Below, in pieces: positions 1 through 64,000 of a stretch of 64,000 bases of DNA (positions are counted from its first letter, which is position 1; each line of letters begins with the position of its first letter). This stretch comes from Candidatus Saccharimonadota bacterium. Its GTDB lineage: Bacteria > Patescibacteriota > Saccharimonadia > Saccharimonadales > DTSZ01. The DNA lies in contig DTSZ01000001.1 of assembly GCA_012965045.1 (NCBI GenBank), positions 591,629-655,628 on the forward strand. Reading direction: 5' to 3'. The position numbers were made by a program, and so were the translations under genes. The notes beneath the pieces are model-generated. The model made no database searches. It had not been told where the DNA came from and saw only the letters and a program-made list of their open reading frames with translations.

Positions 1-195
1 TGGTTGAGCTGCTTCCGGTGTAGTTGAACTCGGCTGCACTGGCTGGCCTGGCGCCGGCTGAGTAGTTTGCTGTTCAGGCTGTGCTGGCTGAACTGGTTGT
101 GCCGCTTGTACTGGCTGTGTCTCTGGTGGCGTAGCTGGTTCTGGGCTTGGCGATGCGTCCGTCGGCGGATTAGTTTGTGGTTGATTGTCGTCCAT
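1..195 (-). CDS. Partial CDS (N-terminus only; the gene continues beyond the window start). The Pro/Gln/Thr-rich, low-complexity N-terminus reads MDDNQPQTNPPTDASPSPEPATPPETQPVQAAQP...
   Basis: Reverse complement of 1..195 is an open frame of exactly 65 codons starting with ATG at 195. It is absent from the ORF track only because it has no stop inside the window. The upstream RBS-like gaaag is weak. Confidence 0.3.
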   Translation of the reverse strand, partial: MDDNQPQTNPPTDASPSPEPATPPETQPVQAAQPVQPAQPEQQTTQPAPGQPVQPSSTTPEAAQP

Positions 196-260
196 AAGGG
201 TACTTTCTGTTTATGTAATTTAGTCTAACTATACCGCACAAGCTAAAAATCAATAAAAAA

Positions 261-2165
261 TTAGTCTAACATCGCCCACAGAGCACTCTTATGACCAGCA
301 AAATTTGCCGATGAGTAGCTTGTTAATTCAACGATCATGCTTGGTATGCCTTTGTTGTCGACCGTCCACTCCTCGAAACTTCCGGTAACGTTGTAGTTAA
401 AAGTAGACTGCGAGCTTTGACCAGTGGTGTTTCTGTAACCAGCTAGTTTAGCGTAGGTAGCGGCATAGGTTTCAGAAATATTCCCGACGTCGCCAATTAC
501 GACCCCGCCAACCGCGTGGAATGACAACAATAACCGTGGATTCATCTTTTCTACATAACTAGCTAATGCTTGTGCAGCTGGCTCGCTTAGCGGCTCTGTG
601 CCGCCAGCGCCTTTCAGTATGCCGTTTTTACTTTCGGTGTCCGCCTGCCAATCTGCAGTCGGGAAATTACGGTTGAGGTCAACATTTGCCGAGTTATTGC
701 GCGTGCCCGCAGCAAGGCCGTCTGCGTTTACATTAGGCACAATAACTACTCTTTTACCGCTATATCGACTTGGGTTAGCCTCTAGTTCATTCACCCACAA
801 ATCAAGTATTTTTCTAGAGCTACTTTCGTTACCATGCAGTCCGCCCACAAACATAGTTACGGGACCAGAGTTGCCAAAGCTATACGACAAAATAGAGCGG
901 CCTTGTCGAGTGCTGCCGATCGTACTGACACTGTGGCAGGTCGTGCGGCCTGTAAAACTCCAGTCTTCAGTAGCTGCTATACCGTATTTGCTCACTATTC
1001 CCGGCTTTACTGTAATGGTAAATTGCTGACATTTTGGTAGGCTACGCAACTTCACGGTGGCTTGAGTGGCGTTCTTTTTATTAATAGTAGCAGTGCCACC
1101 ACTAAACGAAATAAGGTCGCTTAACGCTACGTCATCACTAAGCTCTTGGTCAAATGTAAGGATAATAGTTTCATTAGAACCGACCTTAATGGTGCTGGCG
1201 CTAACACTCGCTACCGCAGGACCGCCAGACAACGTAAACCGTACTTGATATGGTTCTGCTAACGAACTGCCGTCCAAAGATTCTGCTTCAACAAGCCTAA
1301 TAATGTAGTCGCTGTTACGTGTTAATTCTTCGCTGGGGGTAATAATAGCTTTGGTGTCTTTGTAGGTTAGGCTGCCTTTTACGGCCGTCTCTTCGTCGCC
1401 ATCGACTTGCATTAAATAGGCCTCAGCTGCATGCAGCTCTTTATCAGTTTCAACTGTAAAGTTAGCTGGTTTATCATAAATTATTTGACCTTCGGAAACT
1501 GACGAACCGATAACTGCTATGGCTGGTAGGGTTTCGAGCTCGCCTTCGCTGACTCTTACTTTTTGCCCCGAAAAACCACGCAGTAATTTGTAGTCATATT
1601 CCGCGCCTTGATCGAGGCTAAGCGTTGAGACATCACACACCACAGCTGACGACGTTGGCGTACATTCAGTTGCTTTGTCATCGACCACGATTTCATATTC
1701 ATGCAAGTTGTCGGTTTGGCTAAGCGGTATTTTTATAGTCTTTTTGGTTGGAATTGGTTTTTTAAAAACAGACAAATTTGCCTGTGGTAGCCCAGGCACT
1801 TCAACTGCGAAGTTTTTTTGCGCAAAAAAGCCGCCCCACGGAGCACTCGCCACTGTGCTCGTACCAGGTTTTGGTGCTTGTTTAGGGCTTACGCATGTTT
1901 CGCTTGAAAAAATCGGGATACTTCCCAGCTGCTTATATTCACCATGGGTTACTTCAAAATAATCATCGTCAACTGTTTCATGGATAGTCGGAAAAAGCGT
2001 AAACTTTTCAATACAGTTACCGCCTGCATAGCTAAAATCAATTGTTTTTGCAGGTAAAAATATAACTAAATAGATACTCACAGCACATACTGCTGCAAAC
2101 ACTACGTACACCAACATAGGCAAGTCGGCAGCCCAAAAATAGGCGTCCTTTATTTTTTGTCTCAC
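261..2165 (-). CDS. Membrane-anchored M14-family zinc carboxypeptidase with N-terminal Ig-like/beta-sandwich repeats (gamma-D-glutamyl-meso-DAP peptidase-like)
   Basis: N-terminal TM helix (LPMLVYVVFAAVCAVSIYLVIFL). The C-terminal domain carries the M14 zinc ligands: HGNE in FVGGLHGNESS and a second His in LSFHAVGG. The long Ser/Thr-rich middle region has an Ig-like character. Confidence 0.7.
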   Translation of the reverse strand: MRQKIKDAYFWAADLPMLVYVVFAAVCAVSIYLVIFLPAKTIDFSYAGGNCIEKFTLFPTIHETVDDDYFEVTHGEYKQLGSIPIFSSETCVSPKQAPKPGTSTVASAPWGGFFAQKNFAVEVPGLPQANLSVFKKPIPTKKTIKIPLSQTDNLHEYEIVVDDKATECTPTSSAVVCDVSTLSLDQGAEYDYKLLRGFSGQKVRVSEGELETLPAIAVIGSSVSEGQIIYDKPANFTVETDKELHAAEAYLMQVDGDEETAVKGSLTYKDTKAIITPSEELTRNSDYIIRLVEAESLDGSSLAEPYQVRFTLSGGPAVASVSASTIKVGSNETIILTFDQELSDDVALSDLISFSGGTATINKKNATQATVKLRSLPKCQQFTITVKPGIVSKYGIAATEDWSFTGRTTCHSVSTIGSTRQGRSILSYSFGNSGPVTMFVGGLHGNESSSRKILDLWVNELEANPSRYSGKRVVIVPNVNADGLAAGTRNNSANVDLNRNFPTADWQADTESKNGILKGAGGTEPLSEPAAQALASYVEKMNPRLLLSFHAVGGVVIGDVGNISETYAATYAKLAGYRNTTGQSSQSTFNYNVTGSFEEWTVDNKGIPSMIVELTSYSSANFAGHKSALWAMLD

Positions 2166-2285
2166 AACGTTTTCGTTTTTAAGTGTTAAACATTAGTATT
2201 TTAGCATTATCAATGTTTTGTAGCAAAATGATAAAAATTCATAATTGAGCCGGGGGTGAGAGCCTGCCTGCCGCAGGTAGGGACT

Positions 2286-2474
2286 TGGTCGGGGTGAGAG
2301 GACTTGGTCACGTTCCGCGACCCCGAAACTTCACGTTTAAAAACTAGTTTTTAACGGAAGGTTTCCTTGCGAAATGACATTTAGTCATTTCTCACCTCCG
2401 ACTCACTCCGTGAGTTAGGAGTCACAAGTCTTCTCAAGCATTAAAAAAACTGCCCAAATGGACAGTTTTTTTAA
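2286..2474 (-). ncRNA. Unit A: tRNA-3'-end-associated structured element. It ends (minus sense) in a 21-nt copy of the tRNA-Pro T-arm/acceptor/CCA.
   Basis: 2286..2306 (tggtcggggtgagaggacttg) is identical to 2475..2495 of the tRNA-Pro gene. The body is paralogous to unit B, with compensatory hairpin changes. A terminator (2443..2472) separates it from the tRNA. Confidence 0.4.
2443..2472 (-). terminator. Intrinsic terminator downstream of tRNA-Pro
   Basis: Hairpin actgccca-aa-tggacagt flanked by an A-run and a T-run, so it can act in both directions. Confidence 0.6.
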
Positions 2475-2551
2475 TGGTCGGGGTGAGAGGACTTGAACCT
2501 CCGACCTCACGGTCCCAAACCGCGCGCGCTAGCCAACTGCGCCACACCCCG
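2475..2551 (-). tRNA. tRNA-Pro (anticodon TGG), CCA encoded
   Basis: Manually folded cloverleaf. Acceptor CGGGGTG/CACCCCG with C1-G72, D-stem GCGC, anticodon stem CGCGG/CCGTG, loop TTTGGGA, T-arm GGAGG-TTCAAGT-CCTCT. Length 77 nt. Confidence 0.9.
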
Positions 2552-2608
2552 ATAAACAGAGGTTATTTTACATTTTAAACGATCATATTACAAGAAAAGC
2601 GTTAAAGA

Positions 2609-3430
2609 CTAGTTTTTTGATCTTTCAATGAGACTTGTTAAACCGCCCATTACAGCTTGCTGCTCTAAGTCTTCGTCTGGTTTTTCGTAGTAGCTTTCTG
2701 CTACTGCCAAACATTGATCAAGTAGGTTTATGAGTTTGTTAAACATATTCTCATCAATGGACTCAATTGGGTAGCGCCTATCAGAACTCAATGCTTCCTG
2801 TGTTTGATCTCCTACAAATTGAAGGCCAATTCCCTCTTCCCAGATTGGAAATAAGCTATATTTACCCGATTTAAGATCCCCTTTGAATATATCTTTAGCC
2901 GTCGGTATTTCAACGAAATCTACATCAAATTCTTCCTCAAGATCCACCGTGCCCTCATTAATAGTGTATCGCTCTAAGCATGCTGTCCAGCCGTCAAATC
3001 TAGAGATTTTTTGTGAACCCTTTTCTTTAGTTTGCTGAAAAAGAGTTATGAAAATCTCCTCATCTGAGTCCGACCAAATAACAACGTCTAGATGAAATTC
3101 TTCATGTCGTAAGGTGTCTGGGTTTGGCACAGGGCTATTAAACTTTTCTATAATGTGCACTACACGAGCGCTTTCAAAATCGAGAGAATCAGAGGCCCAT
3201 AGGGCGGCCTCGCTCGCCACACCAACATCATCGCTTAAAAGGTGAGCAAAATCGTCAAAAAGTGCGCCAATTCGGGCCTTTCTCGCCATCGGCTGAGTGT
3301 CCTCTTCAAATTGCTCCTTGGCATAGCCCTCAGCTAATAGTGCGTTTACCCAGTCGTCTGCAGTACTTTCACTCATTAGGTAGAGTAAATCATCATTTTG
3401 TTCAAATTCTGACCAAGACCGAGGCTGCAT
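2609..3430 (-). CDS. Hypothetical acidic protein
   Basis: Uninterrupted 273-aa ORF with a coding-like composition. No motif I recognise. Confidence 0.55.
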   Translation of the reverse strand: MQPRSWSEFEQNDDLLYLMSESTADDWVNALLAEGYAKEQFEEDTQPMARKARIGALFDDFAHLLSDDVGVASEAALWASDSLDFESARVVHIIEKFNSPVPNPDTLRHEEFHLDVVIWSDSDEEIFITLFQQTKEKGSQKISRFDGWTACLERYTINEGTVDLEEEFDVDFVEIPTAKDIFKGDLKSGKYSLFPIWEEGIGLQFVGDQTQEALSSDRRYPIESIDENMFNKLINLLDQCLAVAESYYEKPDEDLEQQAVMGGLTSLIERSKN

Positions 3431-3464
3431 TCATCTCCCATGCCCACCGCTTTTACTTTAACTT

Positions 3465-5012
3465 TTACTTCGCGTATTCGATTGCTCGGGTTTCGCGGAT
3501 TACGTTCACCTTGATTGTACCAGGGTAGCTTAAGGTAGATTCGATTTTGTTTGCCACGTCGCGGGCTAGGCGGATTGCGCTTAGGTCGTCGATGCTTTCT
3601 GGGCGGACAAATACTCGAATTTCGCGTCCTGCGCTAATGGCGTAGCTTTTTTGTATACCGTCAAAACTGTTAGCAACGTTTTCAAGCTCTTTCATTCGCT
3701 TCACAAAGTCTTCTGCAGAAATATTGCGCGCGCCTGGTCGAGCGGCTGAGATAGCGTCAACTACCCGAATAATCATTGCTTCTGGTGTCGCGGCCTCAAC
3801 GTCATCGTGGTGAGCGTGAATAGCGTGAACAATTTCTTCTTTCATGCCAGCTTTTTGAGCGAGGTCTGCTCCAATGTGGTGGTGCTTACCTTCAATTTTA
3901 TGAGTAACAGCTTTACCAATGTCATGTAGCAAGGCGGCTGTTTTGGTAATTTGAATATCGGCTCCAATTTCACCAGCTATCATTCCAGCTAAGTGAGACA
4001 TTTCGGTGCTGTGCTTAAGTACATTTTGACCGTAACTAGTGCGGAACTTCAATTCACCAAGTAGACGCTTAATGTCTTTTGGCAAGCTCGGTACACCAAC
4101 TTCACGCATGGCGTCTGTGGCTGCTTGTTCAATTTCTTTATCAAGTTGTTTGCCGGCTTTTTCGACAACTTCTTCGATGCGTCCGGGATGTACTCGCCCA
4201 TCTTTAATCAATGTTTCCATAACAATCCGTCCAACTTGTCGACGGATAGGATCGAAACAACTCAATACGACAACACCAGGGGTTTCGTCAACCATAACGT
4301 CAACACCAGTTAAACGCTGAATGGCTTGAATATTACGGCCTTCTTTGCCAATTATTCGGCCTTTCATGTCGTCAGGAAGTGGTACAGCAACAATTGTTCG
4401 CTCTGCTGTCACATCACTGGCTAGCCGTTCCATGGCGGTTAAAATAGCTTTTTGAGCTGTTTCTTCGGCGTCCTCGACAGCTGTTTCTTTAAGCTTTTCA
4501 GTAAGACTGACTAAGTCGTCTTTAATGGTTTTTTCGGTCATCTTCATTAGCTTTTCAGCAGCGTCAGCTTTTTTAAGCTTCGCTATTTTTTCAAGCTGCT
4601 CTAGTTGTCGGTCTTTAATTTCGTGGATCTTGCCTTTTAAGTCTTCTAGCTCTTCTTCGGTTTTGCGTAACGACTCTTGCCGTTTATCGACTTCTTCTAG
4701 CTTTTTTTCTAGTGATTCTTCGCGTTTTACTACGCGCTTTTCTGTTTCGGCCAACTCGTGGCGTAACTCTTTTTGCTCTTTGCGAGTTTCGTCAGCAATT
4801 TTATTAGCTTCTTCTTTTGCTTTTAACACAATGTCTGCAGCTTCGTTTTTTGCTTTCGAGAGCTTTTCGTCAGCTCTTTTTTCTACGTCACCAATTTTTC
4901 GTTTTGTTAATACACCTGAACCACCAAAGCCAATACCAATACCAGCCAAAGCGGCAATAATTGCAGCTACTTCCATAGAAGTACTTCTCCCTTTTTTGTT
5001 GCAGGACCACAA
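3465..5012 (-). CDS. rny: Ribonuclease Y
   Basis: N-terminal TM helix, a long coiled-coil (KAKNEAADIVLKAKEEANKIADETRKEQKEL...), a KH domain (GRIIGKEGRNIQAIQRLTGVDVMVD) and an HD domain (LLHDIGKAVTHK...HHHIGADLA). This is the canonical RNase Y architecture. Confidence 0.9.
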   Translation of the reverse strand: MWSCNKKGRSTSMEVAAIIAALAGIGIGFGGSGVLTKRKIGDVEKRADEKLSKAKNEAADIVLKAKEEANKIADETRKEQKELRHELAETEKRVVKREESLEKKLEEVDKRQESLRKTEEELEDLKGKIHEIKDRQLEQLEKIAKLKKADAAEKLMKMTEKTIKDDLVSLTEKLKETAVEDAEETAQKAILTAMERLASDVTAERTIVAVPLPDDMKGRIIGKEGRNIQAIQRLTGVDVMVDETPGVVVLSCFDPIRRQVGRIVMETLIKDGRVHPGRIEEVVEKAGKQLDKEIEQAATDAMREVGVPSLPKDIKRLLGELKFRTSYGQNVLKHSTEMSHLAGMIAGEIGADIQITKTAALLHDIGKAVTHKIEGKHHHIGADLAQKAGMKEEIVHAIHAHHDDVEAATPEAMIIRVVDAISAARPGARNISAEDFVKRMKELENVANSFDGIQKSYAISAGREIRVFVRPESIDDLSAIRLARDVANKIESTLSYPGTIKVNVIRETRAIEYAK

Positions 5013-5533
5013 TCTAAACTGTTGTAACGTGCTTTACCGCGTGAGGGTTTAAGCAAATACTATCCGGGCCGATTGCTCCCACAACACCTAAATGTTGTTT
5101 TCTCTCAAGGAATAAATCCTTGCAATAATTGTACGCTGATTGTGTTTGAAGGGCAAAGACGATGTTTTTACCTGAATTCAGCAAGCTGCCGTTTGCATTC
5201 ATTTCCACCATTTTGAGTGATCAAAACGGTGGAGCCAAAAGATCACCCTGTTCACATCTCTTGATATACTCACTGCTTGTTTAACAACAGCCTGTGGAAT
5301 GGCTAAAGCCAGTCTGAAAGTTATCTATAAGAGTCTCAGACACGTCCTCGGCTTAATTGTTGTTAAGCCAAGCATTCCTATTCAGGATCTGCTCAAAAGG
5401 GATTGGCGAGCGAAGCTCGCTGGGTCTGGGCATAAAAGACAGCTTTTCCTGATTAGATGTTGTAATTCAAATTGTGTGAACCTTAACCTGCCTACCGGCA
5501 GGCAGGCGAGTGAAGTGTGCTTCCCAAGAAAAC

Positions 5534-5923
5534 TTATTTTCTAGGTTTGGTAATATTCGCTTCCCCGCCATACACTGGCAAAACTACTTTTTGATTTTCG
5601 CCACTTTTAAGTTTTTCTATTCCCTGAGCAAACCAAATGTCACCTGCGGCTGCGACCACTGGAACGTCGAGCGAATAGCTTAGGGTGTTTGCAAGTGTCA
5701 CGCCAATTCTCAACCCAGTAAAACTACCCGGCCCTTCAAACGCGACTATGCCTTCAATTTGGTCAAACTTACTGTTGGCTGCGTCGAACAATTCATCAAG
5801 CTTATAAAAAATAGTGCTCGATAATTGCTTGTGGCCTTCCCATTCTACTTTTTGTATGTCATCGCCGATTTGTAGCCACAGCTCTGCTTGGGGTTTGTCT
5901 GTGCGAATTCCTAAGATATTCAT
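5534..5923 (-). CDS. tsaB: tRNA t6A37 biosynthesis protein TsaB-like (YeaZ N-terminal domain, short form)
   Basis: MNILGIRTD start and the GPGSFTGLRIGV hallmark. It is only 129 aa, shorter than typical TsaB. It sits adjacent to tsaE. Confidence 0.6.
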   Translation of the reverse strand: MNILGIRTDKPQAELWLQIGDDIQKVEWEGHKQLSSTIFYKLDELFDAANSKFDQIEGIVAFEGPGSFTGLRIGVTLANTLSYSLDVPVVAAAGDIWFAQGIEKLKSGENQKVVLPVYGGEANITKPRK

Positions 5924-6402
5924 GGTTGTTTATCGAAATTTATAAAATGCAATATTCGATCATTTTCTGATGTGGCGGTAATTTCTATCTTCTTTGTGTT
6001 AGCCGGCAATACCTCTCGTACCGAATCAGCCCATTCTATAAGCACTACATCGCCATCTTGTATGGCTTCGGTAAGTTCGTCTTGCATAATTCCCGCATTG
6101 TCTAGCCGATGAAAATCGTAATGACGAATTAAATAATCAGAGCACTGGTACTGCCTCTCGACAGTAAAGCTTGGGCTTTGTACGTCATCGGTACTGCCAG
6201 CACCAGCCGCAATTCCTCGAACTAGCTGGGTCTTCCCCGCCCCTAGATCGCCAACCAACTCAATAACATCACCAGGAACTAAAACCTTAGCTATCTTTTC
6301 GCCGACCTGAAACGTAATTTCGGGCCCGATGGAACGTACTTGAAATGTCACGCCTGAACTCATATAAACCATAGAATAACGTGCCAACACCTGCGGCTGC
6401 AA
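5920..6402 (-). CDS. tsaE: tRNA t6A37 biosynthesis ATPase TsaE (YjeE)
   Basis: P-loop VIELVGDLGAGKTQLVRGI typical of TsaE. The true start is probably internal, around 6363 (MSSGVTF). The 5' end overlaps the 3' end of the upstream lamin-tail-domain gene. Confidence 0.8.
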   Translation of the reverse strand: MQPQVLARYSMVYMSSGVTFQVRSIGPEITFQVGEKIAKVLVPGDVIELVGDLGAGKTQLVRGIAAGAGSTDDVQSPSFTVERQYQCSDYLIRHYDFHRLDNAGIMQDELTEAIQDGDVVLIEWADSVREVLPANTKKIEITATSENDRILHFINFDKQP

Positions 6403-8065
6403 CTACTGATAGATTCGCACTCTCAATTGGTATAGCAGCTGGTTGCGCTAGCGGGTTGCTGGAACTAACAGTCAGCCCAGATTCAGAAGACTGATTATTG
6501 GCAGCCTGCTCTTGGGCAATTTTGTCTTGCTTAGTCTGCAATACATTTTTGGCCGCTGGCGTAGGCTTTGCCGTCCACTGCCATTTACTACCTATAAAAG
6601 CCCACGCTAAGCCATCCTCGGCTTTTGAATATTCACCAGCCGTGCTCTTGCTGTCGCCATTTGGATCGAGCAACTGTGCCTGACCGCCGCTATTGCCAAG
6701 GCTCATTTTGCTGTCAGCAGAAAAAATAGCTACGTACTGGCCAGGTTGCAAAATAATGTCATCAAGCGTTTGTGTTGTGGCCAAAGATTTACCGGTTTTT
6801 AACTTGTAGTCTTTAACGTTTACAGCAAATGTATTTGGGTTATACAGTTCTACAAATTCATCGTTTTTGTCTAGCAGCGGACTGGCAGGGTTTGGCAGCA
6901 GCTCGGTAATTACCACTTTGGCATAGCTGCGTTTTTTCGGTGTTTGCGAAGAAGATGATGCACTGGCGACGCTGGCTGTGTCTTCATGTGGCGATAAGTT
7001 CTGCTGGCCAGGTGTTACCCGGTTCGTAAAAACATAGGTAGTGCCAATTTTCGACCAACTTTCACCAATGGGAGCTTTTTCGTACGCAACCAACTCTGAA
7101 ACTATTGAACCGTCGGGTGCCAGCACTTGAGCTTTGCCACCAGAGTTAGCGAGCACCAAACCACTGTCGCGTGATTCAAACGCAATATAGCTTTTAGCCG
7201 GCAAAACTATGTCGGTAATTTCAAATCTGTACTGTAATTTCGACCCTGTTTGAATTACATAGCCATCTAAATCAATTTCAAGAGCGCTAGGATTATACAA
7301 TTCCACAAATTCATCGTCGGCATCTGTTTGCGGGCTTTTGGGATCGATAAATAATTCTGAAATTTCTACACTCAAATAGTCTTGATCGTTGCCTGTTCCC
7401 TCGTCGGGCAATGGCTGTTCTTCTGGGTCTGGTTCTTCGACTGGCTCAGCCTCTTCTACACTGGGAGTACGAGTAGGCGTCGGGTCGTCCGACACTTCAA
7501 AATCAAGGGAGTTGTCATTAGTGTCTATAAACAGCCCGTCTTCATCAACGATTCGCTTTAAACTTTGGCCAGCTGCTGGCTCGGTTGCTGGCACAGTCTC
7601 TGGGCTGTCAGCTGCAACACCGTAGCCAAGTACATCATGAACCTTTTCTTCTTCGCTCAGTTCCCCGGTGTCGGTGTCTTCAACTTCAACAAGCTGAATA
7701 AGTCGTATGTGTCCGGCGCTCGCTGCCAGGCCACTATTAAATTCAAAATCAAATTCTTCTGGCTCAAGATTTAGTTCTTCGGTCGCCAATAACACAAATC
7801 CTCGGGGCTGTGCTTCAAATTCATCAAATGTCAATTTGGTCTGCCATTGTTCGCCAGTAGCAGACTTATACTGGACCTTCCAGTCGGTTAGGTCTATTGG
7901 ATAGTCGTTAGGATTATAAAGTTCTATAAATTCTGCTTTAGAGTCATCGGTGCTGGCGGAGAAAATTTCAGTTATGAGTAGATTTTTTTGTTCATCTACG
8001 GCACTCAAAGGCACACCCACCAGCAAAACGCACAATATGGTTACTACCCTCCACGTAATACGCAC
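6287..8065 (-). CDS. Secreted, membrane-anchored protein with three lamin-tail domains (LTD)
   Basis: N-terminal signal/TM helix. Three repeats of the LTD signature: EFIELYNPNDYPIDLTDWKV, EFVELYNPSALEIDLDGYVIQTG and EFVELYNPNTFAVNVKDYKLKTG. C-terminal hydrophobic anchor (LSVVAAAGVGTLFYGLYEF). Confidence 0.75.
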   Translation of the reverse strand: MRITWRVVTILCVLLVGVPLSAVDEQKNLLITEIFSASTDDSKAEFIELYNPNDYPIDLTDWKVQYKSATGEQWQTKLTFDEFEAQPRGFVLLATEELNLEPEEFDFEFNSGLAASAGHIRLIQLVEVEDTDTGELSEEEKVHDVLGYGVAADSPETVPATEPAAGQSLKRIVDEDGLFIDTNDNSLDFEVSDDPTPTRTPSVEEAEPVEEPDPEEQPLPDEGTGNDQDYLSVEISELFIDPKSPQTDADDEFVELYNPSALEIDLDGYVIQTGSKLQYRFEITDIVLPAKSYIAFESRDSGLVLANSGGKAQVLAPDGSIVSELVAYEKAPIGESWSKIGTTYVFTNRVTPGQQNLSPHEDTASVASASSSSQTPKKRSYAKVVITELLPNPASPLLDKNDEFVELYNPNTFAVNVKDYKLKTGKSLATTQTLDDIILQPGQYVAIFSADSKMSLGNSGGQAQLLDPNGDSKSTAGEYSKAEDGLAWAFIGSKWQWTAKPTPAAKNVLQTKQDKIAQEQAANNQSSESGLTVSSSNPLAQPAAIPIESANLSVVAAAGVGTLFYGLYEFRRDISSTFHRARNYVSGRRKDS

Positions 8066-8140
8066 TAAATCTATATAATCACGACGCTGTTAACTTCCAA
8101 AGCATGAGCAAAATATTTTGTTGTTCGCTACACTGTTAGT

Positions 8141-8668
8141 ATGCTGATTTTAAATACACAACTTTTGCCACGGAGCATTATTAGTATTCATGCAAGTTCG
8201 CCCGTAGCATTTGCCAAACACGTCGTTATTAATCCCCATAACTTAACAATATCGGGCTTTTTTGTGGACTACGCCCGCCTTGCTGGGCAACACCCGGTTT
8301 TAATTAGCCAAGATATTCGACAAATTACTCCAAAGTCGTTTGTGATTAACCATGAAGAAGACATAACGCCCGTGGAAGAACTTATACGGTTTTCAAAGGT
8401 GGCAGAACTTAACTACGAACTACTGGGTAAAGAAGTCCGAACAGAGTCAAAAAAGAAAGTCGGCAGCGTAGACGAGTACGTTATTCAAGCTGATGGCATG
8501 GTCATTTACAACCTGCACGTTAACAAGCCTGTCTGGAAAAGCCTCACTGGTGGTGCTCGTATTATTAACCGTAGTCAAATAGTCGAAGTAACTGACAGCA
8601 CTATTATTGTTAAAGACGCTGTCATAACTGAAAAACAAGTTGCGCCACAAGCTATTCCTGCGAGCTAG
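8141..8668 (+). CDS. Hypothetical protein, possibly tandem PRC-barrel-like domains
   Basis: 175-aa ORF on the opposite strand between minus-strand genes. It contains two G-x-V...G-x-V-D...G-x-V segments reminiscent of PRC-barrel proteins. The start is uncertain. Confidence 0.35.
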   Translation: MLILNTQLLPRSIISIHASSPVAFAKHVVINPHNLTISGFFVDYARLAGQHPVLISQDIRQITPKSFVINHEEDITPVEELIRFSKVAELNYELLGKEVRTESKKKVGSVDEYVIQADGMVIYNLHVNKPVWKSLTGGARIINRSQIVEVTDSTIIVKDAVITEKQVAPQAIPAS

Positions 8669-9260
8669 CATCCTCCAGCGCCTTTTTAACATCGCCGTAA
8701 CTAAAACCATTCCGACACAAATATGCAATTAGCTTTGTGTCGTCTTGATAGCGTTTTTGTTTACGTTTGCTGATAATAATTCGTTTTAAACTAGTTGATT
8801 CTTGGTTAAGTTCGTCTAAAACTCGCTCAATAACAGAACCTTCAATGCCTTTTTGTTTCAGTTCAAAAAACAACTTACGTCGCGAAGTTGGCTTAAAGTC
8901 ATTGCGGTCAACCACCCACGATCGGGCAAAATCTTCGTCATTTAAATATTTCAAGTCCAGAAGTTTGCGGATAATCAGCTCACTATCTTCTGCTGCGGCG
9001 TCCTTGCGCATTAAATAGTCACGCATTTCTTTTATGCTGCGTTTTCGTCGCGCTAAGTAATCGAGAGCTTTGGCATACAGTTTGCCATAATCGGATTGTT
9101 TTTTAAGCTCGTCGATACGCTGAGGGCTGATCGTGTCGCCAATTTTTAAGTTGCTGTCCTGCCACTGCGATATCGTTAACGAAAAAGAATAGCTGCCGTC
9201 TATAAAAAATGAAGCCCGATTTTTGTCTTTTTGTTGTTGCTTGATATTTGTAATCTTCAC
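8652..9260 (-). CDS. recX: Recombination regulator RecX
   Basis: Helical, basic 202-aa protein immediately downstream of recA on the same strand. It has a RecX-like three-helix repeat character (YGKLYAKALDYLARRKRSIKEMRDYLMRK...). Confidence 0.75.
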   Translation of the reverse strand: MKITNIKQQQKDKNRASFFIDGSYSFSLTISQWQDSNLKIGDTISPQRIDELKKQSDYGKLYAKALDYLARRKRSIKEMRDYLMRKDAAAEDSELIIRKLLDLKYLNDEDFARSWVVDRNDFKPTSRRKLFFELKQKGIEGSVIERVLDELNQESTSLKRIIISKRKQKRYQDDTKLIAYLCRNGFSYGDVKKALEDASSQE

Positions 9261-9512
9261 ATTTATATACTACAGTATGAAATCTATGAATTTAGCAGAT
9301 GAAAAAGCAGACAAAGCCGGCTGTTTAAGGCACGAAGAAGAATTATGCTTATTAGACGCTGAAGCAGCTGAATGGTGTGGTGAGGCAGAACTAGTTTGGT
9401 GTGGCAAGGATAAGCAACAAAGCCCCGGAGCATTTTTGACTGAGATTATAGTCGATAAAGACGAAGAGCTGAGAGCAAAGGGCTGGCACCACACCGACAT
9501 CGCTGACCTACT

Positions 9513-10523
9513 TTAGGCAGTGCTAGCTTCGCGAATTTTCTTTTCGATTGTAGCCATATCTTTAGGGTGATCAGCCAGCCACTGTTTCGCAGCTTCCTTG
9601 CCCTGGCCAATCTTTTGATCGTTGTAGTCAAACCATGCACCAGCTTTCCCAATAATGTCGCATTTGACACCTAAATCCACTATATCGCCAGTTTTTGAAA
9701 TGCCTTGGTTATACATTATGTCGAATTCAGCAATTTTAAACGGTGGGGCAATTTTATTTTTTACCACTTTAACTTTTGTTCGATTTCCTATTACTTCATC
9801 GCCAGATTTAATTTGGCCAATACGCCTGATATCTAGCCGGACAGAGCTATAAAATTTTAGTGCGTTGCCGCCGGTTGTGGTTTCTGGATTACCGAACATG
9901 ACGCCGATTTTCATTCGTATTTGGTTAATGAATATAACCGTACAATTTGTGCGATTAATTACACCTGTTAATTTACGCAGCGCTTGGCTCATAAGACGAG
10001 CTTGCAAGCCCATGTGACTGTCACCCATTTCGCCTTCAATTTCTGCTCGTGGCACTAATGCGGCAACAGAGTCGATCACCACAAGGTCAACGGCATTAGA
10101 CCGCACTAATGTCTCGGCGATTTCCAAAGCTTGTTCGCCAGTATCAGGTTGCGAAATAAGTAAATTGTCGAGGTCAACGCCAATTTTTTTAGCGTATTCA
10201 GGGTCAAGGGCGTGTTCGGCGTCAACAAATGCAGCTGTGCCACCTTGTTTTTGAATTTCGGCAACAGCGTGCAAGGTTAGTGTGGTTTTACCAGAACTTT
10301 CTGGGCCGTAAATTTCGATAATCCTCCCCCGTGGCAAGCCACTGCCAAGTGCAAGGTCAATGCTTAAACTGCCACTTGAAAACGTTTCAACATTTTTAGC
10401 AGTATTTTCACCTAAATTCATAATAGAACCACTGCCAAATTGCTTTTCGATCTGCTCCATCGCCAGCTTTAGTGCTTGTTTTTTACCGTCGTTTGATCCA
10501 CCCTTGTCAGCCTTTGCCGCCAT
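9513..10523 (-). CDS. recA: Recombinase RecA
   Basis: Walker [14 protein letters not shown]. RecA core motifs [19 protein letters not shown] and [11 protein letters not shown]2 region [24 protein letters not shown]. Confidence 0.97.
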
Positions 10524-10667
10524 GTACCCCTCGCTTTCTTGATTACTCTAGTATACAAACAAATATTGACTAAATAAAATACAGATTATCTAAAGTGATT
10601 ATGCTTATAGGTAGAAAAACTAAAGATGGAAAGCTATAATACAGCTAATGATTAAAAATAGACATGG

Positions 10668-12635
10668 GTGGCGCAGCGAATGAGAATCCCTGATGCAATG
10701 GTGCAGCAGCTACTGCTGGAGGCCAAAAAAACCACAACCGACCAGATTGACGAGCTGGCTAAGCTTGGCAAACAACAAAATAAACCACTGCAAGATATGG
10801 TTATCGAAAAGCAGGTCATTAATGAAGCTGAGCTGGCTCAGCTCTACTCCAAAGAAATCGACGTATCCTTTATTGACCTGAGCGAACTAAAAATCGACAA
10901 AGAAATTTTAAAGCAAATTCCAGAACGAATTGCTAAAGAGTACCGAGCTGTTTTATTTGAAGTAAAAGGCGACACAAAAAAACTAGCCCTCGCCGATCCA
11001 GACGACTTACAAGCAATCGATTTTTTAACCAAACAACTTGGTGGCAATATCGAAATTTATCTTGCGACCAACAAAGACGTGTCGGTCGCGCTCGATGACT
11101 ACAAAGGCAGTCTTTCCAGCGAATTAAGCTCTGTTGTTACTGGTGAAGGTGACGAAGAAGAGGCAGTAAAAGAAGCTGTTAAAGAAGAAGATTTAGCCGA
11201 AGACTCGCCAATAGCCCAAACCGTAAACTTAATTATTGAATACGCTATTAAAGCCAAGGCCTCCGACATTCATATTGAACCACGCGAGCAATTTGTGCAG
11301 GTGCGCTATCGGGTCGACGGCGTTTTGCGTGAGGCCAATAAGCTGCCGCGTAAAGTAATGGCCGCATTAGTGTCACGTATAAAAATCCTGGCTAACTTAA
11401 AGATCGACGAACACCGTGCTCCCCAAGACGGCCGATTTAAAATTTCACTTGGTGAAGCCATTTATGCAATGCGGGTGTCTACCCTGCCAGTAGTTGACGG
11501 CGAAAAAGTTGTTATGCGTATTTTAGACGAAACCACACAGGCTCTTAGCCTTGAAGAGCTCGGCTTTTGGGGTGTGAGCCTAAAAAACATTCACGATGCA
11601 ATAAGCCAACCACATGGCATTATGCTAGTGACCGGCCCGACTGGATCTGGTAAGTCGACTACTTTGTTCTCGGTACTAAACCTGCTTAATAACCCTGGTG
11701 TTAATATTTCTACCATCGAAGACCCAGTTGAATACCGCATTCCGGGTGTTAACCAAACTCAAGTAAACGTAAAAGCTGGCATGACTTTCGCAGGTGGTTT
11801 GCGGGCGCTACTGCGACAAGACCCAAACGTTATCATGATCGGTGAGATCCGTGATGGCGAAACAGCTGATCTAGCTATACAAGCTGCTCTAACTGGCCAC
11901 TTAGTGTTTGCCACTCTGCACACCAACAACGCTGCAACGGCTATCCCGCGGCTTCTGGACATGGGTGCAGAGCCATTTTTGATAGCTTCTACCGTACGAG
12001 CGGTGATTGGTCAGCGACTTGTACGTCGCCTTAGTCCCGAAGCACGCGAAAGCTATCACCCAACTCAAGCCGAATTAAAAGACATAAAAGATAATTTTGA
12101 AATTAAAGAGGCGATCGCTCAAGTTAAACAAGCCGAAAAGATTAAAATCGACAAAGAGGAGCTTGAAAAAGAGTCCAAAAAAGTCATAAAACCCGTTAAT
12201 GCTGACGTTAAAGACAAAAGTATCATGGATAAAATTAAAGAAGATCCGAATATACTAGATCGGTCTGCGGCTGAAGCCGTGGCTGAAAAAGCTGTTAAAG
12301 AGGCGGTTAAAAAGCAAGAAGAAAAAGAGTCCAAGCCGAACGACACAAAAGATGACGATGAGGCTGAAAAAATTCAAACTTCTGAAAGCAAGCTAACGCT
12401 GTGGCGAGTTAAAGAAGGTGCTGAAGGCACTGGCTATAAAGGTCGAGTAGGAATTTATGAAGTTCTATCAATTTCCCAAAAAGTTCAACAGTTGATTTCT
12501 GCTCGAGCAACCGCCGACGAAATTCAAGACCAGGCTATTAAAGAAGGCATGATGACCATGCAGCAAGACGGATTTGTTAAAGCTATGCAAGGTCGAACCA
12601 CTGTCGAAGAAATCCTAAGAGTGACACGAGAATAA
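10668..12635 (+). CDS. pilB: Type IV pilus assembly ATPase, PilB/GspE family. It lacks the tetracysteine zinc motif and carries a Lys/Glu-rich insertion of about 100 aa.
   Basis: T2SSE N-terminal domain, Walker A GPTGSGKSTT, Asp box, His box (ATLHTN) and the C-terminal GYKGRVGIYEVL motif. No Cys residues in the region where GspE/PilB normally carry CxxC...CxxC. Confidence 0.9.
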   Translation: MAQRMRIPDAMVQQLLLEAKKTTTDQIDELAKLGKQQNKPLQDMVIEKQVINEAELAQLYSKEIDVSFIDLSELKIDKEILKQIPERIAKEYRAVLFEVKGDTKKLALADPDDLQAIDFLTKQLGGNIEIYLATNKDVSVALDDYKGSLSSELSSVVTGEGDEEEAVKEAVKEEDLAEDSPIAQTVNLIIEYAIKAKASDIHIEPREQFVQVRYRVDGVLREANKLPRKVMAALVSRIKILANLKIDEHRAPQDGRFKISLGEAIYAMRVSTLPVVDGEKVVMRILDETTQALSLEELGFWGVSLKNIHDAISQPHGIMLVTGPTGSGKSTTLFSVLNLLNNPGVNISTIEDPVEYRIPGVNQTQVNVKAGMTFAGGLRALLRQDPNVIMIGEIRDGETADLAIQAALTGHLVFATLHTNNAATAIPRLLDMGAEPFLIASTVRAVIGQRLVRRLSPEARESYHPTQAELKDIKDNFEIKEAIAQVKQAEKIKIDKEELEKESKKVIKPVNADVKDKSIMDKIKEDPNILDRSAAEAVAEKAVKEAVKKQEEKESKPNDTKDDDEAEKIQTSESKLTLWRVKEGAEGTGYKGRVGIYEVLSISQKVQQLISARATADEIQDQAIKEGMMTMQQDGFVKAMQGRTTVEEILRVTRE

Positions 12636-12636
12636 T

Positions 12637-13869
12637 ATGGCTAAGTTTGAATACACCGCAAAATCAGCCGAAGGCCAAGTTAGTAAGGGTGTTATTGAGG
12701 CCAGCGACCGAGCGGCCGCCCAAAAGGTATTAGTAGACCGTAAGCTTGAAATGCTGCTTTTAAAAGAAGCTGAGAAACAATCTGCGCTTAACAAGTTTTT
12801 AAACTTCAATCTGTCTGACCCAAAAGTAAAACTTCAAGATAAAGTCGTCTTTACCCGGCAACTTGCTACCATGATAAACGCTGGAGTGCCACTTGCACGT
12901 TCTCTGTCTACGCTGTCGGCTCAAACTGACTCCAAAGCCCTAAAAATCTACCTGCCAAATATCGTCAAAGACGTCGAAGGCGGGTCAACCTTTGCCGACG
13001 CGTTGGCTAAATATCCTAAAGTGTTTAATGACATCTACGTAAACATGGTCCGTGCTGGTGAAGCTGGTGGTATTTTAGATTCTATTTTGGAGCGATTGGC
13101 AGAACAGCAAGAAAAAGACGCTGAGATCAAAGGTAAGCTCAAGAGTGCTATGACCTACCCAGGGGTGATATTAAGCATTACTATAATTGCATTTTTATTC
13201 CTAATGACTACTGTTGTACCTAAAATCGGCAATATTATTCAAGACTTAGCTGGTGAGGACTACACCCCGCCTGTCTATACAAAAGTTATGTTAGGCATTA
13301 GTGACTTTTTAGTTAATTACGGCATAAAATCTTTACCGTTTATAGCCATTGGAACAGTCTTACTTATACGCTTTATCCGTAGCCCCAAAGGCAAGCCACT
13401 GTTTCATAAATTTTTACTAAAAATCCCACTGATAAATAAGATTCTTATTAAAGTTGCCTTGGCCCGGTTTGCGCGTATATTTAGTTCGCTAAATGCGGCT
13501 GGCGTGAATATTCTTGAATCGCTCCATACTACTGGTGCGGCGGTTGGAAACTTAGCCATTAAAGAGAAGATCGACGCTGCTGCCGAGGCAGTAAAAAGCG
13601 GTAAACCACTCAGCGAACCGCTTAGTAAAGACCCAATGTTTCCACCAATTCTGGCGCAAATGATAGCTGTTGGCGAAGAATCTGGAGATATCGATACTAT
13701 TTTGCAGAAATTAGCCAGCTTTTACGAACAAGAGGTGGACCAAGTTGCTGACGCCCTTACGTCCATATTGGAGCCGCTAATGATCGTTGTTTTAGGTGGA
13801 ATCATTGGCATGATCGCCTTATCGGTCTTTGGCCCAATTAGCTCAATTACTCAATCAATTGGTGGTTAG
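12637..13869 (+). CDS. pilC: Type IV pilus inner-membrane platform protein PilC (GspF family)
   Basis: Two GspF-type repeats, three TM segments, and a start codon 2 nt after the pilB stop. Typical pilB-pilC order. Confidence 0.9.
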   Translation: MAKFEYTAKSAEGQVSKGVIEASDRAAAQKVLVDRKLEMLLLKEAEKQSALNKFLNFNLSDPKVKLQDKVVFTRQLATMINAGVPLARSLSTLSAQTDSKALKIYLPNIVKDVEGGSTFADALAKYPKVFNDIYVNMVRAGEAGGILDSILERLAEQQEKDAEIKGKLKSAMTYPGVILSITIIAFLFLMTTVVPKIGNIIQDLAGEDYTPPVYTKVMLGISDFLVNYGIKSLPFIAIGTVLLIRFIRSPKGKPLFHKFLLKIPLINKILIKVALARFARIFSSLNAAGVNILESLHTTGAAVGNLAIKEKIDAAAEAVKSGKPLSEPLSKDPMFPPILAQMIAVGEESGDIDTILQKLASFYEQEVDQVADALTSILEPLMIVVLGGIIGMIALSVFGPISSITQSIGG

Positions 13870-13970
13870 GTAGTTGACCCCTTAACCGCTTATGCTTATA
13901 ATTCCGTATAGATACGGCAAATAACGTATTCTTTATCAACAAATAAATAAATGAGGAGGGTGGACTCTCA

Positions 13971-14399
13971 ATGAAAGTCTCATCACTACGAAAACAACAA
14001 GGTTTCACAATTATCGAACTTTTGATCGTAATTGTTGTAATCGGTATCCTAGCTGGTCTAGTGCTTAACGCTTTTGGAAATATCCAAGAACGAGCACGTG
14101 ACACAGAACGACAAAATGACATTAACGCGTTGCACACAGCTCTTGAGTTGTACTACGCAGACAACGGGTACTACCCAGCTGCATTGTCTGACTTAAATGT
14201 TAACGCTGAAAGCTTAGAAGGTCCAAACGCAGAAACCTACAACTTTGCAACAACTGCTAGCTGTACAACACTTGCAGGTAACTGTGCAGAGTACACGCTT
14301 AACGCGACTATGGAAACCGACCAAGACGACGACGGTGACGTTGACGCAAGCGACGTGTTTGCTCGCGACAGTCTAAACGGAAACCCAGGCTCTCTATAA
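13971..14399 (+). CDS. pilA: Type IV pilin (major pilin, prepilin-type N-terminal methylation/cleavage motif)
   Basis: Class III signal peptide: KQQG|FTIIELLIVIVVIGILAGLV with G-F cleavage and E+5. Strong RBS aatgaggaggg upstream. C-terminal Cys pair. Followed by a strong intrinsic terminator. Confidence 0.85.
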   Translation: MKVSSLRKQQGFTIIELLIVIVVIGILAGLVLNAFGNIQERARDTERQNDINALHTALELYYADNGYYPAALSDLNVNAESLEGPNAETYNFATTASCTTLAGNCAEYTLNATMETDQDDDGDVDASDVFARDSLNGNPGSL

Positions 14400-14420
14400 C
14401 ATAGAGTTGTCTGAGTCAGT

Positions 14421-14452
14421 AAAAAACCTCCTCTAAACCAGGAGGTTTTTTT
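14421..14452 (+). terminator. Rho-independent terminator after the pilin gene
   Basis: aaaaaacctcctc-taaacca-gaggaggttttttt: GC-rich stem followed by a T7 run. Confidence 0.75.
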
Positions 14453-14517
14453 AATTTAACTTATGCTTATGATACTGATATAATTCATGTATAACTTGCG
14501 TGGGCAAAAAATAAAAA

Positions 14518-15639
14518 ATGAATACACCGTTATTTTATAAAAATAAACCAATCTTTGGCATGGATATTGGGCATAGTACGCTCAAAGTCGTTCAATTAAC
14601 TAAAAATTCAGATTCATCTTTGCTGGTTCAAGGTTATGGATTTAATAATTTTTCTGGTTCGGCGATCGAGAATGGCATTATTACCGACCCAAGCGAAGTT
14701 GCTCAGGCAGCGTACAGCTTACTTACAGAGAAAGTCGTGGGTGGCATTACCACGAACCGTGTGGTCTCAGCTATACCGGTGTCAAAAACCTTTACGCGAG
14801 TACTTACTTTGCCGGCTGCTAGCGAAGACCAACTTGATGAAGCTGTAAAACTTGAAGTTGAACAATACGTCCCAGTACCAATTGACGACTTATATATCGA
14901 CTACAAAATTACCTACCGAGACACGTCCAAAAAAGACGAAGAGCTTGAAATACTTATGGTAGCCGCACCAAAATTAATTGTAGACAGCTATATGGACTTA
15001 TATGAAATGTTGGGATTGGAAGTCGCAGCCATCGAAACCAGCCTTATATCTTCGGTCCGTGGAGTAAAAAATTCGTTCAATAAAAAACCCGATCCAAAAA
15101 AAGGTAAATCAAAGTCTAAAAAAACCAAAACTCAAGCAACTTTACTAATCGACTTTGGAGCAAAATCCAGTGACTTGAGCATATTCGACAATACCATCCG
15201 AGTTACAGGCACTATACAAAAAGGCGGTGACGATATAACAAAAGCTATTGCCGACACCCTGAAACTTACCGAACGACAGGCTCATACTCTAAAAAGTCGA
15301 CATGGCTTAAGTGATAGCAAGCATCAAAAGAAAATAAATGACGCCGCTAAGCCAGTATTGGCAGAGCTTGGCCGTGAAATTCGTAAGATGAAGCGTTATT
15401 ACGAAGGACGCGCAACTGACGAAGGAGAGATTTCCCAATTAATTATTCTTGGTGGTGGCGCCAATCTACCAGGTTTGCCAGAATTTCTAAATAAAGAAAC
15501 AGGGATAGAAACTAGCGTTTGTAACACCTGGAACAATGCTGATTTTGGCCGACTCCAAGAGCCGCATCGGCTCGAAACAACTATGTACACCACAGCCTTT
15601 GGGTTGGCGTTGGCCCAAATTAAGGGAGAATTGCGATGA
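14518..15639 (+). CDS. pilM: Type IV pilus assembly protein PilM (actin-like ATPase fold)
   Basis: N-terminal FGMDIGHSTLKVVQL. Length 373 aa. Followed by overlapping pilN/pilO-like genes. Confidence 0.85.
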   Translation: MNTPLFYKNKPIFGMDIGHSTLKVVQLTKNSDSSLLVQGYGFNNFSGSAIENGIITDPSEVAQAAYSLLTEKVVGGITTNRVVSAIPVSKTFTRVLTLPAASEDQLDEAVKLEVEQYVPVPIDDLYIDYKITYRDTSKKDEELEILMVAAPKLIVDSYMDLYEMLGLEVAAIETSLISSVRGVKNSFNKKPDPKKGKSKSKKTKTQATLLIDFGAKSSDLSIFDNTIRVTGTIQKGGDDITKAIADTLKLTERQAHTLKSRHGLSDSKHQKKINDAAKPVLAELGREIRKMKRYYEGRATDEGEISQLIILGGGANLPGLPEFLNKETGIETSVCNTWNNADFGRLQEPHRLETTMYTTAFGLALAQIKGELR

Positions 15640-16229
15640 TAAATTTGCTCCCTCCAGATTACAAAGAACAAATAAAATATAGTCGCTATAACATTACTAT
15701 GGTCGGATATGTAGTATTGGTGTTCTTAGTAGGTTTGGCTATGTCGGCAATATTATTTGGCTCTAGCCTTATCGCACAAAAACAACTAAATGACCTCGAT
15801 GCCCAAATTACTGATCAACAGCAGCTTATAAACAACTTCGACGCTGTCCTGCAAGAAGCCAAAGAACTCGATGCTAAAATCGAAAAAGCCGGTGAAGTCA
15901 TTGCTAACGAGAGTAATTTTATTGGCTTCTTAGAAGAACTGGAGGGTGTTATCCCTGACTTTGCTCGTATTGCTTCGATTAGCTTAAGCCATGCGTCTCA
16001 AACAACCGGACCGGATGCACCTGAAGAAGATTTATTGCAGTTGACTATGGCTGTGTCTAGCCGAGACCAAGTAGCTACCTTGCAAAAGACACTCGAAACT
16101 ATGCAGCGCGTTGAGTCGATTGACGTTCAAGCCGTGCGACAAGACGAAAATGACACATCACAGTTCACAGTTGATATGTTATTAAAGCTAACGTCTCGTC
16201 CAGGTGAAAGACTGGAGGTAGCTGAATGA
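15636..16229 (+). CDS. pilN: Type IV pilus assembly protein PilN
   Basis: Canonical PilN start MINLLPPDYKEQ, a single TM helix and a coiled-coil. The start overlaps the pilM stop (ATGA). Confidence 0.8.
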   Translation: MINLLPPDYKEQIKYSRYNITMVGYVVLVFLVGLAMSAILFGSSLIAQKQLNDLDAQITDQQQLINNFDAVLQEAKELDAKIEKAGEVIANESNFIGFLEELEGVIPDFARIASISLSHASQTTGPDAPEEDLLQLTMAVSSRDQVATLQKTLETMQRVESIDVQAVRQDENDTSQFTVDMLLKLTSRPGERLEVAE

Positions 16230-16867
16230 GACCTAAGGCACTTTTCGTAATCCTTTGTTTCGCACTGGTCGCTAGCACGCTTGCTGCCGGTAGCATTTAT
16301 TACTTTGTTCAAAATGATCTCGAGTCTAACCTTGAGCTAATCCGAGAAAAAACCGCCGAGCTCGACACAATTGATGAAAAAGCTCGACTTCTAAATGACA
16401 CAAAAATTGAACTGCAAACCCTTAAAGATCAGAATATAGATCAAAAAATTTCAACCATACTTCCTGATGTAAAGAATCAACCTCAGGCAATTCAAAATTT
16501 ATATTCTATATTCGATCAAAACAAAATTGAGCTTACAGGAATTACGTTTGAAAGCACCGAAGATGAGCCAAACAATACCTCCCAGTCGACTGCGACCGAT
16601 GTTACCGGTGTTCTCTCGCTGCCAGTTGAACTAACCTTCAATCCAGAAATGTCATATTCAAAAGCTAAAAATCTTATAAAAGATCTCCAGCAGTCGAGCC
16701 GACATTTGAGCATTTCGGAAATGCAGCTTACGCCAAATTTGGATTCTGGTAATGTACTGGTATCGATTAGTGTCGACATCCACTTCGAAGCCGAAGTAGC
16801 AGGAGCAACATCAGAATTGTCGCGCGAAGAAGTCCTTAAGCAGATTGAAGAAGGCAACCAACAATAA
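16226..16867 (+). CDS. pilO: Type IV pilus assembly protein PilO-like
   Basis: N-terminal TM helix, coiled-coil, overlapping start with pilN. Positional and architectural call only. Confidence 0.6.
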   Translation: MRPKALFVILCFALVASTLAAGSIYYFVQNDLESNLELIREKTAELDTIDEKARLLNDTKIELQTLKDQNIDQKISTILPDVKNQPQAIQNLYSIFDQNKIELTGITFESTEDEPNNTSQSTATDVTGVLSLPVELTFNPEMSYSKAKNLIKDLQQSSRHLSISEMQLTPNLDSGNVLVSISVDIHFEAEVAGATSELSREEVLKQIEEGNQQ

Positions 16868-17163
16868 TGAAAAAATATCTCGAAAAACTTTTACCACTCC
16901 TCCAAGCTTTATTGAAACTGAAGGTCATTATCCTTAGCTTAATTGTGTTTATTATACTTAGCTTAACGATTACGCAGGCCCAAAAAGTTGGTGATAGCAT
17001 GCTTGACCGTGAATTAATCGACAAGAAGAGACTTGAAATTCAAGCCAATAAAGTAGAGTTCGATCAGGAAACGATTGATATCATCTACCAGCGCGTTAAA
17101 GAAGCTAATTTAGAAGCTCAGCCTGTAGACGATTCAACAAGCAACCCATTCTTTTACAACTAA
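16867..17163 (+). CDS. Small membrane protein (hypothetical; possible pilus assembly accessory)
   Basis: 98-aa ORF whose start overlaps the pilO stop. One TM helix followed by a charged helical tail. Confidence 0.45.
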   Translation: MKKYLEKLLPLLQALLKLKVIILSLIVFIILSLTITQAQKVGDSMLDRELIDKKRLEIQANKVEFDQETIDIIYQRVKEANLEAQPVDDSTSNPFFYN

Positions 17164-17705
17164 ATAACGTCGATGCCGTATTTTTTAATGAATTTTTCGT
17201 GCGCCTCGTTAATTTGTTTGGCTGCTACAACTGGGTCTTTAGCCAGGCGAAAAGCAAAATTTGCGGTTTCTCCAGCTGTTTCAACTTGAATCGTTCCAAA
17301 GTTAAATACTGACGCAAAAAAGCCCCGCTTAATTGCGGTTACATCTTGAACTTTTTCTAAACTTAATTGCGATACTGCTGAGCTAAACAAGCTGGTTTGC
17401 AATATTTGCACCAAGTTTTCTGACGTGACTATTAATTCGTTTGTCCGATATATTCTTGCGGCAATGTAGGTGCCAATTGCTACTAACACTGACACAGCAA
17501 AGACAACCATTAAAAACATAGCCCCTTTAAAAAAATCCGGGAAATCAGCACCAAGACCACTGCTGCGTGCAAGCAATGCAATTCCAATTAAAAGAGCTAT
17601 GATAAATACCCCTGATCCATAAATTGGTATAAGACCAACTGGGTGACGCCGAACTTCAAAGTCAACTGTTTCGCTTGGGTCAATATTTAATATTGTGGAT
17701 CTCAT
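17160..17705 (-). CDS. Membrane protein, possible bacterial PH (bPH_2, YdbS/YdbT-like) domain
   Basis: 181-aa ORF with two TM helices and a C-terminal region resembling the bPH fold. It lies antisense inside the pilus locus. Confidence 0.4.
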   Translation of the reverse strand: MRSTILNIDPSETVDFEVRRHPVGLIPIYGSGVFIIALLIGIALLARSSGLGADFPDFFKGAMFLMVVFAVSVLVAIGTYIAARIYRTNELIVTSENLVQILQTSLFSSAVSQLSLEKVQDVTAIKRGFFASVFNFGTIQVETAGETANFAFRLAKDPVVAAKQINEAHEKFIKKYGIDVI

Positions 17706-17760
17706 AATGGTAGTGCTTACTAGTAGTTTTAGTTATACTCTAATTAGTATACACATTATT

Positions 17761-18159
17761 ATGCTTAAAGATGACAACGGCTTCACCCTAACTGAACTTA
17801 TAGTTGCAATCGTGGTTGCGGTTATTTTGCTGACTGTTGCTAGTAATGCAATTATCAATCTAAATCGACTTAGCGCCCGATCAAGAGCCTTAGCGATTGC
17901 AAATGCTGCTGCCGAAAACAAGACCGAGGAAATTCGGAGTATTGGCTATTTGAATCTGGATAGCGCTGGGGACGGCACTTTCAGTATAGACACCAGTGAC
18001 CTCCCTGATGAGTTAATAAATCCAGTGGCAAGCTACACGGTGTCCACACCTGAGACCGGCCTGAAACAAGTCGAGATTAACCTTGCATATGATGTAAATG
18101 GCGACACAGAAAACCTCAACTACACCACGTACATATCGGAGCTTGGCGTTGGACAATAA
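17761..18159 (+). CDS. Type IV minor pilin/pseudopilin (prepilin-type N-terminus)
   Basis: MLKDDNG|FTLTELIVAIVVAVILLTV class III signal. I prefer the internal Met at 17761 over the ORF-track start at 17695. Confidence 0.7.
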   Translation: MLKDDNGFTLTELIVAIVVAVILLTVASNAIINLNRLSARSRALAIANAAAENKTEEIRSIGYLNLDSAGDGTFSIDTSDLPDELINPVASYTVSTPETGLKQVEINLAYDVNGDTENLNYTTYISELGVGQ

Positions 18160-18835
18160 CGACAGCACTCACCAAGCTGGCTTTACTATTTCAGAGCTAC
18201 TGGTAGCTCTGGTGGTGACGAGTGTAGTGATCGTAGCGATATTTCAGCTTTTTACGAGTTATTTTGGCGCAACCTTAAACAATGGTGCTCAGGTTAATCT
18301 AACTAATGAATCGCAAACTATTCTTAGAAAAATCGTTGAAGAAATACGGACAGGTTCAGCCATCCGTCAACAAAATTTAGTCCCTGACAGTAATGCACCA
18401 GGAGGCAATTGGCAAACATCTGAATCAGATGTAGTAATCATAATTGCTACCCCGACAATGAATGCCGATGGTGATTTTATAATCGACCCAAACACCGGCT
18501 CACCATACCAAACAGAGTATGTGTATTTTGTAGAAGACACCACGCTTTTCAGAAGAACGTTAGTGCCAGGCGGTGCATCCAGCAGCTCTCCTGCCGAAGA
18601 AACAAGCTGCCCTGAAGCTGTTAGTTCACCAAGTTGTCCGCCCGATCAAGTCATTACGTCCCATTATGCAGCAATGAATTTCGACTTCTTTGACCAGAAC
18701 AACGACGAGACGCCATCTCCGAGCTTAGCTCGTTCGTTAGTAATCAATATTACTCTACAAAGAAGCGGATTTGGTGAACCACGAACGGCCGAAAACCAAA
18801 TACGAATGACATTAAGAAACAACGAGGATTTTTGA
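18098..18835 (+). CDS. Type IV minor pilin (prepilin-type N-terminus), PilW/FimT-like
   Basis: HQAG|FTISELLVALVVTSVVIVAIF. The real start is probably a TTG near 18140, overlapping the previous gene's stop. The track ATG at 18098 lies inside the preceding gene. Confidence 0.65.
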   Translation: MATQKTSTTPRTYRSLALDNNDSTHQAGFTISELLVALVVTSVVIVAIFQLFTSYFGATLNNGAQVNLTNESQTILRKIVEEIRTGSAIRQQNLVPDSNAPGGNWQTSESDVVIIIATPTMNADGDFIIDPNTGSPYQTEYVYFVEDTTLFRRTLVPGGASSSSPAEETSCPEAVSSPSCPPDQVITSHYAAMNFDFFDQNNDETPSPSLARSLVINITLQRSGFGEPRTAENQIRMTLRNNEDF

Positions 18836-20223
18836 TGCCACACACCCTACATAACACGACCGAAAAAGGCTTTATTCTTCCGAGTATTGTCGTTCTTATT
18901 ACGTTCTTAATTGTGGTGGCTGCATCGTTTTTGCAGCTTGCTTCAAGTAGTTATTCTACTGCTATTGCTGATAAAACCATCGTCCTCGCCCAATTAGCAG
19001 CAGACGGAGGCATTGACTATTCAATGAACAAAATCAGCCAAGACCCAACCTGGCTTGGAACCGATGGTTTGGATGCAGATACCGATCCTGACGAAATAGA
19101 GCTCCACAATGACGGAACGTTTAGAACCACCTTCACTTCGCAAGTGTACAACCCTGCAGTTGATGAAAAATACTTTGAAATTACCGGCCGTTCCTACCGG
19201 CTAAGCGACAATAGCTTGCAAGCTACTCGCAGTTTTAGGGTTGACCTAAGCCCCGTTGTCTTCGGTGATGCCTCTATCATTACTGGCAATGGTGGCTTGG
19301 TTATGGACAACAGCTCAAAAGTAGTTGCTGGAAGTGTATTTATTAACGGCACCTTAACCATGAACAATAGTTCGCAAATTGGGCTTAGCGTTAATCCTGT
19401 CAGTGTAGAAGTAGCTCATTTCTCATGCCCAAACCCACCCGATGCAACATACCCACAACAATGTGCAGATGGTGAAAACGGTGAACCCATTACTATGAAT
19501 AACTCAGCCCATATATACGGTGATGTCCGGGCCACAAACCAAACAGACGGATCTGGCATGAGTGATGGCGGCCTGGTTCCAAACCAGACAGTCGCAGACA
19601 GAGAGTTACCGCCCCACGAGCGAGATACCCAAATAGCGGCTATTACTACCGAGCGCTCTGGCAACGATGCCTCGTGCACCAGTAACAACGGAGTGGAAAT
19701 CTGGGAAGCTAATACAAAAATCAATGGCAATGTTACTGTTTCAAAAAAATGCACAGTAATTATCGAGGGCGATATTTGGATAACAGGCGATTTCACGATG
19801 CGTAATCAAGGGAAAATTATTGTTGACGATCTAGTATCAACTACTCCCTACATCATGATCGATGGTGACGACATAGATTTTATGAATAGCACAGAAATTA
19901 TAGCCAACAACTTCGATGTAGGAGCTAATATCATTGGCTACTACAGTACTGCTCCTTGTTCACCAGACTGTAGTAACGTCACTGGCCCAGATTTTGAATC
20001 CTCTAAAGACCTCGAAACTATTACGATCAATAATTCTCTGAGCGCGCCAAATACCTTGTTTTATGCTCGATGGACAAAACTTACTGTTTTTAACAGTGGG
20101 TCAATTGGCGCACTAGTTGGACAGACAATTCATCTTAGAAACTCAGCTGCTGTCACTTTTGGTACAGACATAAGTGGTACTGGTACTCAAATATGGGTAA
20201 TCCGGACCTATAAGCGTATTTAA
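18832..20223 (+). CDS. Large minor pilin / tip-associated protein with PilX-like N-terminal domain
   Basis: N-terminus [52 protein letters not shown] matches the PilX_N pattern. The rest is a Gly/Asn/Thr-rich, beta-helix-like region. Start overlaps the preceding gene. Confidence 0.6.
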
Positions 20224-21290
20224 AGTAAAGAATTTTGCCCGTCATCAGATTGATCTGATTGCTGTTGTCCGCTTAAGCTATCTATAATTGGTCGGTTTAG
20301 GTGCTTATATGCCTTGTGAGTGACTTGTCTTCCTCGGGGTGTTCGCTGCAGCATACCGATTTGCATTAAAAATGGCTCATAAAAGTCTTCAATTGTTGAA
20401 CGCTCGTCGGCGGTCAGCGCAGCAATCGTGTCGAGTCCAACAGGCTTCATGCCGTAGTTATCAATAATTGCTTCCAACACACGCCGATCGGCTGGGTCTA
20501 AGCCAAGCTCATCAACTTCAAGCAGGTTTAAACCATCGACGGCAACCTGATGGGTTATAATTCCCTGCCCTTCAACCTGAGCATAGTCGCGCGTTCGTTT
20601 AAGCAGCCTATTCGCGATTCTCGGCGTTAGGCGAGCTCGTTGAGCTAAAATTACTGCTGCTTCTCTAGCCAGCTCCACCTCTAAAATTCCGGCCGCTCGT
20701 TGAATGATTTGTACCATTTCCGCAATTTCGTAAAATTCTAAGCGGTGCACTATGCCAAACCTATCACGGAGCGGTGCGCTAAGCGCTCCGGCACGGGTCG
20801 TTGCTCCAATTACCGTAAACTTAGGCAGATCTAATCGCAAACTTCGAGCTGACGGCCCCTTACCGAGCATAATGTCCAATTTAAAATCTTCCATTGCCGA
20901 ATATAAAACTTCTTCCACGGTACGATTTAGCCGATGTATTTCATCTATAAACAGGATGTCGTTTTCCTGTAGATTCGTCAGCATACTAGCCAAATCACCA
21001 GCTCGTTCAATGGCCGGACCGCTGGTTGCTTTTAGCTGAACACCCATTTCGTTAGCTATCACCCAAGCCATGGTCGTCTTGCCTAGACCCGGTGGGCCAA
21101 ACAACAAAACATGGTCAACGGCATCACCACGTTGCTTAGCAGCTTTTATAGCCAGTTGAAGGTTTTTCTTTAGTCGTTCTTGGCCAATATAGCTCGCAAA
21201 ATCTTGCGGCCGCAGACTGTTTTCTACAGCGACTTCTTCGTTGTCTTCTGGTTCGTCGCTGGTGGCATTAACTATTCTGTCGATACTCAT
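20220..21290 (-). CDS. ruvB: Holliday junction branch migration helicase RuvB
   Basis: Walker [15 protein letters not shown], sensor motifs and a winged-helix C-terminus. Acidic terminal extensions. Confidence 0.95.
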
Positions 21291-21856
21291 GCTAGCTCCT
21301 TCAAAGCCGCTCGTATTCGGGCCTCGGTACCTTCAGCGTCAACATTAGCTAGGGCTTGCAAGGCCTGCTGAGAACTATAGCCAAGTGCGATCAACGCTTG
21401 CAGCGCTTCGTCGTTTCCTTGCGAGTTCCCCATTGTAGCTTTTTCGTACAAGACATCTTGGCCTAATTTATCGCGCAACTCTACAACAACACGCTCGGCG
21501 GTTTTTTTGCCAACTCCGCTGGCGCCAGAAATGTAGGCATTATTACCGCTCGCAATAGCTTGCTTGATTGAGGCAACAGGACCTAAGTCAAGGATAGCTA
21601 ACCCTGCTTTTGGGCCAATTCCGTTAATACTAATTAAATCTTCGAACAAATTAAGGGCATCGGTGCTGCTAAACCCATATAAATCATGCGCTTTTTCTTG
21701 TATATGCTCGTAAATAAACACCTCAAGTGATTGGGCAAGTTTAATGTGATCAAGGTCTTCTCGGCTGACATGCACGCCGTAACCAACCCCATTAACATTA
21801 ATGGTAACTTTTGATTTTCCAACAAAAACAACAGAGCCTGAAAGATACGAAATCAT
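21287..21856 (-). CDS. ruvA: Holliday junction DNA-binding protein RuvA
   Basis: [30 protein letters not shown] start and HhH motifs ([11 protein letters not shown]). The internal Met at 21856 is preferred over the track start at 21880. Confidence 0.9.
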
Positions 21857-21883
21857 GCCCAAAGTATAACAAATATACACTTT

Positions 21884-21909
21884 TTAACGATCGTAAAAAT
21901 TTGTATACT
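21884..21909. promoter_or_regulatory. Near-palindromic operator-like site TTAACGATCGTAAAAATTTGTATACT in the ruvA / regulator divergent promoter
   Basis: Dyad core ACGATCGT. A second copy (22476..22501) sits inside a 36-bp palindrome downstream of the regulator gene. Confidence 0.45.
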
Positions 21910-21915
21910 CTAATC

Positions 21916-22464
21916 ATGTCAACGCGAGCAGCAGACCAAGCCAGTGCTCAAATCCTAAAAACATGCCTTCAGCTATTAAAAGATGCTGGTGGCTTAAGCC
22001 GAGACACGTTAAAAAACACCCTCACAAAACTCGATTTTGACCTATCTAACCGTCTCGTTAATTTACGCGTAAATTCTGTAATTTTGCGGGCTCGATCATC
22101 GCAGTTTATCGAAGAAGAAAATGGTCAATTAACGGTAACCTCTGCCGGTGTACTGCAGCTACAAAAACTAATACGGATCACTGACTTTAAGTTTCTTAAA
22201 AGCCAGCCATGGGACAATAAATGGAGGCTACTAAGTTACGATGTTCCAGAAACCGAACGTCAACTTCGCAATGAACTACGTGCCCTTATTAAGCAAGCGG
22301 ACTTTACTTTATTGCAGCGAAGTCTATGGATTACGCCGTACGCCTGCGAAAAACTCTTAGAAGATTTACTAGACAACTACCCAGATTACGTACAGCTATT
22401 TATCGTCAGCTCCATTAAGGGCGACATGAATTTTAGCGCAAATTTCAAAAACTACATCGACTAA
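21916..22464 (+). CDS. PaaX-family-like transcriptional regulator (putative)
   Basis: N-terminal HTH-like region. C-terminal WDNKWRLLSYDVPETERQLRNELRALIKQADFTLLQRSLWITP resembles the PaaX C-terminal domain signature (W.G.W.LV....PE...R..LR..L...GF..L..SVW..P). Start taken at MSTRAAD. Confidence 0.45.
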   Translation: MSTRAADQASAQILKTCLQLLKDAGGLSRDTLKNTLTKLDFDLSNRLVNLRVNSVILRARSSQFIEEENGQLTVTSAGVLQLQKLIRITDFKFLKSQPWDNKWRLLSYDVPETERQLRNELRALIKQADFTLLQRSLWITPYACEKLLEDLLDNYPDYVQLFIVSSIKGDMNFSANFKNYID

Positions 22465-22465
22465 C

Positions 22466-22501
22466 TATACAAAAATTAACGATCGTAAAATTTTGTATAG
22501 T
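22466..22501. promoter_or_regulatory. 36-bp near-perfect palindrome CTATACAAAAATTAACGATCGTAAAATTTTGTATAG (second copy of the ACGATCGT dyad)
   Basis: The arms are reverse complements with 2 mismatches. It lies between the convergent ends of the PaaX-like gene and ruvC. Confidence 0.45.
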
Positions 22502-22543
22502 CCGAGCGCTGCACCGGTATTGATAATTCAGCGACTGGTTAAT

Positions 22544-23011
22544 TTAGATTGTAAATCCGTGAGTTAGGGCTACGGCTAGGCCATCGGCTGCGTCGTCGGG
22601 TCGAGGAATGTCTTTTAGTTTCAACAGAGTTTTTACCATTTCTTGAACTTGAATTTTTTCCGCCTTACCATAACCGGTCATAGCCTGTTTAATCTGCAGC
22701 GGTGTGTACTCTGCTATCTGTAAATTCGCTTTGGCAGCGGCAAGTAAAACAACTCCACGGGCTTCGCTTACTGTCATTGCTGTCGTTATATTTGTGTTAA
22801 AAAATAGCTTTTCGATCGCCAGGGTGCTTGGTGTATGCTCTTGAATTAATTCCGTTACACAATCAAAAATAATTTGCAGTCGCTCGCCTTGGGGCTGATG
22901 GGCTTTGGTTCGAATCACTCCTGCATCAAGCATTTTTGGCTTAGCTTTAATAACTTCGATCACGCCAAAACCAGTTATACCGGTGCCTGGATCTATGCCG
23001 AGGATTTTCAT
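22544..23011 (-). CDS. ruvC: Crossover junction endodeoxyribonuclease RuvC
   Basis: MKILGIDPGTGITGFGVIE start with the catalytic Asp in the DPG motif. RNase H-like fold, length 155 aa. Confidence 0.9.
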   Translation of the reverse strand: MKILGIDPGTGITGFGVIEVIKAKPKMLDAGVIRTKAHQPQGERLQIIFDCVTELIQEHTPSTLAIEKLFFNTNITTAMTVSEARGVVLLAAAKANLQIAEYTPLQIKQAMTGYGKAEKIQVQEMVKTLLKLKDIPRPDDAADGLAVALTHGFTI

Positions 23012-23472
23012 TAAATTACGTATTTTCGCCAGTCAACACTACTAGCAATTCTTATGTTGTTCAAATCTTTTAGATTCACCCATTCCGGAAATTTAGCATA
23101 TTCCTTTTCGTCCTCATCAAAACCATCAACTGAAAGTTCACCACCGACGTAATTGCATTTGCAATAAATCATTAACGAATGAAATGGAGGGCTGCCTGGT
23201 TTATGAGGTTTATAGAAACTAGTTTCAAAACCAACAAAACTCTGAAACGTGGCCTCTATACCGGTTTCTTCTTTTACTTCTCGCTCTACAGCTTGAATGT
23301 GGGTTTCGCCAAGCTCAATCCCGCCGCCTGGCAAGTCGTAACCTTCAAATTGAGGCGAAAGCAAAATCTTTCCCTCATGAATTACAATGCCATAAATTGA
23401 CGGCCTAAACTCTAGGTCTGTTGAATCTACTTTATGCTGTTTGCCGTTGACGTCCTTAGCGATTACTTTCAT
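23011..23472 (-). CDS. NUDIX hydrolase
   Basis: Nudix box GGGIELGETHIQAVEREVKEETGIE. Confidence 0.8.
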   Translation of the reverse strand: MKVIAKDVNGKQHKVDSTDLEFRPSIYGIVIHEGKILLSPQFEGYDLPGGGIELGETHIQAVEREVKEETGIEATFQSFVGFETSFYKPHKPGSPPFHSLMIYCKCNYVGGELSVDGFDEDEKEYAKFPEWVNLKDLNNIRIASSVDWRKYVI

Positions 23473-24194
23473 TAGGCTATGTCAAAATTAGTATAAGTCT
23501 CGACAACATCATCAAGCTCATCAAGTGCGTCCATAAGCTTCATCACTTTTTGTTGTTTTTCTTCGTCGTCAATTAGCATTGTTGCTTTTGGTTCGTAGCT
23601 GGCAGTGGCATCGGTCACGGTAAAGCCTTCGGATTTTAGAGTGTCTCGCACTTTGCCAAGATCTTGGAGCTCGGTGTACACAATCCATGAGTCGTCAGAG
23701 TCAGCAATGTCGCTTGCGCCTGCTTCAATTGCCGTTAATTGGTCGCTGTCGTCATCGCCAGTCTTTTTGATTGTTATTACACCTTTTCTGTCGAATAAAT
23801 AGCTAACGGCGCCACTTTCGGCCAAATTACCGCCGTTTTTGGTAAAGGCAGTTTTTACAAATGTAAGTGTACGGTTAGTGTTATCGGTTGCGCATTCGAT
23901 CAACACAGCCACACCTGCGGGGCCGTAGCCTTCATACATTACTTCTTCTACTTGGGCTCCGCCAAGTTCGCCGGCACCACGTTTAATAGCCCGCTCAATA
24001 TTAGCGTTTGGCATATTTGATTGTTTGGCTTTTTCAATTGCAAGCGCCAGTGTCGGGTTCATGTCGGGGTCTTTGCCGCCAGACTTAACAGCAATTGCTA
24101 TGCCGTTACCGAGCTTAGTAAATATAGCGCCGCGCTTAGCGTCGTTAGCGCCTTTGTCTCGTTTGATTTTTGCCCATTTAGAATGTCCAGCCAT
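23472..24194 (-). CDS. yebC: YebC/PmpR family DNA-binding transcriptional regulator
   Basis: MAGHSKWAKIKRDKGANDAKRGAIFTKL, the universal YebC N-terminus. Classic yebC-ruvC linkage. Confidence 0.9.
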   Translation of the reverse strand: MAGHSKWAKIKRDKGANDAKRGAIFTKLGNGIAIAVKSGGKDPDMNPTLALAIEKAKQSNMPNANIERAIKRGAGELGGAQVEEVMYEGYGPAGVAVLIECATDNTNRTLTFVKTAFTKNGGNLAESGAVSYLFDRKGVITIKKTGDDDSDQLTAIEAGASDIADSDDSWIVYTELQDLGKVRDTLKSEGFTVTDATASYEPKATMLIDDEEKQQKVMKLMDALDELDDVVETYTNFDIA

Positions 24195-24237
24195 GCAAAT
24201 TAGTATAAAGGTGAAAGGTCAAAGGTGAAAGGCTTAC

Positions 24238-25683
24238 CTACTCAATCACTTCGCTGGCGTTTAGTTGGCTACCAGATTTTTTATAAAGAATTAAAATGAC
24301 ACCCAGGATTGATGCATAAACACCAATCATGCCAACTGTCGATAAATTAATGGTTACCAGCGCATAAGGAATTTGCGCTAACAATGTCACCAGCGAAGTT
24401 ATGAGTTCTAAAATAAATCGAGCTGGCCAAGCAAACCAACCAGCGAGTGGGGTTATGAGCCAACCGCTAAGACCGGCAATAAATGTCAAAAGCATGGCCA
24501 ACGGAATTAACGGCAAAATAATCGCATTGGCCAAAATTGCAATTAACGAAAATTCTCCAAAAATAGCGCCAATTAGCGGCATAGTTAATAACTGGGCGCA
24601 TGATGTTTCAAGCACTATTTGCATAATTGTGTTTGGTTTTTTGTCGCCGTACAGGCGTTTTGTAACCAGTGGCGCCAATATAAGCACGCCAATAAATGCC
24701 AGAAACGACAGCCACCAACCAAGATCACTCCATAAAAATTGCGGATTTAACCCAGCTGTGATTGCGCCGGACAATAACAGCAGCATAGTCGGGCTGACTT
24801 TTCGCCCCCAATACCACGCCAGCAAGGCCAGACTGGTCACCACCCCAGCACGAGCAATTGACGGACTTATACCTGTTATGGCGATAAAACTAATAATTAA
24901 CGCAAAAGAGCCACTGACAGCCCAGTACTTAGAAAATTTTGCCAAGCTACGCCGCATCAAACGCACTAAAATAGTAAGGTTGTAACCACTAACCGCAACA
25001 ATATGAGTTAGCCCCGTAACACTAAGTGCACTCAATAAATCATCTGGCAGCAAGGTTCTGCCACCAACTAAAAAACCGAGGCCTAAACTGCTCTCGGGTT
25101 CTGGTAATGAGCTGTACGTGCCGGCAAAAAAGTTCTTACGAACTGAGTTTATTGGGCTGTCTGTTCTGGCTAGAACATCTACTTGTGCAAACGAAATATC
25201 AGCATTATCGCTTCCATAGCCCGATTTAATCGTGCCGCGCACCTGCACCCTGTCGCCGCGCTGTAGACTCGTTATACCAAAACCAGAAACTTCTACCCTA
25301 CCCGGCAACTTATTTTCTTCGAACACAACCTGCCCTATGTGAAATTCTCTTTGAAAAAATCTATTGTAGACAGGATCATCTTCGACCACTCCCTCTATAA
25401 TCACCGATTGTCCCACTAGTTTTTCGTATACGTTAGTGGCACTAATTTCCTGTTGTCCGCGAATAAAACCAAGGCTCAATCCCAGTAACAGCGCTGCTAC
25501 TATTGCTGGCAATTTCTTTGTAAAAACTAAAGGCCCGCTCACTATTCCAAGTAATAGGATCGTTGCCGAAATAGTCGGCCAGTGCGCCGCCCACCACAGT
25601 CCAAGCAAAAATGTTAATAAAAATATCTGAATTTTTGTAGTTCGCCGAAAGCGAACTTGACCCAGGCGTAACAGATAAGGCAT
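24238..25683 (-). CDS. comEC: DNA internalization competence protein ComEC/Rec2 (core channel form without the beta-lactamase domain)
   Basis: Polytopic membrane protein. OB-fold-like periplasmic segment (QSVIIEGVVEDDP...). Competence-domain motif LSVTGLTHIVAVSGYNLTILV. Confidence 0.8.
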   Translation of the reverse strand: MPYLLRLGQVRFRRTTKIQIFLLTFLLGLWWAAHWPTISATILLLGIVSGPLVFTKKLPAIVAALLLGLSLGFIRGQQEISATNVYEKLVGQSVIIEGVVEDDPVYNRFFQREFHIGQVVFEENKLPGRVEVSGFGITSLQRGDRVQVRGTIKSGYGSDNADISFAQVDVLARTDSPINSVRKNFFAGTYSSLPEPESSLGLGFLVGGRTLLPDDLLSALSVTGLTHIVAVSGYNLTILVRLMRRSLAKFSKYWAVSGSFALIISFIAITGISPSIARAGVVTSLALLAWYWGRKVSPTMLLLLSGAITAGLNPQFLWSDLGWWLSFLAFIGVLILAPLVTKRLYGDKKPNTIMQIVLETSCAQLLTMPLIGAIFGEFSLIAILANAIILPLIPLAMLLTFIAGLSGWLITPLAGWFAWPARFILELITSLVTLLAQIPYALVTINLSTVGMIGVYASILGVILILYKKSGSQLNASEVIE

Positions 25684-25726
25684 AGTAATGGCAGGTTAGC
25701 AAAATAAAAAACACAAGCCCAAACAA

Positions 25727-27406
25727 ATGCATCACGATCTATTTACAGAACTTAGTTTAATTCTCGTTGTAGCGGGAACTGTTTCTGCTGTCATGAAGTT
25801 ACTGAAGCAACCATTAATTATCGGTCATATTTTTACCGGACTACTGCTAGGACCTTATTTACTTAACGCTATAAACTCACCAGACCAAATTAATGAATTA
25901 TCGTCGTTTGGCATTACCTTGCTGCTGTTTATTATTGGCCTGGGCCTAAACCCAAGAGTTATACGCGAAATCGGTAAAGCCGCAATAATTATTGGTCTTG
26001 GGCAGGTAATTTTTACGGCCCTTTTTGGATATGCGATTAGCAATCTACTTGGCTTTACCCCCAAAGAAAGCTTTTATATTGCTATCGCCTTGACCATGAG
26101 CAGCACCATTATTGCGCTTAAAATAATTTCTGACAAACGCGACACCCCCCAGTTATACGCCAAAATAACCACTGGTATTTTGTTAGTTCAAGACCTTGTG
26201 GCAACCATGTTATTAATCGCAGTTGCTGGTATGGGTTCCGGCTCGCTGCCGCTACCTGAGCTTTCAAGAACACTAGGCTGGGCAATTCTGCTTGGTGTTG
26301 GTGTGTACTGTGCTGGGACCTATTTGCTGCCGCGAATTGAAAAATTTATTAGCGATAGTCAAGAATATTTATTTATTTTCTCTGTGGCTTGGGGTTTTGG
26401 TATCGCCAGCTTGTTTTCAATGGCTGGGCTATCAATTGAAGTCGGTGCCTTGTTTGCCGGCGTAGCCCTTGCCGCTCAGCCATATGCCCAGCAAATGAGC
26501 TCTCGCCTCAAGCCACTCCGTGACTTCTTTATTATTATTTTCTTTATTGTTCTTGGCGCTCGACTAGAATTTACAAACCCTGGTGCATTACTTCTTCCGG
26601 GGGTATCGCTTGCGCTATTCGTTCTGTTTGGCAACCCGCTAATTATCATGATAATCATGGGCTTTTTGGGCTACACCAAGAAAACCAGTTTTCGAGCTGG
26701 CCTGAACTTAGCTCAAATCAGCGAGTTTTCATTAGTCCTAATACTTTTGGCACTCGAATATAACCAAATCAGTCAAGAAATTGTTTCAGTTGTAACCATT
26801 GTAGGCCTTATTACAATTGCTGGCAGCACATACATGATGCTCTACGACAACAAACTCTATAGCGTGCTAGAAAAACGTCTTAGCATGTTTGAGCGCAAAA
26901 AAGTACCACTCAAGCAAAAAGAACTTGGCAAATCTCCAGAAATTATATTATTTGGCTATGCGCGTGGCGGGCATGAATTCGTCCGTGGATTTAAAAAGCT
27001 CAAGAAAGACTTTTTAGTTGTTGACTACGACCCAGAAGCGGCCGATGCGCTAAAGAATGCTGGCCTACCACACGCCTACGGCGATGCGTCTGACGCAGAA
27101 TTTTTAGAAGAAATCGATATAGCCCACGCAAAATTAGTTATTTCAACGGTTTTGGACTTTCAAACAAACTTGTTTTTGACCGAATATACTCATAGCCAGA
27201 ACAAACAGGCTATTATTATTGCCCGCAGCGAAAACCCCGAAGAAGCCGCAGAGCTATACGAAATGGGAGCAACGTATGTGATGATGCCGCACTACATCGG
27301 CAGCGAACGAGTCAGCAAAATGATTAGCCGCAATGGTCTGCGAAAAGGAGACTTTACCCCAGCCCGTGAAAAGCACTTACGATATGTGCAACGGCATTTA
27401 GTCTAG
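25727..27406 (+). CDS. Cation:proton antiporter (CPA2/KefB-like) with C-terminal RCK/TrkA-N domain
   Basis: About 12 TM helices. The C-terminal Rossmann-type segment ILFGYARGGHEFVRGF...VVDYDPEA is typical of TrkA-N. Confidence 0.85.
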   Translation: MHHDLFTELSLILVVAGTVSAVMKLLKQPLIIGHIFTGLLLGPYLLNAINSPDQINELSSFGITLLLFIIGLGLNPRVIREIGKAAIIIGLGQVIFTALFGYAISNLLGFTPKESFYIAIALTMSSTIIALKIISDKRDTPQLYAKITTGILLVQDLVATMLLIAVAGMGSGSLPLPELSRTLGWAILLGVGVYCAGTYLLPRIEKFISDSQEYLFIFSVAWGFGIASLFSMAGLSIEVGALFAGVALAAQPYAQQMSSRLKPLRDFFIIIFFIVLGARLEFTNPGALLLPGVSLALFVLFGNPLIIMIIMGFLGYTKKTSFRAGLNLAQISEFSLVLILLALEYNQISQEIVSVVTIVGLITIAGSTYMMLYDNKLYSVLEKRLSMFERKKVPLKQKELGKSPEIILFGYARGGHEFVRGFKKLKKDFLVVDYDPEAADALKNAGLPHAYGDASDAEFLEEIDIAHAKLVISTVLDFQTNLFLTEYTHSQNKQAIIIARSENPEEAAELYEMGATYVMMPHYIGSERVSKMISRNGLRKGDFTPAREKHLRYVQRHLV

Positions 27407-27427
27407 GAAGTTAAAACTATAGGATAA

Positions 27428-27606
27428 GGGGTGTGGTGGGACTCGCCAAAAGTATTTTTCTGGTGAAAAATCTTTTCGATCGTACTCTAGCGCCGGCGCA
27501 CTCCGGTCTTGCGAGAAGCAGACATGCATTTCTCACCCAACTGGGTTCGAGTCATTAAAACTGTCCAATTTAAAACCCGCCAAAAGGCGGGCGTTAAATT
27601 GGAGGG
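27428..27606 (-). repeat. Unit C: orphan copy of the tRNA-associated element, with no adjacent tRNA
   Basis: Shares with unit B the segment ccaatttaaaa-cccgcc-a(aaa/ttc)ggcgg-...-aattggaggg (terminator plus junction) and a tRNA-T-arm-like end ggcgagtcccac (27436..27447). Confidence 0.35.
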
Positions 27607-27644
27607 ACGTATGTATCGTTATTGCAACTAAAATAAATCTGCAA

Positions 27645-28151
27645 CTACTCAACGTTAAAAGTTAGAATGTTCGATTCGAAACCTTGCCATTGGAGTTTTG
27701 CTTGATGTTCGCCCGGTGGCAATTTTAATTCGTCACTAAATCCGATGTAATCACTGCTTATATCGTGAGAAAAGTCATCTACCAGCGTAAAAGGGTATTC
27801 ATACGTGATGGTTTTGTTTGAGCCGATATTTATATCTGTAAGCGCATCACCACAGGCATAGTACAGACCAATTGGTTGTTCATTTATATAAAACGTACCC
27901 TCGGTACATGTGGAAGAAAACGTATATGTTTTTGCACTTGTTGTTGGGTTGTTAATGAATGACTTGAAGGTAATTGATTCACCTATTGAATAGATGCTTT
28001 TGTGTAATCCTAGTTGTATATTCAACTCCCCATTCGTAGGTTCAGATACATTCTCATGTTTGACAAGCTTAGTCATTACTAAAAATAAACCAACTCCAGC
28101 TACTATTGCAATCAATAAAGCAATGATAGTAATTTTAACTTTTTTACTCAT
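27645..28151 (-). CDS. Hypothetical membrane-anchored/secreted beta-rich protein
   Basis: 168-aa ORF with an N-terminal TM/signal anchor (ITIIALLIAIVAGVGLFLVM) and a Ser/Thr/Tyr-rich beta-sandwich-like remainder. Bracketed by units C and B. Confidence 0.55.
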   Translation of the reverse strand: MSKKVKITIIALLIAIVAGVGLFLVMTKLVKHENVSEPTNGELNIQLGLHKSIYSIGESITFKSFINNPTTSAKTYTFSSTCTEGTFYINEQPIGLYYACGDALTDINIGSNKTITYEYPFTLVDDFSHDISSDYIGFSDELKLPPGEHQAKLQWQGFESNILTFNVE

Positions 28152-28255
28152 GACTTAACTATAACAAAAATGCTACAACATTAGTTGCGGCATTCTCATT
28201 TGAGTTATGATTTTGACCATATAAAAACACCTACGGCGAGATAGGTGTTTTTATA

Positions 28256-28441
28256 TGGAGGGTCCAGTGGGACTCGCCCACATTCTGCGGGCCCGAAACT
28301 ACGTCTTTCAAAACAAGTTTTGAAGAGTAAGTTTCCTTGCAAACTGCTCCCAGCAGTTTTCACCCCCGACACTACGTGTCGTGGCTTCGACCCAGTAAAA
28401 CTCTCCAATTTAAAAACCCGCCATTCGGCGGATTCATAAAT
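28256..28441 (-). ncRNA. Unit B: tRNA-3'-end-associated structured element. It ends (minus sense) in a 21-nt copy of the tRNA-Lys T-arm/acceptor/CCA and has terminators on both sides.
   Basis: 28256..28276 (tggagggtccagtgggactcg) is identical to 28442..28462 of the tRNA-Lys gene. An intrinsic terminator (28411..28432) lies between the tRNA and the unit. A second hairpin plus T-run (28222..28250) lies after the unit. The internal hairpins covary with unit A. Confidence 0.45.
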
Positions 28442-28518
28442 TGGAGGGTCCAGTGGGACTCGAACCCACGACACCCTGCTTAAAAGGCAGGTGCTCTAAC
28501 CAGCTGAGCTATGGACCC
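28442..28518 (-). tRNA. tRNA-Lys (anticodon TTT), CCA encoded
   Basis: Manual cloverleaf. Acceptor GGGTCCA/TGGACCC, D-stem GCTC/GAGC, anticodon stem CCTGC/GCAGG, loop CTTTTAA, T-arm GTGGG-TTCGAGT-CCCAC. Length 77 nt. Confidence 0.9.
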
Positions 28519-28602
28519 TCGTATGTAAAAAGCTACGAGAATAAGAGAATGTAACTTTTACTCACAAAATGCTAGCATGCCACCTCTGTTTTTTCAACTC
28601 TA

Positions 28603-29118
28603 TTATTTTTTTGCTCTTGATCGACGACGACTCTTTCGTGCTCGTAGTAGTCCTGGGTTTGTTTGACTCATCACCTCAAAGAAGGCAACACCAAACGACA
28701 TAAGAGTCACTAAACCACTGAATCTATTAAGTTGGTTCGCAAAATAAGAGTTTCTAAACGGATCTTCAAAGCCGGCAAGTATAAACGTATTAGTGGTCGC
28801 CACAATCAACATAAACGCAAAGAAGGCCGATACAATTATGCGCTCCACTGGATTAAATCGACCCCCGCCACGAAAATGCCAGTATGCATAAAAGGTCGGC
28901 CCAAAAACTAACAGGCTATACACCAGCAACTTAGCATTGTCTGTCTCAAAGATAGATGCTTGAGAAGATAAAAAATTCAATAAATCTGGTCCAAAACTGA
29001 TACCGAGTAACATGCTGCTCAGCAACACCAGTAGAACTGTTTGGACCGATACGCGTTTTATTATTGAAACGCCTGTAAAAAATAAAACTACAAATAGTGA
29101 TAAAAAATCAGATGACAT
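28603..29118 (-). CDS. Hypothetical polytopic membrane protein with a basic C-terminus
   Basis: 171 aa, 4-5 hydrophobic helices, ends RARKSRRRSRAKK. Confidence 0.5.
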   Translation of the reverse strand: MSSDFLSLFVVLFFTGVSIIKRVSVQTVLLVLLSSMLLGISFGPDLLNFLSSQASIFETDNAKLLVYSLLVFGPTFYAYWHFRGGGRFNPVERIIVSAFFAFMLIVATTNTFILAGFEDPFRNSYFANQLNRFSGLVTLMSFGVAFFEVMSQTNPGLLRARKSRRRSRAKK

Positions 29119-29140
29119 ATCTAAGCATCAGTATAAACGA

Positions 29141-30451
29141 TTATGCTTTTTTAGTTTTCACTGGAGTGACTTCGATTTTTACGGCCTGTTCAAGCCGGCG
29201 AATATCTGCCAGTAGATCCGATCGTGATTTATTGTGCAACGTAATGTTAAAGACGCTCTTGCCGCCGTTTTTAGCAAATTTACACATGTCACCCTTGGTT
29301 TTATTTATTTTTAAATTATAAAACGAGGTTAAAGCACGTGCTTTGTTCATTCCATTAATCTTTTCAAGTCGGCCCTCTTTGTTTGAGAAAAACTTCATGC
29401 TAGCTGTATAGCCTTGTCGTTTCTTTTTAATTATTGGCTTTCGACCAGTCCGAACCAAAAGGTCGTTATAGGCATGGTCAAATCCGTATGATAATTGATA
29501 CAGGTTCTGACGAAATCCACCCATCCGGCACGCTATTTCGACTATTTTAAAGCCCGTTAGTTCAGTCTTTATTACCTCAACATGAACTATTGTGTTGCGT
29601 AGTCCTAAAGCGTGAACGCCTTTTGCAGCCACCTGTTCCATGTCTTTAATTTTACGCGCCAGCAACTTAACTGGGGTCATTTGCTTGTAGCCAAAGAAAT
29701 CATCAAAACCAATCGCCCGGCCTGTCTTTATGTGTACCGGCGGCACAAAATCTACACGACCAGTATTATCAACGTAGCCATCTATTGAATACATAGTGCC
29801 TTCTAGAAACTGTTCGATTAGTACTTTTGGTTCACCACGCCCAGCATATGACTTATGTGCTGCCTTAACCTGTCGTAGGGTACGTTTTAAATTAGATACT
29901 AACTCTTCTTCGTGGTAGCAAATACTCACCAATACACTGGCGGCTAACCCGCTTGGCTTAATTACCAGCGGAAAACCAACTTTTCGTTTGATTTTTGAAA
30001 TAGTCTTGTCGCTAATGTCGGTAGCAATGGTATAAGCCGGTGTAATTTTTTTATCGTATTCGGTAAAACGTCGACGCATCAGTAATTTGTCGGTCGACCA
30101 GTTAATCGACGTTTCAGTCGGCGTTAATGTATATGGGACATGGGGTATAACCCGCTTAAAATTCTCCAACAAGTCCTCTGACCGACAAGTGATAGCAATT
30201 ACGCGGTGTAAGTATGGTAGAAGTGCTTCATGAATTTGTTTTGGTGATTTAAGATTTATTTCAATTTTTGTAAAATCTTTTTGAAAAACACTCTTATTAG
30301 CTTTTTGTGACTTATCAATAAGCCAAACACGTTGCAAAGGACGGCGGAGTTTTTTTTCAAGCTTATCAATGGCAATACTTAATGAATCACCCACATCTTT
30401 GCTGTCGGTGGCTAGTACAATGACGGTGTCTCTCGAAAATTGCTTCTCCAT
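29141..30451 (-). CDS. ATP-grasp domain protein (carboxylate-amine ligase superfamily)
   Basis: Central FPLVIKPSGLAASVLVSICYHEEEL and HVEVIKTELTGFKIVEIACRMGG segments fit the ATP-grasp B and C subdomains. Preceded by a pre-ATP-grasp-like N-domain. Confidence 0.65.
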   Translation of the reverse strand: MEKQFSRDTVIVLATDSKDVGDSLSIAIDKLEKKLRRPLQRVWLIDKSQKANKSVFQKDFTKIEINLKSPKQIHEALLPYLHRVIAITCRSEDLLENFKRVIPHVPYTLTPTETSINWSTDKLLMRRRFTEYDKKITPAYTIATDISDKTISKIKRKVGFPLVIKPSGLAASVLVSICYHEEELVSNLKRTLRQVKAAHKSYAGRGEPKVLIEQFLEGTMYSIDGYVDNTGRVDFVPPVHIKTGRAIGFDDFFGYKQMTPVKLLARKIKDMEQVAAKGVHALGLRNTIVHVEVIKTELTGFKIVEIACRMGGFRQNLYQLSYGFDHAYNDLLVRTGRKPIIKKKRQGYTASMKFFSNKEGRLEKINGMNKARALTSFYNLKINKTKGDMCKFAKNGGKSVFNITLHNKSRSDLLADIRRLEQAVKIEVTPVKTKKA

Positions 30452-30633
30452 ATCTTGCTCAACATAGGCGTCTTTATCTGTTATGTCAAGTATTGTTTAT
30501 CCTAAAAACTGCAAAAAATCATCATATTTAATGCAATCATTTTTATATTCTGTAAAAGGTTATTTATTTTACAACGATTAACAGTTTAAAAAGCAGCTGA
30601 TTTTGTTACGCTTAAGGTAACTAAAGGTCAAAC

Positions 30634-32508
30634 ATGCGCTTACCAAAAAATGTAATATCACCACTTGGGTTGTCTCGTTACCAAGAACATGCCGCTCTGG
30701 TATATTCGTCAAAGCGCCGAGGCCACGGAAAATTAGGTCTAGCTCTCAGTGAAGACGGTCTTCATTTTAACGAGTCCGTTGATGCTCCGGTAATATTCAC
30801 CGGTCAAAACAAAACGGAATCAATTGCTGACACCAGCGACTACCGTTTTGCAAAAGTGGCTCACGACCACCTGCTTACCTACACCAAAAATGGCCGCTTA
30901 GTCATTGCACGAGAAGAAGAATCCGGCGACCTCTGGGACTTAGCAATCTGGAAAACACTACGAACAGGTAACCCACGTGCTACTAACGGCATGTTTGTGC
31001 CAGAGTATAAATACAACAATCAATACGTCTTGTTCTACAACACCAGCAGCATTAACTTTGCAGTCACAAAAGACTTTAAAGACTGGCACTCGCCATACCG
31101 CCCAGTTTTAGAGCCACGCCGACATAACTTTGATAACAAGTCTCTAAAAATAGTTTCAGTTGCAAACATTAGTAGTGGAATTGCTGTGTTGTACGAGTCG
31201 CAGTCAATGCGTAAGCGACAGCAAACTATTCATGTTGGGTTTGCTGTATTTTCGCGCCAAAACCCTGGTAAGTTAATCTGGCGCAGCGAAGGGCCGTTAT
31301 GGGCTGCCACAAACGCCGGTAGGTCAAAAATTGAACTCCTTGGTGCAGACATACAAAACGATTCTATTCGTTTATACGGTAGCTCTGTCTCCAACGGTCT
31401 ATTTACCGTCGACCTCCAACAACCGCTTAAGCTAGACGAAGTTAGCCGACCAAAATTCGAACTAGAGCGTCATCATAAAAACCCGTTGCTTAGCCCAGAA
31501 GGTGGCGAACACTGGGAGTCGTCAGGGGTATTTAACCCAAGCGTCGTCCACCACGAAGGCAAGGTGCATATTTTGTACCGTGCTGTTGACCCGTACGGCG
31601 TTAGTCATGTCGGTTATGCCAGCACAACCGACGGGTCAGAAATAGACTATCGGCACAACGAACCTTGCTACTGGCCACGCGCATGGTTTGAAGCTGGTAG
31701 AGGCAAACGGCCATATAAAGAATGGAATAAAGCCTTTGGTTCCGGCGGCGGCTGGGGCGGTTGCGAAGACCCTAAGGCAACACTTATGGATGACAAAGTC
31801 TACATGACCTATGTTGCCCACGACGGCAGCCCCTATTTGCGTTTATGTATAACATCAATTGATATAGATGATTTTGTAAATCATCGGTGGGATAAATGGG
31901 CATGGCCAAAAGTAATTAGTAACCCTCAATTTGGCCCACACGTTAATCCACCATTTGGAGTTCGTGTTATAAAAAGTGGAATAATCTTGCCAGAGAAAAT
32001 TAACGATAAATATGTGATTTTCTTCAAAGAACCGCCACATGTTGGCATTCATTATATTGACGATATCGAACGACTTGGTATTGATGAAGAGCTCGAAGCT
32101 CATGACTTCATATACACTCGCCCCGGTCATTGGGACAGTCAAAAACTCTCGATGGGATCGACTCCGATTTTAGTAAATGAAGGTTGGCTGGTTATATACC
32201 ACGCCGTCGATAAACGCGAAGGTCACAAATATAAAATTGGCGCTATGTTACTTGATAAGAACGATCCAAGTAAGGTATTGCGGCGCACCAATACCCCAAT
32301 TCTTGAACCTGATGCTGACTATGAAAACAACTGGAAACCTGGCGTTGCCTACCCATCTGGTGCGGCTATCATCGGTGATCAACTTCATGTGTATTACGGC
32401 GGTGGAGACCGACACGTCTGCGTTGCAACAACTCCCCTGCAAGAGTTCATGGACCATCTAATGAACGAAGAAGAAATTCACCTAACTGCAGAAGTCACGG
32501 TTAGTTAG
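30634..32508 (+). CDS. Tandem two-domain GH130-like (DUF377, beta-mannoside phosphorylase family) protein; the N-terminal copy is degenerate
   Basis: The C-terminal half has the GH130 hallmarks NPSVVHHEGKVHILYRAVD, GCEDPKATLMDDKVYMTYVAHDG and HVYYGGGDRHVCVATT. The N-terminal half is a diverged copy that lacks CEDPR. Confidence 0.7.
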   Translation: MRLPKNVISPLGLSRYQEHAALVYSSKRRGHGKLGLALSEDGLHFNESVDAPVIFTGQNKTESIADTSDYRFAKVAHDHLLTYTKNGRLVIAREEESGDLWDLAIWKTLRTGNPRATNGMFVPEYKYNNQYVLFYNTSSINFAVTKDFKDWHSPYRPVLEPRRHNFDNKSLKIVSVANISSGIAVLYESQSMRKRQQTIHVGFAVFSRQNPGKLIWRSEGPLWAATNAGRSKIELLGADIQNDSIRLYGSSVSNGLFTVDLQQPLKLDEVSRPKFELERHHKNPLLSPEGGEHWESSGVFNPSVVHHEGKVHILYRAVDPYGVSHVGYASTTDGSEIDYRHNEPCYWPRAWFEAGRGKRPYKEWNKAFGSGGGWGGCEDPKATLMDDKVYMTYVAHDGSPYLRLCITSIDIDDFVNHRWDKWAWPKVISNPQFGPHVNPPFGVRVIKSGIILPEKINDKYVIFFKEPPHVGIHYIDDIERLGIDEELEAHDFIYTRPGHWDSQKLSMGSTPILVNEGWLVIYHAVDKREGHKYKIGAMLLDKNDPSKVLRRTNTPILEPDADYENNWKPGVAYPSGAAIIGDQLHVYYGGGDRHVCVATTPLQEFMDHLMNEEEIHLTAEVTVS

Positions 32509-33721
32509 CCGGTTGTATTGTCTTCCATAGTTTTACTTGCAACCAATACGTTGCTAGTCCTCCAAAAGTTACAATCGCCCACACAGTACGCAAAAATAGC
32601 TCACTGTTGTCTAAGATATGAATAAGCCCAATAAAGAAGCCTAAGCCAACTAGTCGTGTAGAAAACTTAATCACCTCAAGAAGATAATTAAGTTGAAGTG
32701 TATTTCTTTGAACATCACTACCAAGCACAGCCTCGCGTAAGCTAATGTCTAAATCGTCATCTATGGGCTTCTCTATTGTCTGTGCGCCTTTTTCAATAAC
32801 AGCTCTGCCAATCAGGGCAGGCGCTTGCCAGGACGCCACTAAACCAAGTGTTGCTGCCACCCTAATTGAATGTAAGTAATACCCAAGCCGCAAGTTACCT
32901 TTTAGCTCCACATGGCGCCGTACATAGACAACTATCGCTGCAATTAAGGCAACTCCACTTACAAAAACACCGTAGCCAAAAATGCTACCTAGTATTAAAA
33001 ACGGAGCAATCTTCCAAAAATGACTTTGTAATTCATCCTGTAATGTATCAATGAAATAAATTCGCAAAAAGCGTTTCCATTCTGGGTGATTTTTTAGGCT
33101 ATTGAGGAAGGATTTTGATAAAAGCGGCGCTTTTGGTGGAATAGTATTGTTTTGATACGTCTTAAATAGACTCAGGAAGCTTAACAGGGCGGCAACAATC
33201 AAGAACGCTCGGTAGCCCACGACAAAATCCAGCAAAAACCCAATTATCAGTGGCAAAAATACACTCATGATTGTTTCGTAGCTTCCAGAAACTTGAAATA
33301 TATAGCTGCGCTGTTTGCTTTTCATTTCTTTTACAGCAACATAGTGTGAGCTTGTGTGATAAAAACCTGAGTCTATTCCTCGCATCACAGACAGCACCCA
33401 AAACCATGTAAACGGGTCTTGCTCAAGTAGTGGCCAGATTAAAATAGAAATAAATATAAGTACTGTTCGAAGATACCGCCCGTATACCCAAACGACACCA
33501 TAGCCTTTTTTGCGAAGTAGAACATTGGCAACAGTAATGCCTACCATGGTTGCACACGCTATAACTAATTTGTCTAAAAATACTAAAGTTAAAGAACCGC
33601 TCAAGACAAATAGAACAACACTGTAGAGTTCTCCCAAAATACCCCATATAAACAAGGCTGTCATTCTGTTATAAAAAAATTGCCGAACGACGTCGGCTTG
33701 AGACTTTAGCTCTAAAAACAT
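32501..33721 (-). CDS. Polytopic membrane protein, putative MFS-type or similar transporter
   Basis: 406 aa with about 10-12 hydrophobic helices. Lies between the two GH130-like genes. Confidence 0.45.
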   Translation of the reverse strand: MFLELKSQADVVRQFFYNRMTALFIWGILGELYSVVLFVLSGSLTLVFLDKLVIACATMVGITVANVLLRKKGYGVVWVYGRYLRTVLIFISILIWPLLEQDPFTWFWVLSVMRGIDSGFYHTSSHYVAVKEMKSKQRSYIFQVSGSYETIMSVFLPLIIGFLLDFVVGYRAFLIVAALLSFLSLFKTYQNNTIPPKAPLLSKSFLNSLKNHPEWKRFLRIYFIDTLQDELQSHFWKIAPFLILGSIFGYGVFVSGVALIAAIVVYVRRHVELKGNLRLGYYLHSIRVAATLGLVASWQAPALIGRAVIEKGAQTIEKPIDDDLDISLREAVLGSDVQRNTLQLNYLLEVIKFSTRLVGLGFFIGLIHILDNSELFLRTVWAIVTFGGLATYWLQVKLWKTIQPAN

Positions 33722-33764
33722 GACATTAGCATAGCAGCATCACATCATAGAAGCTGCTACAATA

Positions 33765-35687
33765 GTGTTTATGTTTACAGTAACCAGAAATAAAAAGAAT
33801 CCAATCATAAAAAGTAATAACGACGAGCCGTGGCGTGCGTTGGCAGCGTTTAACTGTTCGCCGGCTAAAGTAGGCGACTCGCTTCATTTAGTATTTCGGG
33901 CAATGACCGACGAAGCCCTGTACAAGGGTCACAACGTCGAGCTATCGACCATAGGACATGTAATGGTTGACCCTCAGACACACCATTCCATCGGAGAATA
34001 CAAAGTCCTTATACAGCCCGAAGAAGACTGGGAGATGTATGGCTGCGAAGACCCGCGGGTAACTAAAATTGATGACACATACTATATTTTCTACACCGCT
34101 CTGAGTGGTTTTCCATATTCGGCTGAAAATATTAAATGTGCCGTGGCGACCACCAAAGACTTTAAGACAATCGACAGCCGGCAACTGGTAACACCGTTTA
34201 ATGCTAAGGCCATGGCGCTTTTTCCAGAAAAAGTCGACGGTAAATGGACTGTTATTTTGACTGCAGATAGCGACAAGCCACCTTCTAAAATGGCTATAGC
34301 TCAAAGTGACAATTTTGATGATTTTTTAAATCATGACTGGTGGGCAAATTGGTATGAAGAAGTTGAACACCATAATATTGACCTGCGCCGCGTGGATACT
34401 GACCACTGCGAAGTTGGCGCACCTCCAATAAAAACTGATGCGGGCTGGCTCCTTATCTACAGCCACATCCAAGATTACTTTACCGACGACAAGGTTTTTG
34501 GAATCGAAGCTGTTTTATTAGACAAAGACAACCCACGAAAAATTATCGGCCGTACTCGCTACCCATTTATGGTGCCAGAAGAAAGCTACGAACAATATGG
34601 ACAACTGCCAGACATCGTTTTTCCAAGCGGAGCTATGTTGGATGGCGACATCCTAACAGTTTTTTATGGAGCTGCCGACACAACTTGCGCCTCTGCTAAA
34701 TTGCGGCTGTCACACCTGCTTGAATCTATGCAGATGGAAGGAAAAAGTTACGCGAAACGCTACAGTGGCAATCCGATTCTACTCGCTAAAGAAGAAAATT
34801 ACTGGGAAAGCAGCTATGTCCTAAATCCTTCAGCAATAGAAATTGACGGCGAAATAAATATTCTTTACCGAGCGCTTGGGCCTGACAACACATCTGTTTG
34901 CGGCCTAGCAATTACAAAAGATGGCTACACAATTGACGAGCGTCTTGATGAGCCAATCTACATACCGCGGGCTAAATTTGAGTCAAAGCTTAAACCACCA
35001 GACGGCATATCTGGCTGCGAAGACTTGCGGGCCCAAATTATCGGTGATCGAATTTTTGTAACCTACACAGGCTACAATGGCGTTGACCCTCCGGCTGTCG
35101 CAGCAAGTTCGATTTCTATTGAAGAATTTAAAAACCGCAAGTTTCAATCTTGGACCGAGCCTCACCTAATTAGTCCGGTTGGCATCGACGACAAAGATGC
35201 TGCAATTTTTAGTGAAAAAATAAACGATCAGTACCTTGTATTTCATAGAATTGACCACCATATATGCGCCGACACCCTACCAGAACTAGATTTTGAAAAG
35301 CATCAGCTTGACCGCTGTATCCAGGTTATGGGACCGCGTAAAGGCATGTGGGACAGTCTAAAAATTGGAATCAATGGTCCGCCGATAAAAACCGAAAAGG
35401 GTTGGTTGCAGTTCTACCACGGCATTAACGAGCATCACCACTACCTTATGGGGGCCGCGTTGCTAGATCTTAAAGATCCAACAAAAATCATTGGGCGATC
35501 TGCTATGCCAATAATGGAACCTGAAACCCAGTGGGAACTTGAAGGTTGGATAGACAATGTTATTTTTAGTTGCGGTCAAGTTGTTCGCGACGACACAATT
35601 TTTATTTATTATGGTGGCGCTGACACAGTTGTGGCTGTGGCAACATTAAGCTTGTCGGAGCTTTTGAGCCAACTCAACGAGGCTTAG
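33765..35687 (+). CDS. Tandem two-domain GH130-like (DUF377) glycoside phosphorylase-family protein; both copies intact
   Basis: N-terminal half: YGCEDPRVTKIDDTYYIFYTALSG ... TVFYGAADTTCA. C-terminal half: NPSAIEIDGEINILYRALG ... GCEDLRAQIIGDRIFVTYTGYNG ... FIYYGGADTVVAVA. Paralog of 30634..32508. Confidence 0.75.
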   Translation: MFMFTVTRNKKNPIIKSNNDEPWRALAAFNCSPAKVGDSLHLVFRAMTDEALYKGHNVELSTIGHVMVDPQTHHSIGEYKVLIQPEEDWEMYGCEDPRVTKIDDTYYIFYTALSGFPYSAENIKCAVATTKDFKTIDSRQLVTPFNAKAMALFPEKVDGKWTVILTADSDKPPSKMAIAQSDNFDDFLNHDWWANWYEEVEHHNIDLRRVDTDHCEVGAPPIKTDAGWLLIYSHIQDYFTDDKVFGIEAVLLDKDNPRKIIGRTRYPFMVPEESYEQYGQLPDIVFPSGAMLDGDILTVFYGAADTTCASAKLRLSHLLESMQMEGKSYAKRYSGNPILLAKEENYWESSYVLNPSAIEIDGEINILYRALGPDNTSVCGLAITKDGYTIDERLDEPIYIPRAKFESKLKPPDGISGCEDLRAQIIGDRIFVTYTGYNGVDPPAVAASSISIEEFKNRKFQSWTEPHLISPVGIDDKDAAIFSEKINDQYLVFHRIDHHICADTLPELDFEKHQLDRCIQVMGPRKGMWDSLKIGINGPPIKTEKGWLQFYHGINEHHHYLMGAALLDLKDPTKIIGRSAMPIMEPETQWELEGWIDNVIFSCGQVVRDDTIFIYYGGADTVVAVATLSLSELLSQLNEA

Positions 35688-35690
35688 ACC

Positions 35691-37046
35691 GTGCCACGGG
35701 CAAAGAAAAAACAACCAACATCGACGACCACTACGAAAACAATTGAACAAGCTAAAAAAGTCTTAGACATAAATTTTAAAGATGGCTACACTATGCCATC
35801 AAAAGTACTCTACCCGCACCAATGGTTATGGGATTCGTGTTTTCATGCAATTGGCCTACGGCACCACCGTCCAGATCGTGCACTGGAAGAAATCAAACTG
35901 TTACTACGGGGCCAATGGCCAAATGGTATGGTGCCGCATATGATTTTTAGTGGCGCCAAGCACGGACATCAACGCTACAATATTTGGAAGTCACATGTCT
36001 GTGACGACTGTGTTGTCGGCCTGAGGACCAGTGCAATCACGCAACCGCCTGTCATTGCTTGGGCGTTCGAAAAGGTAGTAAATAGCCTGCCCAAAAAAGA
36101 TCAAAAAGCAGCTATCGAAAAATACCTGCCGCAGATAATTCGCTATCATCAGTGGCTGTATGCAGACCGTGACCCTGACCAAACAGGTCGCATTGTAATT
36201 ATTCACCCGTGGGAAAGTGGCCTCGACAACAACCCAGCACTAATGGCAGCACTGCGTGAATGTTTCCCTGTGAATACCAGTGAAAAAATATTTTTGACCA
36301 ACCCTTTTGTACGCGGTGTATACCACAAGCTTCGTAAAGACATTCAAGTCACGAGCGCTGCCGAGCGAAGTCGAACTGTTGAAAACTGGATGTTTGCACG
36401 ACTTATTGCCCGGTATCGTCGCAAGCTCTATAAAACCGAAGCCATCTTATATGATAAAAATAGCTTCGTTGTTGAGGATGTTAGCTTTAACGCAATATTT
36501 ATTCGGTCTAATGCCGCTATAAAAACTCTGGCGAAAAAAATAAAACTCACACTGCCAGACGACTTAACTCAAGCAATGGACCGTAGCGACGCAGCGTTTG
36601 CTGATTTCTGGAACGACGACAAACAAGCATATTTATCGCGCAACTGGCACACCAAACAATCAATTCCAATTGAAACGATCGAAGAATTACTGCCACTCAT
36701 AACTTCTATTATCCCCAAATCAAATGCTAAAAAAATTGTCACAAAACTTGAATCAAATAACTTTTTCACACCTAAGCCGGTATCCACAAACAACACAGCG
36801 CGCGACGACTACGACCCTATTCGTTATTGGCAAGGCCCAGTATGGGTAAATATGAACTGGATGATTATCGAAGGACTAAAGAACTACGGCTATACCAAAA
36901 AAGCTAAAGACCTCGCCAATTCAACAATTAAATTAGTCGAAGAAAATGGCATATGGGAGTACTACAATTCGCAGACTGGCATGGGCCACGGAATCAGCAG
37001 TTTTTCCTGGACCGCAGCTTTGTATTTAGACTTAATTAATTCCTAA
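35691..37046 (+). CDS. (alpha/alpha)6-barrel glycoside hydrolase, GH63/MGH1-like (putative)
   Basis: YPHQWLWDSCFHAIG near the N-terminus of the barrel region is the W-WDS-F hallmark of the GH63/GH37/MGH family. Length 451 aa. Confidence 0.55.
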   Translation: MPRAKKKQPTSTTTTKTIEQAKKVLDINFKDGYTMPSKVLYPHQWLWDSCFHAIGLRHHRPDRALEEIKLLLRGQWPNGMVPHMIFSGAKHGHQRYNIWKSHVCDDCVVGLRTSAITQPPVIAWAFEKVVNSLPKKDQKAAIEKYLPQIIRYHQWLYADRDPDQTGRIVIIHPWESGLDNNPALMAALRECFPVNTSEKIFLTNPFVRGVYHKLRKDIQVTSAAERSRTVENWMFARLIARYRRKLYKTEAILYDKNSFVVEDVSFNAIFIRSNAAIKTLAKKIKLTLPDDLTQAMDRSDAAFADFWNDDKQAYLSRNWHTKQSIPIETIEELLPLITSIIPKSNAKKIVTKLESNNFFTPKPVSTNNTARDDYDPIRYWQGPVWVNMNWMIIEGLKNYGYTKKAKDLANSTIKLVEENGIWEYYNSQTGMGHGISSFSWTAALYLDLINS

Positions 37047-37379
37047 CTCAACTTCTTCCGCTCTAAATTCTACAAGTTCTCGGATGCGATCATCAACATA
37101 CTGACTTCTTTCAAGAAAGTTCATTCCGCCTAAAATTTGGTCACGTTCACTGACATCGCCAGTCAACCCAGCAGCAATGTCGTCCCTAATTGCAGATTCT
37201 CTACAAGCCTTGCGCACTAATACTGGGCAAGTGTCGCATATAGCCTTTGCTATTTCTTCCCTGCTTCGACGTGCATTTATGCCTTCAGGTCTCAAATCGT
37301 CAGGAGGAAAAAATAAGTCACCCTCTCCGACACATGGTTTTGCTGTTAATGACATCTTTTTATCTAAATCTACAAACAC
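37032..37379 (-). CDS. WhiB-like (Wbl) Fe-S transcription factor
   Basis: KPCVGEGDLFFP ... AKAICDTCPVLVRKAC ... ILGGMNF. That is four Cys in the Wbl arrangement (C, then DLFFP, then C-x2-C-x7-C) plus a GGM turn, followed by a basic C-terminal helix. The 3' end overlaps the convergent GH63-like gene by 15 nt. Confidence 0.65.
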   Translation of the reverse strand: MFVDLDKKMSLTAKPCVGEGDLFFPPDDLRPEGINARRSREEIAKAICDTCPVLVRKACRESAIRDDIAAGLTGDVSERDQILGGMNFLERSQYVDDRIRELVEFRAEEVELGIN

Positions 37380-37475
37380 TGCCTTGCTCCTTTTATATAA
37401 AAACTACTCTTTGCTTTTGTAATCTGTCAAGTTCGTTGTTTATTTAAGTGGCACGAAAATGGACATAGTAGTGTT

Positions 37476-38102
37476 CTATGTATCGTTTATCAACAAGTTA
37501 ATCTGACTACTGTCTGCTGGCATATCCCATCTACTCCACTCATCACGGTATCTCTGAAACTCTTCGTCGGGAACCTTATGTAAATGTTTTGGATTAAAGA
37601 CTCGTTGGAACCAACGGATTCCATTCAAGTGATCGACTTCATGCTGTACGATCCGTGCAACAAATCCACTGAATTTATTTATGACAACTTCACCGTATTC
37701 ATTGTGCCAACGAACCTCTACCGCCTCAGAACGTTTAACAACACCGCCATAGCCTGGTAACGAAAAACACCCTTCTCGATCTTCTGCTTGATTGCTACTA
37801 GCCCAAGTTATTACAGGATTTATCATAAAAATATTATTTGGCGTCGGATTAACAGCTTTTGGGTCTGCATCAATATCAACTAAAATCACCCGAGCGTTCC
37901 AACCAATTTGCGGGGCAGCCAGTCCGACCATAGTTTTTGTGCCGGGTGTTGGGTCTTGTATAACTCCAGCAATTTTTTGCATTTGCAGGAGCGCATTTTT
38001 AAATGCAATCGACTTATAATCAATGATCTCTGCAGTTACTTTTTTCAATAGGGGATTGCTTGGTTCTAAGATACTAAATTTATCTTTTTCCCCATCTTCC
38101 AT
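37476..38102 (-). CDS. def: Peptide deformylase
   Basis: Motif I GLAAPQIG, motif II EGCFSLPG, motif III QHEVDHLNG. Confidence 0.9.
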   Translation of the reverse strand: MEDGEKDKFSILEPSNPLLKKVTAEIIDYKSIAFKNALLQMQKIAGVIQDPTPGTKTMVGLAAPQIGWNARVILVDIDADPKAVNPTPNNIFMINPVITWASSNQAEDREGCFSLPGYGGVVKRSEAVEVRWHNEYGEVVINKFSGFVARIVQHEVDHLNGIRWFQRVFNPKHLHKVPDEEFQRYRDEWSRWDMPADSSQINLLINDT

Positions 38103-38125
38103 CTTCTAACTACCAGCTTCTAAAT

Positions 38126-39253
38126 CTACAGCCATTTCTTGCCTTTTTTGGTTCTAAATTCTTCGAGTATTTTCTTTTGTTTTTTGCTCAGTTTGGTTGG
38201 CGTGTCTACAAGTACGCGTACAATGTGGTCGCCACGTGATTTACCGCGTAAACTCGGCACACCTTTGTTGGCAATTTTAAAATCTGTACCACTTTGGGTC
38301 CCAGCAGGAATTTTTAGCTTTTCTTTCCCATCAACGGTTTCTAGTTCAATTTCTGTTCCTAGCGCTGCGTCTACCATTGGCACGTGTTCGTCGCTTAAGA
38401 TTAAATTACCTTCTCTCGTGAAGTGCTTATGTGCTTTAACGCGCACATTTACATATAAGTCGCCAGCGTTTCCGTTTGAGGCAACTTCACCGCGGCCAGT
38501 AAGCCGAATCGTAGCTCCATCATAAATACCAGCAGGGACTTTAAGCGTAGTTTTTTTACTCTGTCGAGTAACACCACTGCCACCACATACGCTACATTTT
38601 TTCTCTGGAATTTTCCCTTCACCCTTACATGTCCGACAGGTTCTGGCTTGCTGAAAATTACCAAGCGGCGTTTGCATTACTTGTACTTCTTGACCGCTCC
38701 CTTTGCAGGTGTCACATGTTTTTACATCGTGACCAGGCTCTGCTTTTGTCCCTTTACAATGCTCACATACATCTAGAAGGCTTAGTTCAACTTCTTTTTC
38801 GGTACCAAAAATTGATTCTTCAAATGTTAACTGGACGTTTGTCTCAACATCGCGGCCACGTTCGGTTTGTGTCCTAGTTCGCCGGCCACCACCGCCGCCA
38901 CCAAAAAATCCTTCAAAAATATCACCAAGTCCAAGGTCGCCTAAGTCAACATGTACTCGCTGGCCAGACCCGCCACCAAACCCACCAAAAATGTCTTCAA
39001 AACCACTAAAACCAGCTCCGCCGCCACCGCTCGCTCCGCCAACACCAGCATGTCCGAACTGGTCGTAGCGTTGGCGCTTGCTTTCATCTTTTAATACTTC
39101 ATAGGCTTCAGAGGCTTCTTTAAATTTAGCCTCGTCACCGCCTTCTTTATCTGGGTGATGCTTAATAGCCAATTTTCTAAAAGCCTTTTTTATCTCGTCT
39201 GCGCTGGCGGATTTACTAACTCCTAAAATTTCGTAGTAATCTCGTTTAGCCAT
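38126..39253 (-). CDS. dnaJ: Chaperone DnaJ
   Basis: J-domain [33 protein letters not shown]-rich linker, four CxxCxGxG zinc-finger repeats, C-terminal domains. Confidence 0.95.
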
Positions 39254-40081
39254 TTAATTTGCCTTTTTGAATGCCTTTATAATCAAATCACTCGGTATTA
39301 ACCGCGTTTCGCTGGCGCTACCTGTCATTACATCGTTAACGCGCTCTTCGTGCGTAAGGTAAATTACCTTTGCGCCATTTTTTTCCGCTGCAAGCATGGC
39401 TGGTTTTAGGTCTTGGTCACTACTCCACAGTACAACAGTATCTACGTTATTGGTTGCTGCCGCTTCCGTCATATCTACCGCTAAGCTAACATCTACACCT
39501 TTTTCGTTAAACGACAGCTCATCCTTTTTAGTAATTGGATTAATACTTGGTCGAATAACTAATTTACCAGCTGCAACAAACTCAACTCCACTATTTGATA
39601 AATAGCCTATCCAGCGTCGTTTATGATCTATCATCTTTAGCGTGCGTTTTTTAAGCTCTGGGTCATCATGTTCTTCGTGTAATTTTGCGCCGTAATACCT
39701 GTCTTCGCGCGGGCCTAGGTCGCCCAACATGTGATTCAGTAACATTTCCATGTCAAACTTCACTAAATCGTCGCGGAATTTTATCAGCTTGGCTTTTCGA
39801 AGCTCGTCAAACAGTTGAAAAAACGTATTTTCACCGTCAATATACACAACTGTTCGGCCACTTTCTGCCTTGGCCGGTGGTGTTGATTGCGCCTTAGTTT
39901 GGGGTTTACGCCTACTCGTAGAATCGTTCTTTTTTGATGCTGGATTTTTTGCGTTATTGCCGCCTGAATTTGATCGGCTAGACGGTTTTTTGCCCGCCTT
40001 GTCTTCTGCCTCATACACATCGTCCAATGCACTCAGCAAGTCTTGTTCTTTTCGTTCTTTAAAACTTAATTTTTTCTTCAT
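39254..40081 (-). CDS. NYN-domain (LabA-like/PIN-like) protein with a basic N-terminal tail
   Basis: TVVYIDGENTFFQLFDE ... VDTVVLWSSDQDLKPAMLAAEKNGAKVIYL matches the NYN/LabA signature. Sits between dnaK and dnaJ. Confidence 0.7.
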   Translation of the reverse strand: MKKKLSFKERKEQDLLSALDDVYEAEDKAGKKPSSRSNSGGNNAKNPASKKNDSTSRRKPQTKAQSTPPAKAESGRTVVYIDGENTFFQLFDELRKAKLIKFRDDLVKFDMEMLLNHMLGDLGPREDRYYGAKLHEEHDDPELKKRTLKMIDHKRRWIGYLSNSGVEFVAAGKLVIRPSINPITKKDELSFNEKGVDVSLAVDMTEAAATNNVDTVVLWSSDQDLKPAMLAAEKNGAKVIYLTHEERVNDVMTGSASETRLIPSDLIIKAFKKAN

Positions 40082-40090
40082 TAGCTACAG

Positions 40091-40207
40091 TCTATCTTAC
40101 TTATCGGTAATTTTTTGCTTAATTTCTTCAACATCACTAGCAATTTTCTCTAAATTTGCGTTCATTTTACTTAGTGCTGCTTGTAAATCTTCAACTAATT
40201 CACGTGG
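40091..40207 (-). CDS. Possible 38-aa coiled-coil micro-protein (MNPRELVEDLQAALSKMNANLEKIASDVEEIKQKITDK)
   Basis: ATG 12 nt downstream of the preceding gene's stop, with aagggtt 6 nt upstream. Below the ORF-track size threshold. Confidence 0.25.
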
Positions 40208-40218
40208 GTTCATTGTCT

Positions 40219-40563
40219 CTAACCCTTATCAAAATCTGCTTTGCAGAGTTGGCAATATGATTTCAGTGATCCATACTTAATGAGAGGTGATCTAACTTGG
40301 TCTTTGTCATAACAGGCGATACAAAACCTCAGATTTCCAAAATTTAAATTACCAGTCGCTACTAGCCAAGCCCTGCCGCTGGAGTCAACCTGTAGTTTAC
40401 CTTTTGATGTAATCTTATCAATTTCGTCTTTTAGTTTCTTATTTTCGAGCTGCAAATCAAAGATTTTTTGCTGCGCTTCAAGAATCATATTAAATTCGTC
40501 AATTTTATCTGCAGCGCGTAACGTAGCGCCTGCTTGTTTTAGCCCTTCTAAAACACTAACCAT
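40219..40563 (-). CDS. Small protein with N-terminal coiled-coil and C-terminal zinc-ribbon (CxxC...CxxC)
   Basis: 114 aa. FCIACYDKD...YCQLCKADF. The ORF start is 3 nt after the dnaK stop. Confidence 0.45.
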   Translation of the reverse strand: MVSVLEGLKQAGATLRAADKIDEFNMILEAQQKIFDLQLENKKLKDEIDKITSKGKLQVDSSGRAWLVATGNLNFGNLRFCIACYDKDQVRSPLIKYGSLKSYCQLCKADFDKG

Positions 40564-40565
40564 TG

Positions 40566-42485
40566 CTACTTGTCTTCTCTCTTCTCATTCACAACTTCAC
40601 CCTCTACAGGTTCATCAGACTCTTTGTCGTCTTTCTTGTCGTCGTCACTAGACTCACTACTCTCTTCTCCGTCCTCTGAAGCTGTTTTAGCTGCTTCTTT
40701 ATACATCTTCGCACCAATCGGAGATACCTTATCAAGTAGTGTCTTAGCAGCTTCTTCGAGCTTCTCTTTATCCGTTTCTTCTTGAGATTTCTTAGCTTCC
40801 TCAATTGCTTCTTCAACTGTCTTCTTATCTTCGTCGGACAATTTGTCGCCGTTTTCGTCGATCAGTTTCTGGCCAGTATATATAGCGTTTTCTAATGCGT
40901 TTTTAGCTTCTACTGCTTCGCGTTTTTTCTTGTCTTCTTCAGCGTGAGCTTCGGCATCTTTTTGAGCTTTTTCAATCTCGTCTTTATCTAAGTTGCCGCT
41001 GTCTTTAATAGTAATCGACTGTTCTTTGCCAGTACCTTTGTCTTTGGCCGTAACATTCAAAATTCCGTTAGCGTCAAGATTAAAAGTTACTTCAACTTGC
41101 GGAACACCGCGTGGCGCTGGGGCGATGCCGTCTAAAACAAATCTACCGAGTGATTTGTTATCGGCTACCATTTCTCGTTCACCTTGAACAACATGAACTT
41201 CAACACTTGGCTGGTTGTCTGCTGCTGTTGAAAAAATTTCGCTCTTACTAGTCGGGATAGTAGTGTTTCGTTCAATCAACTTGGTTGTAACGCCACCTAA
41301 GGTTTCTATACCAAGGCTTAGTGGAGTGACGTCTAGAAGCAGCACGTCTTTAACGTCACCTGCTAGTACGCCACCTTGAATCGCAGCACCTACAGCTACA
41401 ACTTCGTCAGGGTTTACACCTTTAAGCGGTTCTTTGCCAAAGATCTCCTTAACTTTAGCTTGCACTGCTGGCATTCGGGTCATACCACCAACCAAAATGA
41501 CTTCGTCGATTTCGCTGGCTTTAAGCTTGGCGTCTTTTAACGCGTCGAGACACGGCTTAGCAGTTTTTTCGATGAGCTTACTTACTAGCTGCTCAAGCTT
41601 GCTACGAGTAAGTTCGTATTCGAAGTTAAGTGGTCCTTCTGCTAAGAACGGTAAGTTAATTTCACTGCTTTGTGCACTCGAAAGCTCAATTTTAGCTTTT
41701 TCAGCAGCCTCTTTAAGCCGCTGCATTGCTTGTGCGTCACCTTTAAGGTCTTTGTCGTGGTCTTTTTTAATTACGTCAAGTAAGTGATTAACAATGACAA
41801 GGTCGAAGTCTTCACCACCAAGGTGAGTATCGCCGTTGGTAGACTTAACTTCAAACACGCCGTCACCTAGCTCCAAGATTGATACGTCAAATGTTCCACC
41901 GCCAAGGTCAAACACGGCAATTTTTTCATCTTTTTGCTTATCAAGACCGTAGGCTAAGGCTGCTGCGGTTGGTTCGTTAATGATTCGCTTAACTTCCAAG
42001 CCAGCAATTTTACCAGCGTCTTTTGTTGCCTGACGCTGGCTGTCGTCAAAGTACGCTGGAACCGTAATTACAGCTTGAGTAACTTTGTCACCTAAATATG
42101 CCTCTGCGTCAGCCTTGAGCTTGCTCAAAATCATTGCTGAAATTTCTTCTGGACTTTGTTCTTTGCCGTCGAGCATTACTCTAGGTTGGTCGTTTTTACC
42201 CTTAACAATCTTATACGGCATAATGTCGATGTCGCGTTGCACTTCTTCGTCTTTAAACTTACGACCAATAAGTCGCTTAACACCAAAAACAGTGTTTTCT
42301 GGGTTGGTGACCCGTTGTCGGTAAGCAACCTTACCAACTAAGCGATTTTTATCTTTACCAATAGCTACAACGCTTGGTGTAGTTCTATCACCTTCGCTGT
42401 TAGCGATAATTTGCGGGCTACCGCCTTCCATAACAGCCATAGCGCTGTTGGTTGTTCCTAAATCTATTCCAATTATCTTTGACAC
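40566..42485 (-). CDS. dnaK: Chaperone DnaK (Hsp70)
   Basis: [26 protein letters not shown], full NBD and SBD, acidic C-terminal tail. Confidence 0.97.
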
Positions 42486-42791
42486 TTTTTCCTCCTAAGT
42501 TTTGCAACGTAGCTCTCTGCCCGCGAACAAATTTCGCTGCTCCAGAGCTACTTAAAGCGCATTACTTCGTCAAAACCTACATCACTCGTTCGAAGTACTA
42601 TTTGTACATCTCACTCGTTTTTTGGCTTTTCCTTGTACTGCATCTTTATGCAAAGCTTAGGAGCTAAAAAGCTAGTTACCTGAAAATCTTCTTGCTTGAA
42701 TTTATTAAATTACTTTTTACGAATCACTAGTTACCAAATACGAACTACTGATTCCTAGCAGTTACCTGCCACCAGTGCTAGTTTAGCAGAA

Positions 42792-42818
42792 TTAGCACTC
42801 ACGGTGCAAGAGTGCTAG
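42792..42818. promoter_or_regulatory. CIRCE operator (HrcA binding site) in the dnaK leader
   Basis: TTAGCACTC-acggtgcaa-GAGTGCTAG: 9-bp inverted repeat with a 9-nt spacer, about 310 nt upstream of the dnaK start. Confidence 0.8.
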
Positions 42819-42828
42819 TGCCTAAAAA

Positions 42829-43599
42829 TCACCGCTCTAAGTAACCTTCCATGACATGTGACCTGCCTATACTTAGTTCAATTCCATCCAGACATTTATT
42901 CAGCTCTTCCGCTTGGTCAGCTACGGACGGATTGCCAAGCACATGCAGTTTATACGCCTCCTCAAGCACTTTTAATGATTCTGTGTACTTTTTACGCAAA
43001 TATGCTCGTTTTGTTTTTGATTTCACGGAGTGTAGCCGCTTAGTGTTTTTATATGTATCGATTATTTTAAGGGCTACGGCTTTACCAAACAGCTCTGGGT
43101 CATACTCTTGCTCTGACACATCACCTATAAATTTTTGCCGCAAATTATCAGCATAAAACCGTATTTTATTTTCTTCTGTTGGTTCAATGTCATCTGGAAA
43201 CGGTCTATTGCTTACCATTTGCACAAACAATGCAACTTTTTCAGATTTAGTTATTTTTTCTAGGGCTTCAGTTACGCTCACATCGCCGCTGCCGTTACCC
43301 GACCCTACAAATTGCAATAGTTGTTCAGGGACATCTTCAAACGAATCATGATATAAGCCAGCGATTATAAGGTCAGCATGCTGGTCTGACGCAAATCCCA
43401 CGTGCACCAGTCCTTCTGCTACTTCAAGCAAGTGCAGGTCATAGCTAACGCTGGCATACAGCTTGTCTCTGTGCAGGTCAGAAGCGATATTATGAGCGGA
43501 TCTTATGCGCTCCGCTTCATCAGCACTAAAACTATTCTCAATAATTCCAAAAAACTGGTCTTTTAAATCTTCTACTTCAGGATAGTGCATGTTTTCCAT
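42829..43599 (-). CDS. HD-domain phosphohydrolase-family protein
   Basis: HD dyad (AGLYHDSFEDV) with upstream His residues. Inserted between grpE and dnaK. Confidence 0.55.
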   Translation of the reverse strand: MENMHYPEVEDLKDQFFGIIENSFSADEAERIRSAHNIASDLHRDKLYASVSYDLHLLEVAEGLVHVGFASDQHADLIIAGLYHDSFEDVPEQLLQFVGSGNGSGDVSVTEALEKITKSEKVALFVQMVSNRPFPDDIEPTEENKIRFYADNLRQKFIGDVSEQEYDPELFGKAVALKIIDTYKNTKRLHSVKSKTKRAYLRKKYTESLKVLEEAYKLHVLGNPSVADQAEELNKCLDGIELSIGRSHVMEGYLER

Positions 43600-43642
43600 G
43601 TCTTATTATGGCATGAAAAAGCAATAACTACGAAGACGGCTG

Positions 43643-44137
43643 TTATTTGTTAATTACTTTAACCATGGCATGGCGAACCACTTCACCATTTAACGAATAG
43701 CCAGTTTGCAGCACCTCTTTAACAAACTCCGTCTCACCATCACCTTCAACGGCCACGGCTTCGTGGTATTCAGGATTGAACAGCTCGTCTTCTACCCCAA
43801 TTTTTTCGACTCCTAAGTTTTGGAGTTCTTTTTCTAGTTGTTGTGCAACCTTCGAAACACCTTGGGCCCAGTCATTATTTTGTAAATCCTCGGGTAAATG
43901 AGCCAGCGCACGGTGAACATTATCCAGTGTTGGCAATAAACTCAGTAAAATCTGTTTTGCTCCAAATGCAATTGAACTAGCGCGGTCTTCTTCGGCGCGT
44001 CGCTTAAAGTTTACAAAGTCAGCTTGGGTGCGCTTTAAGTCACCGGTCAGTGTCTCTACTTCTTGCTCCAAATCGGCAATTTTCTGATCTTTTTTGTTTG
44101 GTTTTTTAGCATTTGAATCTTCTGATTTATTCTTCAT
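43643..44137 (-). CDS. grpE: Nucleotide exchange factor GrpE
   Basis: N-terminal coiled-coil (IADLEQEVETLTGDLKRTQADFVNFKRRAEE) and C-terminal beta-domain. hrcA-grpE-dnaK order. Confidence 0.9.
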   Translation of the reverse strand: MKNKSEDSNAKKPNKKDQKIADLEQEVETLTGDLKRTQADFVNFKRRAEEDRASSIAFGAKQILLSLLPTLDNVHRALAHLPEDLQNNDWAQGVSKVAQQLEKELQNLGVEKIGVEDELFNPEYHEAVAVEGDGETEFVKEVLQTGYSLNGEVVRHAMVKVINK

Positions 44138-44164
44138 GTTTACCCTTTCAACATTTAGCTGTAT

Positions 44165-44875
44165 TTACAGCACACCTTCCAGTGCTCTGCCTGCGTGGCT
44201 AACGAGCGCCATAGTTTCTTTGTAACTTTGTCTGGTTGGACCCAACACCCCTATGTAGCTATTGTCTGAATACGGCGACCTGAACCTGCTAATGACCAGC
44301 GTACATTCGCTGTTTTTGCCAATTGGGTTCTCTTGGCCAATAAACACACTGAGTGGTTTATTTGGGGCGGCTTCACGTAGCCATGGCTCTAAATTGTCGA
44401 GTAGCTGCGCTACTTGTCGAACACCGCCATGAGCAAACTCAGGCTGTCCAAATAGTTGGCTTAAGCCGCTCATGTACAACGTGCCACCGATTGTTGCTAG
44501 GCCCAGATTATCTGTCATTTCAACCAAGCTGTCTACAGCAGATTTTATAGCTTGCTTTGGTTCGCCAGCATGTTCAACACGCCGATCTAAAACTTGGGTA
44601 CTGCGTGTACTAGCAGCTTGCTCCAGCTTGCCGTGACTGCGAAGATCTTGTAGCTCATTAACATACAGTCTGTAGCCCTTGTCGGTTGGAATTCTGCCGG
44701 CACTGGTGTGGGGGTGTGTAATAAAACCGAGTTTTTCTAGCACTGCCATATCAGCGCGAATTGTCGCAGAACTAACACCAAACACTTTCGCTAAGGTAAC
44801 CGACCCAACAGGTGAAGCTACTTCAGCATACTGCTCTACAATTGCTTCCAATATCTTTTTTTGTCGGGGTGTCAT
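44165..44875 (-). CDS. hrcA: Heat-inducible transcription repressor HrcA (short form)
   Basis: [30 protein letters not shown] winged-helix N-terminus. Start taken at the second Met, so the CIRCE site lies just upstream. Confidence 0.85.
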
Positions 44876-44895
44876 AGTAGCTAAATTATAGATTT

Positions 44896-44922
44896 TTAGC
44901 ACTCAAATGTCCAGAGTGCTAA
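44896..44922. promoter_or_regulatory. CIRCE operator (perfect consensus) at the hrcA promoter
   Basis: TTAGCACTC-aaatgtcca-GAGTGCTAA. Confidence 0.85.
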
Positions 44923-44950
44923 ATTACTACGTAACCAGCGCTTTTAGCGG

Positions 44951-45679
44951 CTATGCAGTGCGATTATTCAGGTGTGCTTTTAAGTCGTTCAGTAACCGTT
45001 CGGCCTTTTTCTGGCTCCGTTCTTTTCGTTCATCTGGGTCAAGTTTGCCAGTTATTATGTCATCTACGTATCGGGCTGTGTCGGCTAGGTCATCGTTAAC
45101 CACAAAAATATACCCGCCACTGGTTAAAACATGTTCTATTTCCTCGACAGCAGTCTGTAGGCGATCCATTGTTTCGTCTTCACTTAAGTCTCCGCGCCGT
45201 TGCATGCGTTGCTGCCAGGTGTCAAAGTCGGGCGGTAAGACAAAAAAGCACAATAGCTCGGGGTAGAAAGCTCTGATCGCTTCCACACCTTGAACATCAA
45301 TTTCATTAATCGGTTTTTTATTAGATCGAATAGCTCGCTCTAATTCGTCGACGCTAACGCCAGACACTTGCCGGTTATGTATGACTTTTGCTTCCAGCAT
45401 TTCACCGCGGTCGAGCTTGTTAACCATTTCTGCTTCCTTCACAAACCAATATTCGCGCCCGTCCTGCTCCATAACACCATTATTGGCGCGTGGCTGTCGT
45501 GTTGTGTGTGACACCACAGACATATAGTTGCCGGTATTAATCAGTTCAGTTATTAAGGTGTTTTTACCGGCGGCAGTTATACCTACCATAACTACAAAAC
45601 CAGACGATCGCACGGTGTCTTGTGCGCTTTTTGGCATTGTGTAGTTAGTTACAGCTGTCTTTAGCTCGGTAGAAATCAT
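44951..45679 (-). CDS. gmk: Guanylate kinase-like protein
   Basis: P-loop-like VMVGITAAGKNTL and the GMP-binding TTRQPR...G.EYWFV motif. N-terminal extension compared with canonical Gmk. Confidence 0.65.
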   Translation of the reverse strand: MISTELKTAVTNYTMPKSAQDTVRSSGFVVMVGITAAGKNTLITELINTGNYMSVVSHTTRQPRANNGVMEQDGREYWFVKEAEMVNKLDRGEMLEAKVIHNRQVSGVSVDELERAIRSNKKPINEIDVQGVEAIRAFYPELLCFFVLPPDFDTWQQRMQRRGDLSEDETMDRLQTAVEEIEHVLTSGGYIFVVNDDLADTARYVDDIITGKLDPDERKERSQKKAERLLNDLKAHLNNRTA

Positions 45680-45970
45680 TTAATTTAATCTATCATATAA
45701 CGAGCCAGTTAGTATTAAGGCGCCGAGTCCGACTCCAAGTAGTATTAGCGGGTTGTCTCTAAAAAGGTCCACCTTATCAATCAGACCTTCAAAACCGTAC
45801 AGCGTTGCAACAAGACCAAACACCCCAAGTAACGTAAAGACTATCGGGAATCGATCAAAGGCTGATTCTTTTGTGCCTTTTATTTTTTCGGAAACAGCTT
45901 TTTCGGTGTCTAATAGCGCTTTTAAAAATCTACTTACTCTTTTAATCATAGTTTTAGTAGTATATACCAC
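45680..45970 (-). CDS. Small two-TM membrane protein (paralog of 46572..46838)
   Basis: 96 aa. FDRFPIVFTLLGVFGLVATLYGFEGLI...LILLGVGLGALILTGSLYDRLN aligns with ERYPLLFTFLVSFGAVATFYGLQEII...LILFLGISTLWFTGKLYEKLK. Confidence 0.5.
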   Translation of the reverse strand: MVYTTKTMIKRVSRFLKALLDTEKAVSEKIKGTKESAFDRFPIVFTLLGVFGLVATLYGFEGLIDKVDLFRDNPLILLGVGLGALILTGSLYDRLN

Positions 45971-45977
45971 TAAAACA

Positions 45978-46451
45978 CTAGGCGACTCTGTCTTCTGGGC
46001 TGTTTTCTACTAATCGTTTTAATTGAATAAGGTTTTTCTTAACGAATCGTCTAATCGTTAAAGACAGTACCGGCATCAAGAAGAACCCCACTAGATTAGC
46101 TGGTTCAATATTTTGGGTAAAAGTCAGTCGCGTAGTGTTCGGGGTTTTCCCTTCCTGGAGTTCGTAATGGCCCTTGCCAGTTATTGGGCCTTTTGAAGGT
46201 GCAGTAATCCACGATACTTTAGTAGGGGCAGTGTAGGTTATTTCGCTTACGATTTCGTCTTTGAAAAATAAAAAACGCATTAATGTTCGGTACGTGGCTT
46301 TTGCGTTATTGTTTTCGTTGTCTTCAAGTTTAACTATTTCACGAATCCATTTGTTTCTCTTTTGCTGCAAATTATCGTCACTAGTAACAACTCGCCAGAC
46401 TTCTTCGAGTGGCCGGGTTACTGTAACAGATGTTTTTACAGTGCGTGGCAT
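45978..46451 (-). CDS. SRPBCC (START/Bet v1-like) superfamily protein, putative
   Basis: 157 aa. The N-terminus KTSVTVTRPLEEVWRVVTSDDNL is typical of polyketide-cyclase/SRPBCC proteins. Confidence 0.45.
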   Translation of the reverse strand: MPRTVKTSVTVTRPLEEVWRVVTSDDNLQQKRNKWIREIVKLEDNENNNAKATYRTLMRFLFFKDEIVSEITYTAPTKVSWITAPSKGPITGKGHYELQEGKTPNTTRLTFTQNIEPANLVGFFLMPVLSLTIRRFVKKNLIQLKRLVENSPEDRVA

Positions 46452-46571
46452 GTTTATATTCTGATTTAAACCTGGCTCATAAGCAATATGTTATTTACTC
46501 GTTTGCTTCATAAAACTGTGTGATGCAGTAACAGTCGACTACGTGCCGAGCGGGCGGTCGCAAACGCTATA

Positions 46572-46838
46572 CTATTTTAATTTTTCGTACAGCTTACCTG
46601 TAAACCACAGCGTAGAAATACCTAAGAACAAAATTAGTGTTGGATGGTCGGCCAAAATGTCTACACTGCTAATAATTTCTTGCAATCCGTAAAATGTTGC
46701 CACTGCCCCAAAGCTAACTAAAAATGTGAACAGCAACGGATAGCGCTCAAACACCGTGCGTCGGTGCTTTTCGATCCGTTCGTTCATGGCTCGCTCAGCC
46801 TCTTTTGCAGTTTGAGAAACTTTTTTAAGTATTTTCAT
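46572..46838 (-). CDS. Small two-TM membrane protein (paralog of 45680..45970)
   Basis: See the paralog at 45680..45970. Confidence 0.5.
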   Translation of the reverse strand: MKILKKVSQTAKEAERAMNERIEKHRRTVFERYPLLFTFLVSFGAVATFYGLQEIISSVDILADHPTLILFLGISTLWFTGKLYEKLK

Positions 46839-46860
46839 TATTCTTTAGTAGTATATCAGC

Positions 46861-47292
46861 CTATTCTTCTTCATCTCTTTGATATTTATGCAAAACTCTT
46901 TGTGCACCCTTAAGCCTTAGCATAAGTAAGCTAACCATTCGATCACCGCTCGGGCTGGCGTCAGGGCTGATAGCTATGTGTTCGTGCTGCTCAATACTCA
47001 TTTGAACTTTCTGTGCTTCCTCTTCAATGTAGGCTTGCATTACAGCCGACCGTGGTTCGTGTGGATTATCGTGCACAGCCATATTTGCCCGAATCATATA
47101 ATCTATTGATGTCAGATCAACATATCGTTTTTCTAAAAATTGTTTTAAACCAATGGCTTTATGAAGCAATCCACCATCAGATATTCTAGCCAGCGCATGC
47201 TCGATATCTGCCATATTTTCGGTAATCGAAAGCAGCACGCCACGTTCGACTCTTTCTACTTGGTCGAGTGGGTCGGCGCTAGATTCGGTCAT
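46861..47292 (-). CDS. Hypothetical protein
   Basis: 143-aa ORF tightly packed downstream of lepA. Confidence 0.5.
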   Translation of the reverse strand: MTESSADPLDQVERVERGVLLSITENMADIEHALARISDGGLLHKAIGLKQFLEKRYVDLTSIDYMIRANMAVHDNPHEPRSAVMQAYIEEEAQKVQMSIEQHEHIAISPDASPSGDRMVSLLMLRLKGAQRVLHKYQRDEEE

Positions 47293-47295
47293 CGC

Positions 47296-49116
47296 TTAGT
47301 CCTTTTTAAGTAACACTGTGAAAGCTTCGGGCGGTATTTCTACTTTACCGAATTTTTTCATTCGTTGTTTACCAGCTTTTTGCTTGGCCCATAATTTCTT
47401 TTTACGAGACACGTCGCCGCCGTATAAATGACCGGTAACATTTTTGCCCAAGGCTTTAATATCTTCACGAGCGAGTATTTTACTGCCAACCGCTGCTTGC
47501 AAAGCAACTTCAAATAGCTGACGCGGAATAACGTCTTTGAGTTTTTCCAACATTTTACGGCCGGTACTTTCTGCTTCTGATTTATGAGTCATAATACTTA
47601 AACTGTCCATGCGCTCACCACCTACTAAAATATCTAAACGTACTAAATCCTGGGCTCTATAATCAGCAATTTCATAGCTTAGTGTGCCGTAGCCGCTGGT
47701 AGTGCTTTTTAGTTGGTCATAAAAATCTGTTAGCACATTTGCCAGTGGTGCCTCAAAGCTTACTGTGGCTAAATGCTCGTCGACATAGCTAATATTTTTC
47801 TGGTGGCCCCGAGTTGAAACAATTAACTGCACAACATTCCCAACATAATCTACGGGTACAATAATTTCACCGCGAATCCACGGCTCACGAATTTCTGCGA
47901 TATGCGTCGGATCAGGCAGGTTGCTGGCCGAACGAATGGTTTGCTCTTCGCCACTGGCCATTACAACGTGGTAGTCGGTCGACGGATTAGTCACAATCAC
48001 CTCAACCCCTTGGTGGCGCTCAATTCGTTCTTGCACAATTTCAAGATGCAACAGACCTAAAAACCCAACCCTAAACCCAAAGCCAAGAATTTGTGAATTT
48101 TCTGGTTCATACACTAAAGCTGCATCATTTAAACTAACTTTTTCTAGTGCGTCTTTGAGGTTTGGGTAGTCGTCGGCGCTAGCTGGAAACACTCCAGCAT
48201 ACACAAATGGTATAGCTTGTTTATAGCCAGGCAAAGCCTCTGCAGTGGTTCCGTGTAATACAACTGTGTCGCCAACGCGAGCGTCGGCAACTGTTTTAAA
48301 GTTGGTAACAATATAGCCAATTTCGCCCGCCTTGAGGCTTGGTGTTGGCACTTGTTTCGGACTAAAAAAGCCAGTAATTAACGCCCGTCCGTCAGCTTTT
48401 GTGCCCAGCATGGTTATGTCGGCGTTCTTTTTAATCTCGCCAGCCACGACTTTTACATACAGCACTACACCTTGATATTCATCCAAAAACGAATCAAAAA
48501 CCAATGCTTTGGCGGTTTCGTCTTTTAGTGGTTGTGGCGGCGGAACGCGCTCAACAACAGCCTTTAAAACGGCCTCAACATTTTGGCCAGTCTTTGCGCT
48601 AATTTCTATAATTTCTTCCCGCTTGCATCCCAGTAAACTAATAACTTCTTTACTAACGCGGTCAACATCGGCCGCAGGCAAGTCTACTTTGTTTAGTACC
48701 GGAATAATCTCTAGATCTTGTTCAAGCGCTAAATACACATTCGCCAGTGTCTGAGCCTGTATACCTTGACTCGCGTCTACGACAAGGATTGCACCTTCCA
48801 CAGCTGCCAAGCTACGACTAACTTCGTAACTAAAGTCGACATGGCCGGGAGTGTCAATCAAGTTGAGTTGATACTCAATTTGATTGACGCCATCTTCCAT
48901 CTTCTTTCTTCCATCTTCCGAATGACGGTACGTCATTCTAACCGGCTGCAATTTTATGGTAATACCTTTTTCCCGCTCCAGATCCATCTGGTCAAGTAGC
49001 TGTTCTTTCATTTCACGCTTGGTAACCGTCCCAGTAATTTCCATAAGCCGATCCGCCAAGGTCGACTTACCGTGGTCAATGTGGGCAATAATGCAGAAAT
49101 TTCTAATATTTTCCAT
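47296..49116 (-). CDS. lepA: Translation elongation factor 4 (LepA)
   Basis: MENIRNFCIIAHIDHGKSTL G-domain start and the LepA-specific C-terminal domain. Internal Met preferred over the track start at 49140. Confidence 0.95.
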   Translation of the reverse strand: MENIRNFCIIAHIDHGKSTLADRLMEITGTVTKREMKEQLLDQMDLEREKGITIKLQPVRMTYRHSEDGRKKMEDGVNQIEYQLNLIDTPGHVDFSYEVSRSLAAVEGAILVVDASQGIQAQTLANVYLALEQDLEIIPVLNKVDLPAADVDRVSKEVISLLGCKREEIIEISAKTGQNVEAVLKAVVERVPPPQPLKDETAKALVFDSFLDEYQGVVLYVKVVAGEIKKNADITMLGTKADGRALITGFFSPKQVPTPSLKAGEIGYIVTNFKTVADARVGDTVVLHGTTAEALPGYKQAIPFVYAGVFPASADDYPNLKDALEKVSLNDAALVYEPENSQILGFGFRVGFLGLLHLEIVQERIERHQGVEVIVTNPSTDYHVVMASGEEQTIRSASNLPDPTHIAEIREPWIRGEIIVPVDYVGNVVQLIVSTRGHQKNISYVDEHLATVSFEAPLANVLTDFYDQLKSTTSGYGTLSYEIADYRAQDLVRLDILVGGERMDSLSIMTHKSEAESTGRKMLEKLKDVIPRQLFEVALQAAVGSKILAREDIKALGKNVTGHLYGGDVSRKKKLWAKQKAGKQRMKKFGKVEIPPEAFTVLLKKD

Positions 49117-49169
49117 GACTAGTAGTGTAACAGAGGTCATTAAATATTACTTTATAGTAGAATAAGTTC

Positions 49170-49739
49170 ATGAACAAAGATGTCGCCTTAGATTCACTAG
49201 AAGTTGTAATTGATAATTCAATAGTGAATCGAATAACTGAAAGTGAAGCCATAAAAGAACTCCCACAAATTCAGTTAGTTTTGGCTAGCTACAGAGTTTT
49301 GTCATCTTATCGCGACAAAAGATTATTAGAAAAGATTTTGGTATTACTCAATAAAACTAGCTCGCACCAAAAGGAACTTTTTGAAATTTTTGCAAAAACT
49401 CATAACCAAAACCTGTTGCTGGATTATCTCGATCAAGCTGAGGATGAATACAAAGTAAAAGTCACTGGTTCTATATTTAATAATTGGGTAACAGAAAAGC
49501 ATGATCAAAATATACTTATGAGATGCCTTGAGATTTTGCAGAATTTATCCCCAGTGGAAATACGTCAAATAATTAGTAATGATACTTTCGGAAGGTACTT
49601 AGGCGAGAAATTATGTTTGCTTGGTATTTGTACCAGAAATTCAAGAGTTGGACAGTGGGACGGCGGAGATCAAGTAGACTTTCCATTAACAAATTTTGGG
49701 AAAACATTTATCAATTTATCTAAAAATTATACTGAATAA
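49170..49739 (+). CDS. Hypothetical protein
   Basis: 189-aa ORF, helical. No motif I recognise. Confidence 0.45.
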   Translation: MNKDVALDSLEVVIDNSIVNRITESEAIKELPQIQLVLASYRVLSSYRDKRLLEKILVLLNKTSSHQKELFEIFAKTHNQNLLLDYLDQAEDEYKVKVTGSIFNNWVTEKHDQNILMRCLEILQNLSPVEIRQIISNDTFGRYLGEKLCLLGICTRNSRVGQWDGGDQVDFPLTNFGKTFINLSKNYTE

Positions 49740-49955
49740 ATAAACTTGGGTCTGGGCATAAAGTGCACTTTTCCTGAGAAGGCTGTTGTTCAAAAAGATG
49801 TGGGTACCACACCGAGTGAAGCGTGCTTCATAAAGCTGCTGGGTGCAGCTTTATAGAATGCACTCTGAGCGAGAACATCTTTTTAACAACTGATTCTAAA
49901 GAAAAGTACACCCCGCCCAGTGGTTTTGGCTACTTTTGGCAGCAAAAGTAGCGAC

Positions 49956-51659
49956 TTATGGTTGGTGAATCTTCAACGGCTTATAAAGCAGCTTCAAGAA
50001 TCCCTTAACAACTGGCTGGGATTCTTTAATTTTTAATAGATGACTAAAGAATACGTAACTGGCAAGAGTAACAACCACAATCACTCCAAATTTAGGTGCA
50101 AGGGCGAAAAAGCCAACATCGCCAGCTTTAAGCGGGAAAATGTAGCGAACAAAAACATAATTAACGACTGACATTCCAAACACTGCAACAAGCATTTTAG
50201 AGGTAGAAATAAAGCTTTCTTTTGTAAAAACGGTGCCGATTCGTTTGGTTAACACGATAACTAAAAACAATACCTCAAAAATGGCGACTGCAGTTTGCGC
50301 CATCGCTAGTCCAACAACGTCATACAGATTTACAAAAACGACTGCTAAACCAATGTTAAGAAGAATTGAGTACACCGAAATTTTTAAGGGGGTAGAAGTG
50401 TCTTGCTGAGCGTAAAAAGCCCGGGTAGCGGCCTGAAACAACGCACGGAAAATTATTGACAGTGTAAACCAGCCTAAAATAGAAACTATTAAGGTGTTTC
50501 CTTGGCCGACCAAAAACCGCACCAAATAACCACGCATAAAGAACGCAATGGCAGCCGCGGGGATCGACAGCCATAGCAAGACATTAAAAACTGACTCAAT
50601 GTCTTTTCTAAACAAATCGGTTCGTTTACTGGCAGCGCGGGCGCTAATTTTAGGAAAAGCCGCGGTTGAAATTGCCACGCCGATAAGCGTAATGGGCACG
50701 CTGCGCAAAACGTAGGCTGTGTTGTAAGCAGCTATCGACCCAACGACCAAAAACGACGCCAAAAAACGCTCAACAATTGAATTTAAATAGTCGATACTTT
50801 GGTCTAACGACCGTGCCGGCAATAGCTTGAGCACTTTTCTAAAGCCACGATTTCGCCAAAATATTTTGCGATCATATTTAAATCCAAGGCCGGCCAAACC
50901 AATAGTTTGAATAATAAGTTGCAATATTGCACCCAATCCCACACCAAGAGCAACACCAACAATCGCCGGATTGTCTTGCGTGCCAATTGCAGGGGCGAAC
51001 CAAACAATTCCAGTAATTATGCCGATGTTGTAAACAACGGGGGCCAGCGAGTTAAAAAAGAACCGACCAAAAGCCTGCTGCATGCTGGCAAGCACACTAC
51101 TAATAGAAAACAGGAACGGATTAACGGCAATTATTCGCATTAAGTTTGCAGCTGTGTCTTGAACCTCTTTAGGCGAGCCAGCAGCAATGAGTTTTACCAG
51201 TGGTGGTGCAAAAATAAAAATAACTATACTGGTAATTGCCGTACCAATAGCAAACAGATTCATCAAACTTGCAGAAATTTGCCAAGCAGACTCTTTGTTA
51301 CCAGTCTGCAAGCGTTGAGACAATACCGGTATCAGGGTAACGCTGAGCGCCCCAGACACCAATAAATAAAACATAAAGTCTGGTATAGAAAAGGCAATAA
51401 TGTAGGCATCGAGTGTCGGGCCCAGACCAAATTTGGCAATTAAAAGCTTTTCGCGCAACAGACCAAGTACCGCACTAACTGCAAAGCTTCCTGACAAAAT
51501 CCAGGCAGCTTTACCAACTGTTAGGGAACTATTCGCTCTGCTGATTATGTTTTTCATCGTTACTACTAGTATCGCACCCCAAATCAAATCAAACCAGTCA
51601 AAAACCGCCAAACGCATATGCACACGAACAAACAGCAAACATGCTCTATAGCCCGCCAC
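49956..51659 (-). CDS. murJ: Lipid II flippase MurJ (MviN family)
   Basis: About 14 TM helices and an N-terminal consensus RANSSLTVGKAAWILSGSFAVSAVLGLLREKLLIAKFG. The true start is probably Met near 51557 (MKNIISRANSS). Confidence 0.85.
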   Translation of the reverse strand: MAGYRACLLFVRVHMRLAVFDWFDLIWGAILVVTMKNIISRANSSLTVGKAAWILSGSFAVSAVLGLLREKLLIAKFGLGPTLDAYIIAFSIPDFMFYLLVSGALSVTLIPVLSQRLQTGNKESAWQISASLMNLFAIGTAITSIVIFIFAPPLVKLIAAGSPKEVQDTAANLMRIIAVNPFLFSISSVLASMQQAFGRFFFNSLAPVVYNIGIITGIVWFAPAIGTQDNPAIVGVALGVGLGAILQLIIQTIGLAGLGFKYDRKIFWRNRGFRKVLKLLPARSLDQSIDYLNSIVERFLASFLVVGSIAAYNTAYVLRSVPITLIGVAISTAAFPKISARAASKRTDLFRKDIESVFNVLLWLSIPAAAIAFFMRGYLVRFLVGQGNTLIVSILGWFTLSIIFRALFQAATRAFYAQQDTSTPLKISVYSILLNIGLAVVFVNLYDVVGLAMAQTAVAIFEVLFLVIVLTKRIGTVFTKESFISTSKMLVAVFGMSVVNYVFVRYIFPLKAGDVGFFALAPKFGVIVVVTLASYVFFSHLLKIKESQPVVKGFLKLLYKPLKIHQP

Positions 51660-51774
51660 ACAGCCAAAATTATTTTAAAACTATTTTTTATCTATTTTAA
51701 AATTATTTTAAAATAATTTTTTCATAATAGGGCAGTAGAGCACTTTACTGCCGTATTAGTCCTAAGCTCTAAGC

Positions 51775-53181
51775 CTACTCGTTGCTATTGGTGGGTTCTG
51801 TTTTGCTGCCGTGTTTTAGAATCGAATCTTTGTGGTGCCACCAATACCACGCTATGTACCCCATCCCTGCCAATCCAATAACACTACTACCAATGATAAG
51901 AGCTTTGTTTAATCCATCGTCAGAACTGTTCTGGGTGTCTACTTGTTGAGCCCCATCCTCTTCTACTACTGTATTTTCATCAACACTAAACTGCGCTACA
52001 ACAGCTGGTTCACTTTCTTGACCGGTTTCAGTATCTACTACTGCAACTTCAACATGATGATCGCCTGGCTCTAGATTTGTTATGGTGTACTCCCAGTAGC
52101 CTTCTTCATCTGTTTGTACGGTTGCCTCTTGCGGTTCCGAGAAAATATATAGTTTTATTGTTGTATTTGGGTCTGCTTGGCCAGAAATTTTTACAGGTTG
52201 ATCTTTTGCAAATTTCGGCTTTGCATCGGCGACGGTAGTATCGTGTTCTTCGTCGTTAAGCTTCACTGACTCAAATACAGTTTCTTTCTCGTCTCCACTG
52301 CTGTCTTCGTCTTCTTGGGTATTGGTTTCTTGCGCTGTGTCAGCTGATGTATCAGTAGCAGACGTTGTGGATGAGGATGCAGAAGAAGTCTTATTGTCGG
52401 GGGTTGTACTGGTTGTAGGTTTTGTATCAAAATATGCTACTGCTACAACGCTACCAACTGCAGAATTTACGTAGGCATTTGAGCAAGTTGAACTTGTAAG
52501 CCTTCCAGAAGACGCACCTTTGCCGCCTCCAGACAAACATGTTCCCCCGCCTTCTGACTGCGTACCCCAGCCTGCGAATACCGAATTAGAACTTGGCGTG
52601 GCTGTTAGTTTATAATTTGTTGATGTCGGGATAACTTCCGAACAATCACTCGGGCAATTAATGCCCGCAGGAGTGCTTTTAACTGTTCCCGATCCAGAAC
52701 CTTTTATTACTGTGCTCAACGGGCCATGAGTGTAGCCAAAATACATTGAAATATCTGCTCCTGCAGCTAATCGGGAGTCGGCCAAATCAACAGTACAGGA
52801 ACTACTATAGTTGCCTTCTATACACGAAATAATAGATGTGTCATCTGCTGGGCTAACAGTCCATTTGCCTACATCCCTATGTGTAGATGGTGCTGCAGTT
52901 AATACAACTTGAGTATTCTCTGGAAACTGAGCGGTACATGCACCAGGGCAATTAATACCAGCTGGTGAACTGGAAATAGCCCCACCCTCTCCGCCTTTGT
53001 CAATCACAATCTCTATTGTTTGTGTGCCAGTAGCCGTCACGTCAAGCGCGCTTGTAAAAAGATAGCCTAATGATAAAAATACTGCAGCGAAAGATATGAA
53101 AAATCCTGCATGCTTTATATGGTGTTTTTGTAACCTCATGTTTGTGTCCTGTTTATGCTTACTTTGCATTATATAACACAA
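51775..53181 (-). CDS. Cell-surface protein with two repeats resembling the divergent InlB B-repeat, a Thr/Ser-rich linker, a beta-sandwich domain and a C-terminal TM anchor
   Basis: N-terminal signal/TM helix. Repeats ...SSSPAGINCPGACTAQFPENTQVVLTAAPS and ...KSTPAGINCPSDCSEVIPTSTNYKLTATPS. TTSTTPDNKTSSASSSTTSATD linker. C-terminal IIGSSVIGLAGMGYIAWYWW. Confidence 0.5.
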   Translation of the reverse strand: MCYIMQSKHKQDTNMRLQKHHIKHAGFFISFAAVFLSLGYLFTSALDVTATGTQTIEIVIDKGGEGGAISSSPAGINCPGACTAQFPENTQVVLTAAPSTHRDVGKWTVSPADDTSIISCIEGNYSSSCTVDLADSRLAAGADISMYFGYTHGPLSTVIKGSGSGTVKSTPAGINCPSDCSEVIPTSTNYKLTATPSSNSVFAGWGTQSEGGGTCLSGGGKGASSGRLTSSTCSNAYVNSAVGSVVAVAYFDTKPTTSTTPDNKTSSASSSTTSATDTSADTAQETNTQEDEDSSGDEKETVFESVKLNDEEHDTTVADAKPKFAKDQPVKISGQADPNTTIKLYIFSEPQEATVQTDEEGYWEYTITNLEPGDHHVEVAVVDTETGQESEPAVVAQFSVDENTVVEEDGAQQVDTQNSSDDGLNKALIIGSSVIGLAGMGYIAWYWWHHKDSILKHGSKTEPTNSNE

Positions 53182-53266
53182 CTAACACAAACCATCACCA
53201 ACACCCCAATGAGGTAAATTCCAACTTGATATTAAACACCCTTATGCAAAATCACCGTTCTAGTTT

Positions 53267-53596
53267 TCAACCCCCCTTACGAGGAAAGCGGTCAATGTCG
53301 CGGTGCATCATTTTAGCTATGCCCTGCTCAATTCCTTTACTTAAGTCAATATTTTGTGAGTTTGCTAAACAAATAAGGGCAATTAAAATATCTCCTAATT
53401 CCTCTTGTAGATGAGAAATATCCTCACCGGGTTTTGGTGGCTTTGGGCCAAATTCTCTATTTAATATCCGGCCGACCTCTCCAAGCTCTTCAATTAAACG
53501 AGCAAGGTTTTCGTGTGGTGACCAGTATTTTGGTTCGTATTGTTGTTCTTCTAAAAAAGTATCAATTATCGACTGGTAGTCGCTTAAAGTTTTCAT
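53267..53596 (-). CDS. MazG-like nucleotide pyrophosphohydrolase
   Basis: EELGEVGRIL...EELGDILIALICLAN, the EExxE/D metal-binding helices of the all-alpha NTP-PPase family. Confidence 0.75.
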   Translation of the reverse strand: MKTLSDYQSIIDTFLEEQQYEPKYWSPHENLARLIEELGEVGRILNREFGPKPPKPGEDISHLQEELGDILIALICLANSQNIDLSKGIEQGIAKMMHRDIDRFPRKGG

Positions 53597-53613
53597 GGTG
53601 TCTCCTTATTTTA

Positions 53614-54087
53614 TTATGTATGGGTAAATAGTTGACGCTTTTCATCTTCGCTTAGGTAGGTTTTACCGCCGTTAAAATAGCAGTGCAGCCCAACTTTACT
53701 CGGTTCAAAATGTGGTTCTGGTACTTCGTGCCATGGCAACCACCAGTAACCTTCGTTTTTATCTGGTTCACGGTTTTGCAGGGTGCCGTTAAAGTGTATT
53801 GTGTGAAGAATTATCGAGATCGTATGTATTCCGGCCGCTTCAACTAGACTCAAGTTATTCACCACGCCCATAACGCGCCAAGCTTTTTCGTCTACCCTTA
53901 GACCGGCTTCTTCATACAATTCTCTGCTGGCAGCTTTTTCAAACTCTTCGCCATAATCAAGCTTGCCGCCCGGTATTGAATACTGGCCGGCAGCATGGCT
54001 GCCTATTCTACGACCTATTAAAACGGCGTCGTCGTCAATACTTTCAACAATCAAGCCCACCCCAACAATTGGAGGGGTTTCGCTCAT
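53614..54087 (-). CDS. NUDIX hydrolase
   Basis: Nudix box GGKLDYGEEFEKAASRELYEEAGL. Confidence 0.8.
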   Translation of the reverse strand: MSETPPIVGVGLIVESIDDDAVLIGRRIGSHAAGQYSIPGGKLDYGEEFEKAASRELYEEAGLRVDEKAWRVMGVVNNLSLVEAAGIHTISIILHTIHFNGTLQNREPDKNEGYWWLPWHEVPEPHFEPSKVGLHCYFNGGKTYLSEDEKRQLFTHT

Positions 54088-54090
54088 ACG

Positions 54091-55968
54091 CTAAATCGCA
54101 GCAGTTTTCGGCATCTTTGTGCCTTCAAAGACTTCTTCTACCTGTTTTTCGTCAACAGTTTCGATATCGAGCAGTTTGTCGGCTAAGGCTTTAAGGTACT
54201 TTTTATTGGCTTTAATTACTTCCTCGGCACGGTGAGCAGCTTCGGCAATAAGACCTTCTACCTGGAAGTCGATTTCTCTAGCAGTTTCTTCACTATACGG
54301 ACGGTCATGCACCATGCGGTCAAACATCATGCCGCTCTGTTGGTCGGCGGTAAAGACCATGTTACGCAGTTTCTTAGTTCCCATTCCCTGCTCGATCACC
54401 ATTTCACGAGCTAGTTCTGCAGCCTTTTTAAGGTCGCTGCCAGCACCAGTCGTAACGTTGTCGACGCCGTAAATGATCTTTTCTGCAATACGTCCGCCCA
54501 GTATTCGAGCCAGTACATCTTTGTATTCATTGATTGAATGGTAAGACTTGTCTTCTGGTGGGATAGCCCATGTAACACCACCTGTACCACCACGAGGAAT
54601 AATAGTCACCTTGTGAATAGGGTCGCTCAGCGGCAGTACGTGGCCGACCAAAGCGTGCCCCGCTTCGTGATAGGCAGTTAGTTCTTTGTCTTTTTCGTTC
54701 ATAATTTTGTTTTTGCGCTCTGGACCAATTGCTACACGCTCAAAAGCATTAGTTACGTCATCATTACTAATTGTTTTGCTGTTACGACGGGCAGCTAAAA
54801 TAGCTGACTCGTTAGCAATGTTCATCAGATCAGCTCCAGATGAACCAGCTGTTTTAGCAGCAAGAGCATCAAGATTTACTGATTTGTCGGTTGGCTTCTT
54901 TTTAAAGTGAACGTTTAGAATTGCTTCGCGGTCTTTTCTATCTGGTAGTGGTATGGTTACTCGTCGGTCAAAACGGCCCGGTCGCAATAGAGCTGGGTCA
55001 AGAACGTCAGGACGGTTAGTAGCAGCGATAACAATTACATTCGTGCCTTGTTCAAAGCCATCCATTTCTACAAGAATCTGGTTGAGGGTTTGCTCTCGTT
55101 CGTCATGTCCACCACCCATTCCAGAGCCTCGTCGACGACCGACTGCATCAATTTCGTCAATAAAGATAATGCAGGGGCTATTCTTCTTAGCCTTAGCAAA
55201 CAAGTCACGTACTCGGCTGGCGCCTACACCAACAAACATTTCTACAAATTCTGAGCCACTGATACTAAAGAACGGCACGCCTGCCTCACCAGCTACGGCT
55301 CGAGCCATTAAGGTTTTACCAGTACCCGGGCTACCAACCAGCAATACTCCTTTAGGAATTTTTGCGCCAACTTCGCGGAACTTTTTAGGGAATTTTAAAA
55401 ACTCTACGACTTCTTGCAGCTCTTCTTTAGACTCTTCGTTACCTGCAACTTCACTAAAAGTAACTTTTTCTTTGGTGTCACCAAAAACTTTTGCACGTGA
55501 CTTACCAAAGTTCATAGCTTGGTTGCCTTGGCCCTGAGCTTGTTTCATGAAATAGAACAAAATAAACACAAATAGTACCAGCGGACCGAAGGCAAACAGT
55601 ACTTGCGTCCACACCTGGCCAGAATCATTTACGTCTTCGCTTTTTACCGAAACAGTTCCTTCTTCGATACCACGTTCACGTAGTTCGGTAGAAACTGACA
55701 AGCCATCCTCTTTTTGAGAAACAAAATCCGGCTCTACACTTCCATCTACATCGGCGACTTCTTCGTCGTATAGCTCTAGGTCGTTACCTTTAACGATAAT
55801 GGTATTTACTTCGTTGTTGCGGACTTTATTAACAACCTCGGTAAATGATATTTCAGGAATATTAGACGGTTGATTAAATACGGCCACCACCAGTAAACCG
55901 ATTACTATCAGTAGTGCTGCGAAGCCGAAATTCTTCTGCTGTTTTTTGTTATTCTTCATTTTATCCAT
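54091..55968 (-). CDS. ftsH: ATP-dependent zinc metalloprotease FtsH
   Basis: TM anchor, AAA+ Walker [23 protein letters not shown], and zinc motif [10 protein letters not shown]. Confidence 0.97.
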
Positions 55969-55999
55969 AATATGGTTTGTTCCTCTCTGTAGTGTCTCA

Positions 56000-57058
56000 C
56001 TATTTTAGCACTTCCATACGTGGAGTGCTAATCCGCACAATTGATGAAATTTGCTTCTGGTGCTTGAGCTCTATTCTACTGCCAAGTTCGGTAATTTTAC
56101 TAGGTAAAGACGCATTAATCGAGTCTGCTCCCCTCGTAATTTGCTCTGTATTGAGCTCGGCATCGCTATTTAATCGCAACACCAAAAACCTCAGTAGCTC
56201 ATGTTGTATTTTTTGATCGAGACTTGAAAAAGCCTGCCTGTCGACGTTAATGCGTGCACCCTGTTTATCAGAAACCGCTTTTTCGATACCACCTAACAAC
56301 TCGTCGATTTCTGCATTAATTGTAAGCATGCGGCTGTATATTTTTTGTAGTTTTTTAGACGTATTTTGAGCCCGCCCCAGCTTTGCTCGAATTGCATTAC
56401 GGGTATAGGTGTTGTCTTTGTTGGTTGAATCCTCGACAAACTCTATATTATGCGCAACACAGTACTCATAAATTTGATTTTTAGTTACGTTTAATAACGG
56501 CCGTTTTATATGCAGCGTTTCTTTTAGTGACGTCAACCCACTCCGCCCCGTTCCCCGTTGAAGGTTAATAAGAATTGTTTCCGCAATATCGTCGGCATGG
56601 TGGGCGGTAATAATTGCAGTGGCATCATGCTTTACGCGAAGGTCGTGCAAAAACTCCCACCGACCGGCACGGGCAGCTGCTTCACTTTTTTTAGGCAGTG
56701 TGAGTTTAGTTGATACGTAGTTGAGCTTATATTTTTGCGCAAGTTCGCGCACAAAGCGCTCATCGTCGCTGCTGTCGGTACGCCAACCATGGTCAACATG
56801 CGCTACGATAAGTTCGTATCTATTTTTTATTTTTCTTTTTTCACCTTTCATTGATTTTTCATTATTCGGTTGATCATTGGTAGATTCTAAATTATTCCGA
56901 ACCAGCCTGTCTGTGGGCAAGACTGCGAACTGCGAACTGCGAACTGCTAGCCTGTGCAGCAGCACAACCGAATCTACCCCACCAGACACTGCCACAATGT
57001 ACTTCCCTGGTTTCGGCCATAAAATTTCCATGCCATAATGATAACAATGAATGAACAT
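56000..57058 (-). CDS. tilS: tRNA(Ile)-lysidine synthetase TilS
   Basis: PP-loop IVAVSGGVDSVVLLH. A low-complexity insertion follows it. Probable start at the internal Met (MEILWPKPGKY). Confidence 0.85.
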   Translation of the reverse strand: MFIHCYHYGMEILWPKPGKYIVAVSGGVDSVVLLHRLAVRSSQFAVLPTDRLVRNNLESTNDQPNNEKSMKGEKRKIKNRYELIVAHVDHGWRTDSSDDERFVRELAQKYKLNYVSTKLTLPKKSEAAARAGRWEFLHDLRVKHDATAIITAHHADDIAETILINLQRGTGRSGLTSLKETLHIKRPLLNVTKNQIYEYCVAHNIEFVEDSTNKDNTYTRNAIRAKLGRAQNTSKKLQKIYSRMLTINAEIDELLGGIEKAVSDKQGARINVDRQAFSSLDQKIQHELLRFLVLRLNSDAELNTEQITRGADSINASLPSKITELGSRIELKHQKQISSIVRISTPRMEVLK

Positions 57059-57688
57059 GACCTGTTAGATAAACTAGACCACGTATTCAAAGAGCTGATT
57101 TACCCTTTTCATGTGTTGGAACGTGATATACCTTTTCAGTTAAACGGCCAAAGTAACTACAGAAACGAAACCGATACCGAACATTCGTTTACTCTGGCAC
57201 TTGTGTCGATTTTACTCGCACCACACATTGATCCCGCATTAGATATTGGCAAGTGCTGCCAGCTAAGCATAGTGCATGACTTAATCGAGGTTTACGCAGG
57301 CGATACGTCGTTTTGGGCCAACAAAGATTTGCAAGATTCTAAAAAAGAACGTGAAGCGGAAGCTGTTGGTATCATCAAGTCTAAGTTTGGGTCTAGTTTC
57401 CCTAATTTACCTGAACTCATAGATGAATATGAACTAAAAAGCACTAAAGAGGCTCAGTTTATAAGCGCGTTAGATAAGTTTTTAGCTTTAGCTGTACTGC
57501 AAACAAGCAAAAGTAACTATTTTAAAAAGAATAAACTCACTAAAACACAGGTAGAAAAGGAGGTTCTGCTTCGTCACCGTGGTAGAGGCTTAGCCTATGA
57601 GCCTTTTAATTCAGTCTACTTGGCGCAGTTAGAGCGATTTATGAAACAAACTGACTATTTTCATGATGACGAAGCCTCGTCCTCATGA
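57038..57688 (+). CDS. HD-domain hydrolase, YfbR/HD_3-like (5'-deoxynucleotidase family)
   Basis: HSFTLALVSILLA...SIVHDLIEVYAGDT, the H...HD...D metal ligands. Confidence 0.65.
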   Translation: MITMNEHDLLDKLDHVFKELIYPFHVLERDIPFQLNGQSNYRNETDTEHSFTLALVSILLAPHIDPALDIGKCCQLSIVHDLIEVYAGDTSFWANKDLQDSKKEREAEAVGIIKSKFGSSFPNLPELIDEYELKSTKEAQFISALDKFLALAVLQTSKSNYFKKNKLTKTQVEKEVLLRHRGRGLAYEPFNSVYLAQLERFMKQTDYFHDDEASSS

Positions 57689-58283
57689 AATACTAGTTAC
57701 TATGGCTTTACCGAATATAAAGAAACTCATTGAACTCCAAGCATTTATTCAGCAACTTAGAGCCGTAAAACGAACGGCGTATATTCCGGGAACTGACGAG
57801 AAAGAAAACGATGTTGATCATAGCTTTAGCCTAGCTGTTACCGCATGGTATATAGCGTCCGGATCTGACAATAACTATGATACCGAGAAAATTCTTCAGT
57901 ATGCGCTGGTGCATGACATGGTAGAAGTTCATGCTGGTGATACCTACTTTTTGGCAGACATATCGACTTTAAACGCCAAAAAAGAAAAAGAAGCAGCTGC
58001 TCTGCGTCAACTAGAGGCGGATTGGCGAGACCAGTTCCCTGAAATGATTCAACGAATTAAGGAATATGAAAATAAACAAACTAAAGAAGCTCGATTTGTA
58101 TATGCGGTTGATAAAATAATGCCCTTAACCATACACGCTAATGACAACTGGCGAACGTGGCGAGAAATGGATGTTGACCCGCACGCAGCGTTTAAAATTA
58201 AGAAAGAAAAACTACCAGTTTCAGAAGAAATTGCTAAATATTTAACTGAAATCGAAGAGCTAATGATGAGCTACGAGAAATAA
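57663..58283 (+). CDS. HD-domain hydrolase, YfbR/HD_3-like (tandem paralog)
   Basis: HSFSLAVTAWYIA...ALVHDMVEVHAGDT. Start overlaps the end of the upstream paralog. Confidence 0.65.
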   Translation: MMTKPRPHEILVTMALPNIKKLIELQAFIQQLRAVKRTAYIPGTDEKENDVDHSFSLAVTAWYIASGSDNNYDTEKILQYALVHDMVEVHAGDTYFLADISTLNAKKEKEAAALRQLEADWRDQFPEMIQRIKEYENKQTKEARFVYAVDKIMPLTIHANDNWRTWREMDVDPHAAFKIKKEKLPVSEEIAKYLTEIEELMMSYEK

Positions 58284-58298
58284 CATCCTAAGCCTTGT

Positions 58299-58772
58299 TT
58301 AAAATGGCTTAGGTAAAACCCCGACACTAAACTGATCTGGCTCTGCTTTTAAGCAGGTGACAGCTACCTGATCGTGCAATGTCACTAAGTCGACTACGCC
58401 TTCGGCCCCAGGTAAATACAGATCGTCGTGAGTTTTTGGATGTTGAATCTCAATTACTGATTTTTCTGGATCAACAACCGTTATTTTTGAGCTACAAACG
58501 TACAAACCTTCATCGATTGGATTAATACCAAAGTGTTGCGTGAAATAGTTTATGATTTTTTCAGTTCTAAATCGTTCATTAAAAGTAACAATTACAGGTC
58601 GTGTCTCGCCAGCTTCAAGCTGGCCGTCAAGTAGTCGCAGAGCCTTCACCGTTCTTTGTCCTCTATTTTCACGCCACTGTTGTTCTCGGGCAGAGCGATT
58701 AGTGCCTAAAAAAATACCGCCTTCGCGGCGGTTTTGGGGTTCGATAACTGGTGGGTCTAGTATATCACTCAT
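58299..58772 (-). CDS. Hypothetical protein
   Basis: 157-aa ORF. No motif I recognise. Confidence 0.45.
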   Translation of the reverse strand: MSDILDPPVIEPQNRREGGIFLGTNRSAREQQWRENRGQRTVKALRLLDGQLEAGETRPVIVTFNERFRTEKIINYFTQHFGINPIDEGLYVCSSKITVVDPEKSVIEIQHPKTHDDLYLPGAEGVVDLVTLHDQVAVTCLKAEPDQFSVGVLPKPF

Positions 58773-58807
58773 ACTAGGCTTTAATTATATATTAAACGGT
58801 TCGAAAT

Positions 58808-58884
58808 TGGTAGCGGCAGGTGGAATTGAACCACCGACCTCAGGCTTATGAGTCCTGCGCTCTAACCATCTGAGCTATGCCGCC
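58808..58884 (-). tRNA. tRNA with CAT anticodon (elongator Met or Ile2/lysidine; not initiator-like)
   Basis: Manual fold. Acceptor GGCGGCA/TGCCGCT (G1-U72 wobble), D-stem GCTC/GAGC, anticodon loop CTCATAA, T-arm GGTGG-TTCAATT-CCACC, CCA encoded. Confidence 0.8.
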
Positions 58885-59005
58885 GCAAAAAATTTTATAC
58901 AGAATAATCTGCTGAGATACAACTATACCAGATGTCTATCTTATTGATAAGAATCAATTTAACGACTAACCTAATAGCATAAGGTATATAAAAAAGGACG
59001 AGGTT

Positions 59006-59581
59006 ATGAGCAACAATACACAAGAGACGCAAAATATTAATGTGGTTTTGGGGGTAGTGATTGCCTTGTTGCTAGCTTTTCCGCTTGGCTATGTAGCTGG
59101 TAATGCTCAATCAAATAATGCTGATACTACTACCGTAATGGACGAAGCTCATAGCGAAACAGAATCAGATGAACATACTCACGACCACGTACTGTTTGAT
59201 GTAGACGCAGCCGACGCCCCAATGGTTATGAACGTACGCGTCACACCAGATGCAATGGCTGGCTGGAACATTAGCTTTGATACCGAAAACTTTACGTTCG
59301 CCCCAGAGAACGCCAGTAGCAGCCATGTTGCTGGCCAAGGCCACGCCCACTTATATATTGACGGCGAAAAAATTACGCGACTATACGCCAACAACTACTA
59401 CATTAGTGAACTCGGCGATGTTGGTGAACATGAAATAGAAGTAACACTAAATACCAACGACCATCAAACATACAGTGTTAACGGCGAAGAAATTGCGGCA
59501 CTCACTACTGTTACCGTTACAGAAGAATCAAGTCATTCACACGATGAAACCGACCACGGTTCTGATATGGAAATGAACTAA
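59006..59581 (+). CDS. Membrane-anchored His/acidic-rich protein (possible metal-binding)
   Basis: N-terminal TM helix (INVVLGVVIALLLAFPLGYVAG). Multiple His clusters (HTHDH, HAH, SHSHDETDHGSD). Confidence 0.5.
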   Translation: MSNNTQETQNINVVLGVVIALLLAFPLGYVAGNAQSNNADTTTVMDEAHSETESDEHTHDHVLFDVDAADAPMVMNVRVTPDAMAGWNISFDTENFTFAPENASSSHVAGQGHAHLYIDGEKITRLYANNYYISELGDVGEHEIEVTLNTNDHQTYSVNGEEIAALTTVTVTEESSHSHDETDHGSDMEMN

Positions 59582-59582
59582 C

Positions 59583-59888
59583 GTGTTCCAGCTTTTCGCA
59601 CACGGCGGTGAAGACCATAGCGACTCAGCTGAAGCCGCTCAACATGTACTAGCGCTTAATCCGTTTATTGCCACAATGTTCGTAGTTGGTTTTGTCATAC
59701 TTTCGACCACACTTATTTACAAAGTTACTAAATCTTCAACCGCAGCTTCATACTCTTTGCTTGCTCAACTACTGGGGCTTGGCGTGTTTAGTTACTCTGT
59801 TCTGCCTCTTTTAAGTGGTTTGTGCATTGTTGTCGGTTTTGCTTTGTCGATGCTACTGGCTTTTGGGGGCCTTCATGACACGAAATAA
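59583..59888 (+). CDS. Small membrane protein (hypothetical)
   Basis: 101 aa, 2-3 TM helices, start 2 nt after the previous stop. Confidence 0.4.
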   Translation: MFQLFAHGGEDHSDSAEAAQHVLALNPFIATMFVVGFVILSTTLIYKVTKSSTAASYSLLAQLLGLGVFSYSVLPLLSGLCIVVGFALSMLLAFGGLHDTK

Positions 59889-60468
59889 TCTCAAAAAAGT
59901 ATTCCCTTTTATCCTCGTTATTGGCGGGCTGATTGGGTTAGTAGCCTCCGGTGTATTGGTGATCGAAAAACTTAATATAGCTGCCAATCCTGACTATGTA
60001 CCAAGCTGCAGCCTAAACCCAATTCTAGCCTGTGGCTCTGTGATGGAAACTGATCAAGCAGAAGCCTTTGGTTTTCCTAATATGTTGATTGGTGTTGCCA
60101 GTTTTAGCGTACTTATTACCGTTGGTATGGCCTTGTTTGCTGGCGCACGATTTAAAAAATGGTTTTGGCAGGGACTACTAGCTGGTTCAATTTTTGGCGC
60201 TGGATTCATAACATGGCTGTTCTACCACAGCGTGTATGTTATTGGGGCATTATGTTTGTATTGCATTATCGTTTGGGCGGCAGTTATCCCTATTTTTATC
60301 TTTACATTGCAACAATACGCAGAACGATATGCTGCAAAGTCCAAACTAACTAAGTTCTTCACCTACGTTAAACCTTATCAATTGGTCGTTGTCTGGTACC
60401 TGCTAATCGCTGTAGCGATATTGATTGAATTTTGGTTCTACTGGAAAACAACGAGTTTATTCAGCTAA
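59875..60468 (+). CDS. Vitamin K epoxide reductase (VKOR)-family disulfide-bond-forming membrane protein, putative
   Basis: Loop Cys pair PSCSLNPILACGS and an intramembrane CxxC (GALCLYCIIVW), the VKOR arrangement. Start taken at MTRNNLKK. Confidence 0.55.
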   Translation: MTRNNLKKVFPFILVIGGLIGLVASGVLVIEKLNIAANPDYVPSCSLNPILACGSVMETDQAEAFGFPNMLIGVASFSVLITVGMALFAGARFKKWFWQGLLAGSIFGAGFITWLFYHSVYVIGALCLYCIIVWAAVIPIFIFTLQQYAERYAAKSKLTKFFTYVKPYQLVVVWYLLIAVAILIEFWFYWKTTSLFS

Positions 60469-60471
60469 ATT

Positions 60472-60500
60472 TGACTAAAGTTTTATACTATTCTATAGTA
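60472..60500 (+). promoter_or_regulatory. Near-consensus sigma70-type promoter TTGACT-17-TATAGT
   Basis: ttgact aaagttttatactattc tatagt. Paired with a terminator about 140 nt downstream. Confidence 0.4.
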
Positions 60501-60640
60501 GTGTAATTATGTGTAACGATAAGCATAACAACCGATCACAGATTCTACCAACAACTGCAATGTTTGCAGGTGTCTATCCTGCTGTGGCTTATCGCGGAAC
60601 AAACTTTTAGAAAATTAATACATTTCACTAGGATCCAGAT

Positions 60641-60668
60641 AAGCCCTCAAGCAAAAGAGGGCTTTTTA
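60641..60668 (+). terminator. Intrinsic terminator (gccctc-aagcaaaa-gagggc + TTTTT)
   Basis: Perfect 6-bp GC stem followed by a T5 run, upstream of the MFS gene RBS. Confidence 0.65.
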
Positions 60669-60764
60669 ATTTGCAACAACAACTCTTTTAAAAACAATGC
60701 TTGAGAGCTGATTTGGTCTTAGGGGGATCTAAGATTAGCACCTAATTAGATAAGGAGATACATT

Positions 60765-61952
60765 ATGAACAGTAAACTAGAACAAAAAATGAAGCGAAAC
60801 CTGAAACTGCTGTATATTTTGCGAGCCATACGGTCATTTGGTGTGTTTGCTCCTGTAATTGTTCTGTTCTTTCAAGAAAACGGGCTTAGCCAGACCGAAG
60901 TGTTTGCGCTGCAGTCTATCTTTGCAGCAGCGATCGTACTGCTAGAGGTGCCGAGCGGCTACTTCGCAGATGTCTTTGGGCGCCGAATAAGCGTGGTGCT
61001 TGGAGGACTGTTTACTGCACTTGGTTTTGGAGGTTACGCGCTAGCGAGTGGCTTTGCGCAATTTTTGCCGATGGAAATACTTATCGGAATTGGCCTCAGT
61101 TTCCTAAGTGGAGCAGACCAAGCACTAGCCAGAGATAGTTTGATCGCTTTGAGCCGCGAGAGCTACTACCGCAAGTTTGAATCCAGAGCGCACGAGCTGA
61201 GTAGCTGGTCATCTGCTCTAGCAGCACTTACCGGCGGCTTTATTGCTCTTATTAGCCTGCAATCGGTTATTGTTGCTCAAGCAATTGTTACAGCTTTGTT
61301 AGTTCCGTTTAGTCTACTCATTATCGAGCCTCCTCGGACAAAGCCAACCGGCAAGAATCCGTGGAAGCAAGTCAAAAAGATAGTTCGATATAGTCTGCGC
61401 GAGCACCAACAGCTGAAGTGGCTCATCGCCTATGGAGCGGTGGTTACTACACTCACACACACTATGTTTTGGCTTACTCAGCCACTGTTTGAGCAAGTCG
61501 GAGTACCCCTTGGCTGGTTTGGAGCGCTGACAGCCTTGTTGTTTGTTAGCCAAGGCCTCTCTGCCAAAGTAAGCATTTGGTATGAACAAAAGCTTGGCAA
61601 ACGACGGGCCCTGAAGAGCTTTGTACTTATAGGCACAGTTAGCTACGTGCTGATTGGAGCGTTCACTCTAGTGTGGATGCTGCCTGTACTACTGGGCTTT
61701 CAGTTCATACGTGGCGCTGCCATGCCAGTCATGAGCGACTATGTTCATGAACATGTTGAGTCTGATATTCGAGCTACGGTGATGAGTGTTAATAGCTTAG
61801 CTAGTAAGCTTTTCTATACCTTCGCCGGCCCTGTTGTTGGTTTGGTTGTAGACAACTACTCGCTCAGTGCCGGTTTATGGTTTTCCGCTTTACTTTACGG
61901 TACCCTTGGTTGGTTCGTGTTGTCACGAATGAACCGCAATGGTGACCTTTGA
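60765..61952 (+). CDS. MFS transporter
   Basis: 12 TM helices, MFS motif A-like GRRISVVLGG, RBS aaggag 8 nt upstream. Confidence 0.8.
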   Translation: MNSKLEQKMKRNLKLLYILRAIRSFGVFAPVIVLFFQENGLSQTEVFALQSIFAAAIVLLEVPSGYFADVFGRRISVVLGGLFTALGFGGYALASGFAQFLPMEILIGIGLSFLSGADQALARDSLIALSRESYYRKFESRAHELSSWSSALAALTGGFIALISLQSVIVAQAIVTALLVPFSLLIIEPPRTKPTGKNPWKQVKKIVRYSLREHQQLKWLIAYGAVVTTLTHTMFWLTQPLFEQVGVPLGWFGALTALLFVSQGLSAKVSIWYEQKLGKRRALKSFVLIGTVSYVLIGAFTLVWMLPVLLGFQFIRGAAMPVMSDYVHEHVESDIRATVMSVNSLASKLFYTFAGPVVGLVVDNYSLSAGLWFSALLYGTLGWFVLSRMNRNGDL

Positions 61953-62028
61953 AGTTCTTCTTATCAAAATAAGCAAGACCAGCTCTAGGGAACGTCCCTA
62001 CGATGAGCTGGTCTTTAAATTTTTACGT

Positions 62029-62553
62029 TTAAGATAACCTAATGCGATCCCAAGACTGATACGCGTCATTCAATACAAATGAAACAAGCTCTTTCGTTGC
62101 TGGTGACAGATCAACACTATTACTGCTAATTTCATCAATACTAAACAAGCCAACTGTTCCGGACTCCCCTTGTTGCGGGGATAATTGTGGTTTTTGATCA
62201 GTAACGAAGCCGTATGCTAGGTCAGTGTGAAAATGTTTGGTATCGCCTATTTGGTGAGTATTTACCGCAAGCGGCTGGGGATGCCACGCAACACCCTTAC
62301 TTTGTGGAACAAAGCGCTGTGGCGGCTGCAGCAACTGAAGCTGACTCATCTTGTAACCGGATTCTTCTAGAACTTCATGTGTTAATGCCTGCCACGGATT
62401 TTCATTTAATTCCACGTGTCCACCAAATTGTAGCCACATTTTTAGTTTTTTGTGCATGTGCAGCATTACTTTAGGTGCGTTCGTTTCAATTTTGACGATG
62501 TAGGCACTAACCGTCAGGTCATGCTCGTCATCATTAGTGTGTATGTGTGCCAT
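62029..62553 (-). CDS. NUDIX hydrolase
   Basis: Nudix box GGHVELNENPWQALTHEVLEESG. Confidence 0.75.
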   Translation of the reverse strand: MAHIHTNDDEHDLTVSAYIVKIETNAPKVMLHMHKKLKMWLQFGGHVELNENPWQALTHEVLEESGYKMSQLQLLQPPQRFVPQSKGVAWHPQPLAVNTHQIGDTKHFHTDLAYGFVTDQKPQLSPQQGESGTVGLFSIDEISSNSVDLSPATKELVSFVLNDAYQSWDRIRLS

Positions 62554-62572
62554 TTATAAGTCCAATCATAAC

Positions 62573-62600
62573 AAAAGCCCCTGCTTTAGAGGGGCTTTTA
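62573..62600. terminator. Bidirectional intrinsic terminator (agcccct-gcttt-agaggggct, A/T runs on both sides)
   Basis: aaaagcccctgctttagaggggctttta. Confidence 0.6.
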
Positions 62601-62890
62601 TCTACGCGTTCCGTTTATTTTTAGCAGAAGGCGCAATCTTCAGAGTCGCTTTTTTCTTTAGCGTTTATTTCGTCCAAAACTGCTTGAGCGCTAGCCGCCG
62701 CGTCATCTTGGTCGTCTGCCTTTGAAGACTTTGACTGTTTATCATCGTTTAAACCAAAAACCATGTTTGTTTTTCTTTCTTGGCCTTTGACGTTATGTTT
62801 TAGCCAAAGGCCTTTTTTGTTTTAGTTGATGATGACTATAATATATACCGCTTTTGCTTATTTGTCAATAACTTTTTGTAGAATATGTTG

Positions 62891-63505
62891 TTATACCTTC
62901 CGACTCCACGAAGTCATCCATGGGTGCTGATGTAAGCCGCACCGTCCGTCGTTTTTTTGTGATTCCTGTTCACGCCCAGAACACGAACCATCAGCAAACG
63001 CTTGATCACGTGTACCTGTTTTGCGTATATAAAAAGCATTTAAAAACTCGTCGCGTTCTTCTTGCGTTTTTGTTGCAAATTGTTCTAAGGCATTGATTCT
63101 TCGTAATGGATCGCCCATAAAATATTCTATTGACCCTTGTTCTCGTTGGCTTACTTCTAAAAACCGCGAATTCTCAGGAGCTATTAGGCCTCTGTCGTGT
63201 CTATCGCTGCGTTGTTGGTGTACGGTTCTGCTCAGTCCGATCCAGCACAACAGTTCAGAATTAATTTCTGGAAGCTGCTCAAGTTCGGTGACCAAAGAAG
63301 TGTTTTCTGGAGCATCGGCAAAATCAATTACTAAGCGTATACCTCTTTTTCGGTTGCCTACCAGATATCTTTCGAGGTGAAATGCACGTGCGACGCGTGA
63401 ATCGTCCGCTCGACCATGTAAGCAATTAAGTGGCACGCCATCGGCGCGTCGTAATGCTGTATCGGCATCTGCGTAAAAATCCACTCCACTATATAATTCG
63501 TTCAT
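62891..63505 (-). CDS. Hypothetical protein
   Basis: 204-aa ORF. Arg/Asp-rich. No motif I recognise. It appears more GC-rich than its neighbours, by eye only. Confidence 0.45.
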   Translation of the reverse strand: MNELYSGVDFYADADTALRRADGVPLNCLHGRADDSRVARAFHLERYLVGNRKRGIRLVIDFADAPENTSLVTELEQLPEINSELLCWIGLSRTVHQQRSDRHDRGLIAPENSRFLEVSQREQGSIEYFMGDPLRRINALEQFATKTQEERDEFLNAFYIRKTGTRDQAFADGSCSGREQESQKNDGRCGLHQHPWMTSWSRKV

Positions 63506-63550
63506 TACAAATATTTTATAATGAAACGAGTAAAACTCAAATTACGATGG

Positions 63551-63994
63551 TTACGAGCTGGGCACGTCGGGCATAATCCGGTCTAAAATCGGGTTGGCGA
63601 TTTTCATGGCTGCAAATAATACTACCGAAACAATTCCGATAGCTATCCAGTGCACAGCACCGACTGGTACTAGTCCAAATAAGTCGGCCAGTGGTTGGAC
63701 GTACACAACCGCTGCAAGTAACGCAAAGCTACCCGCAATAGCTACGCTAAGCCACGGGTTAGAAAACCAGCGTATGTTGTAGTCAGTGCGTATATCTATA
63801 AGTCGAACCATTTCATAGACAACCATTCCAATAAAGGCCACCGATTTAGCTAGTGCGTCTGACTGAGGACCATCGAAGACAAATCCGAAATGAATCAACA
63901 AAGCAATCGACATCATGCTGCCAAACAAGAACATCTCTGTCCAGACGCGCTTATTTAAGATTGACCCCTGGAAACGCCATGGCTTAAAGCGCAT
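63551..63994 (-). CDS. Hypothetical membrane protein
   Basis: 147 aa, 3-4 TM helices. Confidence 0.5.
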   Translation of the reverse strand: MRFKPWRFQGSILNKRVWTEMFLFGSMMSIALLIHFGFVFDGPQSDALAKSVAFIGMVVYEMVRLIDIRTDYNIRWFSNPWLSVAIAGSFALLAAVVYVQPLADLFGLVPVGAVHWIAIGIVSVVLFAAMKIANPILDRIMPDVPSS

Positions 63995-64000
63995 TATGCC

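Follow-up and report, generated by a model that had tools for sequence, protein, structure and literature searches.

An intact tRNA gene followed within about 190 nt by an exact copy of its own 3′ end raises the question of whether the intervening sequence is a trace of integration, a structured RNA gene or a mobile element of another kind. In the window analyzed here (the whole 64,000-nt stretch of DNA), an earlier note had described tRNA-Pro(TGG) on the minus strand, an intrinsic terminator after it, an exact 21-nt repeat of the tRNA 3′ end and a further degenerate copy. All four were recovered (Table 1). ARAGORN and Rfam agree on the tRNA, and the terminator is a strong A-tract, hairpin and T-tract. 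The window contains exactly two copies of the repeat, CAAGTCCTCTCACCCCGACCA, one inside tRNA-Pro (2495..2475) and one at 2306..2286, with no further match at up to three mismatches and none in 100 shuffles (chance expectation 0). The degenerate copy, GCTCTCACCCCCGGC, is by its sequence probably older, a remnant of an earlier event at tRNA-Pro.

Table 1. Positions of the tRNA genes and of the parts of units A, B and C in the window
Feature	Position	Strand	Basis
tRNA-Pro(TGG), intact, encoded CCA; host gene of unit A	2475..2551	-	ARAGORN; Rfam tRNA, 63.1 bits
Unit A proximal terminator (TERM′): A-tract, hairpin, T-tract	2441..2474	-	Sequence and fold
Unit A antisense copy (splint), imperfect, of tRNA-Pro positions about 69 to 41	2410..2436	-	Local alignment against reverse complement of tRNA, 23/29
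Unit A short sense copy of tRNA positions about 41-54 (GTGAG-TCGGAGGT), ending at T54; left flank of core	2394..2406	-	Sequence
Unit A core, 87 nt	2307..2393	-	Covariance model R1, 106.3 bits, E=7e-30
Unit A tail, exact 21-nt copy of tRNA-Pro C56 to A76; right flank of core	2286..2306	-	Exact-match scan
Degenerate copy of tRNA-Pro 3′ end, GCTCTCACCCCCGGC	2249..2263	-	Sequence
Unit B with host gene	28256..28518	-	Covariance model R1 (106.4 bits), tRNA calls, alignment
tRNA-Lys(TTT), host gene of unit B	28518..28442	-	
Unit B TERM′	28441..28408	-	
Unit B antisense copy	28407..28376	-	
Unit B sense stub	28372..28362	-	
Unit B core	28361..28277	-	
Unit B tail	28276..28256	-	21 nt identical to tRNA-Lys T-loop to CCA
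Second terminator, after unit B tail	28255..28220	-	
Unit C, orphan; a 168-aa ORF lies between it and unit B	27428..27606	-	Repeat family D11; R1, 15.7 bits
Unit C remnant of tRNA-Lys end and terminator	27606..27565	-	
Unit C antisense copy	27567..27541	-	
Unit C divergent core, GCAAG-CCGG subfamily	27538..27446	-	
Unit C degenerate tail	27445..27428	-	

Between the terminator and the core of unit A lie two further tRNA-derived segments that the earlier note had missed, an antisense copy and a short sense copy. The antisense copy, or splint, covers the T-arm, the variable loop and the 3′ strand of the anticodon stem of tRNA-Pro; the tail holds the T-loop, the 3′ strands of the T-stem and acceptor, and CCA, with T55 missing. 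From the antisense and sense copies it follows that the core sits within the T-loop of a folded-back partial tRNA copy. The core runs through GAGAA, the P3 hairpin (2393..2371), a GCAAGG junction, the long P4 hairpin (2365..2325), GGG and the P5 hairpin (2321..2307), which has a G·U at its fourth pair, and the TERM′ palindrome reaches into CCA/TG. An identical core is present in a JGI contig (L001). The upstream neighbor, a 273-aa protein, is an orphan, as the homolog search returned only the protein itself.

The body of unit A was correctly identified as paralogous to the unit after tRNA-Lys(TTT) (unit B, 28441..28256). Beyond unit B lies the orphan unit C, whose core subfamily is also found in L014, L024 and L109. 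The tRNA-Met of the window carries no unit. Another R1 match, at 48866..48950, is spurious and falls inside a gene that reads by eye as a translation GTPase (LepA-like).

Across the family, the core measures about 88–92 nt and forms three hairpins on the tRNA-sense strand. The compensatory hairpin changes claimed from units A and B are real and extend to the additional copies: among 122 distinct members, 96.8% of cells in the three helices are paired (79.9% in shuffles, 20–51% in slid controls), both sides have changed in 21 of 32 pairs, and the covariation score is 0.441 versus 0.134. Pair 95–104 is G·U in 106 of the 122 sequences, which identifies the structured strand as the tRNA-sense strand. 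Apparent invariance of the junctions is partly by design, because the search pattern fixed three sequence blocks, including the AGTTTCGGG junction. The tail begins 15 nt past AGTTTCGGG in nearly all units with a matching tail. The ends of the core (GARAA at one side, P5 at the other) are not inverted repeats of one another (alignment A2), and the sole inverted repeat of the unit is built from its tRNA-derived flanks.

Two more specific structural claims of the earlier note failed. What had been read as an acceptor-like mimic is hairpin P5 plus the AGTTTCGGG junction, and pairing with the acceptor is at the level of shuffled acceptors (5.28 versus 5.16 of 7, in 36 young units). Nor is a tRNA-like 3′ minihelix a feature of the family; T-stem mimicry is absent from the final 5 nt ahead of the tail (mostly 2–3 of 5). 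No Rfam 15 family matched the core at its gathering threshold, the three tRNAs alone passing in the window, and an E-value scan of 2200..2600 found nothing apart from the tRNA near its Rfam threshold. The IS605-associated RNA families and group I introns of Rfam did not match the core, and ARAGORN detected neither a tmRNA nor an extra tRNA in the window. The junction sequences are not known to correspond to the hammerhead or hairpin ribozyme cores, in agreement with Rfam.

The strict three-block core pattern was found at no fewer than 120 places in 92 distinct assemblies, each of Saccharibacteria/Patescibacteria type among the matches listed, and covariance model R1 gave 154 matches within 120 loci. 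Carriers include several contigs of >300 kb and OZ246406, whose record title describes a chromosome-level assembly; hence, an assembly artifact is unlikely. The units had been described as lying directly downstream of tRNA genes. This is true of 66 of 124 sampled copies, while 24 of the 124 are mirror-image forms upstream, within a 5′ pseudo-copy, and two lie between two tRNAs. None of the tRNA-adjoining copies among these has the opposite orientation to its tRNA. The adjoining tRNAs represent 16 amino-acid identities, and the set of unit-bearing tRNAs varies from genome to genome. Tails are exact over 21 nt in 32 of 68 sampled copies downstream of a tRNA; many other tails are decayed, and orphan units are common. 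The proximal terminator is present in all 40 of 40 units of the downstream type, and no promoter of the unit's own is visible between terminator and antisense copy. Unrelated core families share the same architecture.

The core is placed precisely in a hairpin loop of tRNA-derived sequence, directly 3′ of G-T. The usual site is the T-loop, between T54 and T55/C56, with the loss of 1–2 target nt; the D-loop, the anticodon loop, position 26 and one non-tRNA hairpin loop (L084) are rarer sites, accompanied by 5′-side duplications. There is no short target-site duplication of fixed length, the core flanks being consecutive tRNA sequence minus 1–2 nt. What is interrupted is always a partial pseudo-copy, and an intact tRNA with the same identity adjoins it. 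In the downstream form, the intact tRNA and terminator are followed by a pseudo-copy of positions about 41–76, and the 21-nt duplicate of the tRNA 3′ end is therefore the right flank of that pseudo-copy. The possibility that the 21-nt identity belonged to a longer tRNA pseudogene thus holds as far as a partial pseudo-copy goes; the core interrupts that copy, which makes the case more unusual rather than explaining it away. The mirror-image form consists of a 5′ pseudo-copy, the core, a short right flank, a second promoter and then the intact tRNA. In the one case with an orthologue to compare, the L025/L095 pseudo-copy keeps the promoter-proximal CCTCTGTTT that is common to the intact tRNA-Pro of the window. 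Repeated hits occur as two cores in one pseudo-tRNA-Gln (L056), cores on both sides of a tRNA (L034, L039, and L099) and tandem arrays (L039 and L070).

Adjoining the shorter flank is an imperfect antisense copy of the uninterrupted target, which could pair across the insertion point. Such a segment is found in more than 60 units at about 70–80% identity, with a degenerate acceptor part. It is never more than about 85% complementary, even beside perfect tails, and hence was not simply made by copying at insertion. Because it starts exactly after the terminator T-tract, with TGG facing CCA, the tRNA 3′ half, terminator and antisense copy form one long palindrome centered on the terminator loop. 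The suggestion that every tRNA in these genomes has an antisense tail was rejected, as insert-free tRNAs lack one; those examined among the seeming exceptions, which make up most of the ones at or above the cut-off, proved to bear cores of other families.

Comparison of loci indicates that the units come and go. Near-identical cores occur at Pro, His, Leu, Met, Ser, Val, Gln and Thr tRNAs, with flanks that always match the local tRNA. The earlier note had proposed comparing related tRNA-Pro loci for empty sites, and the RNase Y–tRNA-Pro locus was indeed found in several states: in the window the unit takes the downstream form; the upstream form, with the closest-related core, is found in L025 and L095; L128 and L129 have other core types; and L124, L125 and L132 are empty, these being genomes with RNase Y only 74–84% identical. 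Two of the empty sites (L124 and L125) also have CCA, a hairpin and TGG in succession. The tRNA-Lys(TTT)–ComEC locus has a unit in each of four genomes in which ComEC is only about 40% identical. The proximal terminator usually moves with the unit between species (0.89 for both L010/L094 and L027/L110, 0.81 for L004/L011). An initial reading of the distal terminator as the original chromosomal one, from L009/L011, was discarded since the outer flanks are unrelated and the proximal terminator travels elsewhere. Neither an excised form nor a filled/empty pair in near-identical strains was seen. A metagenome scan for a tRNA T-arm joined to the distal flank of unit A gave no matches, and neither did the unit A core used as a control; the organism is evidently absent there, so that the first negative says nothing about empty alleles.

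Genes that might move the units were sought around the copies. All-versus-all clustering of 931 ORFs from 120 loci showed no recurrent mobility gene, and in Pfam scans both the top clusters and the 125 singleton ORFs nearest to the copies returned housekeeping genes only. Neither the surroundings of about 150 copies nor the 28 window ORFs scanned (of 64) contained an integrase, transposase or reverse transcriptase, and no Y1 transposase or TnpB was detected in 860 kb of loci or in those same 28 ORFs. The strict pattern had no matches in viral contigs; the single viral match of a looser pattern lies within a coding region and is not supported by the covariance model. The units are also not the edge of a decayed prophage, an alternative raised in the earlier note.

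Taken together, the results bear out the view of an apparently undescribed, multi-copy family, widespread in Saccharibacteria, that is tied to tRNAs, has a single-strand structure supported by covariation and carries a duplicated tRNA 3′ end. It has the appearance of a small mobile element of a new type, which colonizes tRNA genes while leaving them intact. We lean, with modest confidence, towards reading unit A as a copy of a small, non-autonomous, single-strand-structured insertion element, so far found almost only in Saccharibacteria. A factor encoded elsewhere would recognize the core and mobilize it in single-stranded form, as ssDNA or RNA. Interruption of a tRNA present in a single copy would presumably be lethal, such that only arrangements keeping or restoring one intact tRNA would survive, and the tRNA-plus-unit block may then spread and rearrange by homologous recombination through tRNA repeats. 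Counting against an insertion element, no trans-acting enzyme was identified, and this reading accounts for the origin of neither the partial tRNA duplication nor the antisense copy; retention at tRNA-Lys(TTT)–ComEC also fits a long-retained functional RNA.

It is unlikely, although part of the evidence would suit it, that the units are instead a host-beneficial family of structured small RNA genes, co-transcribed with or read through from tRNA genes, whose copies multiply by duplication and not by transposition. The antisense and sense tRNA segments would then work as a switch or as a platform for processing, and the core would be a domain that binds a protein or ligand. Strong covariation, the conserved G·U and the fixed strand are in keeping with such an RNA, as is retention at tRNA-Lys–ComEC across deep divergence. 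Orientation always matches the tRNA, so that the upstream form would be transcribed from tRNA promoters, and the tRNA 3′ half, antisense copy and interrupted sense copy are reminiscent of the alternative pairings in attenuators. Harder to reconcile with a host function are the patchy distribution (the window tRNA-Met and three orthologous tRNA-Pro loci lack a unit), a unit-bearing tRNA set that differs between genomes, several insertion positions (including two in one pseudo-tRNA), the many decayed tails and orphans, the recurrence of the architecture in unrelated core families, and the lack of a visible promoter between terminator and antisense copy. An improbable alternative is an IS200/IS605-like miniature (PATE-type), moved as ssDNA by a Y1 HUH transposase encoded elsewhere, with a transcript that might act like a TnpB omega-RNA and use the 21-nt tail as guide. 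The core does lack terminal inverted repeats and target duplication, has hairpins at both ends (P3 and P5) and a conserved G·T/G·U irregularity, and is inserted strictly strand-specifically directly 3′ of G-T with an arbitrary right flank. TnpB right-end guide RNAs consist of a scaffold and then about 20 nt of flank, a geometry that may be analogous to that of the units. IS200/IS605 insertion is seamless, however, whereas 1–2 target nt are lost here, and the hairpin positions are unlike those of IS608 and ISDra2. Moreover, neither Y1 transposase nor TnpB was seen in any locus or in the scanned window ORFs, the Rfam IS605-associated RNA families gave no match, and such an origin would leave the antisense copy and the tRNA duplication unexplained.

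The earlier note had offered, as one of two options, a MITE-like element mobilized by an integrase that targets tRNA 3′ ends. Its first half agrees with the data, as the units are small, non-coding and come and go; the integrase does not, given the other insertion points and the absence of such a gene from the loci and ORFs searched. In its fuller form, a MITE- or CIME-like mini integrative element would be recombined by a trans-acting tyrosine integrase between an attP-like core/T-loop junction and the tRNA T-arm, the tRNA 3′ end and terminator of the element restoring the gene. We regard this as quite improbable. A direct repeat from T-loop to CCA is the classical T-loop sublocation of tRNA-integrating elements; one report places the Ms6 attB in the T-loop (PMC1762012), and tRNA fragments have been described as attR sites (PMC9897764). 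The proximal terminator usually travels with the unit, and successive events have apparently accreted at the window tRNA-Lys (units B and C). Yet no integrase was found near about 150 copies or among the 28 scanned window ORFs, and no phage or viral copy was found; insertions in the D-loop, anticodon loop, position 26 and a non-tRNA hairpin have 5′-side duplications, one-strand covariation and a kept G·U are unexpected for double-stranded arm sites, and 190 bp without cargo is below typical attP length. Very improbable, in our assessment, is an RNA-mediated (retro) element, in which a chimeric transcript of tRNA part, core and tRNA 3′ end would be reverse-transcribed and recombined into a tRNA gene, the antisense copy arising by snap-back extension of a terminated pre-tRNA with its 3′ U-tract paired to the A-tract. 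There are precedents in R2 elements, which use co-transcribed target sequence, and in the Mauriceville retroplasmid, whose tRNA-linked cDNAs integrate at tRNA genes. The long palindrome of tRNA 3′ half, terminator and antisense copy, the targeting of loops exposed in the folded tRNA, and a sense pseudo-copy that begins near position 41, where 3′ tRNA halves start, are all consistent with this route. Opposed to it, the core is missing from the antisense arm, which in no case comes close to a perfect match, and no reverse transcriptase was found near any copy. Since CCA is genome-encoded here, it provides no evidence for an RNA origin. Patescibacteria reportedly lack group II introns (PMC13011429), which also speaks against reverse transcription. 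A diversity-generating retroelement was set aside because, by inspection, mismatches between antisense copy and tRNA are not adenine-specific.

Returning to an insertion element as the preferred reading, a more far-reaching version, which we put forward tentatively and consider doubtful, is that the core and the tRNA-specific antisense and sense segments make up a new class of programmable, structure-guided insertion system. The scaffold of ~90 nt, mobilized as RNA or ssDNA by a host- or element-encoded enzyme, would be directed into hairpin loops of tRNA genes, the antisense splint may act as a targeting or joining guide, and the element would restore the tRNA by carrying in a tRNA half of its own along with a promoter or terminator. 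If mobile, the family would represent a route by which, in genomes of about 1 Mb, essential RNA genes present in a single copy can be colonized without killing the host, with a mode of recognition (single-strand hairpins entering hairpin loops) unlike that of any described transposon or integrative element; the enzyme behind it, if found, could provide new site-specific insertion chemistry. If instead a functional RNA, the family would amount to a new and widespread RNA class with a physical link to tRNA genes in an epibiotic lineage. The carrier lineage is relevant to human oral and environmental microbiology. In either case, the pseudo-copies of tRNAs and the tandem arrays can cause errors in the tRNA annotation and genome binning of Saccharibacteria, family repeats supply substrate for rearrangements, and covariance model R1 can be used to annotate the family.

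Among known systems, phages, ICEs, genomic islands and CIMEs that integrate at tRNAs likewise keep the tRNA gene intact, mark their far end by a 3′ direct repeat starting in the T-loop and pile up at one tRNA in successive events. The units differ from them in their size of about 190 nt without cargo or integrase, a conserved part that is a covarying single-strand structure, mirror-image forms that duplicate the 5′ part and promoter, an antisense copy of the target, and the use of several loops and one non-tRNA hairpin instead of one fixed crossover site. With MITEs they share being small, non-coding, multi-copy, patchy among related genomes and presumably moved in trans. In contrast to MITEs, the core has no terminal inverted repeats of its own, 1–2 target nt are lost with no fixed-length duplication, and the target (loops of tRNA sequences) is extremely specific; we know of no autonomous IS related to the core. 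PATEs and TnpB guide RNAs show a formal likeness to the units in that both lack inverted repeats and target duplication, have hairpins close to either end with a conserved irregular pair, are placed strand-specifically 3′ of a short motif, and have a scaffold followed by flank. They differ in hairpin spacing and in seamless insertion, and have no counterpart of the tRNA pseudo-copy or antisense splint; neither an HUH transposase nor TnpB was found in the loci and scanned window ORFs, and no Rfam IS605 RNA matched.

Group I introns are normally several times longer than the ~90-nt core. Self-splicing group I introns are reported at position 35/36 of functional Patescibacteria tRNAs (PMC13011429), and they resemble the units in phylum and in insertion into a tRNA loop. 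Unlike these introns, the core of about 90 nt lies in non-functional partial copies beside an intact gene. The units are also unlike tRNA-like structures and tmRNA in that they lack an intact T-arm and a 5′ acceptor-pairing strand better than shuffled. In the CTX phage attP(+) and the integron attC, a folded single strand presents a duplex copy of the chromosomal target, and irregularities define the strand. Nothing in the present family is known to use Xer or IntI. By analogy with them, the unit strand may likewise fold into a duplex copy of its target with irregularities that define the strand.

The arrangement at tRNA-Pro(TGG) that the earlier note described, with its terminator, a 21-nt copy of the tRNA end and a paralogous unit at tRNA-Lys, was read correctly and is far more general than its reader could see. 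The 21-mer occurs at only two places in the window with up to three mismatches allowed, and in none of 100 shuffles. Alignment of every unit to its own tRNA in both orientations identified two pieces ahead of the core that the earlier note had overlooked: a tRNA copy in antisense, imperfect and here called the splint, and a sense copy. The core is a conserved piece of about 90 nt with three hairpins (P3 to P5). Since the sense copy ends near position 54 and the tail (the copy of the tRNA 3' end beyond the core) resumes at C56, the core interrupts the T-loop of an incomplete tRNA copy (positions ~41–76), which is folded back against an antisense strand. The splint starts directly after the terminator T-tract, so that the tRNA 3' half, terminator and antisense copy make up a single long, imperfect palindrome with the terminator loop at its centre. 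If the unit is an insertion element, the 21-nt "duplicate" is the right flank of an interrupted tRNA pseudo-copy.

Features of the window, with coordinates as window positions
Feature	Position	Strand	Remark
tRNA-Pro(TGG)	2551..2475	minus	ARAGORN, Rfam
Strong bidirectional terminator after tRNA-Pro	2474..2441	minus	
Unit A, imperfect antisense copy of tRNA-Pro, from ~position 69 back to 41	2436..2410	minus	23/29 matches
Unit A, sense copy of tRNA-Pro positions ~41–54	2406..2394	minus	after a 3-nt turn
Unit A, conserved core	2393..2307	minus	
Unit A, tail	2306..2286	minus	exact copy of last 21 nt of tRNA-Pro, CAAGTCCTCTCACCCCGACCA, from C56
Degenerate third copy of tRNA-Pro end	2263..2249	minus	
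273-aa ORF	2609..3430	minus	between RNase Y and tRNA-Pro
tRNA-Lys(TTT) locus	27428..28518	minus	
Unit B	28441..28256	minus	after tRNA-Lys(TTT); ends in its last 21 nt
Second terminator at tRNA-Lys locus	28255..28220	minus	
168-aa ORF	28151..27645	minus	between units B and C; no Pfam match
Unit C	27606..27428	minus	third, divergent
tRNA-Met	58884..58808		no unit
Antisense T-loop-like sequence after tRNA-Met	58780..58810	minus	ATTTCGAACCG
40-nt partly palindromic sequence, two copies	21871-21910; 22463-22502		83% identical
GH130 genes, two	30634..32508; 33765..35687		mannooligosaccharide phosphorylase-like

The 273-aa ORF has no Pfam domain, its sole homologue among 5.8 billion proteins is itself, and related genomes carry other small ORFs at this position. 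Native tRNA terminators, both after tRNA-Pro in the window and at the tRNA-Pro loci L124 (5507-5545) and L125 (6675-6712) of other genomes, are extended palindromes that take in the CCA end as well as a TGG following the T-tract, element-free sites included; a terminated pre-tRNA would therefore have its 3' end fully paired.

The body of unit A can be aligned with the sequence following tRNA-Lys(TTT), a locus that looks like layered accretion: the tRNA is followed by unit B, a second terminator, the 168-aa ORF, an 8-nt tRNA-end remnant plus a third terminator, and finally unit C. At a syntenic tRNA-Lys locus (L094) the unit is directly followed by ComEC, without the ORF, unit C or a Na+/H+ exchanger. 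Elsewhere in the window, the CCA of tRNA-Met runs directly into its antisense T-loop-like sequence, with a TATATAAT box ahead of the next ORF. This recalls the pairing of an antisense T-loop with a promoter in the upstream-type units described below, a likeness that may be due to chance. A small ORF is flanked by the two copies of the partly palindromic sequence (…TATAC…AACGATCGTAAAA…GTATA…), which are separated by 592 nt and may be operator-like sites. The two GH130 genes are paralogous and adjoin an MGH1-like glycoside hydrolase, and a 47-nt repeat (D7) is a trace of their paralogy.

A pattern of three blocks common to units A and B (GTGARAA…GCAAGGAAAC…AGTTTCGGG) matched at least 120 stretches in a species-representative genome collection, and the matches listed represent 92 different assemblies, of which nearly all bear the label Saccharibacteria, Saccharimonadales or Patescibacteria. 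Loci identical to those of the window were present on one ENA scaffold and one JGI contig. Contigs labelled "Candidatus Binatia" (L117, DATKKU010000032.1) and "Candidatus Parcubacteria" (L006/L028, JAHWKM01) also carry the element, which probably reflects binning or labelling error rather than a wider host range. Among the matches listed, 66 of 124 pattern copies lay 57–140 nt downstream of a tRNA, 24 upstream and two between two tRNAs; 32 had no tRNA within range (six at a locus edge), most of these still having tRNA-like flanks and a splint. The adjacent tRNA was on the opposite strand in none of the 124, and 16 amino-acid identities were represented. The tail is the exact last 21 nt of the upstream tRNA in 32 downstream copies, and wherever a downstream tail matches, it nearly always starts 15 nt after AGTTTCGGG. 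A covariance model of 122 distinct cores gave 154 matches across the 120 loci listed; within the window its strong matches were units A and B alone (106 bits each), with unit C matched weakly.

The structured-element family and the covariation that the earlier note claimed are both borne out. Across the 122-sequence alignment the three hairpins were paired in 96.8% of cells (column shuffles, 79.9%; slid controls, 20–51%), 21 of 32 pairs varied on both sides, and covariation scored 0.441 versus 0.134. At the fourth pair of P5, 106 sequences have G·U and 11 have G-C. Because that G·U would be a C·A mismatch on the other strand, the structured molecule is the tRNA-sense strand, as RNA or single-stranded DNA. 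The core matched no Rfam 15 family. The proposed tRNA-like 3' minihelix was wrong: comparison of the region just before the tail revealed no acceptor or T-stem mimic.

Each of the 24 upstream copies has its core inside a 5' pseudo-copy of the tRNA that follows. Often the core joins at T54; other junctions fall in the D-loop (CGG-T^TAGG or ^AAGG; L039, L076, L098, L093, L056), the anticodon loop (L102, L018) or the D-stem/position 26 region (L013, L072, L105, L096, L078). To the right of the core, the natural tRNA sequence carries on for 8–25 nt. In many upstream copies that were read, the uninterrupted site then recurs in antisense (e.g., GGATGAGAACCT in L102, CCTTACCGCT in L093, TCGATTCC-AATCGAACC at T-loops), then a spacer, with a TATAAT-like box in most cases read, and the intact tRNA. 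Set against natural sequences, the junctions suggest that the element starts with T after a G, with one or two target nucleotides lost.

One core (L084; match 5048 +, alignment span 5040-5143) instead occupies the 15-nt loop of a 10-bp non-tRNA hairpin, CGACTACCAG-AGGGGGT^GGGCACCG-CTGGTAGTCG. Plain tandem duplication (X, core, 13 nt, X, Y) left an intact second hairpin copy there, and the antisense piece is absent. This is the clearest non-tRNA target and the only one worked out; flanks at L012, L032, L038, L114 and L116 likewise do not look tRNA-like.

Cores do not cluster by tRNA identity. Average-linkage groups within ~12% divergence span Pro, His, Leu, Met, Ser, Val, Gln and Thr tRNAs, and their flanking segments all match the local tRNA. 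Pseudo-copies have been hit repeatedly, and arrays occur: tRNA-Glu with cores on both sides (L034), two cores within one pseudo-tRNA-Gln plus one downstream (L056), a 186-nt unit in tandem (L039) and five copies (L070). The RNase Y–tRNA-Pro(TGG) neighbourhood is common to the window, L025 and L095 (RNase Y 64–72% identical), where the latter two have the upstream form with the nearest relatives of the unit A core. Since their pseudo-copy retains promoter-proximal sequence common to the window's intact tRNA-Pro gene, the comparison suggests that their intact copy is the imported one. Among further such loci located via RNase Y homologues (sources labelled Saccharibacteria/Saccharimonadales), L124, L125 and L132 have tRNA-Pro followed by a terminator only, L128 and L129 other cores, and L131 this core. 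The proximal terminator was present in 40/40 downstream units and the distal in about 24/40. In related pairs the proximal one usually moves together with the unit; at L009/L011 the distal one is common instead, and the outer flanks are unrelated.

The recurring feature is the architecture, beyond this core alone: tRNA, terminator, antisense copy, loop, sense stub, insert, tail, terminator. In the cases read, tRNAs lacking this core yet followed by an antisense segment carried other inserts in the same arrangement, and tRNAs without any insert had no antisense piece. Two or more additional families were found that have no relation, or just a distant one, to this core (core2: L072, L112, L096, L018, L078; core3: L049, L045; other inserts also at L106, L057 and L014), along with a GCAAG-CCGG subfamily to which unit C belongs. 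One further family has a conserved turn loop, GTGAGCGNAGCGAAC, and at L119 just a 9-nt remnant, GTGAAGCGA, is left in the pseudo-copy T-loop.

We somewhat favour an insertion element that is non-autonomous and recognised in single-stranded form, with hairpin loops in tRNA sequences as its targets. Such an element would persist solely where an intact tRNA copy was kept or restored. That this small, non-autonomous, tRNA-targeted element has a categorically new mechanism is less likely than not, though the chance is considerable. Of the alternatives, each of which falls short on at least one membership test, a functional RNA linked to tRNAs is unlikely. A single-strand transposon of the IS200/IS605 type, its transcript resembling a guide, is quite improbable. 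Clustering of 931 ORFs from the loci gave no element-tracking gene family (the top clusters were housekeeping genes), and the 125 nearest singleton ORFs held no recurrent integrase, transposase or reverse transcriptase.

The MITE-like element moved by an integrase that the earlier note offered survives in part, as something probably mobile and non-autonomous. Its integrase is unsupported among the ORFs scanned, and an integrase-driven mini-element is a poor candidate. No mobility gene was among the 28 of 64 window ORFs scanned, which include RecA, RuvB, type IV pilus and ComEC competence genes, DnaK/DnaJ, FtsH, TilS and MurJ, and viral contigs held no true copy of the core. A retro-copied element seems least probable of all; the splint is never near-perfect, even beside perfect tails.

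Full-text literature searches found no description of the core family. Three reports come nearest: one on group I introns located at position 35/36 in tRNAs of Patescibacteria (PMC13011429), a general account of the tRNA gene fragments that kilobase-size integrating elements leave behind (PMC9897764), and a MITE survey in which this phylum goes unmentioned (PMC11602168).

Follow-up and report, generated by a model that had tools for sequence, protein, structure and literature searches.

The 3' end of the tRNA-Lys(UUU) gene of a Candidatus Saccharimonadota bacterium is followed by two related units that flank a single gene. This arrangement raises the question of whether the locus records successive insertions at the tRNA gene, as a preliminary description proposed, or whether the units serve the host where they stand. 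The genomes of Saccharibacteria are tiny, each of their tRNA genes is present once, and few mobile elements have been recognised in them. The locus was analysed within a 64-kb stretch of DNA, called the window below, and compared with related loci, which are denoted by L and a number. The source samples of the contigs are hydrothermal-vent metagenomes (for example SRR1217452 and SRR1217567). The reading that we favour, with a probability of roughly 0.55, sees three layers of insertions stacked at the 3' end of tRNA-Lys(UUU): units B and C, which represent two subtypes of one module family, and a gene cassette between them.

Layout of the tRNA-Lys locus

The elements of the locus are all read on the minus strand, in the order tRNA-Lys(UUU), unit B, a hairpin, an open reading frame (ORF) for a 168-residue protein, a motif followed by CCCTCCA, and unit C:

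28442..28518, minus strand: tRNA-Lys(UUU), intact, with gene-encoded CCA (ARAGORN; Rfam tRNA model, 73.9 bits)
28256..28441, minus strand: unit B as a whole, directly 3' of tRNA-Lys
28217..28255, minus strand: hairpin at the left end of the cassette, a second terminator-like element of the form CCA-hairpin-TGG (tataaaaacacc..ggtgtttttatatgg), read from the sequence
27645..28151, minus strand: cargo ORF encoding 168 amino acids, the sole ORF between units B and C
27607..27630, minus strand: motif R, the right end of the cassette (tagttgcaataacgatacatacgt), aligned to the ends of tRNA-Lys islands elsewhere
27600..27606, minus strand: CCCTCCA, which repeats the last 7 nt at the 3' end of tRNA-Lys; the cassette has its distal junction here, and unit C its proximal start
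27428..27606, minus strand: unit C as a whole (27428..27599 if CCCTCCA is left out)

The coordinates of unit C, its lack of an adjoining tRNA, the order of the elements, and the presence of a single gene between units B and C are as given in the preliminary description. Unit C is preceded by the last 7 nt of the tRNA-Lys end instead of a full tRNA, and the sequence diverges after ccctcca (ttggaggg on the opposite strand). Beyond unit C, a convergent gene for a Kef-type antiporter ends at position 27406. ARAGORN and Rfam identify just three tRNAs in the 64-kb window and leave units A, B, and C uncalled; neither program calls a tmRNA in the window, and ARAGORN calls no permuted tmRNA. Membership of the units in the tRNA family (RF00005) was rejected, as the cloverleaf was not detected in any of the three.

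Units A and B contain a type-1 core inside a partial tRNA copy

Unit A, which follows another tRNA gene of the window, is listed with the parts of unit B as the reference paralogue:

2475..2551, minus strand: tRNA-Pro(UGG), adjoining unit A
2286..2474, minus strand: unit A, a type-1 module directly after tRNA-Pro(UGG)
28405..28441, minus strand: hairpin of unit B, directly after the tRNA CCA (CCA-attta..ccgcc gaat ggcgg-ttttt..aaat-TGG), read from the sequence
28376..28393, minus strand: antisense copy of the T-arm and variable region of tRNA-Lys (gggtcgaagccacgacac), found by comparison with the tRNA reverse complement
28363..28372, minus strand: short sense arm (gtgtcggggg), equal to the variable loop and 5' strand of the T-stem of tRNA-Lys with one mismatch
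28277..28362, minus strand: type-1 core (UGAAAAC-P2-GCAAGGAAAC-P3-GUUUCGGG-P4), scoring 108.6 bits with model R1 (E = 3e-33)
28256..28276, minus strand: long 3' arm (cgagtcccactggaccctcca), 21 nt that reproduce the 3' end of tRNA-Lys exactly, T-loop through CCA

In both units, the tRNA is followed by a terminator-like hairpin, the stem of which is extended by pairing of CCA with TGG. A short spacer, the antisense copy of the T-arm, and the short sense segment with the variable loop and the T-stem 5' strand come next. The core is formed by three hairpins, P2, P3, and P4, and in unit B it replaces about 2 nt of the T-loop. Each unit closes with 21 nt that are identical to the tRNA stretch running from the T-loop through CCA (positions 2306..2286 in unit A), and the resulting direct repeats are spaced by 189 nt in unit A and 186 nt in unit B. 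The hairpin of unit B, which is homologous to that of unit C and to the distal hairpin of locus L266, is terminator-like in appearance and is probably carried by the module. Although they are located in one genome, units A and B are merely 74% alike, and compensatory changes separate them in every hairpin. Unit A scores 111 bits with model R1. Both units belong to the type-1 family, which is defined by UGAGAA-P2, GCAAGGAAAC-P3-GUUUCGGG, a conserved G.U pair in P4, and flanking sense copies of the adjoining tRNA (here tRNA-Pro and tRNA-Lys); unit C does not. An acceptor-like closing stem (GGGUC/GACCC) was discarded as a family feature, because it occurs in unit B alone and is absent from unit A and most members.

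Type-1 modules adjoin tRNA genes across Saccharibacteria

A search of the GTDB species representatives with the pattern GCAAGGAAAY-N(24-36)-RGTTTCGGG yielded about 70 true copies of the type-1 motif, nearly all from Saccharibacteria MAGs, besides scattered chance matches. Most copies (55 of 71) directly adjoin a tRNA on the same strand, and more than 15 tRNA species are represented. The core flanks are sense copies of the adjoining tRNA, and about 20 copies terminate in an exact 20–21-nt copy of its 3' end. The spacing of the direct repeats is 172–197 nt in 20 units, and is wider where cargo is present (2707 nt in L033 and 1144 nt in L081).

The modules occur in two configurations. In the first, a full tRNA is followed by the hairpin, the antisense segment, a short 5' arm, the core, and a long 3' arm that extends to CCA. 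In the second, a promoter precedes a long 5' arm that covers the tRNA from position 1 to about position 53, the core, a short 3' arm, the antisense segment, a promoter-bearing spacer, and the full tRNA. The antisense tRNA-arm segment seen in unit B is found across the family and always caps the side on which the tRNA copy is truncated. An origin of this segment as a snap-back cDNA was rejected, since it copies the uninterrupted T-arm and the core is not copied. The core substitutes about 2 nt of a tRNA loop, which is the T-loop in most copies. In tRNA-Pro(GGG), it is also the anticodon loop that is interrupted; in tRNA-Gly and tRNA-Pro, the junction that follows the D-arm; and in tRNA-Val, the variable loop. 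The sequences flanking the cores suggest GRG|NN|CG as a possible loop-choice rule.

Cores located in tRNA loops could be relics of tRNA introns or split-tRNA genes, in which an intron-bearing copy was superseded by an intron-less one. Position 37/38 of tRNA-Pro(GGG) is the canonical intron site, and the D-arm, variable-loop, and T-loop sites resemble those of archaeal non-canonical introns, which likewise occupy several loop positions; in split tRNAs, as in the modules, complementary sequences hold the pieces together. However, both exons are never complete in one copy, since truncation with an antisense cap affects one of the two sides in every case, and the loss of about 2 nt of the loop means that splicing would not restore the tRNA. 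Furthermore, the modules are bacterial, show no bulge-helix-bulge motif, do not match group I, group II, or other ribozyme families, and always have an intact tRNA gene next door. Group I, group II, and bulge-helix-bulge introns were rejected on these grounds, and we regard an intron origin as very improbable.

Several type-1 copies are combined with one another. Tandem copies are present in L077 and L068, and nested cores in L013, L089, L113, L192, L205, and L215; in L013, L089, L113, and six metagenome contigs, the core lies inside P4 of another core. The same kind of module is found on the same tRNA in several genomes, as on tRNA-Lys(CUU) in six MAGs and tRNA-Gly(GCC) in four, which fits long vertical inheritance, selection for structure, and a host function. 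Unit B and L033 have similar cores, yet these are located on different Lys isoacceptors. Copies positioned upstream of tRNAs have kept a tRNA-type promoter, and no evident promoter was seen for the units behind a terminator.

The cores fold as a single strand

The type-1 core has a length of roughly 107 nt and its three hairpins covary strongly. In 66 sequences, 97.6% of the pair cells are standard, compared to 80.1% in shuffles and 24–44% with slid partners, and 21 of the 34 pairs are altered on both sides. The type-2 core, introduced below with unit C, is 96% paired, with 22 pairs altered on both sides (21 sequences, unit C excluded). A G.U pair in P4, kept in 58 of the 66 type-1 sequences, is conserved in both core types. 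Type 2 also has a near-invariant GGA/GA internal loop, a candidate site of protein binding. G:U combinations outnumber A:C combinations by 98 to 12 in type 1 and by 37 to 7 in type 2, and the tRNA-sense strand is therefore the folding strand. The cores are best described from their sequences as folded single strands under selection, either RNA or single-stranded DNA. The excess of G.U on one strand and the tRNA-type promoters in front of upstream copies suggest that the module may be transcribed. A hammerhead ribozyme reading of the CUGAUGA segment in P3 was rejected, because the helix that contains this motif covaries without interruption and most members lack the motif.

The very strong covariation and the P4 G.U pair shared by both core types are also arguments for the main rival to an insertion stack. 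According to this explanation, the units are host-functional small RNAs tied to their cognate tRNA, with a role in processing, protection, or as decoys, and arose by local partial duplication of the tRNA followed by purifying selection. The gene between units B and C would then be an ordinary fast-evolving gene, and the layout would hold no record of mobility. The modules are always oriented like the tRNA, which makes co-transcription possible. The promoters retained by upstream copies, the recurrence of one module type on the same tRNA in several MAGs, the exact identity of the 3' arms to the tRNA, and the failure to find a mobility gene at the examined loci also agree with a host function.

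Unit C belongs to a second core type

Unit C was described as a third paralogous copy and as the decayed distal att-like end of an island. It does resemble unit B, as had been noted, in the segment running from CCA through the terminator to TGG and the junction beyond (repeat D16, 37 nt, 84% identity) and in the T-arm-like terminus cgagtcccac. The parts of unit C are:

27565..27599, minus strand: terminator-like hairpin (atttaacg cccgcc tttt ggcggg ttttaaattgg), from a terminator scan and homology to unit B
27536..27553, minus strand: antisense T-arm (gactcgaaccca), gt loop, and short sense arm (tggg); 12 of 12 positions agree with the tRNA-Lys antisense
27446..27535, minus strand: type-2 core (UGAGAAA-P2-GCAAGACCGGAG..GGCGCU..-long P4), from model R2
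27428..27445, minus strand: 3' arm, the first 10 nt of which (cgagtcccac) equal tRNA-Lys positions 56–65, whereas the acceptor part (cacacccc) has diverged

Unit C shares UGAGAA-P2-GCAAG with type 1 and continues with ACCGGAG..GGCGCU. A search of metagenome contigs for the latter pattern identified at least 24 true type-2 members, which are located inside partial tRNA copies and adjoin tRNA-Gln, tRNA-Ala, and tRNA-Arg. The type-2 alignment and model R2 were built from 21 of these members and did not include unit C. With R2, unit C reaches 52.5 bits (E = 6e-17) over the full length of the model, and it belongs to the type-2 family, which is defined by UGAGAA-P2, GCAAGRCCGGAAGCGCGACGGCGCUGAGG, an extended P4, and tRNA-derived arms. 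Two assemblies break within unit C, at position 27525. Its minimum free energy fold contains the closing stem GACUCG/CGAGUC. Model R1 gives unit C 14.2 bits, which is chance level: matches of R1 and R2 at 48830..48955, inside the coding sequence of lepA, are taken as chance and reach 16.2 bits with R1, and thus set the noise level for the 14-bit match. The preliminary description had named non-detection of unit C by a covariance model derived from units A and B as a refutation, and unit C, at chance level, effectively fails this test.

Unit C is related to units A and B at the superfamily level. It is neither a copy of them nor a decayed copy, and represents, in intact form, a second core type that is widespread. 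The similarity between units B and C is far beyond chance, since both belong to large covarying families. Of the claim of a third paralogue, the relationship holds and the copy status does not, and the interpretation as a decayed att-like end is contradicted by the score with R2. Plain att remnants are also not what units of this kind look like, given their conserved structure and many compensatory changes. A module of either type consists of a conserved, folded RNA-like core of three to four hairpins, a partial tRNA copy around that core, an antisense cap, and a terminator-like hairpin of its own, and contains no protein gene.

The gene between the units is part of a separate cassette

The gene at 27645..28151 has a GC content of 35.7%, compared to 43.7 ± 2.2% (z = −3.6), the lowest of the 35 long ORFs of the window, which supports its proposed status as a passenger. 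The 168-residue protein has no match in Pfam or PADLOC and only two homologues among 5.8 billion proteins; four other contigs that carry the gene are 99.9–100% identical to the window. Its predicted structure begins with a transmembrane or signal helix at the N terminus and is rich in beta strands beyond it, in line with the beta-rich secreted or membrane-anchored product suggested in the preliminary description (AlphaFold model of low confidence, pLDDT 50).

The gene ends in motif R, which is about 24–30 nt long, and CCCTCCA. In L122, a homologue of the gene is flanked on both sides by GTTGCAACAAGAAGTACGGTGGCCCTCCA, which is homologous to the sequence tagttgcaataacgatacatacgt-ccctcca of the window. 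Motif R ends tRNA-Lys islands in L122, L113, L121, L033, and L098, and can be aligned across these and the window, six loci in all. The position of the motif at the ends in L122 and the window delimits the cassette to 28255..27607, bounded by GACCCTCCA and GTCCCTCCA. The cassette is 650 bp long, low in GC, contains one ORFan, and is bounded by a 7–9-nt repeat of CCCTCCA. The distal boundary of the cassette, which had been assigned to unit C, is instead formed by motif R and CCCTCCA at 27630..27600. From its composition and borders, the 168-residue gene is a foreign-looking cassette in its own right.

Relatives differ in the content of the tRNA-Lys locus

In L123, the antiporter is 75% identical in amino acid sequence, the flanking ComEC, ATP-grasp, and GH130 genes are the same, and tRNA-Lys(UUU) is 100% identical over 79 nt to that of the window. 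There, nothing but a terminator separates the tRNA from a Mur-ligase gene; unit B, the gene, and unit C are all absent. That an identical tRNA lacks the units and the gene supports serial insertion at its 3' end. Units are also missing from L264 and L265. In L266, tRNA-Lys(UUU) is followed by a type-1 unit and then by a hairpin that differs little from the hairpins of units B and C, distal to which there is an antisense/sense arm pair without a core. The interval between the antiporter and the tRNA is different in each relative compared.

The order of tRNA, unit, cargo, and unit recurs in L033, L068, and L081, and in L068 the decayed copy is the distal unit. The repeats enclose four ORFs in L033, including that of an S24/LexA-like protein, and one ORF each in L081 and L215. 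Where L041 and L026 differ, the variable hairpin is the tRNA-proximal one, as expected if a module brings its own hairpin. The proposal of serial accretion at a tRNA hotspot is supported by these comparisons. In the suggested search for presence and absence, relatives differ from one another; contigs from the same population are identical and polymorphism within the species was not seen, the stack-less relative being distant (75% amino-acid identity). Overall, the interpretation in the preliminary description is partly supported.

Several observations weigh against the units being host-functional RNAs. Presence and absence vary at an identical tRNA between relatives, and the core subtype does not track tRNA identity, as seen in the likeness of unit B to L033 and in the 74% identity of units A and B. 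Copies occur in tandem, nested, and in decay; downstream copies are positioned behind a terminator and lack a promoter; and cargo ORFs are enclosed by the repeats. We consider a host-RNA origin of the layout unlikely, while it is still the strongest of the competitors to the insertion stack.

Searches for known families and enzymes

The cores of the units have no match in Rfam 15 at the gathering score and E <= 10, and no description of the module family was found in the literature searched. No integrase, transposase, or reverse transcriptase is encoded in or beside any of the modules or cargo stretches examined; in particular, an integrase domain is absent from the neighbours in the window and from the cargo of L033, L081, L113, L121, L122, and L215. 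TnpA, tnpB, and iscB ORFs are not adjacent to the modules in 70 loci with a tRNA within about 100 nt, and on account of this and the Rfam result, IS200/605 palindrome-associated elements (PATEs) and TnpB-IscB omega RNAs were rejected. Scans of 2.9 million viral contigs of IMG/VR did not find a member of the family. They gave 12 and 40 pattern matches, all of them chance occurrences in coding DNA, and a phage or prophage origin was dismissed. An integron cassette array was rejected because IntI is not adjacent and because the units have conserved cores and tRNA-derived arms instead of attC architecture. Miniature inverted-repeat transposable elements (MITEs) were rejected because the inverted segments derive from the target tRNA and vary from copy to copy, and because the duplication covers 20–62 nt of the tRNA end and may or may not include the terminator.

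The same searches bear on the possibility that the units are remnants of integrase islands or prophages at the tRNA, that is, attL and attR sites with attP arm DNA left after loss of the body. The direct repeats expected of tyrosine-integrase islands are present, with 21 nt at unit B and 7–9 nt (CCCTCCA) at the cassette. The tRNA 3'-end repeats begin in the T-loop, which is reportedly among the classical sublocations of crossover in tRNA genes. The serial order with the newest element proximal to the tRNA, the R-type end, whose identity core of 7–10 nt coincides with the 3' terminus of tRNA-Lys, and the S24/LexA-like repressor in the cargo of L033 also speak for such remnants. However, no integrase gene was found within or beside the element or at the other examined loci, and no family member was detected in the viral contigs. 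Independent deletions would not yield the same 172–197-nt unit in 20 loci, and neither the 21–22 compensatory pairs nor the strand-specific G.U excess are expected of att arm DNA. In addition, some cores occupy the D-arm, the anticodon loop, or the variable loop, and cores also occur on the upstream side of a tRNA. Island remnants are an improbable explanation for the modules, while they may account for the gene cassette, the second layer, alone.

Proposed assembly of the stack

The module family behaves like a mobile element without an enzyme gene of its own. In the favoured insertion-stack model, the tRNA-derived arm of a module would recombine with the chromosomal tRNA gene. Entry of the module would rebuild an intact tRNA, push the previous 3' end distally, and leave a 21-nt direct repeat. 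At this locus, the type-2 module, unit C, would have recombined with tRNA-Lys through its 3' arm in the first step, and would be the oldest and most distal layer. The cassette would have entered second, into the 7–9 nt (CCCTCCA) with which the tRNA gene terminates. Unit B, the type-1 module, would have been the last to arrive, next to the tRNA, with each arrival displacing the earlier ones distally. The activity would be provided by a trans-acting enzyme encoded elsewhere or by an RNA-based mechanism.

Some observations run counter to a mobile stack: no enzyme gene was found in or beside the modules examined, polymorphism within the species was not seen, one kind of module recurs on the same tRNA in several genomes, L266 contains an antisense/sense hairpin without a core, and there is no evident promoter behind the terminators. 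Simple att recombination is at odds with the antisense cap and with the insertion of cores at the D-arm, anticodon loop, and variable loop.

It is conceivable, though we hold the idea with low confidence, that the cores are the RNA component of a new mobile system that targets tRNA genes and lacks its own recombinase. The sense arms and antisense segment would then serve as guides or splints that choose the loop; a host enzyme acting in trans, or the RNA itself in a reverse-splicing-like or templated reaction, would carry out the insertion; and the repeats of the tRNA end would be landing pads for ORFan cassettes.

Comparison with known systems

The modules are similar to tRNA-targeting integrative elements, islets, and integrase-less cis-mobilizable remnants (CIMEs) in that the tRNA is rebuilt by a 3' copy borne by the element and the tRNA end is directly repeated. 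Accretion of the CIME type also places the newest element at the tRNA and pushes older ones distally, and involves ORFan cargo of deviant GC content. Points of difference are that no integrase was found with any module, that the minimal unit is about 185 bp, and that a covarying folded core lies inside the tRNA-derived sequence. Moreover, the truncated side bears an antisense cap, and insertions are also found in other loops of the tRNA or upstream of it.

Integron attC arrays share with the locus promoter-less single ORFans between structured, partly palindromic elements, of which one strand folds, and growth at one fixed site. Unlike integrons, the locus has neither IntI nor attI, its elements combine conserved sequence with tRNA-derived arms, and most units are gene-less.

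The TnpB and IscB omega RNAs of IS200/605 ends and the bridge RNA of IS110 resemble the modules in consisting of a scaffold of about 110–130 nt and a site-matching segment of about 20 nt, and copies without a protein gene exist among these guide-RNA elements as well. The modules differ from them in having no TnpB, IscB, or IS110 recombinase gene nearby and no Rfam match, and in possessing variable arms on both sides of the scaffold, an antisense copy, and a duplicated target.

Similarly to tmRNA, YrlA, and viral tRNA-like structures, the modules join a structured insertion to a T-arm, the 3' strand of the acceptor, and CCA. Unlike tmRNA and YrlA, they are not found by ARAGORN or Rfam, have no acceptor 5' strand, follow the neighbouring tRNA gene in their tRNA part, and are present in many copies per genome.

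Implications for Saccharibacteria

Many tRNA genes of Saccharibacteria are flanked by covarying modules of two core types, which can be nested and combined. These modules have no Rfam match, and no counterpart was found in the literature searched. Whether mobile or of the host, they deserve modelling in genome annotation, where they are now invisible or misread as att-site debris. If they are host RNAs, they would constitute a new class of tRNA-linked regulators or decoys. If they are mobile, they would represent a new route of DNA insertion at tRNA genes, possibly RNA-guided, and would explain the build-up of small cargo genes beside the tRNAs of these episymbionts. Should the cores be the RNA component of such a system, gene cassettes would be stacked in the reduced genomes of Saccharibacteria in an RNA-programmed manner.

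Structure of the type-2 core

The type-2 core, the kind carried by unit C, contains the near-invariant segment GCC-GGA-AGCGC-GACG-GCGCU-GA-GGC, which occupies columns 43-67 of A5, our alignment of type-2 cores, and corresponds to positions 27509-27487 of the window. The segment folds into a hairpin whose 3x2 internal loop contains tandem G/A and might be a K-turn-like or protein-binding motif. Two contigs from independent assemblies of the same population (L141 and L142) both stop at position 27525, within hairpin P2 of unit C; a strain variant, or a break induced by a repeat, may explain their shared end.

The noise level of R1 and R2, the covariance models for the type-1 and type-2 cores, was set by matches at 48830-48955 (minus strand), inside the lepA/EF4 coding sequence. 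These weak matches scored 16.2 bits with R1 and 26.4 bits with R2, and were taken as chance. The R2 match has an E-value of 9e-8, which shows that the calibration is rough.

Composite and core-less units

The two core types can occur together in a single partial tRNA copy. The copies at L190 127-330 (tRNA-Gln) and L116 5900-6160 (tRNA-Trp) each carry one type-1 and one type-2 core, with the D region and T-loop as the two sites. Composites recur in L013, L192, L205, L215, L221, and L223, where a complete type-2 core is combined with the 5' part of type 1 and with what is left of a P4. In the relative with a type-1 unit after tRNA-Lys(UUU) (L266, approximately 9915-10000, minus strand), the complete type-1 unit is followed by a hairpin near-identical to those of units B and C. 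Beyond this hairpin come an antisense T-arm and a sense arm, which continues into ttcagat without a core, and the pair is a core-less form of the arm hairpin.

Cassette end and island cargo

The sequence TAGTTGCA occurs twice, 17 nt apart, at 27622-27646 (minus strand), with one copy overlapping the 168-aa gene's stop codon and the other where the R motif, the right end of the cassette, begins. The two copies make up a short duplication local to this end of the cassette. Just past the R-type end of another tRNA-Lys island (L113), a pair of ORFs spans 1372-2026; judged from their sequences, they resemble a PIN/VapC-like toxin and its antitoxin, a typical cargo of islands.

Other repeats and the tRNA-Pro end

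Repeats in the window outside the units
42790-42818, 44894-44922, 56003-56031: three copies of repeat family D11, TTAGCACTC-N9-GAGTGCTAA
21871-21910, 22463-22502: two 40-nt copies of the palindromic motif TATACA..TTAACGATCGTAAAA..TGTATA, 83% identical and 592 nt apart

The D11 repeat matches CIRCE, the operator of the heat-shock regulon controlled by HrcA, and its copies probably sit upstream of chaperone genes. The palindrome could be an operator or other binding site.

Directly 3' of the CCA of unit A lies a degenerate stretch resembling the 3' end of tRNA-Pro (agtcc..ctctcacccccggctca; 2246-2285, minus strand), which is split by the small hairpin cctgcggcagg. This stretch may represent an older tRNA-Pro end that has been displaced; if so, serial insertion would have taken place at tRNA-Pro too.

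Follow-up and report, generated by a model that had tools for sequence, protein, structure and literature searches.

The gene for tRNA-Lys(UUU) on contig DTSZ01000001.1 of a Candidatus Saccharimonadota bacterium is followed by a structured segment and by a second, exact copy of the tRNA 3' end, which raises the question whether this arrangement is a small RNA gene of the host equipped with a tRNA mimic, the remnant of an integration event or a copy of a mobile element. The window, i.e. the whole stretch of 64,000 nucleotides that was analysed, is core chromosome and encodes RecA, RuvB, type IV pilus genes, ComEC, DnaK/J, LepA, MurJ, FtsH and RNase Y; its sequence is from hydrothermal-vent metagenomes. 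The locus, called unit B in the following, is present in identical form in 11 metagenome contigs.

Construction of the unit at tRNA-Lys and its relatives in the window

Read in the sense of the tRNA, unit B is composed of the following parts:

28442..28518, minus strand: intact tRNA-Lys(UUU) with encoded CCA (ARAGORN; Rfam RF00005, 73.9 bits)
28408..28441, minus strand: terminator-like hairpin 1 with A-tract, CCGCC/GGCGG stem and U-tract (inverted repeat; fold -15.6 kcal/mol, z -3.9)
28376..28407, minus strand: X', a degenerate antisense copy of tRNA-Lys positions ~44-76 (TGGAGAGTTTTACTGGGTCGAAGCCACGACAC) without a body (15-nt inverted repeat at 93%; tRNA alignment)
28363..28375, minus strand: GTA turn, then variable loop and T-stem 5' strand repeated in sense orientation, forming the insertion's 5' flank (direct reading)
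28277..28362, minus strand: body B, consisting of UGAAAA, hairpin H2, GCAAGG, the long hairpin H3, GG and hairpin H4 with a GAA triloop and a conserved G.U pair (model R1; covariation)
28256..28276, minus strand: X'', an exact 21-nt copy of tRNA-Lys C56..A76, the 3' flank of the insertion (100% direct repeat)
28217..28258, minus strand: terminator-like hairpin 2 with T-run, its stem a perfect 17-bp palindrome that takes in CCA/TGG (inverted repeat; fold -23.8 kcal/mol, z -10.3)

The tRNA gene and the repeat, with 21 of 21 positions identical between 28256..28276 and 28442..28462, agree with the original prediction. X'' comprises the 3' part of the T-loop, the 3' strand of the T-stem, the 3' strand of the acceptor stem and CCA, where identity to tRNA-Lys stops exactly, and the 5' flank GTGTCGGGGG (28363..28372) matches tRNA-Lys GTGTCGTGGG in eight of nine flank bases and ends at G53. 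As the 21-nt copy starts at C56, body B occupies the place of T54/T55 in the T-loop, and the spare partial tRNA-Lys copy around it covers positions 44-53 and 56-76. The antisense segment, itself without a body, directly follows hairpin 1, which thereby lies in the middle of a long imperfect palindrome reaching into X' from the 3' part of the tRNA; in the minimum free energy fold of unit B, X' pairs with the 3' copy X''. The region 28222..28441 folds with -87.9 kcal/mol (z -5.55), a value that none of 200 shuffled sequences equals, and the single-sequence fold of the body is identical to the family consensus.

A terminator after the tRNA and a further 8-bp hairpin with T-run at 28222..28250 had been predicted. 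Hairpin and U-run of the former are present, and the latter is a hairpin too, but a larger one, with the palindrome arms at 28217-28233 and 28242-28258; the label 'terminator' denotes in both cases solely a hairpin with a T-run, and a simple terminator scan flagged neither. Upstream of the body no sigma-70-like site was found; a TTGAA in the antisense T-loop is without a usable -10.

Sister unit A (2246..2551, minus strand) has the same construction as unit B, including the antisense segment and the exact copy of the tRNA 3' end:

2475-2551, minus strand: tRNA-Pro(UGG)
2441-2474, minus strand: terminator
2410-2440, minus strand: X'
2395-2409, minus strand: turn and sense 5' flank
2307-2394, minus strand: body A (R1 match 2305..2398, 98.6 bits)
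2286-2306, minus strand: exact 21-nt copy of the tRNA-Pro 3' end
2246-2285, minus strand: a further degenerate 3'-end copy, split by an 18-nt hairpin

The mean column identity of units A and B is 75%, H4 reading GCCCGCA-GAA-TGTGGGC in B and GGTCGCG-GAA-CGTGACC in A, and the motif common to both occurs twice in the window versus 0.03 times expected. Beyond a 168-aa ORF lies unit C (27428..27606, minus strand), an older, degenerate unit with a different body subfamily, which shares 79% identity with the beginning of unit B across 66 nt:

27600-27606, minus strand: tRNA-Lys 3' remnant CCCTCCA
27568-27599, minus strand: terminator
27542-27567, minus strand: X'-like segment
27446-27535, minus strand: variant body (R1 just 14.8 bits; the body subfamily is also found in locus L112)
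27428-27445, minus strand: pseudo 3' flank CGAGTCCCACCACACCCC

The tRNA-Met gene (58808..58884) is without such a unit, so two of the three tRNA genes in the window carry the element, of which the sampled loci contain more than 110 copies. A further R1 match (48872..48945, 17.6 bits) falls within lepA and was taken to be a chance one.

A three-hairpin family in Saccharibacteria

A scan of 185,579 species genomes with the pattern GCAAGGAAAC-N27-35-AGTTTCGGG retrieved at least 120 loci. Among the matches listed, all but a few chance ones are metagenome-assembled genomes of Candidatus Saccharibacteria or unclassified Patescibacteria; the listed matches outside the Patescibacteria (L014, L025, L029, L032, L036, L056 and L073) were discarded as chance since GTGAR is missing upstream and the model does not detect them. 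This covariance model, R1, built from 55 bodies, finds body B (28275..28366) with 97.6 bits and an E-value of 6.5e-22 next to the 98.6 bits of body A, so that the common fold and the shared architecture of the two units, as originally proposed, are borne out. R1 detects 113 copies (E<1e-3) in 705 kb of loci from the listed matches, the total being therefore at least 113.

The search pattern is in part responsible for the invariant blocks of the alignment, but not for the helices. In the latter, 97.3% of the paired cells can pair versus 78.0% in shuffles (none of 500 reaches 97.3%) and 27-47% in controls with slid partners, compensatory changes on both sides occur in 32 of 34 pairs, and the covariation score is 0.495 versus 0.149. 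With H2, H3 and H4 all represented in the model, the predicted body of at least three hairpins is recovered, and the shared fold together with the massive covariation upholds the view of a real conserved structured unit as opposed to a passive att scar. In H4, with 97.5% of the cells paired across 111 sequences, both sides change in all seven pairs, and the G.U pair is kept in 97 of the 111, which assigns the structure to the strand carrying the tRNA sense. This helix gives a different meaning to the end of the body, in which a tRNA-like minihelix had been seen: the gggcccg taken for a mimic of the 5' acceptor strand is in fact the 5' strand of H4, and the supposed T-stem GTGGG/CCCAC is mutually exclusive with H4, which is the alternative that covariation backs, and is absent in unit A.

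In Rfam 15, only tRNA models reach the gathering score, and at E-values up to 10 units A and B yield only chance-level overlaps with the body. The searched literature contains nothing on this element, the nearest paper dealing with group I introns at position 35/36 (PMC13011429). Although its covariation is as strong as that of established RNAs, this family of ~90 bases and three hairpins, which is Saccharibacteria-wide, thus appears to be previously undescribed as far as Rfam 15 and the searched literature show. BLAST of the unit against plasmids and phages gave no match, and nine matches of the pattern in viral contigs were all chance occurrences in coding DNA. The strong conservation of the junction bases would also fit an RNA with a function for the host.

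Insertion points in tRNA sequence and probable turnover of the copies

In the listed loci (8 kb around the copies), from which all figures on neighbouring tRNAs, flanks and insertion points are taken, 83 non-nested units have a tRNA within ~140 nt on the same strand, 57 being located downstream of it, typically at ~100 nt, and 26 upstream, typically at 55-90 nt. The neighbouring tRNAs represent at least 20 different anticodons, and the body is always on their strand. Both body flanks match the neighbouring tRNA in either arrangement. Downstream units combine a short 5' flank (44-53) with a 3' flank up to CCA; the 26 upstream units show the mirrored layout, in which the 5' flank begins at base 1 and extends to G53 and the 3' flank is short (56-62), without a copy of the 3' end, and in many of them the 3' flank is followed by a short antisense piece which spans the insertion point. 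Every host tRNA copy is truncated, with an intact tRNA beside it. Where tRNA-Lys(UUU) is the neighbour in five genomes with differing T-stems, the flanks match the own tRNA each time. The 21-nt copy, originally regarded as a built-in tRNA mimic, hence presents itself in the 83 units as the continuation of the neighbouring tRNA past the insertion point, usually in the T-loop.

The T-loop is the insertion site in 72 of the 83 units and the remaining insertions are found in the anticodon loop (Pro-GGG, Gln), the D-loop (Glu) and at position 26/27 (Pro, Gly, Ser), none in a stem; a further unit, in L066, has a T-loop 5' flank without a matching 3' flank. Throughout, the 5' flank ends in G, mostly as GGG or AGG. 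The 3' end of the element is the covarying H4 stem without a fixed motif, and the 3' junction is inexact, T55 being retained in some units and absent in others. Of 58 downstream units, 30 have a 3' copy identical in 21 of 21 positions. The antisense copy has ~65% identity on average and has usually lost its acceptor part (identity 0.40-0.60), a pattern one would expect under selection against long perfect palindromes. The turns from antisense to sense are loops of 3-4 nt at the variable loop.

The repeats have boundaries close to those of the tRNA, with identity ending 0-2 nt past CCA in 23 of 32 downstream units and beginning at +1, after unrelated sequence, in most upstream units; in five units the repeat continues into the terminator, and the promoter is part of it in L042 and L113. 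The loci L024 and L028 have a common terminator behind the 3' copy and different ones beside the intact tRNA, which suggests that the distal copy with its terminator is the original 3' end. A gene transcribed independently between two terminators of its own, as first envisaged for unit B, is not supported by these data: the second terminator seems to be the original one of the tRNA, terminator 1 is the tRNA's own, and a promoter-like site before the body was not detected.

At other loci, the T-loop position of the same scaffold is taken by inserts which are diverged or seem to be unrelated, and the seven body-less tRNAs with a 3' repeat all carry another insert. Metagenome scans revealed neither an empty tRNA-Lys allele (tRNA-Lys/terminator-2 junction) nor a body-less scaffold with an uninterrupted T-loop/third leg, the sole match in the scan for the latter being an unrelated tRNA array.

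Copies are also found within copies. In L050, L058, L109, L112 and L114, one body is situated cleanly inside another after GUUUCGGG, and the outer H4 resumes 1-2 bases on, i.e. nested copies have clean junctions at which one or two target bases are lost. Body pairs within a genome have an average identity of 0.80 compared to 0.72 overall, with up to 0.86-0.92 between different tRNAs. Vertical orthology per tRNA was rejected, as bodies at the same tRNA across genomes are 0.735 and those at different tRNAs 0.724 identical, and the nearest neighbour is at the same tRNA in just 8 of 81 cases. The unit at tRNA-Pro(UGG) is downstream in the window and upstream in L020, L060 and L086. This pattern fits repeated insertion and turnover better than a single ancient insertion; with identities of 65-92% among the body copies of one genome, a recent burst of copying has not occurred.

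A probable mobile element in tRNA loops and its alternatives

Taken together, unit B is probably, with considerable reservation, a copy of a non-autonomous mobile structured element which targets tRNA loops. This interpretation builds on the family and its structure, on flanks taken from the local tRNA, on loop-only positions, on nesting and on a similarity that is greater within than between genomes. Insertion of the body would be strand-specific and would follow a G in a loop of the tRNA sequence, usually in the T-loop between G53 and T55/C56, with the loss of one or two target bases and without target-site duplication, and the conserved three-hairpin fold would be what the mobility machinery needs. 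Since insertion destroys the tRNA, body copies would persist only in a spare partial tRNA copy beside the intact gene. Accommodated to unit B, the 21-nt repeat would represent the 3' remainder (56-76) of such a spare copy and GTGTCGGGGG its 5' remainder, and the antisense segment after terminator 1 would be this tRNA region copied in inverted orientation and without interruption.

The restriction to loops points to the recognition of a folded single-stranded nucleic acid, possibly single-stranded DNA of the lagging-strand template or RNA, which may be read by an enzyme whose gene is located at another place of the genome. From the negative GC skew on the plus strand it follows that tRNA genes on the minus strand run in the direction of replication and that their sense strand would be the lagging-strand template, an orientation that is compatible with a route via single-stranded DNA, though no proof of it. 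The sense-antisense-sense layout could arise by fold-back or template switching tied to insertion, and the antisense segment near the junction might be kept because it pairs with both body flanks; we know of no transposition chemistry that accounts for the origin of this segment.

A candidate enzyme did not emerge from the neighbourhood of the copies. The 25 most frequent Pfam families listed for the 148 nearest ORFs are housekeeping only, without recurrent transposase, integrase or reverse transcriptase families, and clustering of 520 neighbouring ORFs gave merely histidine kinases, pilins and the like and no recurrent mobility cluster. Neither tnpA nor tnpB was found among the neighbouring ORFs of the 8-kb loci, no HUH gene was seen in the neighbouring ORFs and the window, and the 28 larger window ORFs scanned include no recombinase or mobility gene.

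Known systems share parts of this behaviour. REP/REPIN repeats, which are mobilised in trans by RAYT (HUH) transposases, and palindromic elements derived from IS200/IS605 are equally short, hairpin-rich and non-coding, have many diverged copies per genome, insert strand-specifically and are presumably the single-stranded DNA substrate of an enzyme encoded elsewhere; like them, the present copies show no target duplication and no terminal inverted repeats, the flanks simply continuing the tRNA sequence. However, the present element targets no extragenic tetranucleotide but a loop of tRNA sequence, ends 3' in a covarying stem without a fixed cleavage motif, and lies in every case within a partial tRNA copy that has an antisense partner, with no HUH gene in sight. 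Genomic islands and prophages, which integrate in the 3' part of tRNA genes via tyrosine integrases, resemble the units in a direct repeat that begins in the T-loop or anticodon loop and reaches the 3' end, in the intact gene that is kept and in possible tandem arrays with cargo, yet a unit has only ~190 bp and no integrase, its conserved part is a structured element which splits the T-arm, and one body serves many tRNA specificities, including a mirrored form with 5' copies. For group IIC introns the insertion point is directly behind a DNA stem-loop (terminators, attC), which they recognise; the apparent use of structure plus few bases in a single-stranded nucleic acid as target and the orientation-specific insertion are similar, whereas the body of ~90 nt has no intron domains, no Rfam match and no encoded protein, and disrupts a target copy instead of being spliced from a working gene. 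Small non-autonomous repeats tied to tRNA are also found in eukaryotes, as tRNA-derived SINEs and as retroelements with tRNA genes as targets, such as Dictyostelium TRE, and the upstream form of the units likewise resembles a 'tRNA head plus body', but here the host is bacterial, the tRNA part is sequence of the local gene and not of the element, and neither a reverse transcriptase nor a poly(A)-type tail is seen. Two further candidates were rejected, a MITE because the ends TGAGAA... and ...GTGAC are not inverted repeats and the 21-nt repeat is no flanking duplication of the body, the 5' flank being a different tRNA segment, and a group I or II intron because there is no Rfam intron match and the host copies are all truncated beside an intact tRNA.

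Mobility might also take place at the level of RNA, the foremost of the alternatives, with the body RNA joined into loops of tRNA transcripts by a reaction like reverse splicing or by cleavage and ligation and the chimera copied to DNA beside the parent gene; the body would then be a mobile RNA or RNA-dependent element which invades loops of folded tRNA. For the antisense segment, this would imply an origin by snap-back or a role as splint, holding the flanks in register for excision, ligation or insertion. All insertion points are single-stranded in the folded cloverleaf and none is in a stem, the repeats mostly end at mature tRNA ends, and the turns of 3-4 nt at the variable loop have the look of self-primed second-strand synthesis. 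Still, we judge this version to be unlikely, and the same applies to the splint: the antisense copy is without a body and was therefore not copied from a chimeric molecule, the repeat enters the terminator in five units and includes the promoter in two loci, and no reverse transcriptase is seen in the window or near the copies, where the most frequent families are listed. The CCA is gene-encoded, so its presence in the copy says nothing on an RNA origin. Group II introns are reported to be absent from Patescibacteria (PMC13011429), which also counts against RNA-level mobility. Of similarly low probability is a small RNA gene of the host, a functional RNA domain placed beside tRNAs by local duplication with tRNA-derived ends that serve processing and stability or the sensing and regulation of tRNA. 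Conserved junction bases and covarying helices are indeed typical of functional RNAs, a hairpin with T-run follows unit B and many of its relatives and the 3' copy is often perfect, but the proposed minihelix clashes with H4 and is missing from unit A, upstream units lack the acceptor 3' strand, and the acceptor part of the antisense segment is not complementary. Nested copies, insertions outside the T-loop, the missing promoter-like site and the missing orthology signal per tRNA are not accommodated either.

The direct repeat of the tRNA 3' end from T-loop to CCA, perfect in unit B and found in unit A as well, is on its own the classic signature of an integrase, and with it the units could be miniature integrase-less elements whose body is a conserved sequence by the attP of integrative elements of Saccharibacteria. 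The intact gene apparently restored by the inserted sequence, as the differing near and shared distal terminators of L024 and L028 indicate, and the cargo between two units in L026 and in the window would be in line with such an origin. Nevertheless it is quite improbable. A direct repeat bounds the insert, as at integrase att sites, but a recombinase gene near the copies is lacking, no integrase recurring in the most frequent families of the 148 neighbouring ORFs or occurring in the window; the body between T-stem 5' strand and T-loop would split the presumed core site; the same body is present at 20 or more tRNAs, at the D-loop and position 26/27 and inside itself; and hairpins that covary with a conserved G.U are unlike the arm sites bound by proteins. 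Hardly credible, finally, is a cis-regulatory element similar to a riboswitch or attenuator, in which the antisense segment toggles between the tRNA and the copy and thereby controls read-through or folding. The segment is able to pair with the tRNA 3' half or with the copy and the body is a multi-helix junction with conserved purines, but downstream units are placed after a strong terminator, the element occurs on either side of tRNAs, nested at some loci and in tandem at others, and the same scaffold contains unrelated inserts. Integrase scars, a host small RNA with a tRNA mimic and a regulatory switch thus each conflict with several observations.

If the element is mobile, it would target cloverleaf loops of tRNAs, with folded single-stranded DNA or RNA recognised by a still hypothetical enzyme, and some process would regularly make sense-antisense-sense partial duplications at tRNA genes. 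Should the RNA-level reading be true, a new class of bacterial mobile element specific for tRNA structure would exist in the reduced genomes of Saccharibacteria. These genomes of ~1 Mb have single-copy tRNA genes, yet a large fraction of them carries the element, which can serve as a marker for genome dynamics in an uncultivated lineage. It also accounts for spurious ORF calls and 'att-like' repeats of tRNA fragments in this lineage of the candidate phyla radiation (CPR). The ORFs at 28205..28474 and 28245..28439 overlap tRNA and element without a family match and are, in agreement with the original prediction, most likely artefacts. Public annotation calls a 67-aa gene in the region of unit B, which has no Pfam match. 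Between units B and C, the 168-aa ORF on the minus strand (27645..28151), with an N-terminal hydrophobic stretch and no Pfam family, may be cargo or a gene trapped between two rounds of rearrangement.

Terminators and arrangements of several units

The terminators that follow the tRNA genes, in the window (28217..28258) and at many loci, are extended palindromes which take in the CCA end and run from CCA through an A-tract, a GC hairpin and a T-tract to TGG; the 3′ end of a tRNA could therefore base-pair within the terminator that follows it. Multiple units or bodies, the latter being the three-hairpin elements inside the partial tRNA copies, were arranged in diverse ways at loci from other genomes:

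L042, 7586..7977: tandem pair of identical units, period 182, upstream of tRNA-Gln
L071, 4258..4600: successive units in arrays, 3′ of a truncated tRNA-Gln end
L075, 3584..3957: two bodies in inverted orientation
L077, 3030..3412: single tRNA-Glu with a unit on either side

Units and tRNA copies in the window

Beyond unit A, which follows tRNA-Pro(UGG), and unit B, its counterpart after tRNA-Lys(UUU), the window holds a further tRNA copy and a third unit:

2246..2285 (-): second, degenerate tRNA-Pro 3′-end copy (AGTCC...CTCTCACCCCCGGCTCA), immediately after the exact 21-nt copy of unit A and interrupted by an 18-nt hairpin (CTACCTGC GG CAGGCAGG)
27428..27606 (-): unit C, degenerate and of a different body subfamily
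27645..28151 (-): 168-aa ORF without known family, followed by unit C

The order is tRNA-Lys, unit B, the 168-aa ORF, a 7-nt tRNA remnant and unit C. Comparable to this pair, two units at locus L026 surround a 2.7 kb cargo, part of which is an S24 LexA-like gene.

The tRNA-Met of the window is without a unit; the corresponding tRNA-Met has one in L038, L039, L043, L061, L067, L119 and L130. About 35 nt after the window's tRNA-Met starts a 157-aa ORF (58299..58772, -), for which no Pfam family was found. Covariance model R1, built on the bodies, also matched weakly within the lepA coding region (48872..48945, -; 17.6 bits, E 0.015), probably by chance.

Other inserts and neighbouring genes

The scaffold of tRNA, terminator, antisense and sense copy also occurs with inserts at the T-loop position which model R1 does not match, downstream of tRNA-Lys (L052), tRNA-Ser (L057 and L117) and tRNA-Pro (L044). 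One of these inserts is 26 nt long, and another is flanked by an 11-nt direct repeat.

Among the protein-coding genes of the window, an ATP-grasp ligase gene (29141..30451) adjoins a cluster (30634..37046) in which two GH130 mannoside phosphorylase-like genes are grouped with genes for an MFS-like transporter and an MGH1-like glycoside hydrolase. On an unrelated metagenome contig (L134, 1126..1653, -), four tRNA-like genes, in which CCA is not encoded, form a tight array; one was called as tRNA-Pyl(CUA) and one with a 4-base anticodon.

Follow-up and report, generated by a model that had tools for sequence, protein, structure and literature searches.

An intact but atypical WhiB-like protein encoded in a Saccharibacteria chromosome

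[quoted passage not shown] It lies in the stretch of 64,000 nucleotides of DNA that was analyzed here (hereafter the window; Table 1). Our favored reading, to which we assign a probability of about 0.5, is that wbl was acquired from the gene pool of Actinobacteria and their phages, has since adapted in composition, and encodes an Fe-S regulator that docks on a sigma factor without binding DNA itself. The finding is of modest practical importance: this is a single orphan metagenome gene of putative function, already placed in the WhiB family by NCBI annotation.

Table 1. Features of the wbl locus (positions in the window; a point marks features given no strand)
Feature	Position	Strand	Description	Basis
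wbl coding sequence	37032..37379	-	115 aa, GTG start, TAA stop	ORF list, PF02467 match
Shine-Dalgarno AAGGAG	37387..37392	-	7 nt before wbl GTG	read from sequence
Candidate sigma-70-like promoter TTGATA-17-TACTAT	37465..37493	-	weak match, end of def	
Overlap of convergent wbl and GH63/MGH1-like 3' ends	37032..37046	.	15 nt	
Cys16	37332..37334	-	putative first cluster ligand	invariant column in alignments A1 and A3
Phe23-Phe24	37308..37313	-	equivalent to aromatic-patch AP2-AP3 (WhiB1 F17/F18)	alignments
CDTCPVLVRKAC	37203..37238	-	C48-x2-C51-x7-C59	translation
G71-L-T-G-D75	37155..37169	-	loop motif in long insertion, or turn according to generic HMMs	alignments
I82-L-G-G-M86	37122..37136	-	most likely beta-turn, Leu for Trp	alignments, AlphaFold model
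Long acidic C-terminal helix	37044..37118	-	residues ~88-112	AlphaFold, charge counts
GH63/MGH1-like glycoside hydrolase gene	35691..37046	+	convergent neighbor	Pfam families
Peptide deformylase gene (def)	37476..38102	-	directly upstream of wbl, 96-bp gap	Pfam Pep_deformylase
dnaJ	38126..39253	-	conserved boundary; last gene of hrcA-grpE-dnaK-dnaJ backbone	
tRNA-Lys(UUU)	28442..28518	-	conserved interval boundary	ARAGORN and Rfam
Variable interval, tRNA-Lys to dnaJ	28519..38125	.	holds wbl	comparison with related loci

Judged by sequence profiles, the protein is a genuine Wbl homologue and the match is not a product of chance. The first-pass annotation had proposed a Wbl protein at this position, and a profile search concurs: Pfam Whib (PF02467; gathering score 23.6 bits) is recovered with 38.3 bits (E 1.9e-9), residues 19-80 falling on positions 11-61 of the 65-position profile. 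WhiB-like PHROG families also match (best E 2.6e-8), and the top PDB sequence match is WhiB3 (E 2.5e-5), although none of the NCBIfam models matched. A six-frame scan shows that this is the sole Wbl match in the window, and an identical protein is labeled 'WhiB family transcriptional regulator [Candidatus Saccharibacteria bacterium]' at NCBI.

The open reading frame itself is real. The list of open reading frames contains the 115-residue frame as first described (37032-37379), on the reverse strand, and its coordinates confirm the 15-nt overlap with the convergent GH63-like gene (35691-37046). An AAGGAG-like motif precedes 10 of the 62 mechanically called starts in the 64-kb window, and because it is thus uncommon, the GTG that it precedes in wbl is favored over an internal ATG (Met9) as the start. 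The promoter sequence at the end of def matches at 9 of 12 positions; such sites are no commoner than expected from shuffled sequence, so it is a mere candidate, and transcription of wbl by read-through from dnaJ-def is an equally possible alternative to a promoter of its own.

In the classical Wbl pattern, C-Xn-C-X2-C-X5-C, four invariant cysteines ligate a [4Fe-4S] cluster (PMC6282962). In the window protein C16, C48, C51 and C59 all occupy invariant columns, with a last spacing of X7 and not X5. The first-pass annotation had read this segment correctly as C-x2-C-x7-C (CDTCPVLVRKAC at 37203-37238), as it had the DLFFP after the first cysteine, which is present as GEGDLFFP directly following C16. 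The x7 spacing recurs in 5 of 57 other Wbl matches and in a phage-borne group that includes P0174, P0033 and P0012. Downstream of the first cysteine, F23 is invariant and F24 nearly so in the Wbl alignments, and A44 is retained as well. The equivalent aromatic-patch positions AP2-AP3 function in binding of sigma-A region 4 (PMC6954389, PMC13013590), and in WhiB1 formation of the complex needs F17/F18 together with H516/P517 of sigma-A (PMC6954389). Among 995 Wbls, 98.7% carry two or more aromatic-patch residues, of which one or more is at AP2-3 (PMC13013590). The window protein attains precisely this minimum with F23 and F24, AP1 (S10) and AP4 (L83 or T73) being non-aromatic; the missing AP1 aromatic and AP4 tryptophan could make sigma binding weaker or prevent it altogether.

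The position of the family's beta-turn admits two placements. The Pfam, PDB and A1 alignments set G71-LTGD against the G[VI]WGG turn, whereas alignment A3 and BLASTP match the same residues to a 'GLSAG' loop of phage-type Wbls. The turn falls instead on I82-LGGM in the BLASTP alignments to P0047 and P0174, in MAFFT L-INS-i and in A3, that is, in those alignments that include long-loop Wbls. HMM scores of the two placements tie (70.2 versus 69.6 bits). In the AlphaFold model built on A3, DSSP assigns bridge residues at 83 and 86, with a mean pLDDT of 94 over residues 81-90. The GGM turn (ILGGMNF) of the first-pass annotation is therefore probably right, being the choice of both the long-loop alignments and the better AlphaFold model. 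Under either placement the family's turn tryptophan is absent, its place being taken by L83 in QILGG (81-85) or by T73 in GLTGD (71-75), which makes the protein a Wbl homologue but not a canonical Wbl. The tryptophan motif is not strictly universal, since non-aromatic turns (IAGG, IMGG, VRGG) occur in 5 of the 57 other Pfam-level Wbls.

A further departure concerns the C-terminus, whose positive charge, used for DNA contact, counts as a Wbl motif (motif iii in PMC6954389; PMC6282962). The helix here had initially been described as basic and is in fact acidic: residues 88-112 include 4 K+R versus 8 D+E, and the protein has a tail net charge of -6 and a pI of 4.66, as against medians of +2 and 8.9 in the 57 other Wbl matches. 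Two AlphaFold models place the helix at 88-112 and 88-111, with pLDDT of 88-95. The 'full Wbl signature' once claimed for the protein accordingly holds for the four cysteines and the FF pair, and fails for the turn tryptophan and the basic C-terminal helix.

The predicted structure is that of a Wbl domain, with helices arranged around a cluster pocket, though the models were themselves built from Wbl alignments and are thus not independent of the family assignment. The model on A3 reaches a pLDDT of 89.5 and a pTM of 0.75, the other 79.4 and 0.53. In Foldseek searches model 1 has seven PDB matches, each of them a Wbl structure (target-normalized TM 0.60-0.74), model 2 has WhiB3 as its single confident match, and the confident PDB matches of both are all WhiB3, WhiB1 or WhiB.

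WhiB3 of M. tuberculosis (PDB: 8cyf, 8cwr, 8cwt), whose Wbl class includes Streptomyces WhiD, is the best solved relative both by sequence and by fold (TM 0.59-0.74, 34-37% identity). The two proteins share the four Cys ligands, an aromatic pair after the first cysteine ('MFF' in WhiB3, 'LFF' in the window protein) and a bundle of helices surrounding the cluster pocket, which in the window protein is predicted. In WhiB3 the Cys spacing is C-x2-C-x5-C, the turn is GVWGG, and the C-terminus is basic and contacts DNA (PMC10245118). The window protein differs in its x7 spacing, some 10 extra residues ahead of the turn, a Trp-less ILGG and an acidic C-terminal helix, and its host is not an actinobacterium. 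WhiB1 of M. tuberculosis, solved with sigma-A region 4 (PDB: 6ono), is also a fold match (TM 0.66-0.69), and its F17/F18, required for sigma binding, correspond to F23/F24 (PMC6954389). In contrast, WhiB1 W3 (AP1) and W60 (AP4) are replaced by S10 and L83 (or T73), and the C-terminal Arg residues used for DNA binding are missing.

The preferred reading, that of a sigma-docking Fe-S regulator, can be cast as a series of steps. 1) C16, C48, C51 and C59 would bind a [4Fe-4S] cluster. [quoted passage not shown] 3) When O2, NO or redox stress removes the cluster, the protein would come free from sigma. 4) RNA polymerase would probably be modulated through protein contacts, or a partner recruited or blocked, with no DNA binding by the protein itself. 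We favor action through protein contacts and not DNA because the basic tail is absent and a long acidic helix stands in its place. A sigma factor gene was not found in the window, in the related loci or in the 10-kb flanks on both sides. If sigma binding still holds, the docking of Wbl proteins on sigma would be portable to a distant phylum, and the window protein would be a natural minimal Wbl, devoid of turn tryptophan and DNA-binding tail.

Those same losses can be read as decay, with wbl a neutral leftover of a past transfer whose frame is still open while its useless product drifts. The protein has two degenerate motifs among the three classical ones, wbl sits in a variable interval, no orthologue turned up anywhere among 1.84 billion representative proteins, and all the copies found are identical, which leaves no sequence variants showing purifying selection. 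We nevertheless hold this to be unlikely: the four cysteines, the FF pair and A44 are all kept, the frame is intact and has a strong ribosome-binding site, the predicted fold is compact and confident (the pLDDT of 89.5 given above), and turns lacking an aromatic residue occur, as noted, in other Wbls. Moreover, the composition of wbl is fully ameliorated in a reduced genome of ~0.93 Mb, which implies long residence without decay.

The absence of a basic tail and of two of the four aromatic-patch residues would also suit an Fe-S or thiol redox protein outside transcription, such as a cluster-dependent redox sensor or a disulfide reductase with other proteins as its targets, that employs the Wbl scaffold and does not bind sigma. 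The genomic position lends itself to this idea, as wbl ends a dnaK-dnaJ-def string of chaperone and protein-maturation genes downstream of CIRCE-controlled genes. Some mycobacterial WhiB proteins are reported to have disulfide-reductase activity, which also speaks for such a role. We consider it distinctly unlikely all the same, given that the sigma-critical FF pair is kept (PMC6954389), that every Wbl tested, phage ones included, binds sigma-A region 4 (PMC13013590), and that the adjacency of def and dnaJ to wbl is conserved in no relative.

The claim that the genome is not actinobacterial holds up on DnaJ relatives, gene order and the NCBI protein name, all of which point to Saccharibacteria. 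The top 12 DnaJ matches (58-67% identity) are without exception from Candidatus Saccharibacteria/Saccharimonadales metagenome-assembled genomes, the next (46-48%) coming from other phyla; the dnaK and dnaJ genes and their order agree with 12 Saccharimonadales genomes, and conserved Saccharimonadales gene order is found on both sides of wbl. The named relatives of Def belong to CPR, Chlamydiia, Cyanobacteria and Proteobacteria, and not to Actinobacteria. The identical Wbl protein is called on seven contigs from several assemblies, one of them a scaffold of 929,678 bp to which the window belongs, and six of the seven have mostly the same neighboring proteins. That actinobacterial or phage DNA was misjoined to a Saccharibacteria scaffold, as might be suspected of a metagenome assembly given a family that is otherwise actinobacterial, is hence extremely improbable: apart from the recurrence on seven contigs, the GC content of wbl is genome-like, the gene overlaps its neighbor by 15 nt, and the flanking Saccharimonadales backbone genes are less than 1 kb away in one direction and ~9 kb away in the other.

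Between these backbone genes lies an interval of variable content. In 7 relatives the same tRNA-Lys is found between dnaJ and comEC. The segment from this tRNA to dnaJ is 9.6 kb long here; where the tRNA is present in related Saccharimonadales loci (7 of them), the segment spans 0.6-8.9 kb. A comparison of presence and absence, which the first-pass annotation had proposed, finds wbl missing from this interval in all 12 relatives, and def, GH63 and GH130 are likewise in none of these 12 loci. No mobility genes were seen near wbl, and a prophage island is ruled out, since the segment from tRNA-Lys to dnaJ has neither an integrase gene nor phage genes. The first-pass annotation had also proposed comparing GC3 and codon usage with the genome. 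The GC content of wbl is 41.7% against 42.9 ± 2.7% for the ORFs of the window, and its GC3 is 0.293 against 0.387, lower and not higher than its surroundings; the comparison yields no compositional trace of foreign origin, and a recent transfer from a high-GC donor is ruled out by a GC3 below the genome mean.

By the searches made, wbl is an orphan, a divergent one-off copy: among the 1.84 billion representative proteins its own copy alone scores better than E 3e-7. With the Wbl protein as single query, a word-indexed search returned only that copy, a scan of genome contigs gave nothing and a scan of viral contigs gave no relatives; INPHARED phages yielded one weak match (Thermobifida phage P1312, E 3e-4) and the plasmid search only weak actinobacterial Wbl matches. 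Every named Wbl match comes from Actinobacteria or an actinophage. As the lineage is poorly sampled, the orphan status is in part a sampling effect, and the neighboring genes tell the same story. The best non-self relative of Def shares 49% identity across 65% of the query, with full-length relatives at no more than 44%, and the closest that were examined (at 40% and 44%) have unrelated surroundings that lack wbl. Relatives of the GH63-like protein do not exceed 42% identity across 80 metagenome loci, 0 of 80 having wbl nearby; with no synteny at these loci, an empty site in a sister genome was not found.

This sparse sampling, the native composition and the lack of mobility genes would accord with an old wbl that was inherited vertically, patchily retained in Saccharibacteria and overlooked; since the NCBI pipeline calls the WhiB family, further Saccharibacterial cases could sit in public annotation. 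Such an origin seems to us quite improbable. The absence of wbl from the syntenic interval in the 12 Saccharimonadales loci is weak evidence against it, as ~200 kb of related genomes were covered; in addition, no Wbl labeled as CPR was seen among 120 profile matches or 58 representative matches, and no paper in the literature searched ties WhiB to Saccharibacteria or CPR.

Horizontal acquisition from the Actinobacteria/actinophage pool, as in the favored reading, is the most probable origin; this pool is the only known Wbl reservoir, and includes the usual host lineage of cultivated Saccharibacteria, which live on Actinobacteria (PMC10633639). The acquired gene would since then have adapted fully to the composition of the recipient. 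The initial suggestion of transfer from the host lineage stays at plausible: the variable interval and the lack of an orthologue favor it, and on the other side there is no compositional trace, no mobility gene nearby and no identifiable donor clade, and the features in common with other Wbls point to phage-borne types. Nesting within actinobacterial or phage clades, also raised at first, was addressed with a neighbor-joining tree on 89 shared columns, which lends a phage route no support: the window protein groups with the phage-type subgroup defined below in only 1 of 60 bootstrap replicates. If the transfer did occur, the way of life of cultivated members of the lineage would make wbl a concrete case for gene flow from a host or its phages to an epibiont.

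Indels common to the window protein and phage-borne Wbls hint at phage-borne rather than chromosomal actinobacterial types as its source. We define a phage-type x7/long-loop subgroup (P0174, P0167, P0171, P0156, P0141, P0033, P0183 and P0012) by C-x2-C-x7-C together with a GL[ST]-containing insertion of 9-11 residues before the turn. Both the 2-residue insertion in the Cys motif ('CPLAVRKSC' in the window protein, 'CPVLVRKAC' in the phage type) and the pre-turn insertion ('GLSAGNRNGIYGG' versus 'GLTGDVSERDQILGG') are common to them, as are acidic residues directly past the turn; identity over the core is 38%, and adding these proteins to the alignment raised AlphaFold confidence from 79 to 89.5. 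The phage contigs that encode them have 66-71% GC and carry integrase, terminase and portal genes. Unlike the window protein, the members of the subgroup retain the turn aromatic (Y or F), and most have additional C-terminal zinc-finger-like and HTH modules.

The shared indels, together with the binding of phage Wbls to host sigma-A region 4 (PMC13013590) and the life of cultivated Saccharibacteria on Actinobacteria (PMC10633639), also bring to mind a host-directed mimic, in which the epibiont protein would act like actinophage Wbls on the sigma-A of an actinobacterial host and reprogram or blunt its transcription. A protein bereft of turn tryptophan and DNA-binding tail, as a decoy would be predicted to lack the latter, might, with very slight probability, compete on region 4 with the host Wbls of division, stress and antibiotic tolerance; if true, this would be the first cellular parasite to borrow a phage strategy. 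The scenario as a whole is very improbable, as the N-terminus has no evident signal peptide or secretion motif and no secretion-system gene adjoins wbl. We know of no precedent for an Fe-S protein being delivered in folded form to the inside of a host.

Several other proteins were considered and set aside. Of the contigs of 785-797 kb that encode Wbls of 115 and 100 residues and seemed at first to be candidate CPR genomes, the one checked (P0088) has 70% GC and actinobacterial-type neighbors; the low-GC Wbls P0181, P0179 and P0118 have phage-like and not CPR contexts; and P0008 (743 residues) is a spurious match, being a repeat protein of the form 'AERD..I.GLN'. Three features of the window protein recur together in just one other protein found, P0047, a Wbl of 99 residues (pI 4.39) on a 1.8-kb contig of 45% GC from run SRR13378641: its loop before the turn is long, its turn (YIMGG) has no Trp, and its C-terminal helix is acidic ('DIDRELRELIEVR', compared with 'DDRIRELVEFR' in the window protein). 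It differs in its C-x2-C-x5-C spacing and in an adjoining DDE transposase, and is only 33% identical to the window protein.

Profile comparison bears out the assignment of the window's WhiB-like (Wbl) gene to its family: the Pfam Whib model (PF02467) recovers the protein with E 1.9e-9 and 38.3 bits against a gathering score of 23.6, a dozen PHROG 'WhiB-like' families match it, and none of the NCBIfam models does. The solved structure closest to it in sequence is that of M. tuberculosis WhiB3 (E 2.5e-5). In Foldseek searches of the PDB, all seven matches of the AlphaFold model built on a generic Wbl alignment (A2) were WhiB3, WhiB1 or WhiB, and the sole confident match of a second model, built on an alignment that takes in long-loop Wbls (A3), was WhiB3. 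By profile and predicted fold the protein is a Wbl homologue, and a six-frame scan of the window yielded no other Wbl-like ORF. We accept GTG as its probable start codon over the internal Met9, because AAGGAG lies upstream with a 7-nt spacer, as read from the sequence, and Shine-Dalgarno-like motifs of this kind are rare, occurring at 10 of the 62 mechanically called, uncurated starts in the window. Many of these start codons have a TAnnnT-like hexamer directly 5' of them, which, with the paucity of Shine-Dalgarno-like motifs, hints at frequent leaderless mRNAs. At the stop codon, the 15-nt overlap with the convergent GH63/MGH1-like gene was confirmed.

The exact protein is found on 7 contigs, 6 of which share most of its neighbouring proteins; the longest, a metagenome scaffold, spans 929,678 bp. 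The family label is already present in NCBI annotation, where the same protein (HIA92098.1, HIO87957.1) is named 'WhiB family transcriptional regulator [Candidatus Saccharibacteria bacterium]'. When the neighbouring DnaJ was compared with 185,579 species genomes, its 12 top matches (58-67% identity) all came from Candidatus Saccharibacteria/Saccharimonadales MAGs, and the next best (46-48%) from unrelated phyla. The window is part of an ordinary, small cellular chromosome and carries recA, recX, ruvABC, a type IV pilus cluster, comEC, hrcA-grpE-dnaK-dnaJ, ftsH, tilS, lepA, murJ and three tRNAs. The DnaJ matches, the NCBI label and this gene content support the guess of a Saccharibacteria-like genome made in the first-pass annotation, and together with the seven contigs they establish that the gene is not contaminant DNA; an assembly artefact is an extremely improbable account of it.

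Two reviews state that Wbl proteins are exclusive to Actinobacteria and actinophages (PMC6282962, PMC13013590), and our literature search found no paper linking WhiB to the genomes of Saccharibacteria, Patescibacteria, CPR or TM7 themselves. The window protein is a clear exception to this range, and its ecological story is an attractive one; the gene is a single orphan, known from sequence. An exhaustive HMMER search of 1.84 billion cluster representatives recovered 59 proteins at E<=1e-3, and below E 3e-7 only the protein's own copy. One hit (P0008) was rejected as a spurious match to a repeat protein; the remainder belong to the Wbl family, and most have the abundance of Gly, Ala, Arg and Pro expected of high-GC genomes. 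All named hits from the profile search, plasmids, phages and the viral structure library belong to Actinobacteria or actinophage. The gene bears no high-GC trace in its GC (41.7% vs 42.9+-2.7 for window ORFs) or GC3 (0.293 vs 0.387+-0.04). Its neighbours are likewise isolated (no other sequence exceeds 49% identity to Def or 42% to the GH63-like protein), and its orphan status is therefore partly due to a poorly sampled lineage.

Related loci share the backbone order murJ-lepA-gmk-hrcA-grpE-dnaK-dnaJ-[variable]-tRNA-Lys(UUU)-comEC-yebC-ruvC-ruvA-ruvB. The variable interval between dnaJ and tRNA-Lys measures 9.6 kb here, against 0.6-8.9 kb in the 7 relatives with the tRNA, and holds a divergent def, wbl, the GH63-like gene, two GH130 genes, a 406-residue unknown, an ATP-grasp gene and a 171-residue unknown. 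Within 10 kb of dnaJ in 12 related loci there is no Wbl, def, GH63 or GH130 gene, and the ATP-grasp gene has a distant match (32% identity) in one of them only (L006); that wbl is an old CPR gene inherited vertically is distinctly improbable. No integrase or phage genes lie in the interval, which has the same GC as the window elsewhere. It is possibly a mannoside-utilisation island, whose relevance to mannose-rich actinobacterial envelopes is speculation. The co-directional dnaK-dnaJ-def string ends with wbl as its last gene. CIRCE repeats (TTAGCACTC-N9-GAGTGCTAA), perfect or with one mismatch, precede hrcA, dnaK and ftsH, and since one precedes ftsH, the HrcA regulon here seems to include FtsH.

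The columns of C16, C48, C51 and C59 are invariant in three alignments, and that of F23 is so, or almost so, in the same three. The Cys motif is C-x2-C-x7-C (CDTCPVLVRKAC), the canonical x5 being two residues shorter; x7 recurs in 5 of the 57 other Wbl hits. Sequence alone leaves the position of the G[V/I]WGG turn ambiguous: with generic profiles G71-LTGD aligns to it, at the canonical distance from C59, and deleting either 11-residue candidate segment gives the same HMM score (70.2 vs 69.6 bits). With long-loop Wbls aligned (BLASTP to P0047 and P0174, L-INS-i, A3) the turn becomes Q81-ILGG, and AlphaFold on A3 places it at residues 83-86 with pLDDT 89.5 and pTM 0.75, as against 79.4 and 0.53 on A2. 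On the long-loop alignments and the better A3 model, the turn originally read at 'ILGGMNF' is probably rightly placed, but the family Trp is missing either way. The adjacent segments GLTGDVSERDQ and ILGGMNFLERS (residues 71-92) fit the Wbl turn motif equally, and could reflect an old internal duplication or chance. Bush (PMC6282962) described G[V/I]WGG as the sole universally conserved sequence apart from the Cys residues; as 5 of the 57 hits have a non-aromatic residue at the Trp position, it is very common in Wbls, not absolute. Four 'aromatic patch' residues mediate sigma-A region 4 binding in Wbls (PMC13013590), of which the window protein retains AP2 and AP3 (F23, F24) only. The supposed basic C-terminal helix did not survive scrutiny: the predicted helix 88-112 has 4 K+R vs 8 D+E, the net charge of the tail is -6 (median of the other hits, +2), and the pI of the whole protein is 4.66 (median, 8.9). 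The protein departs from three classical Wbl descriptors: its turn is not G[V/I]WGG, its tail is not basic, and it lies outside the family's taxonomic range. That it is the drifting relic of an earlier transfer is unlikely, if the least so of the alternatives weighed.

The core of the protein would work most like WhiB1 and WhiB3. [quoted passage not shown] We consider a non-transcriptional redox protein quite unlikely; the window protein would instead act on RNA polymerase via protein contacts, direct DNA contact being unlikely because its tail is acidic. Conservation of the 'RHPSR' end of region 4.2 extends widely among primary sigma factors outside Actinobacteria, and for this reason a saccharibacterial sigma factor could be the partner; a decoy directed at the host's sigma-A is very improbable.

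The x7 spacing and a ~10-residue pre-turn insertion with 'GLT' are found again in a set of other Wbls ('CPLAVRKSC...GLSAGNRNGIYGG' in the window protein vs 'CPVLVRKAC...GLTGDVSERDQILGG'). Among their contexts, that of P0174 is a 38-kb contig (65.7% GC) with integrase, HNH, methylases, YqaJ, DnaB-like helicase and SSB, and that of P0012 a 41.7-kb contig (71% GC) bearing genes for terminase and portal. P0047 (99 aa; 45% GC contig, adjoining transposase) is the only other protein combining the long loop, Trp-less turn and acidic tail. The shared indels hint at derivation from a phage-borne Wbl, and we take this as a hint only, because NJ bootstrapping (89 well-occupied columns) grouped the window protein with phage-type Wbls in 1 of 60 replicates, which is no support. 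By eye, in P0174, from a temperate-phage contig, and its relatives (169-170 aa) Wbl is fused to a C2H2-like zinc finger and a C-terminal HTH, and P0181, from a 43.5% GC phage-like contig, combines Wbl with a C-terminal HTH.

Coordinates of features in the window and, where a locus is named, outside it
Feature	Position	Strand	Remark
wbl ORF	37032..37379	-	115 aa, ORF list
Twin turn-like segments	37122-37169		within wbl
GH63/MGH1-like gene	35691-37046		convergent with wbl
dnaJ to tRNA-Lys interval	28519-38125
CIRCE, hrcA	44896-44922		5' of gene
CIRCE, dnaK	42792-42818		5' of gene
CIRCE, ftsH	56005-56031		5' of gene
Lamin-tail-domain protein	6287-8065		three LTD repeats
Type IV pilus cluster	10668-20223		beside recA/recX; PilB-like ATPase, PilC, PilM
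ComEC	24238-25683
HD_3/YfbR-like (5'-deoxynucleotidase) paralogues	57038-57688, 57663-58283		tandem, slight overlap
NUDIX genes	23011-23472, 53614-54087, 62029-62553		at least 3 in window
VKOR-family protein	59815-60468
DsbD-like membrane protein	L170 5263-5967		just beyond window
P0174	L173 10001-10513
P0181	L168 1816-2202

Several prepilins bearing N-methylation motifs, among them a ComP-like one, belong to the pilus cluster. The VKOR-family and DsbD-like pair suggests an extracytoplasmic disulfide-bond system in a reduced genome.
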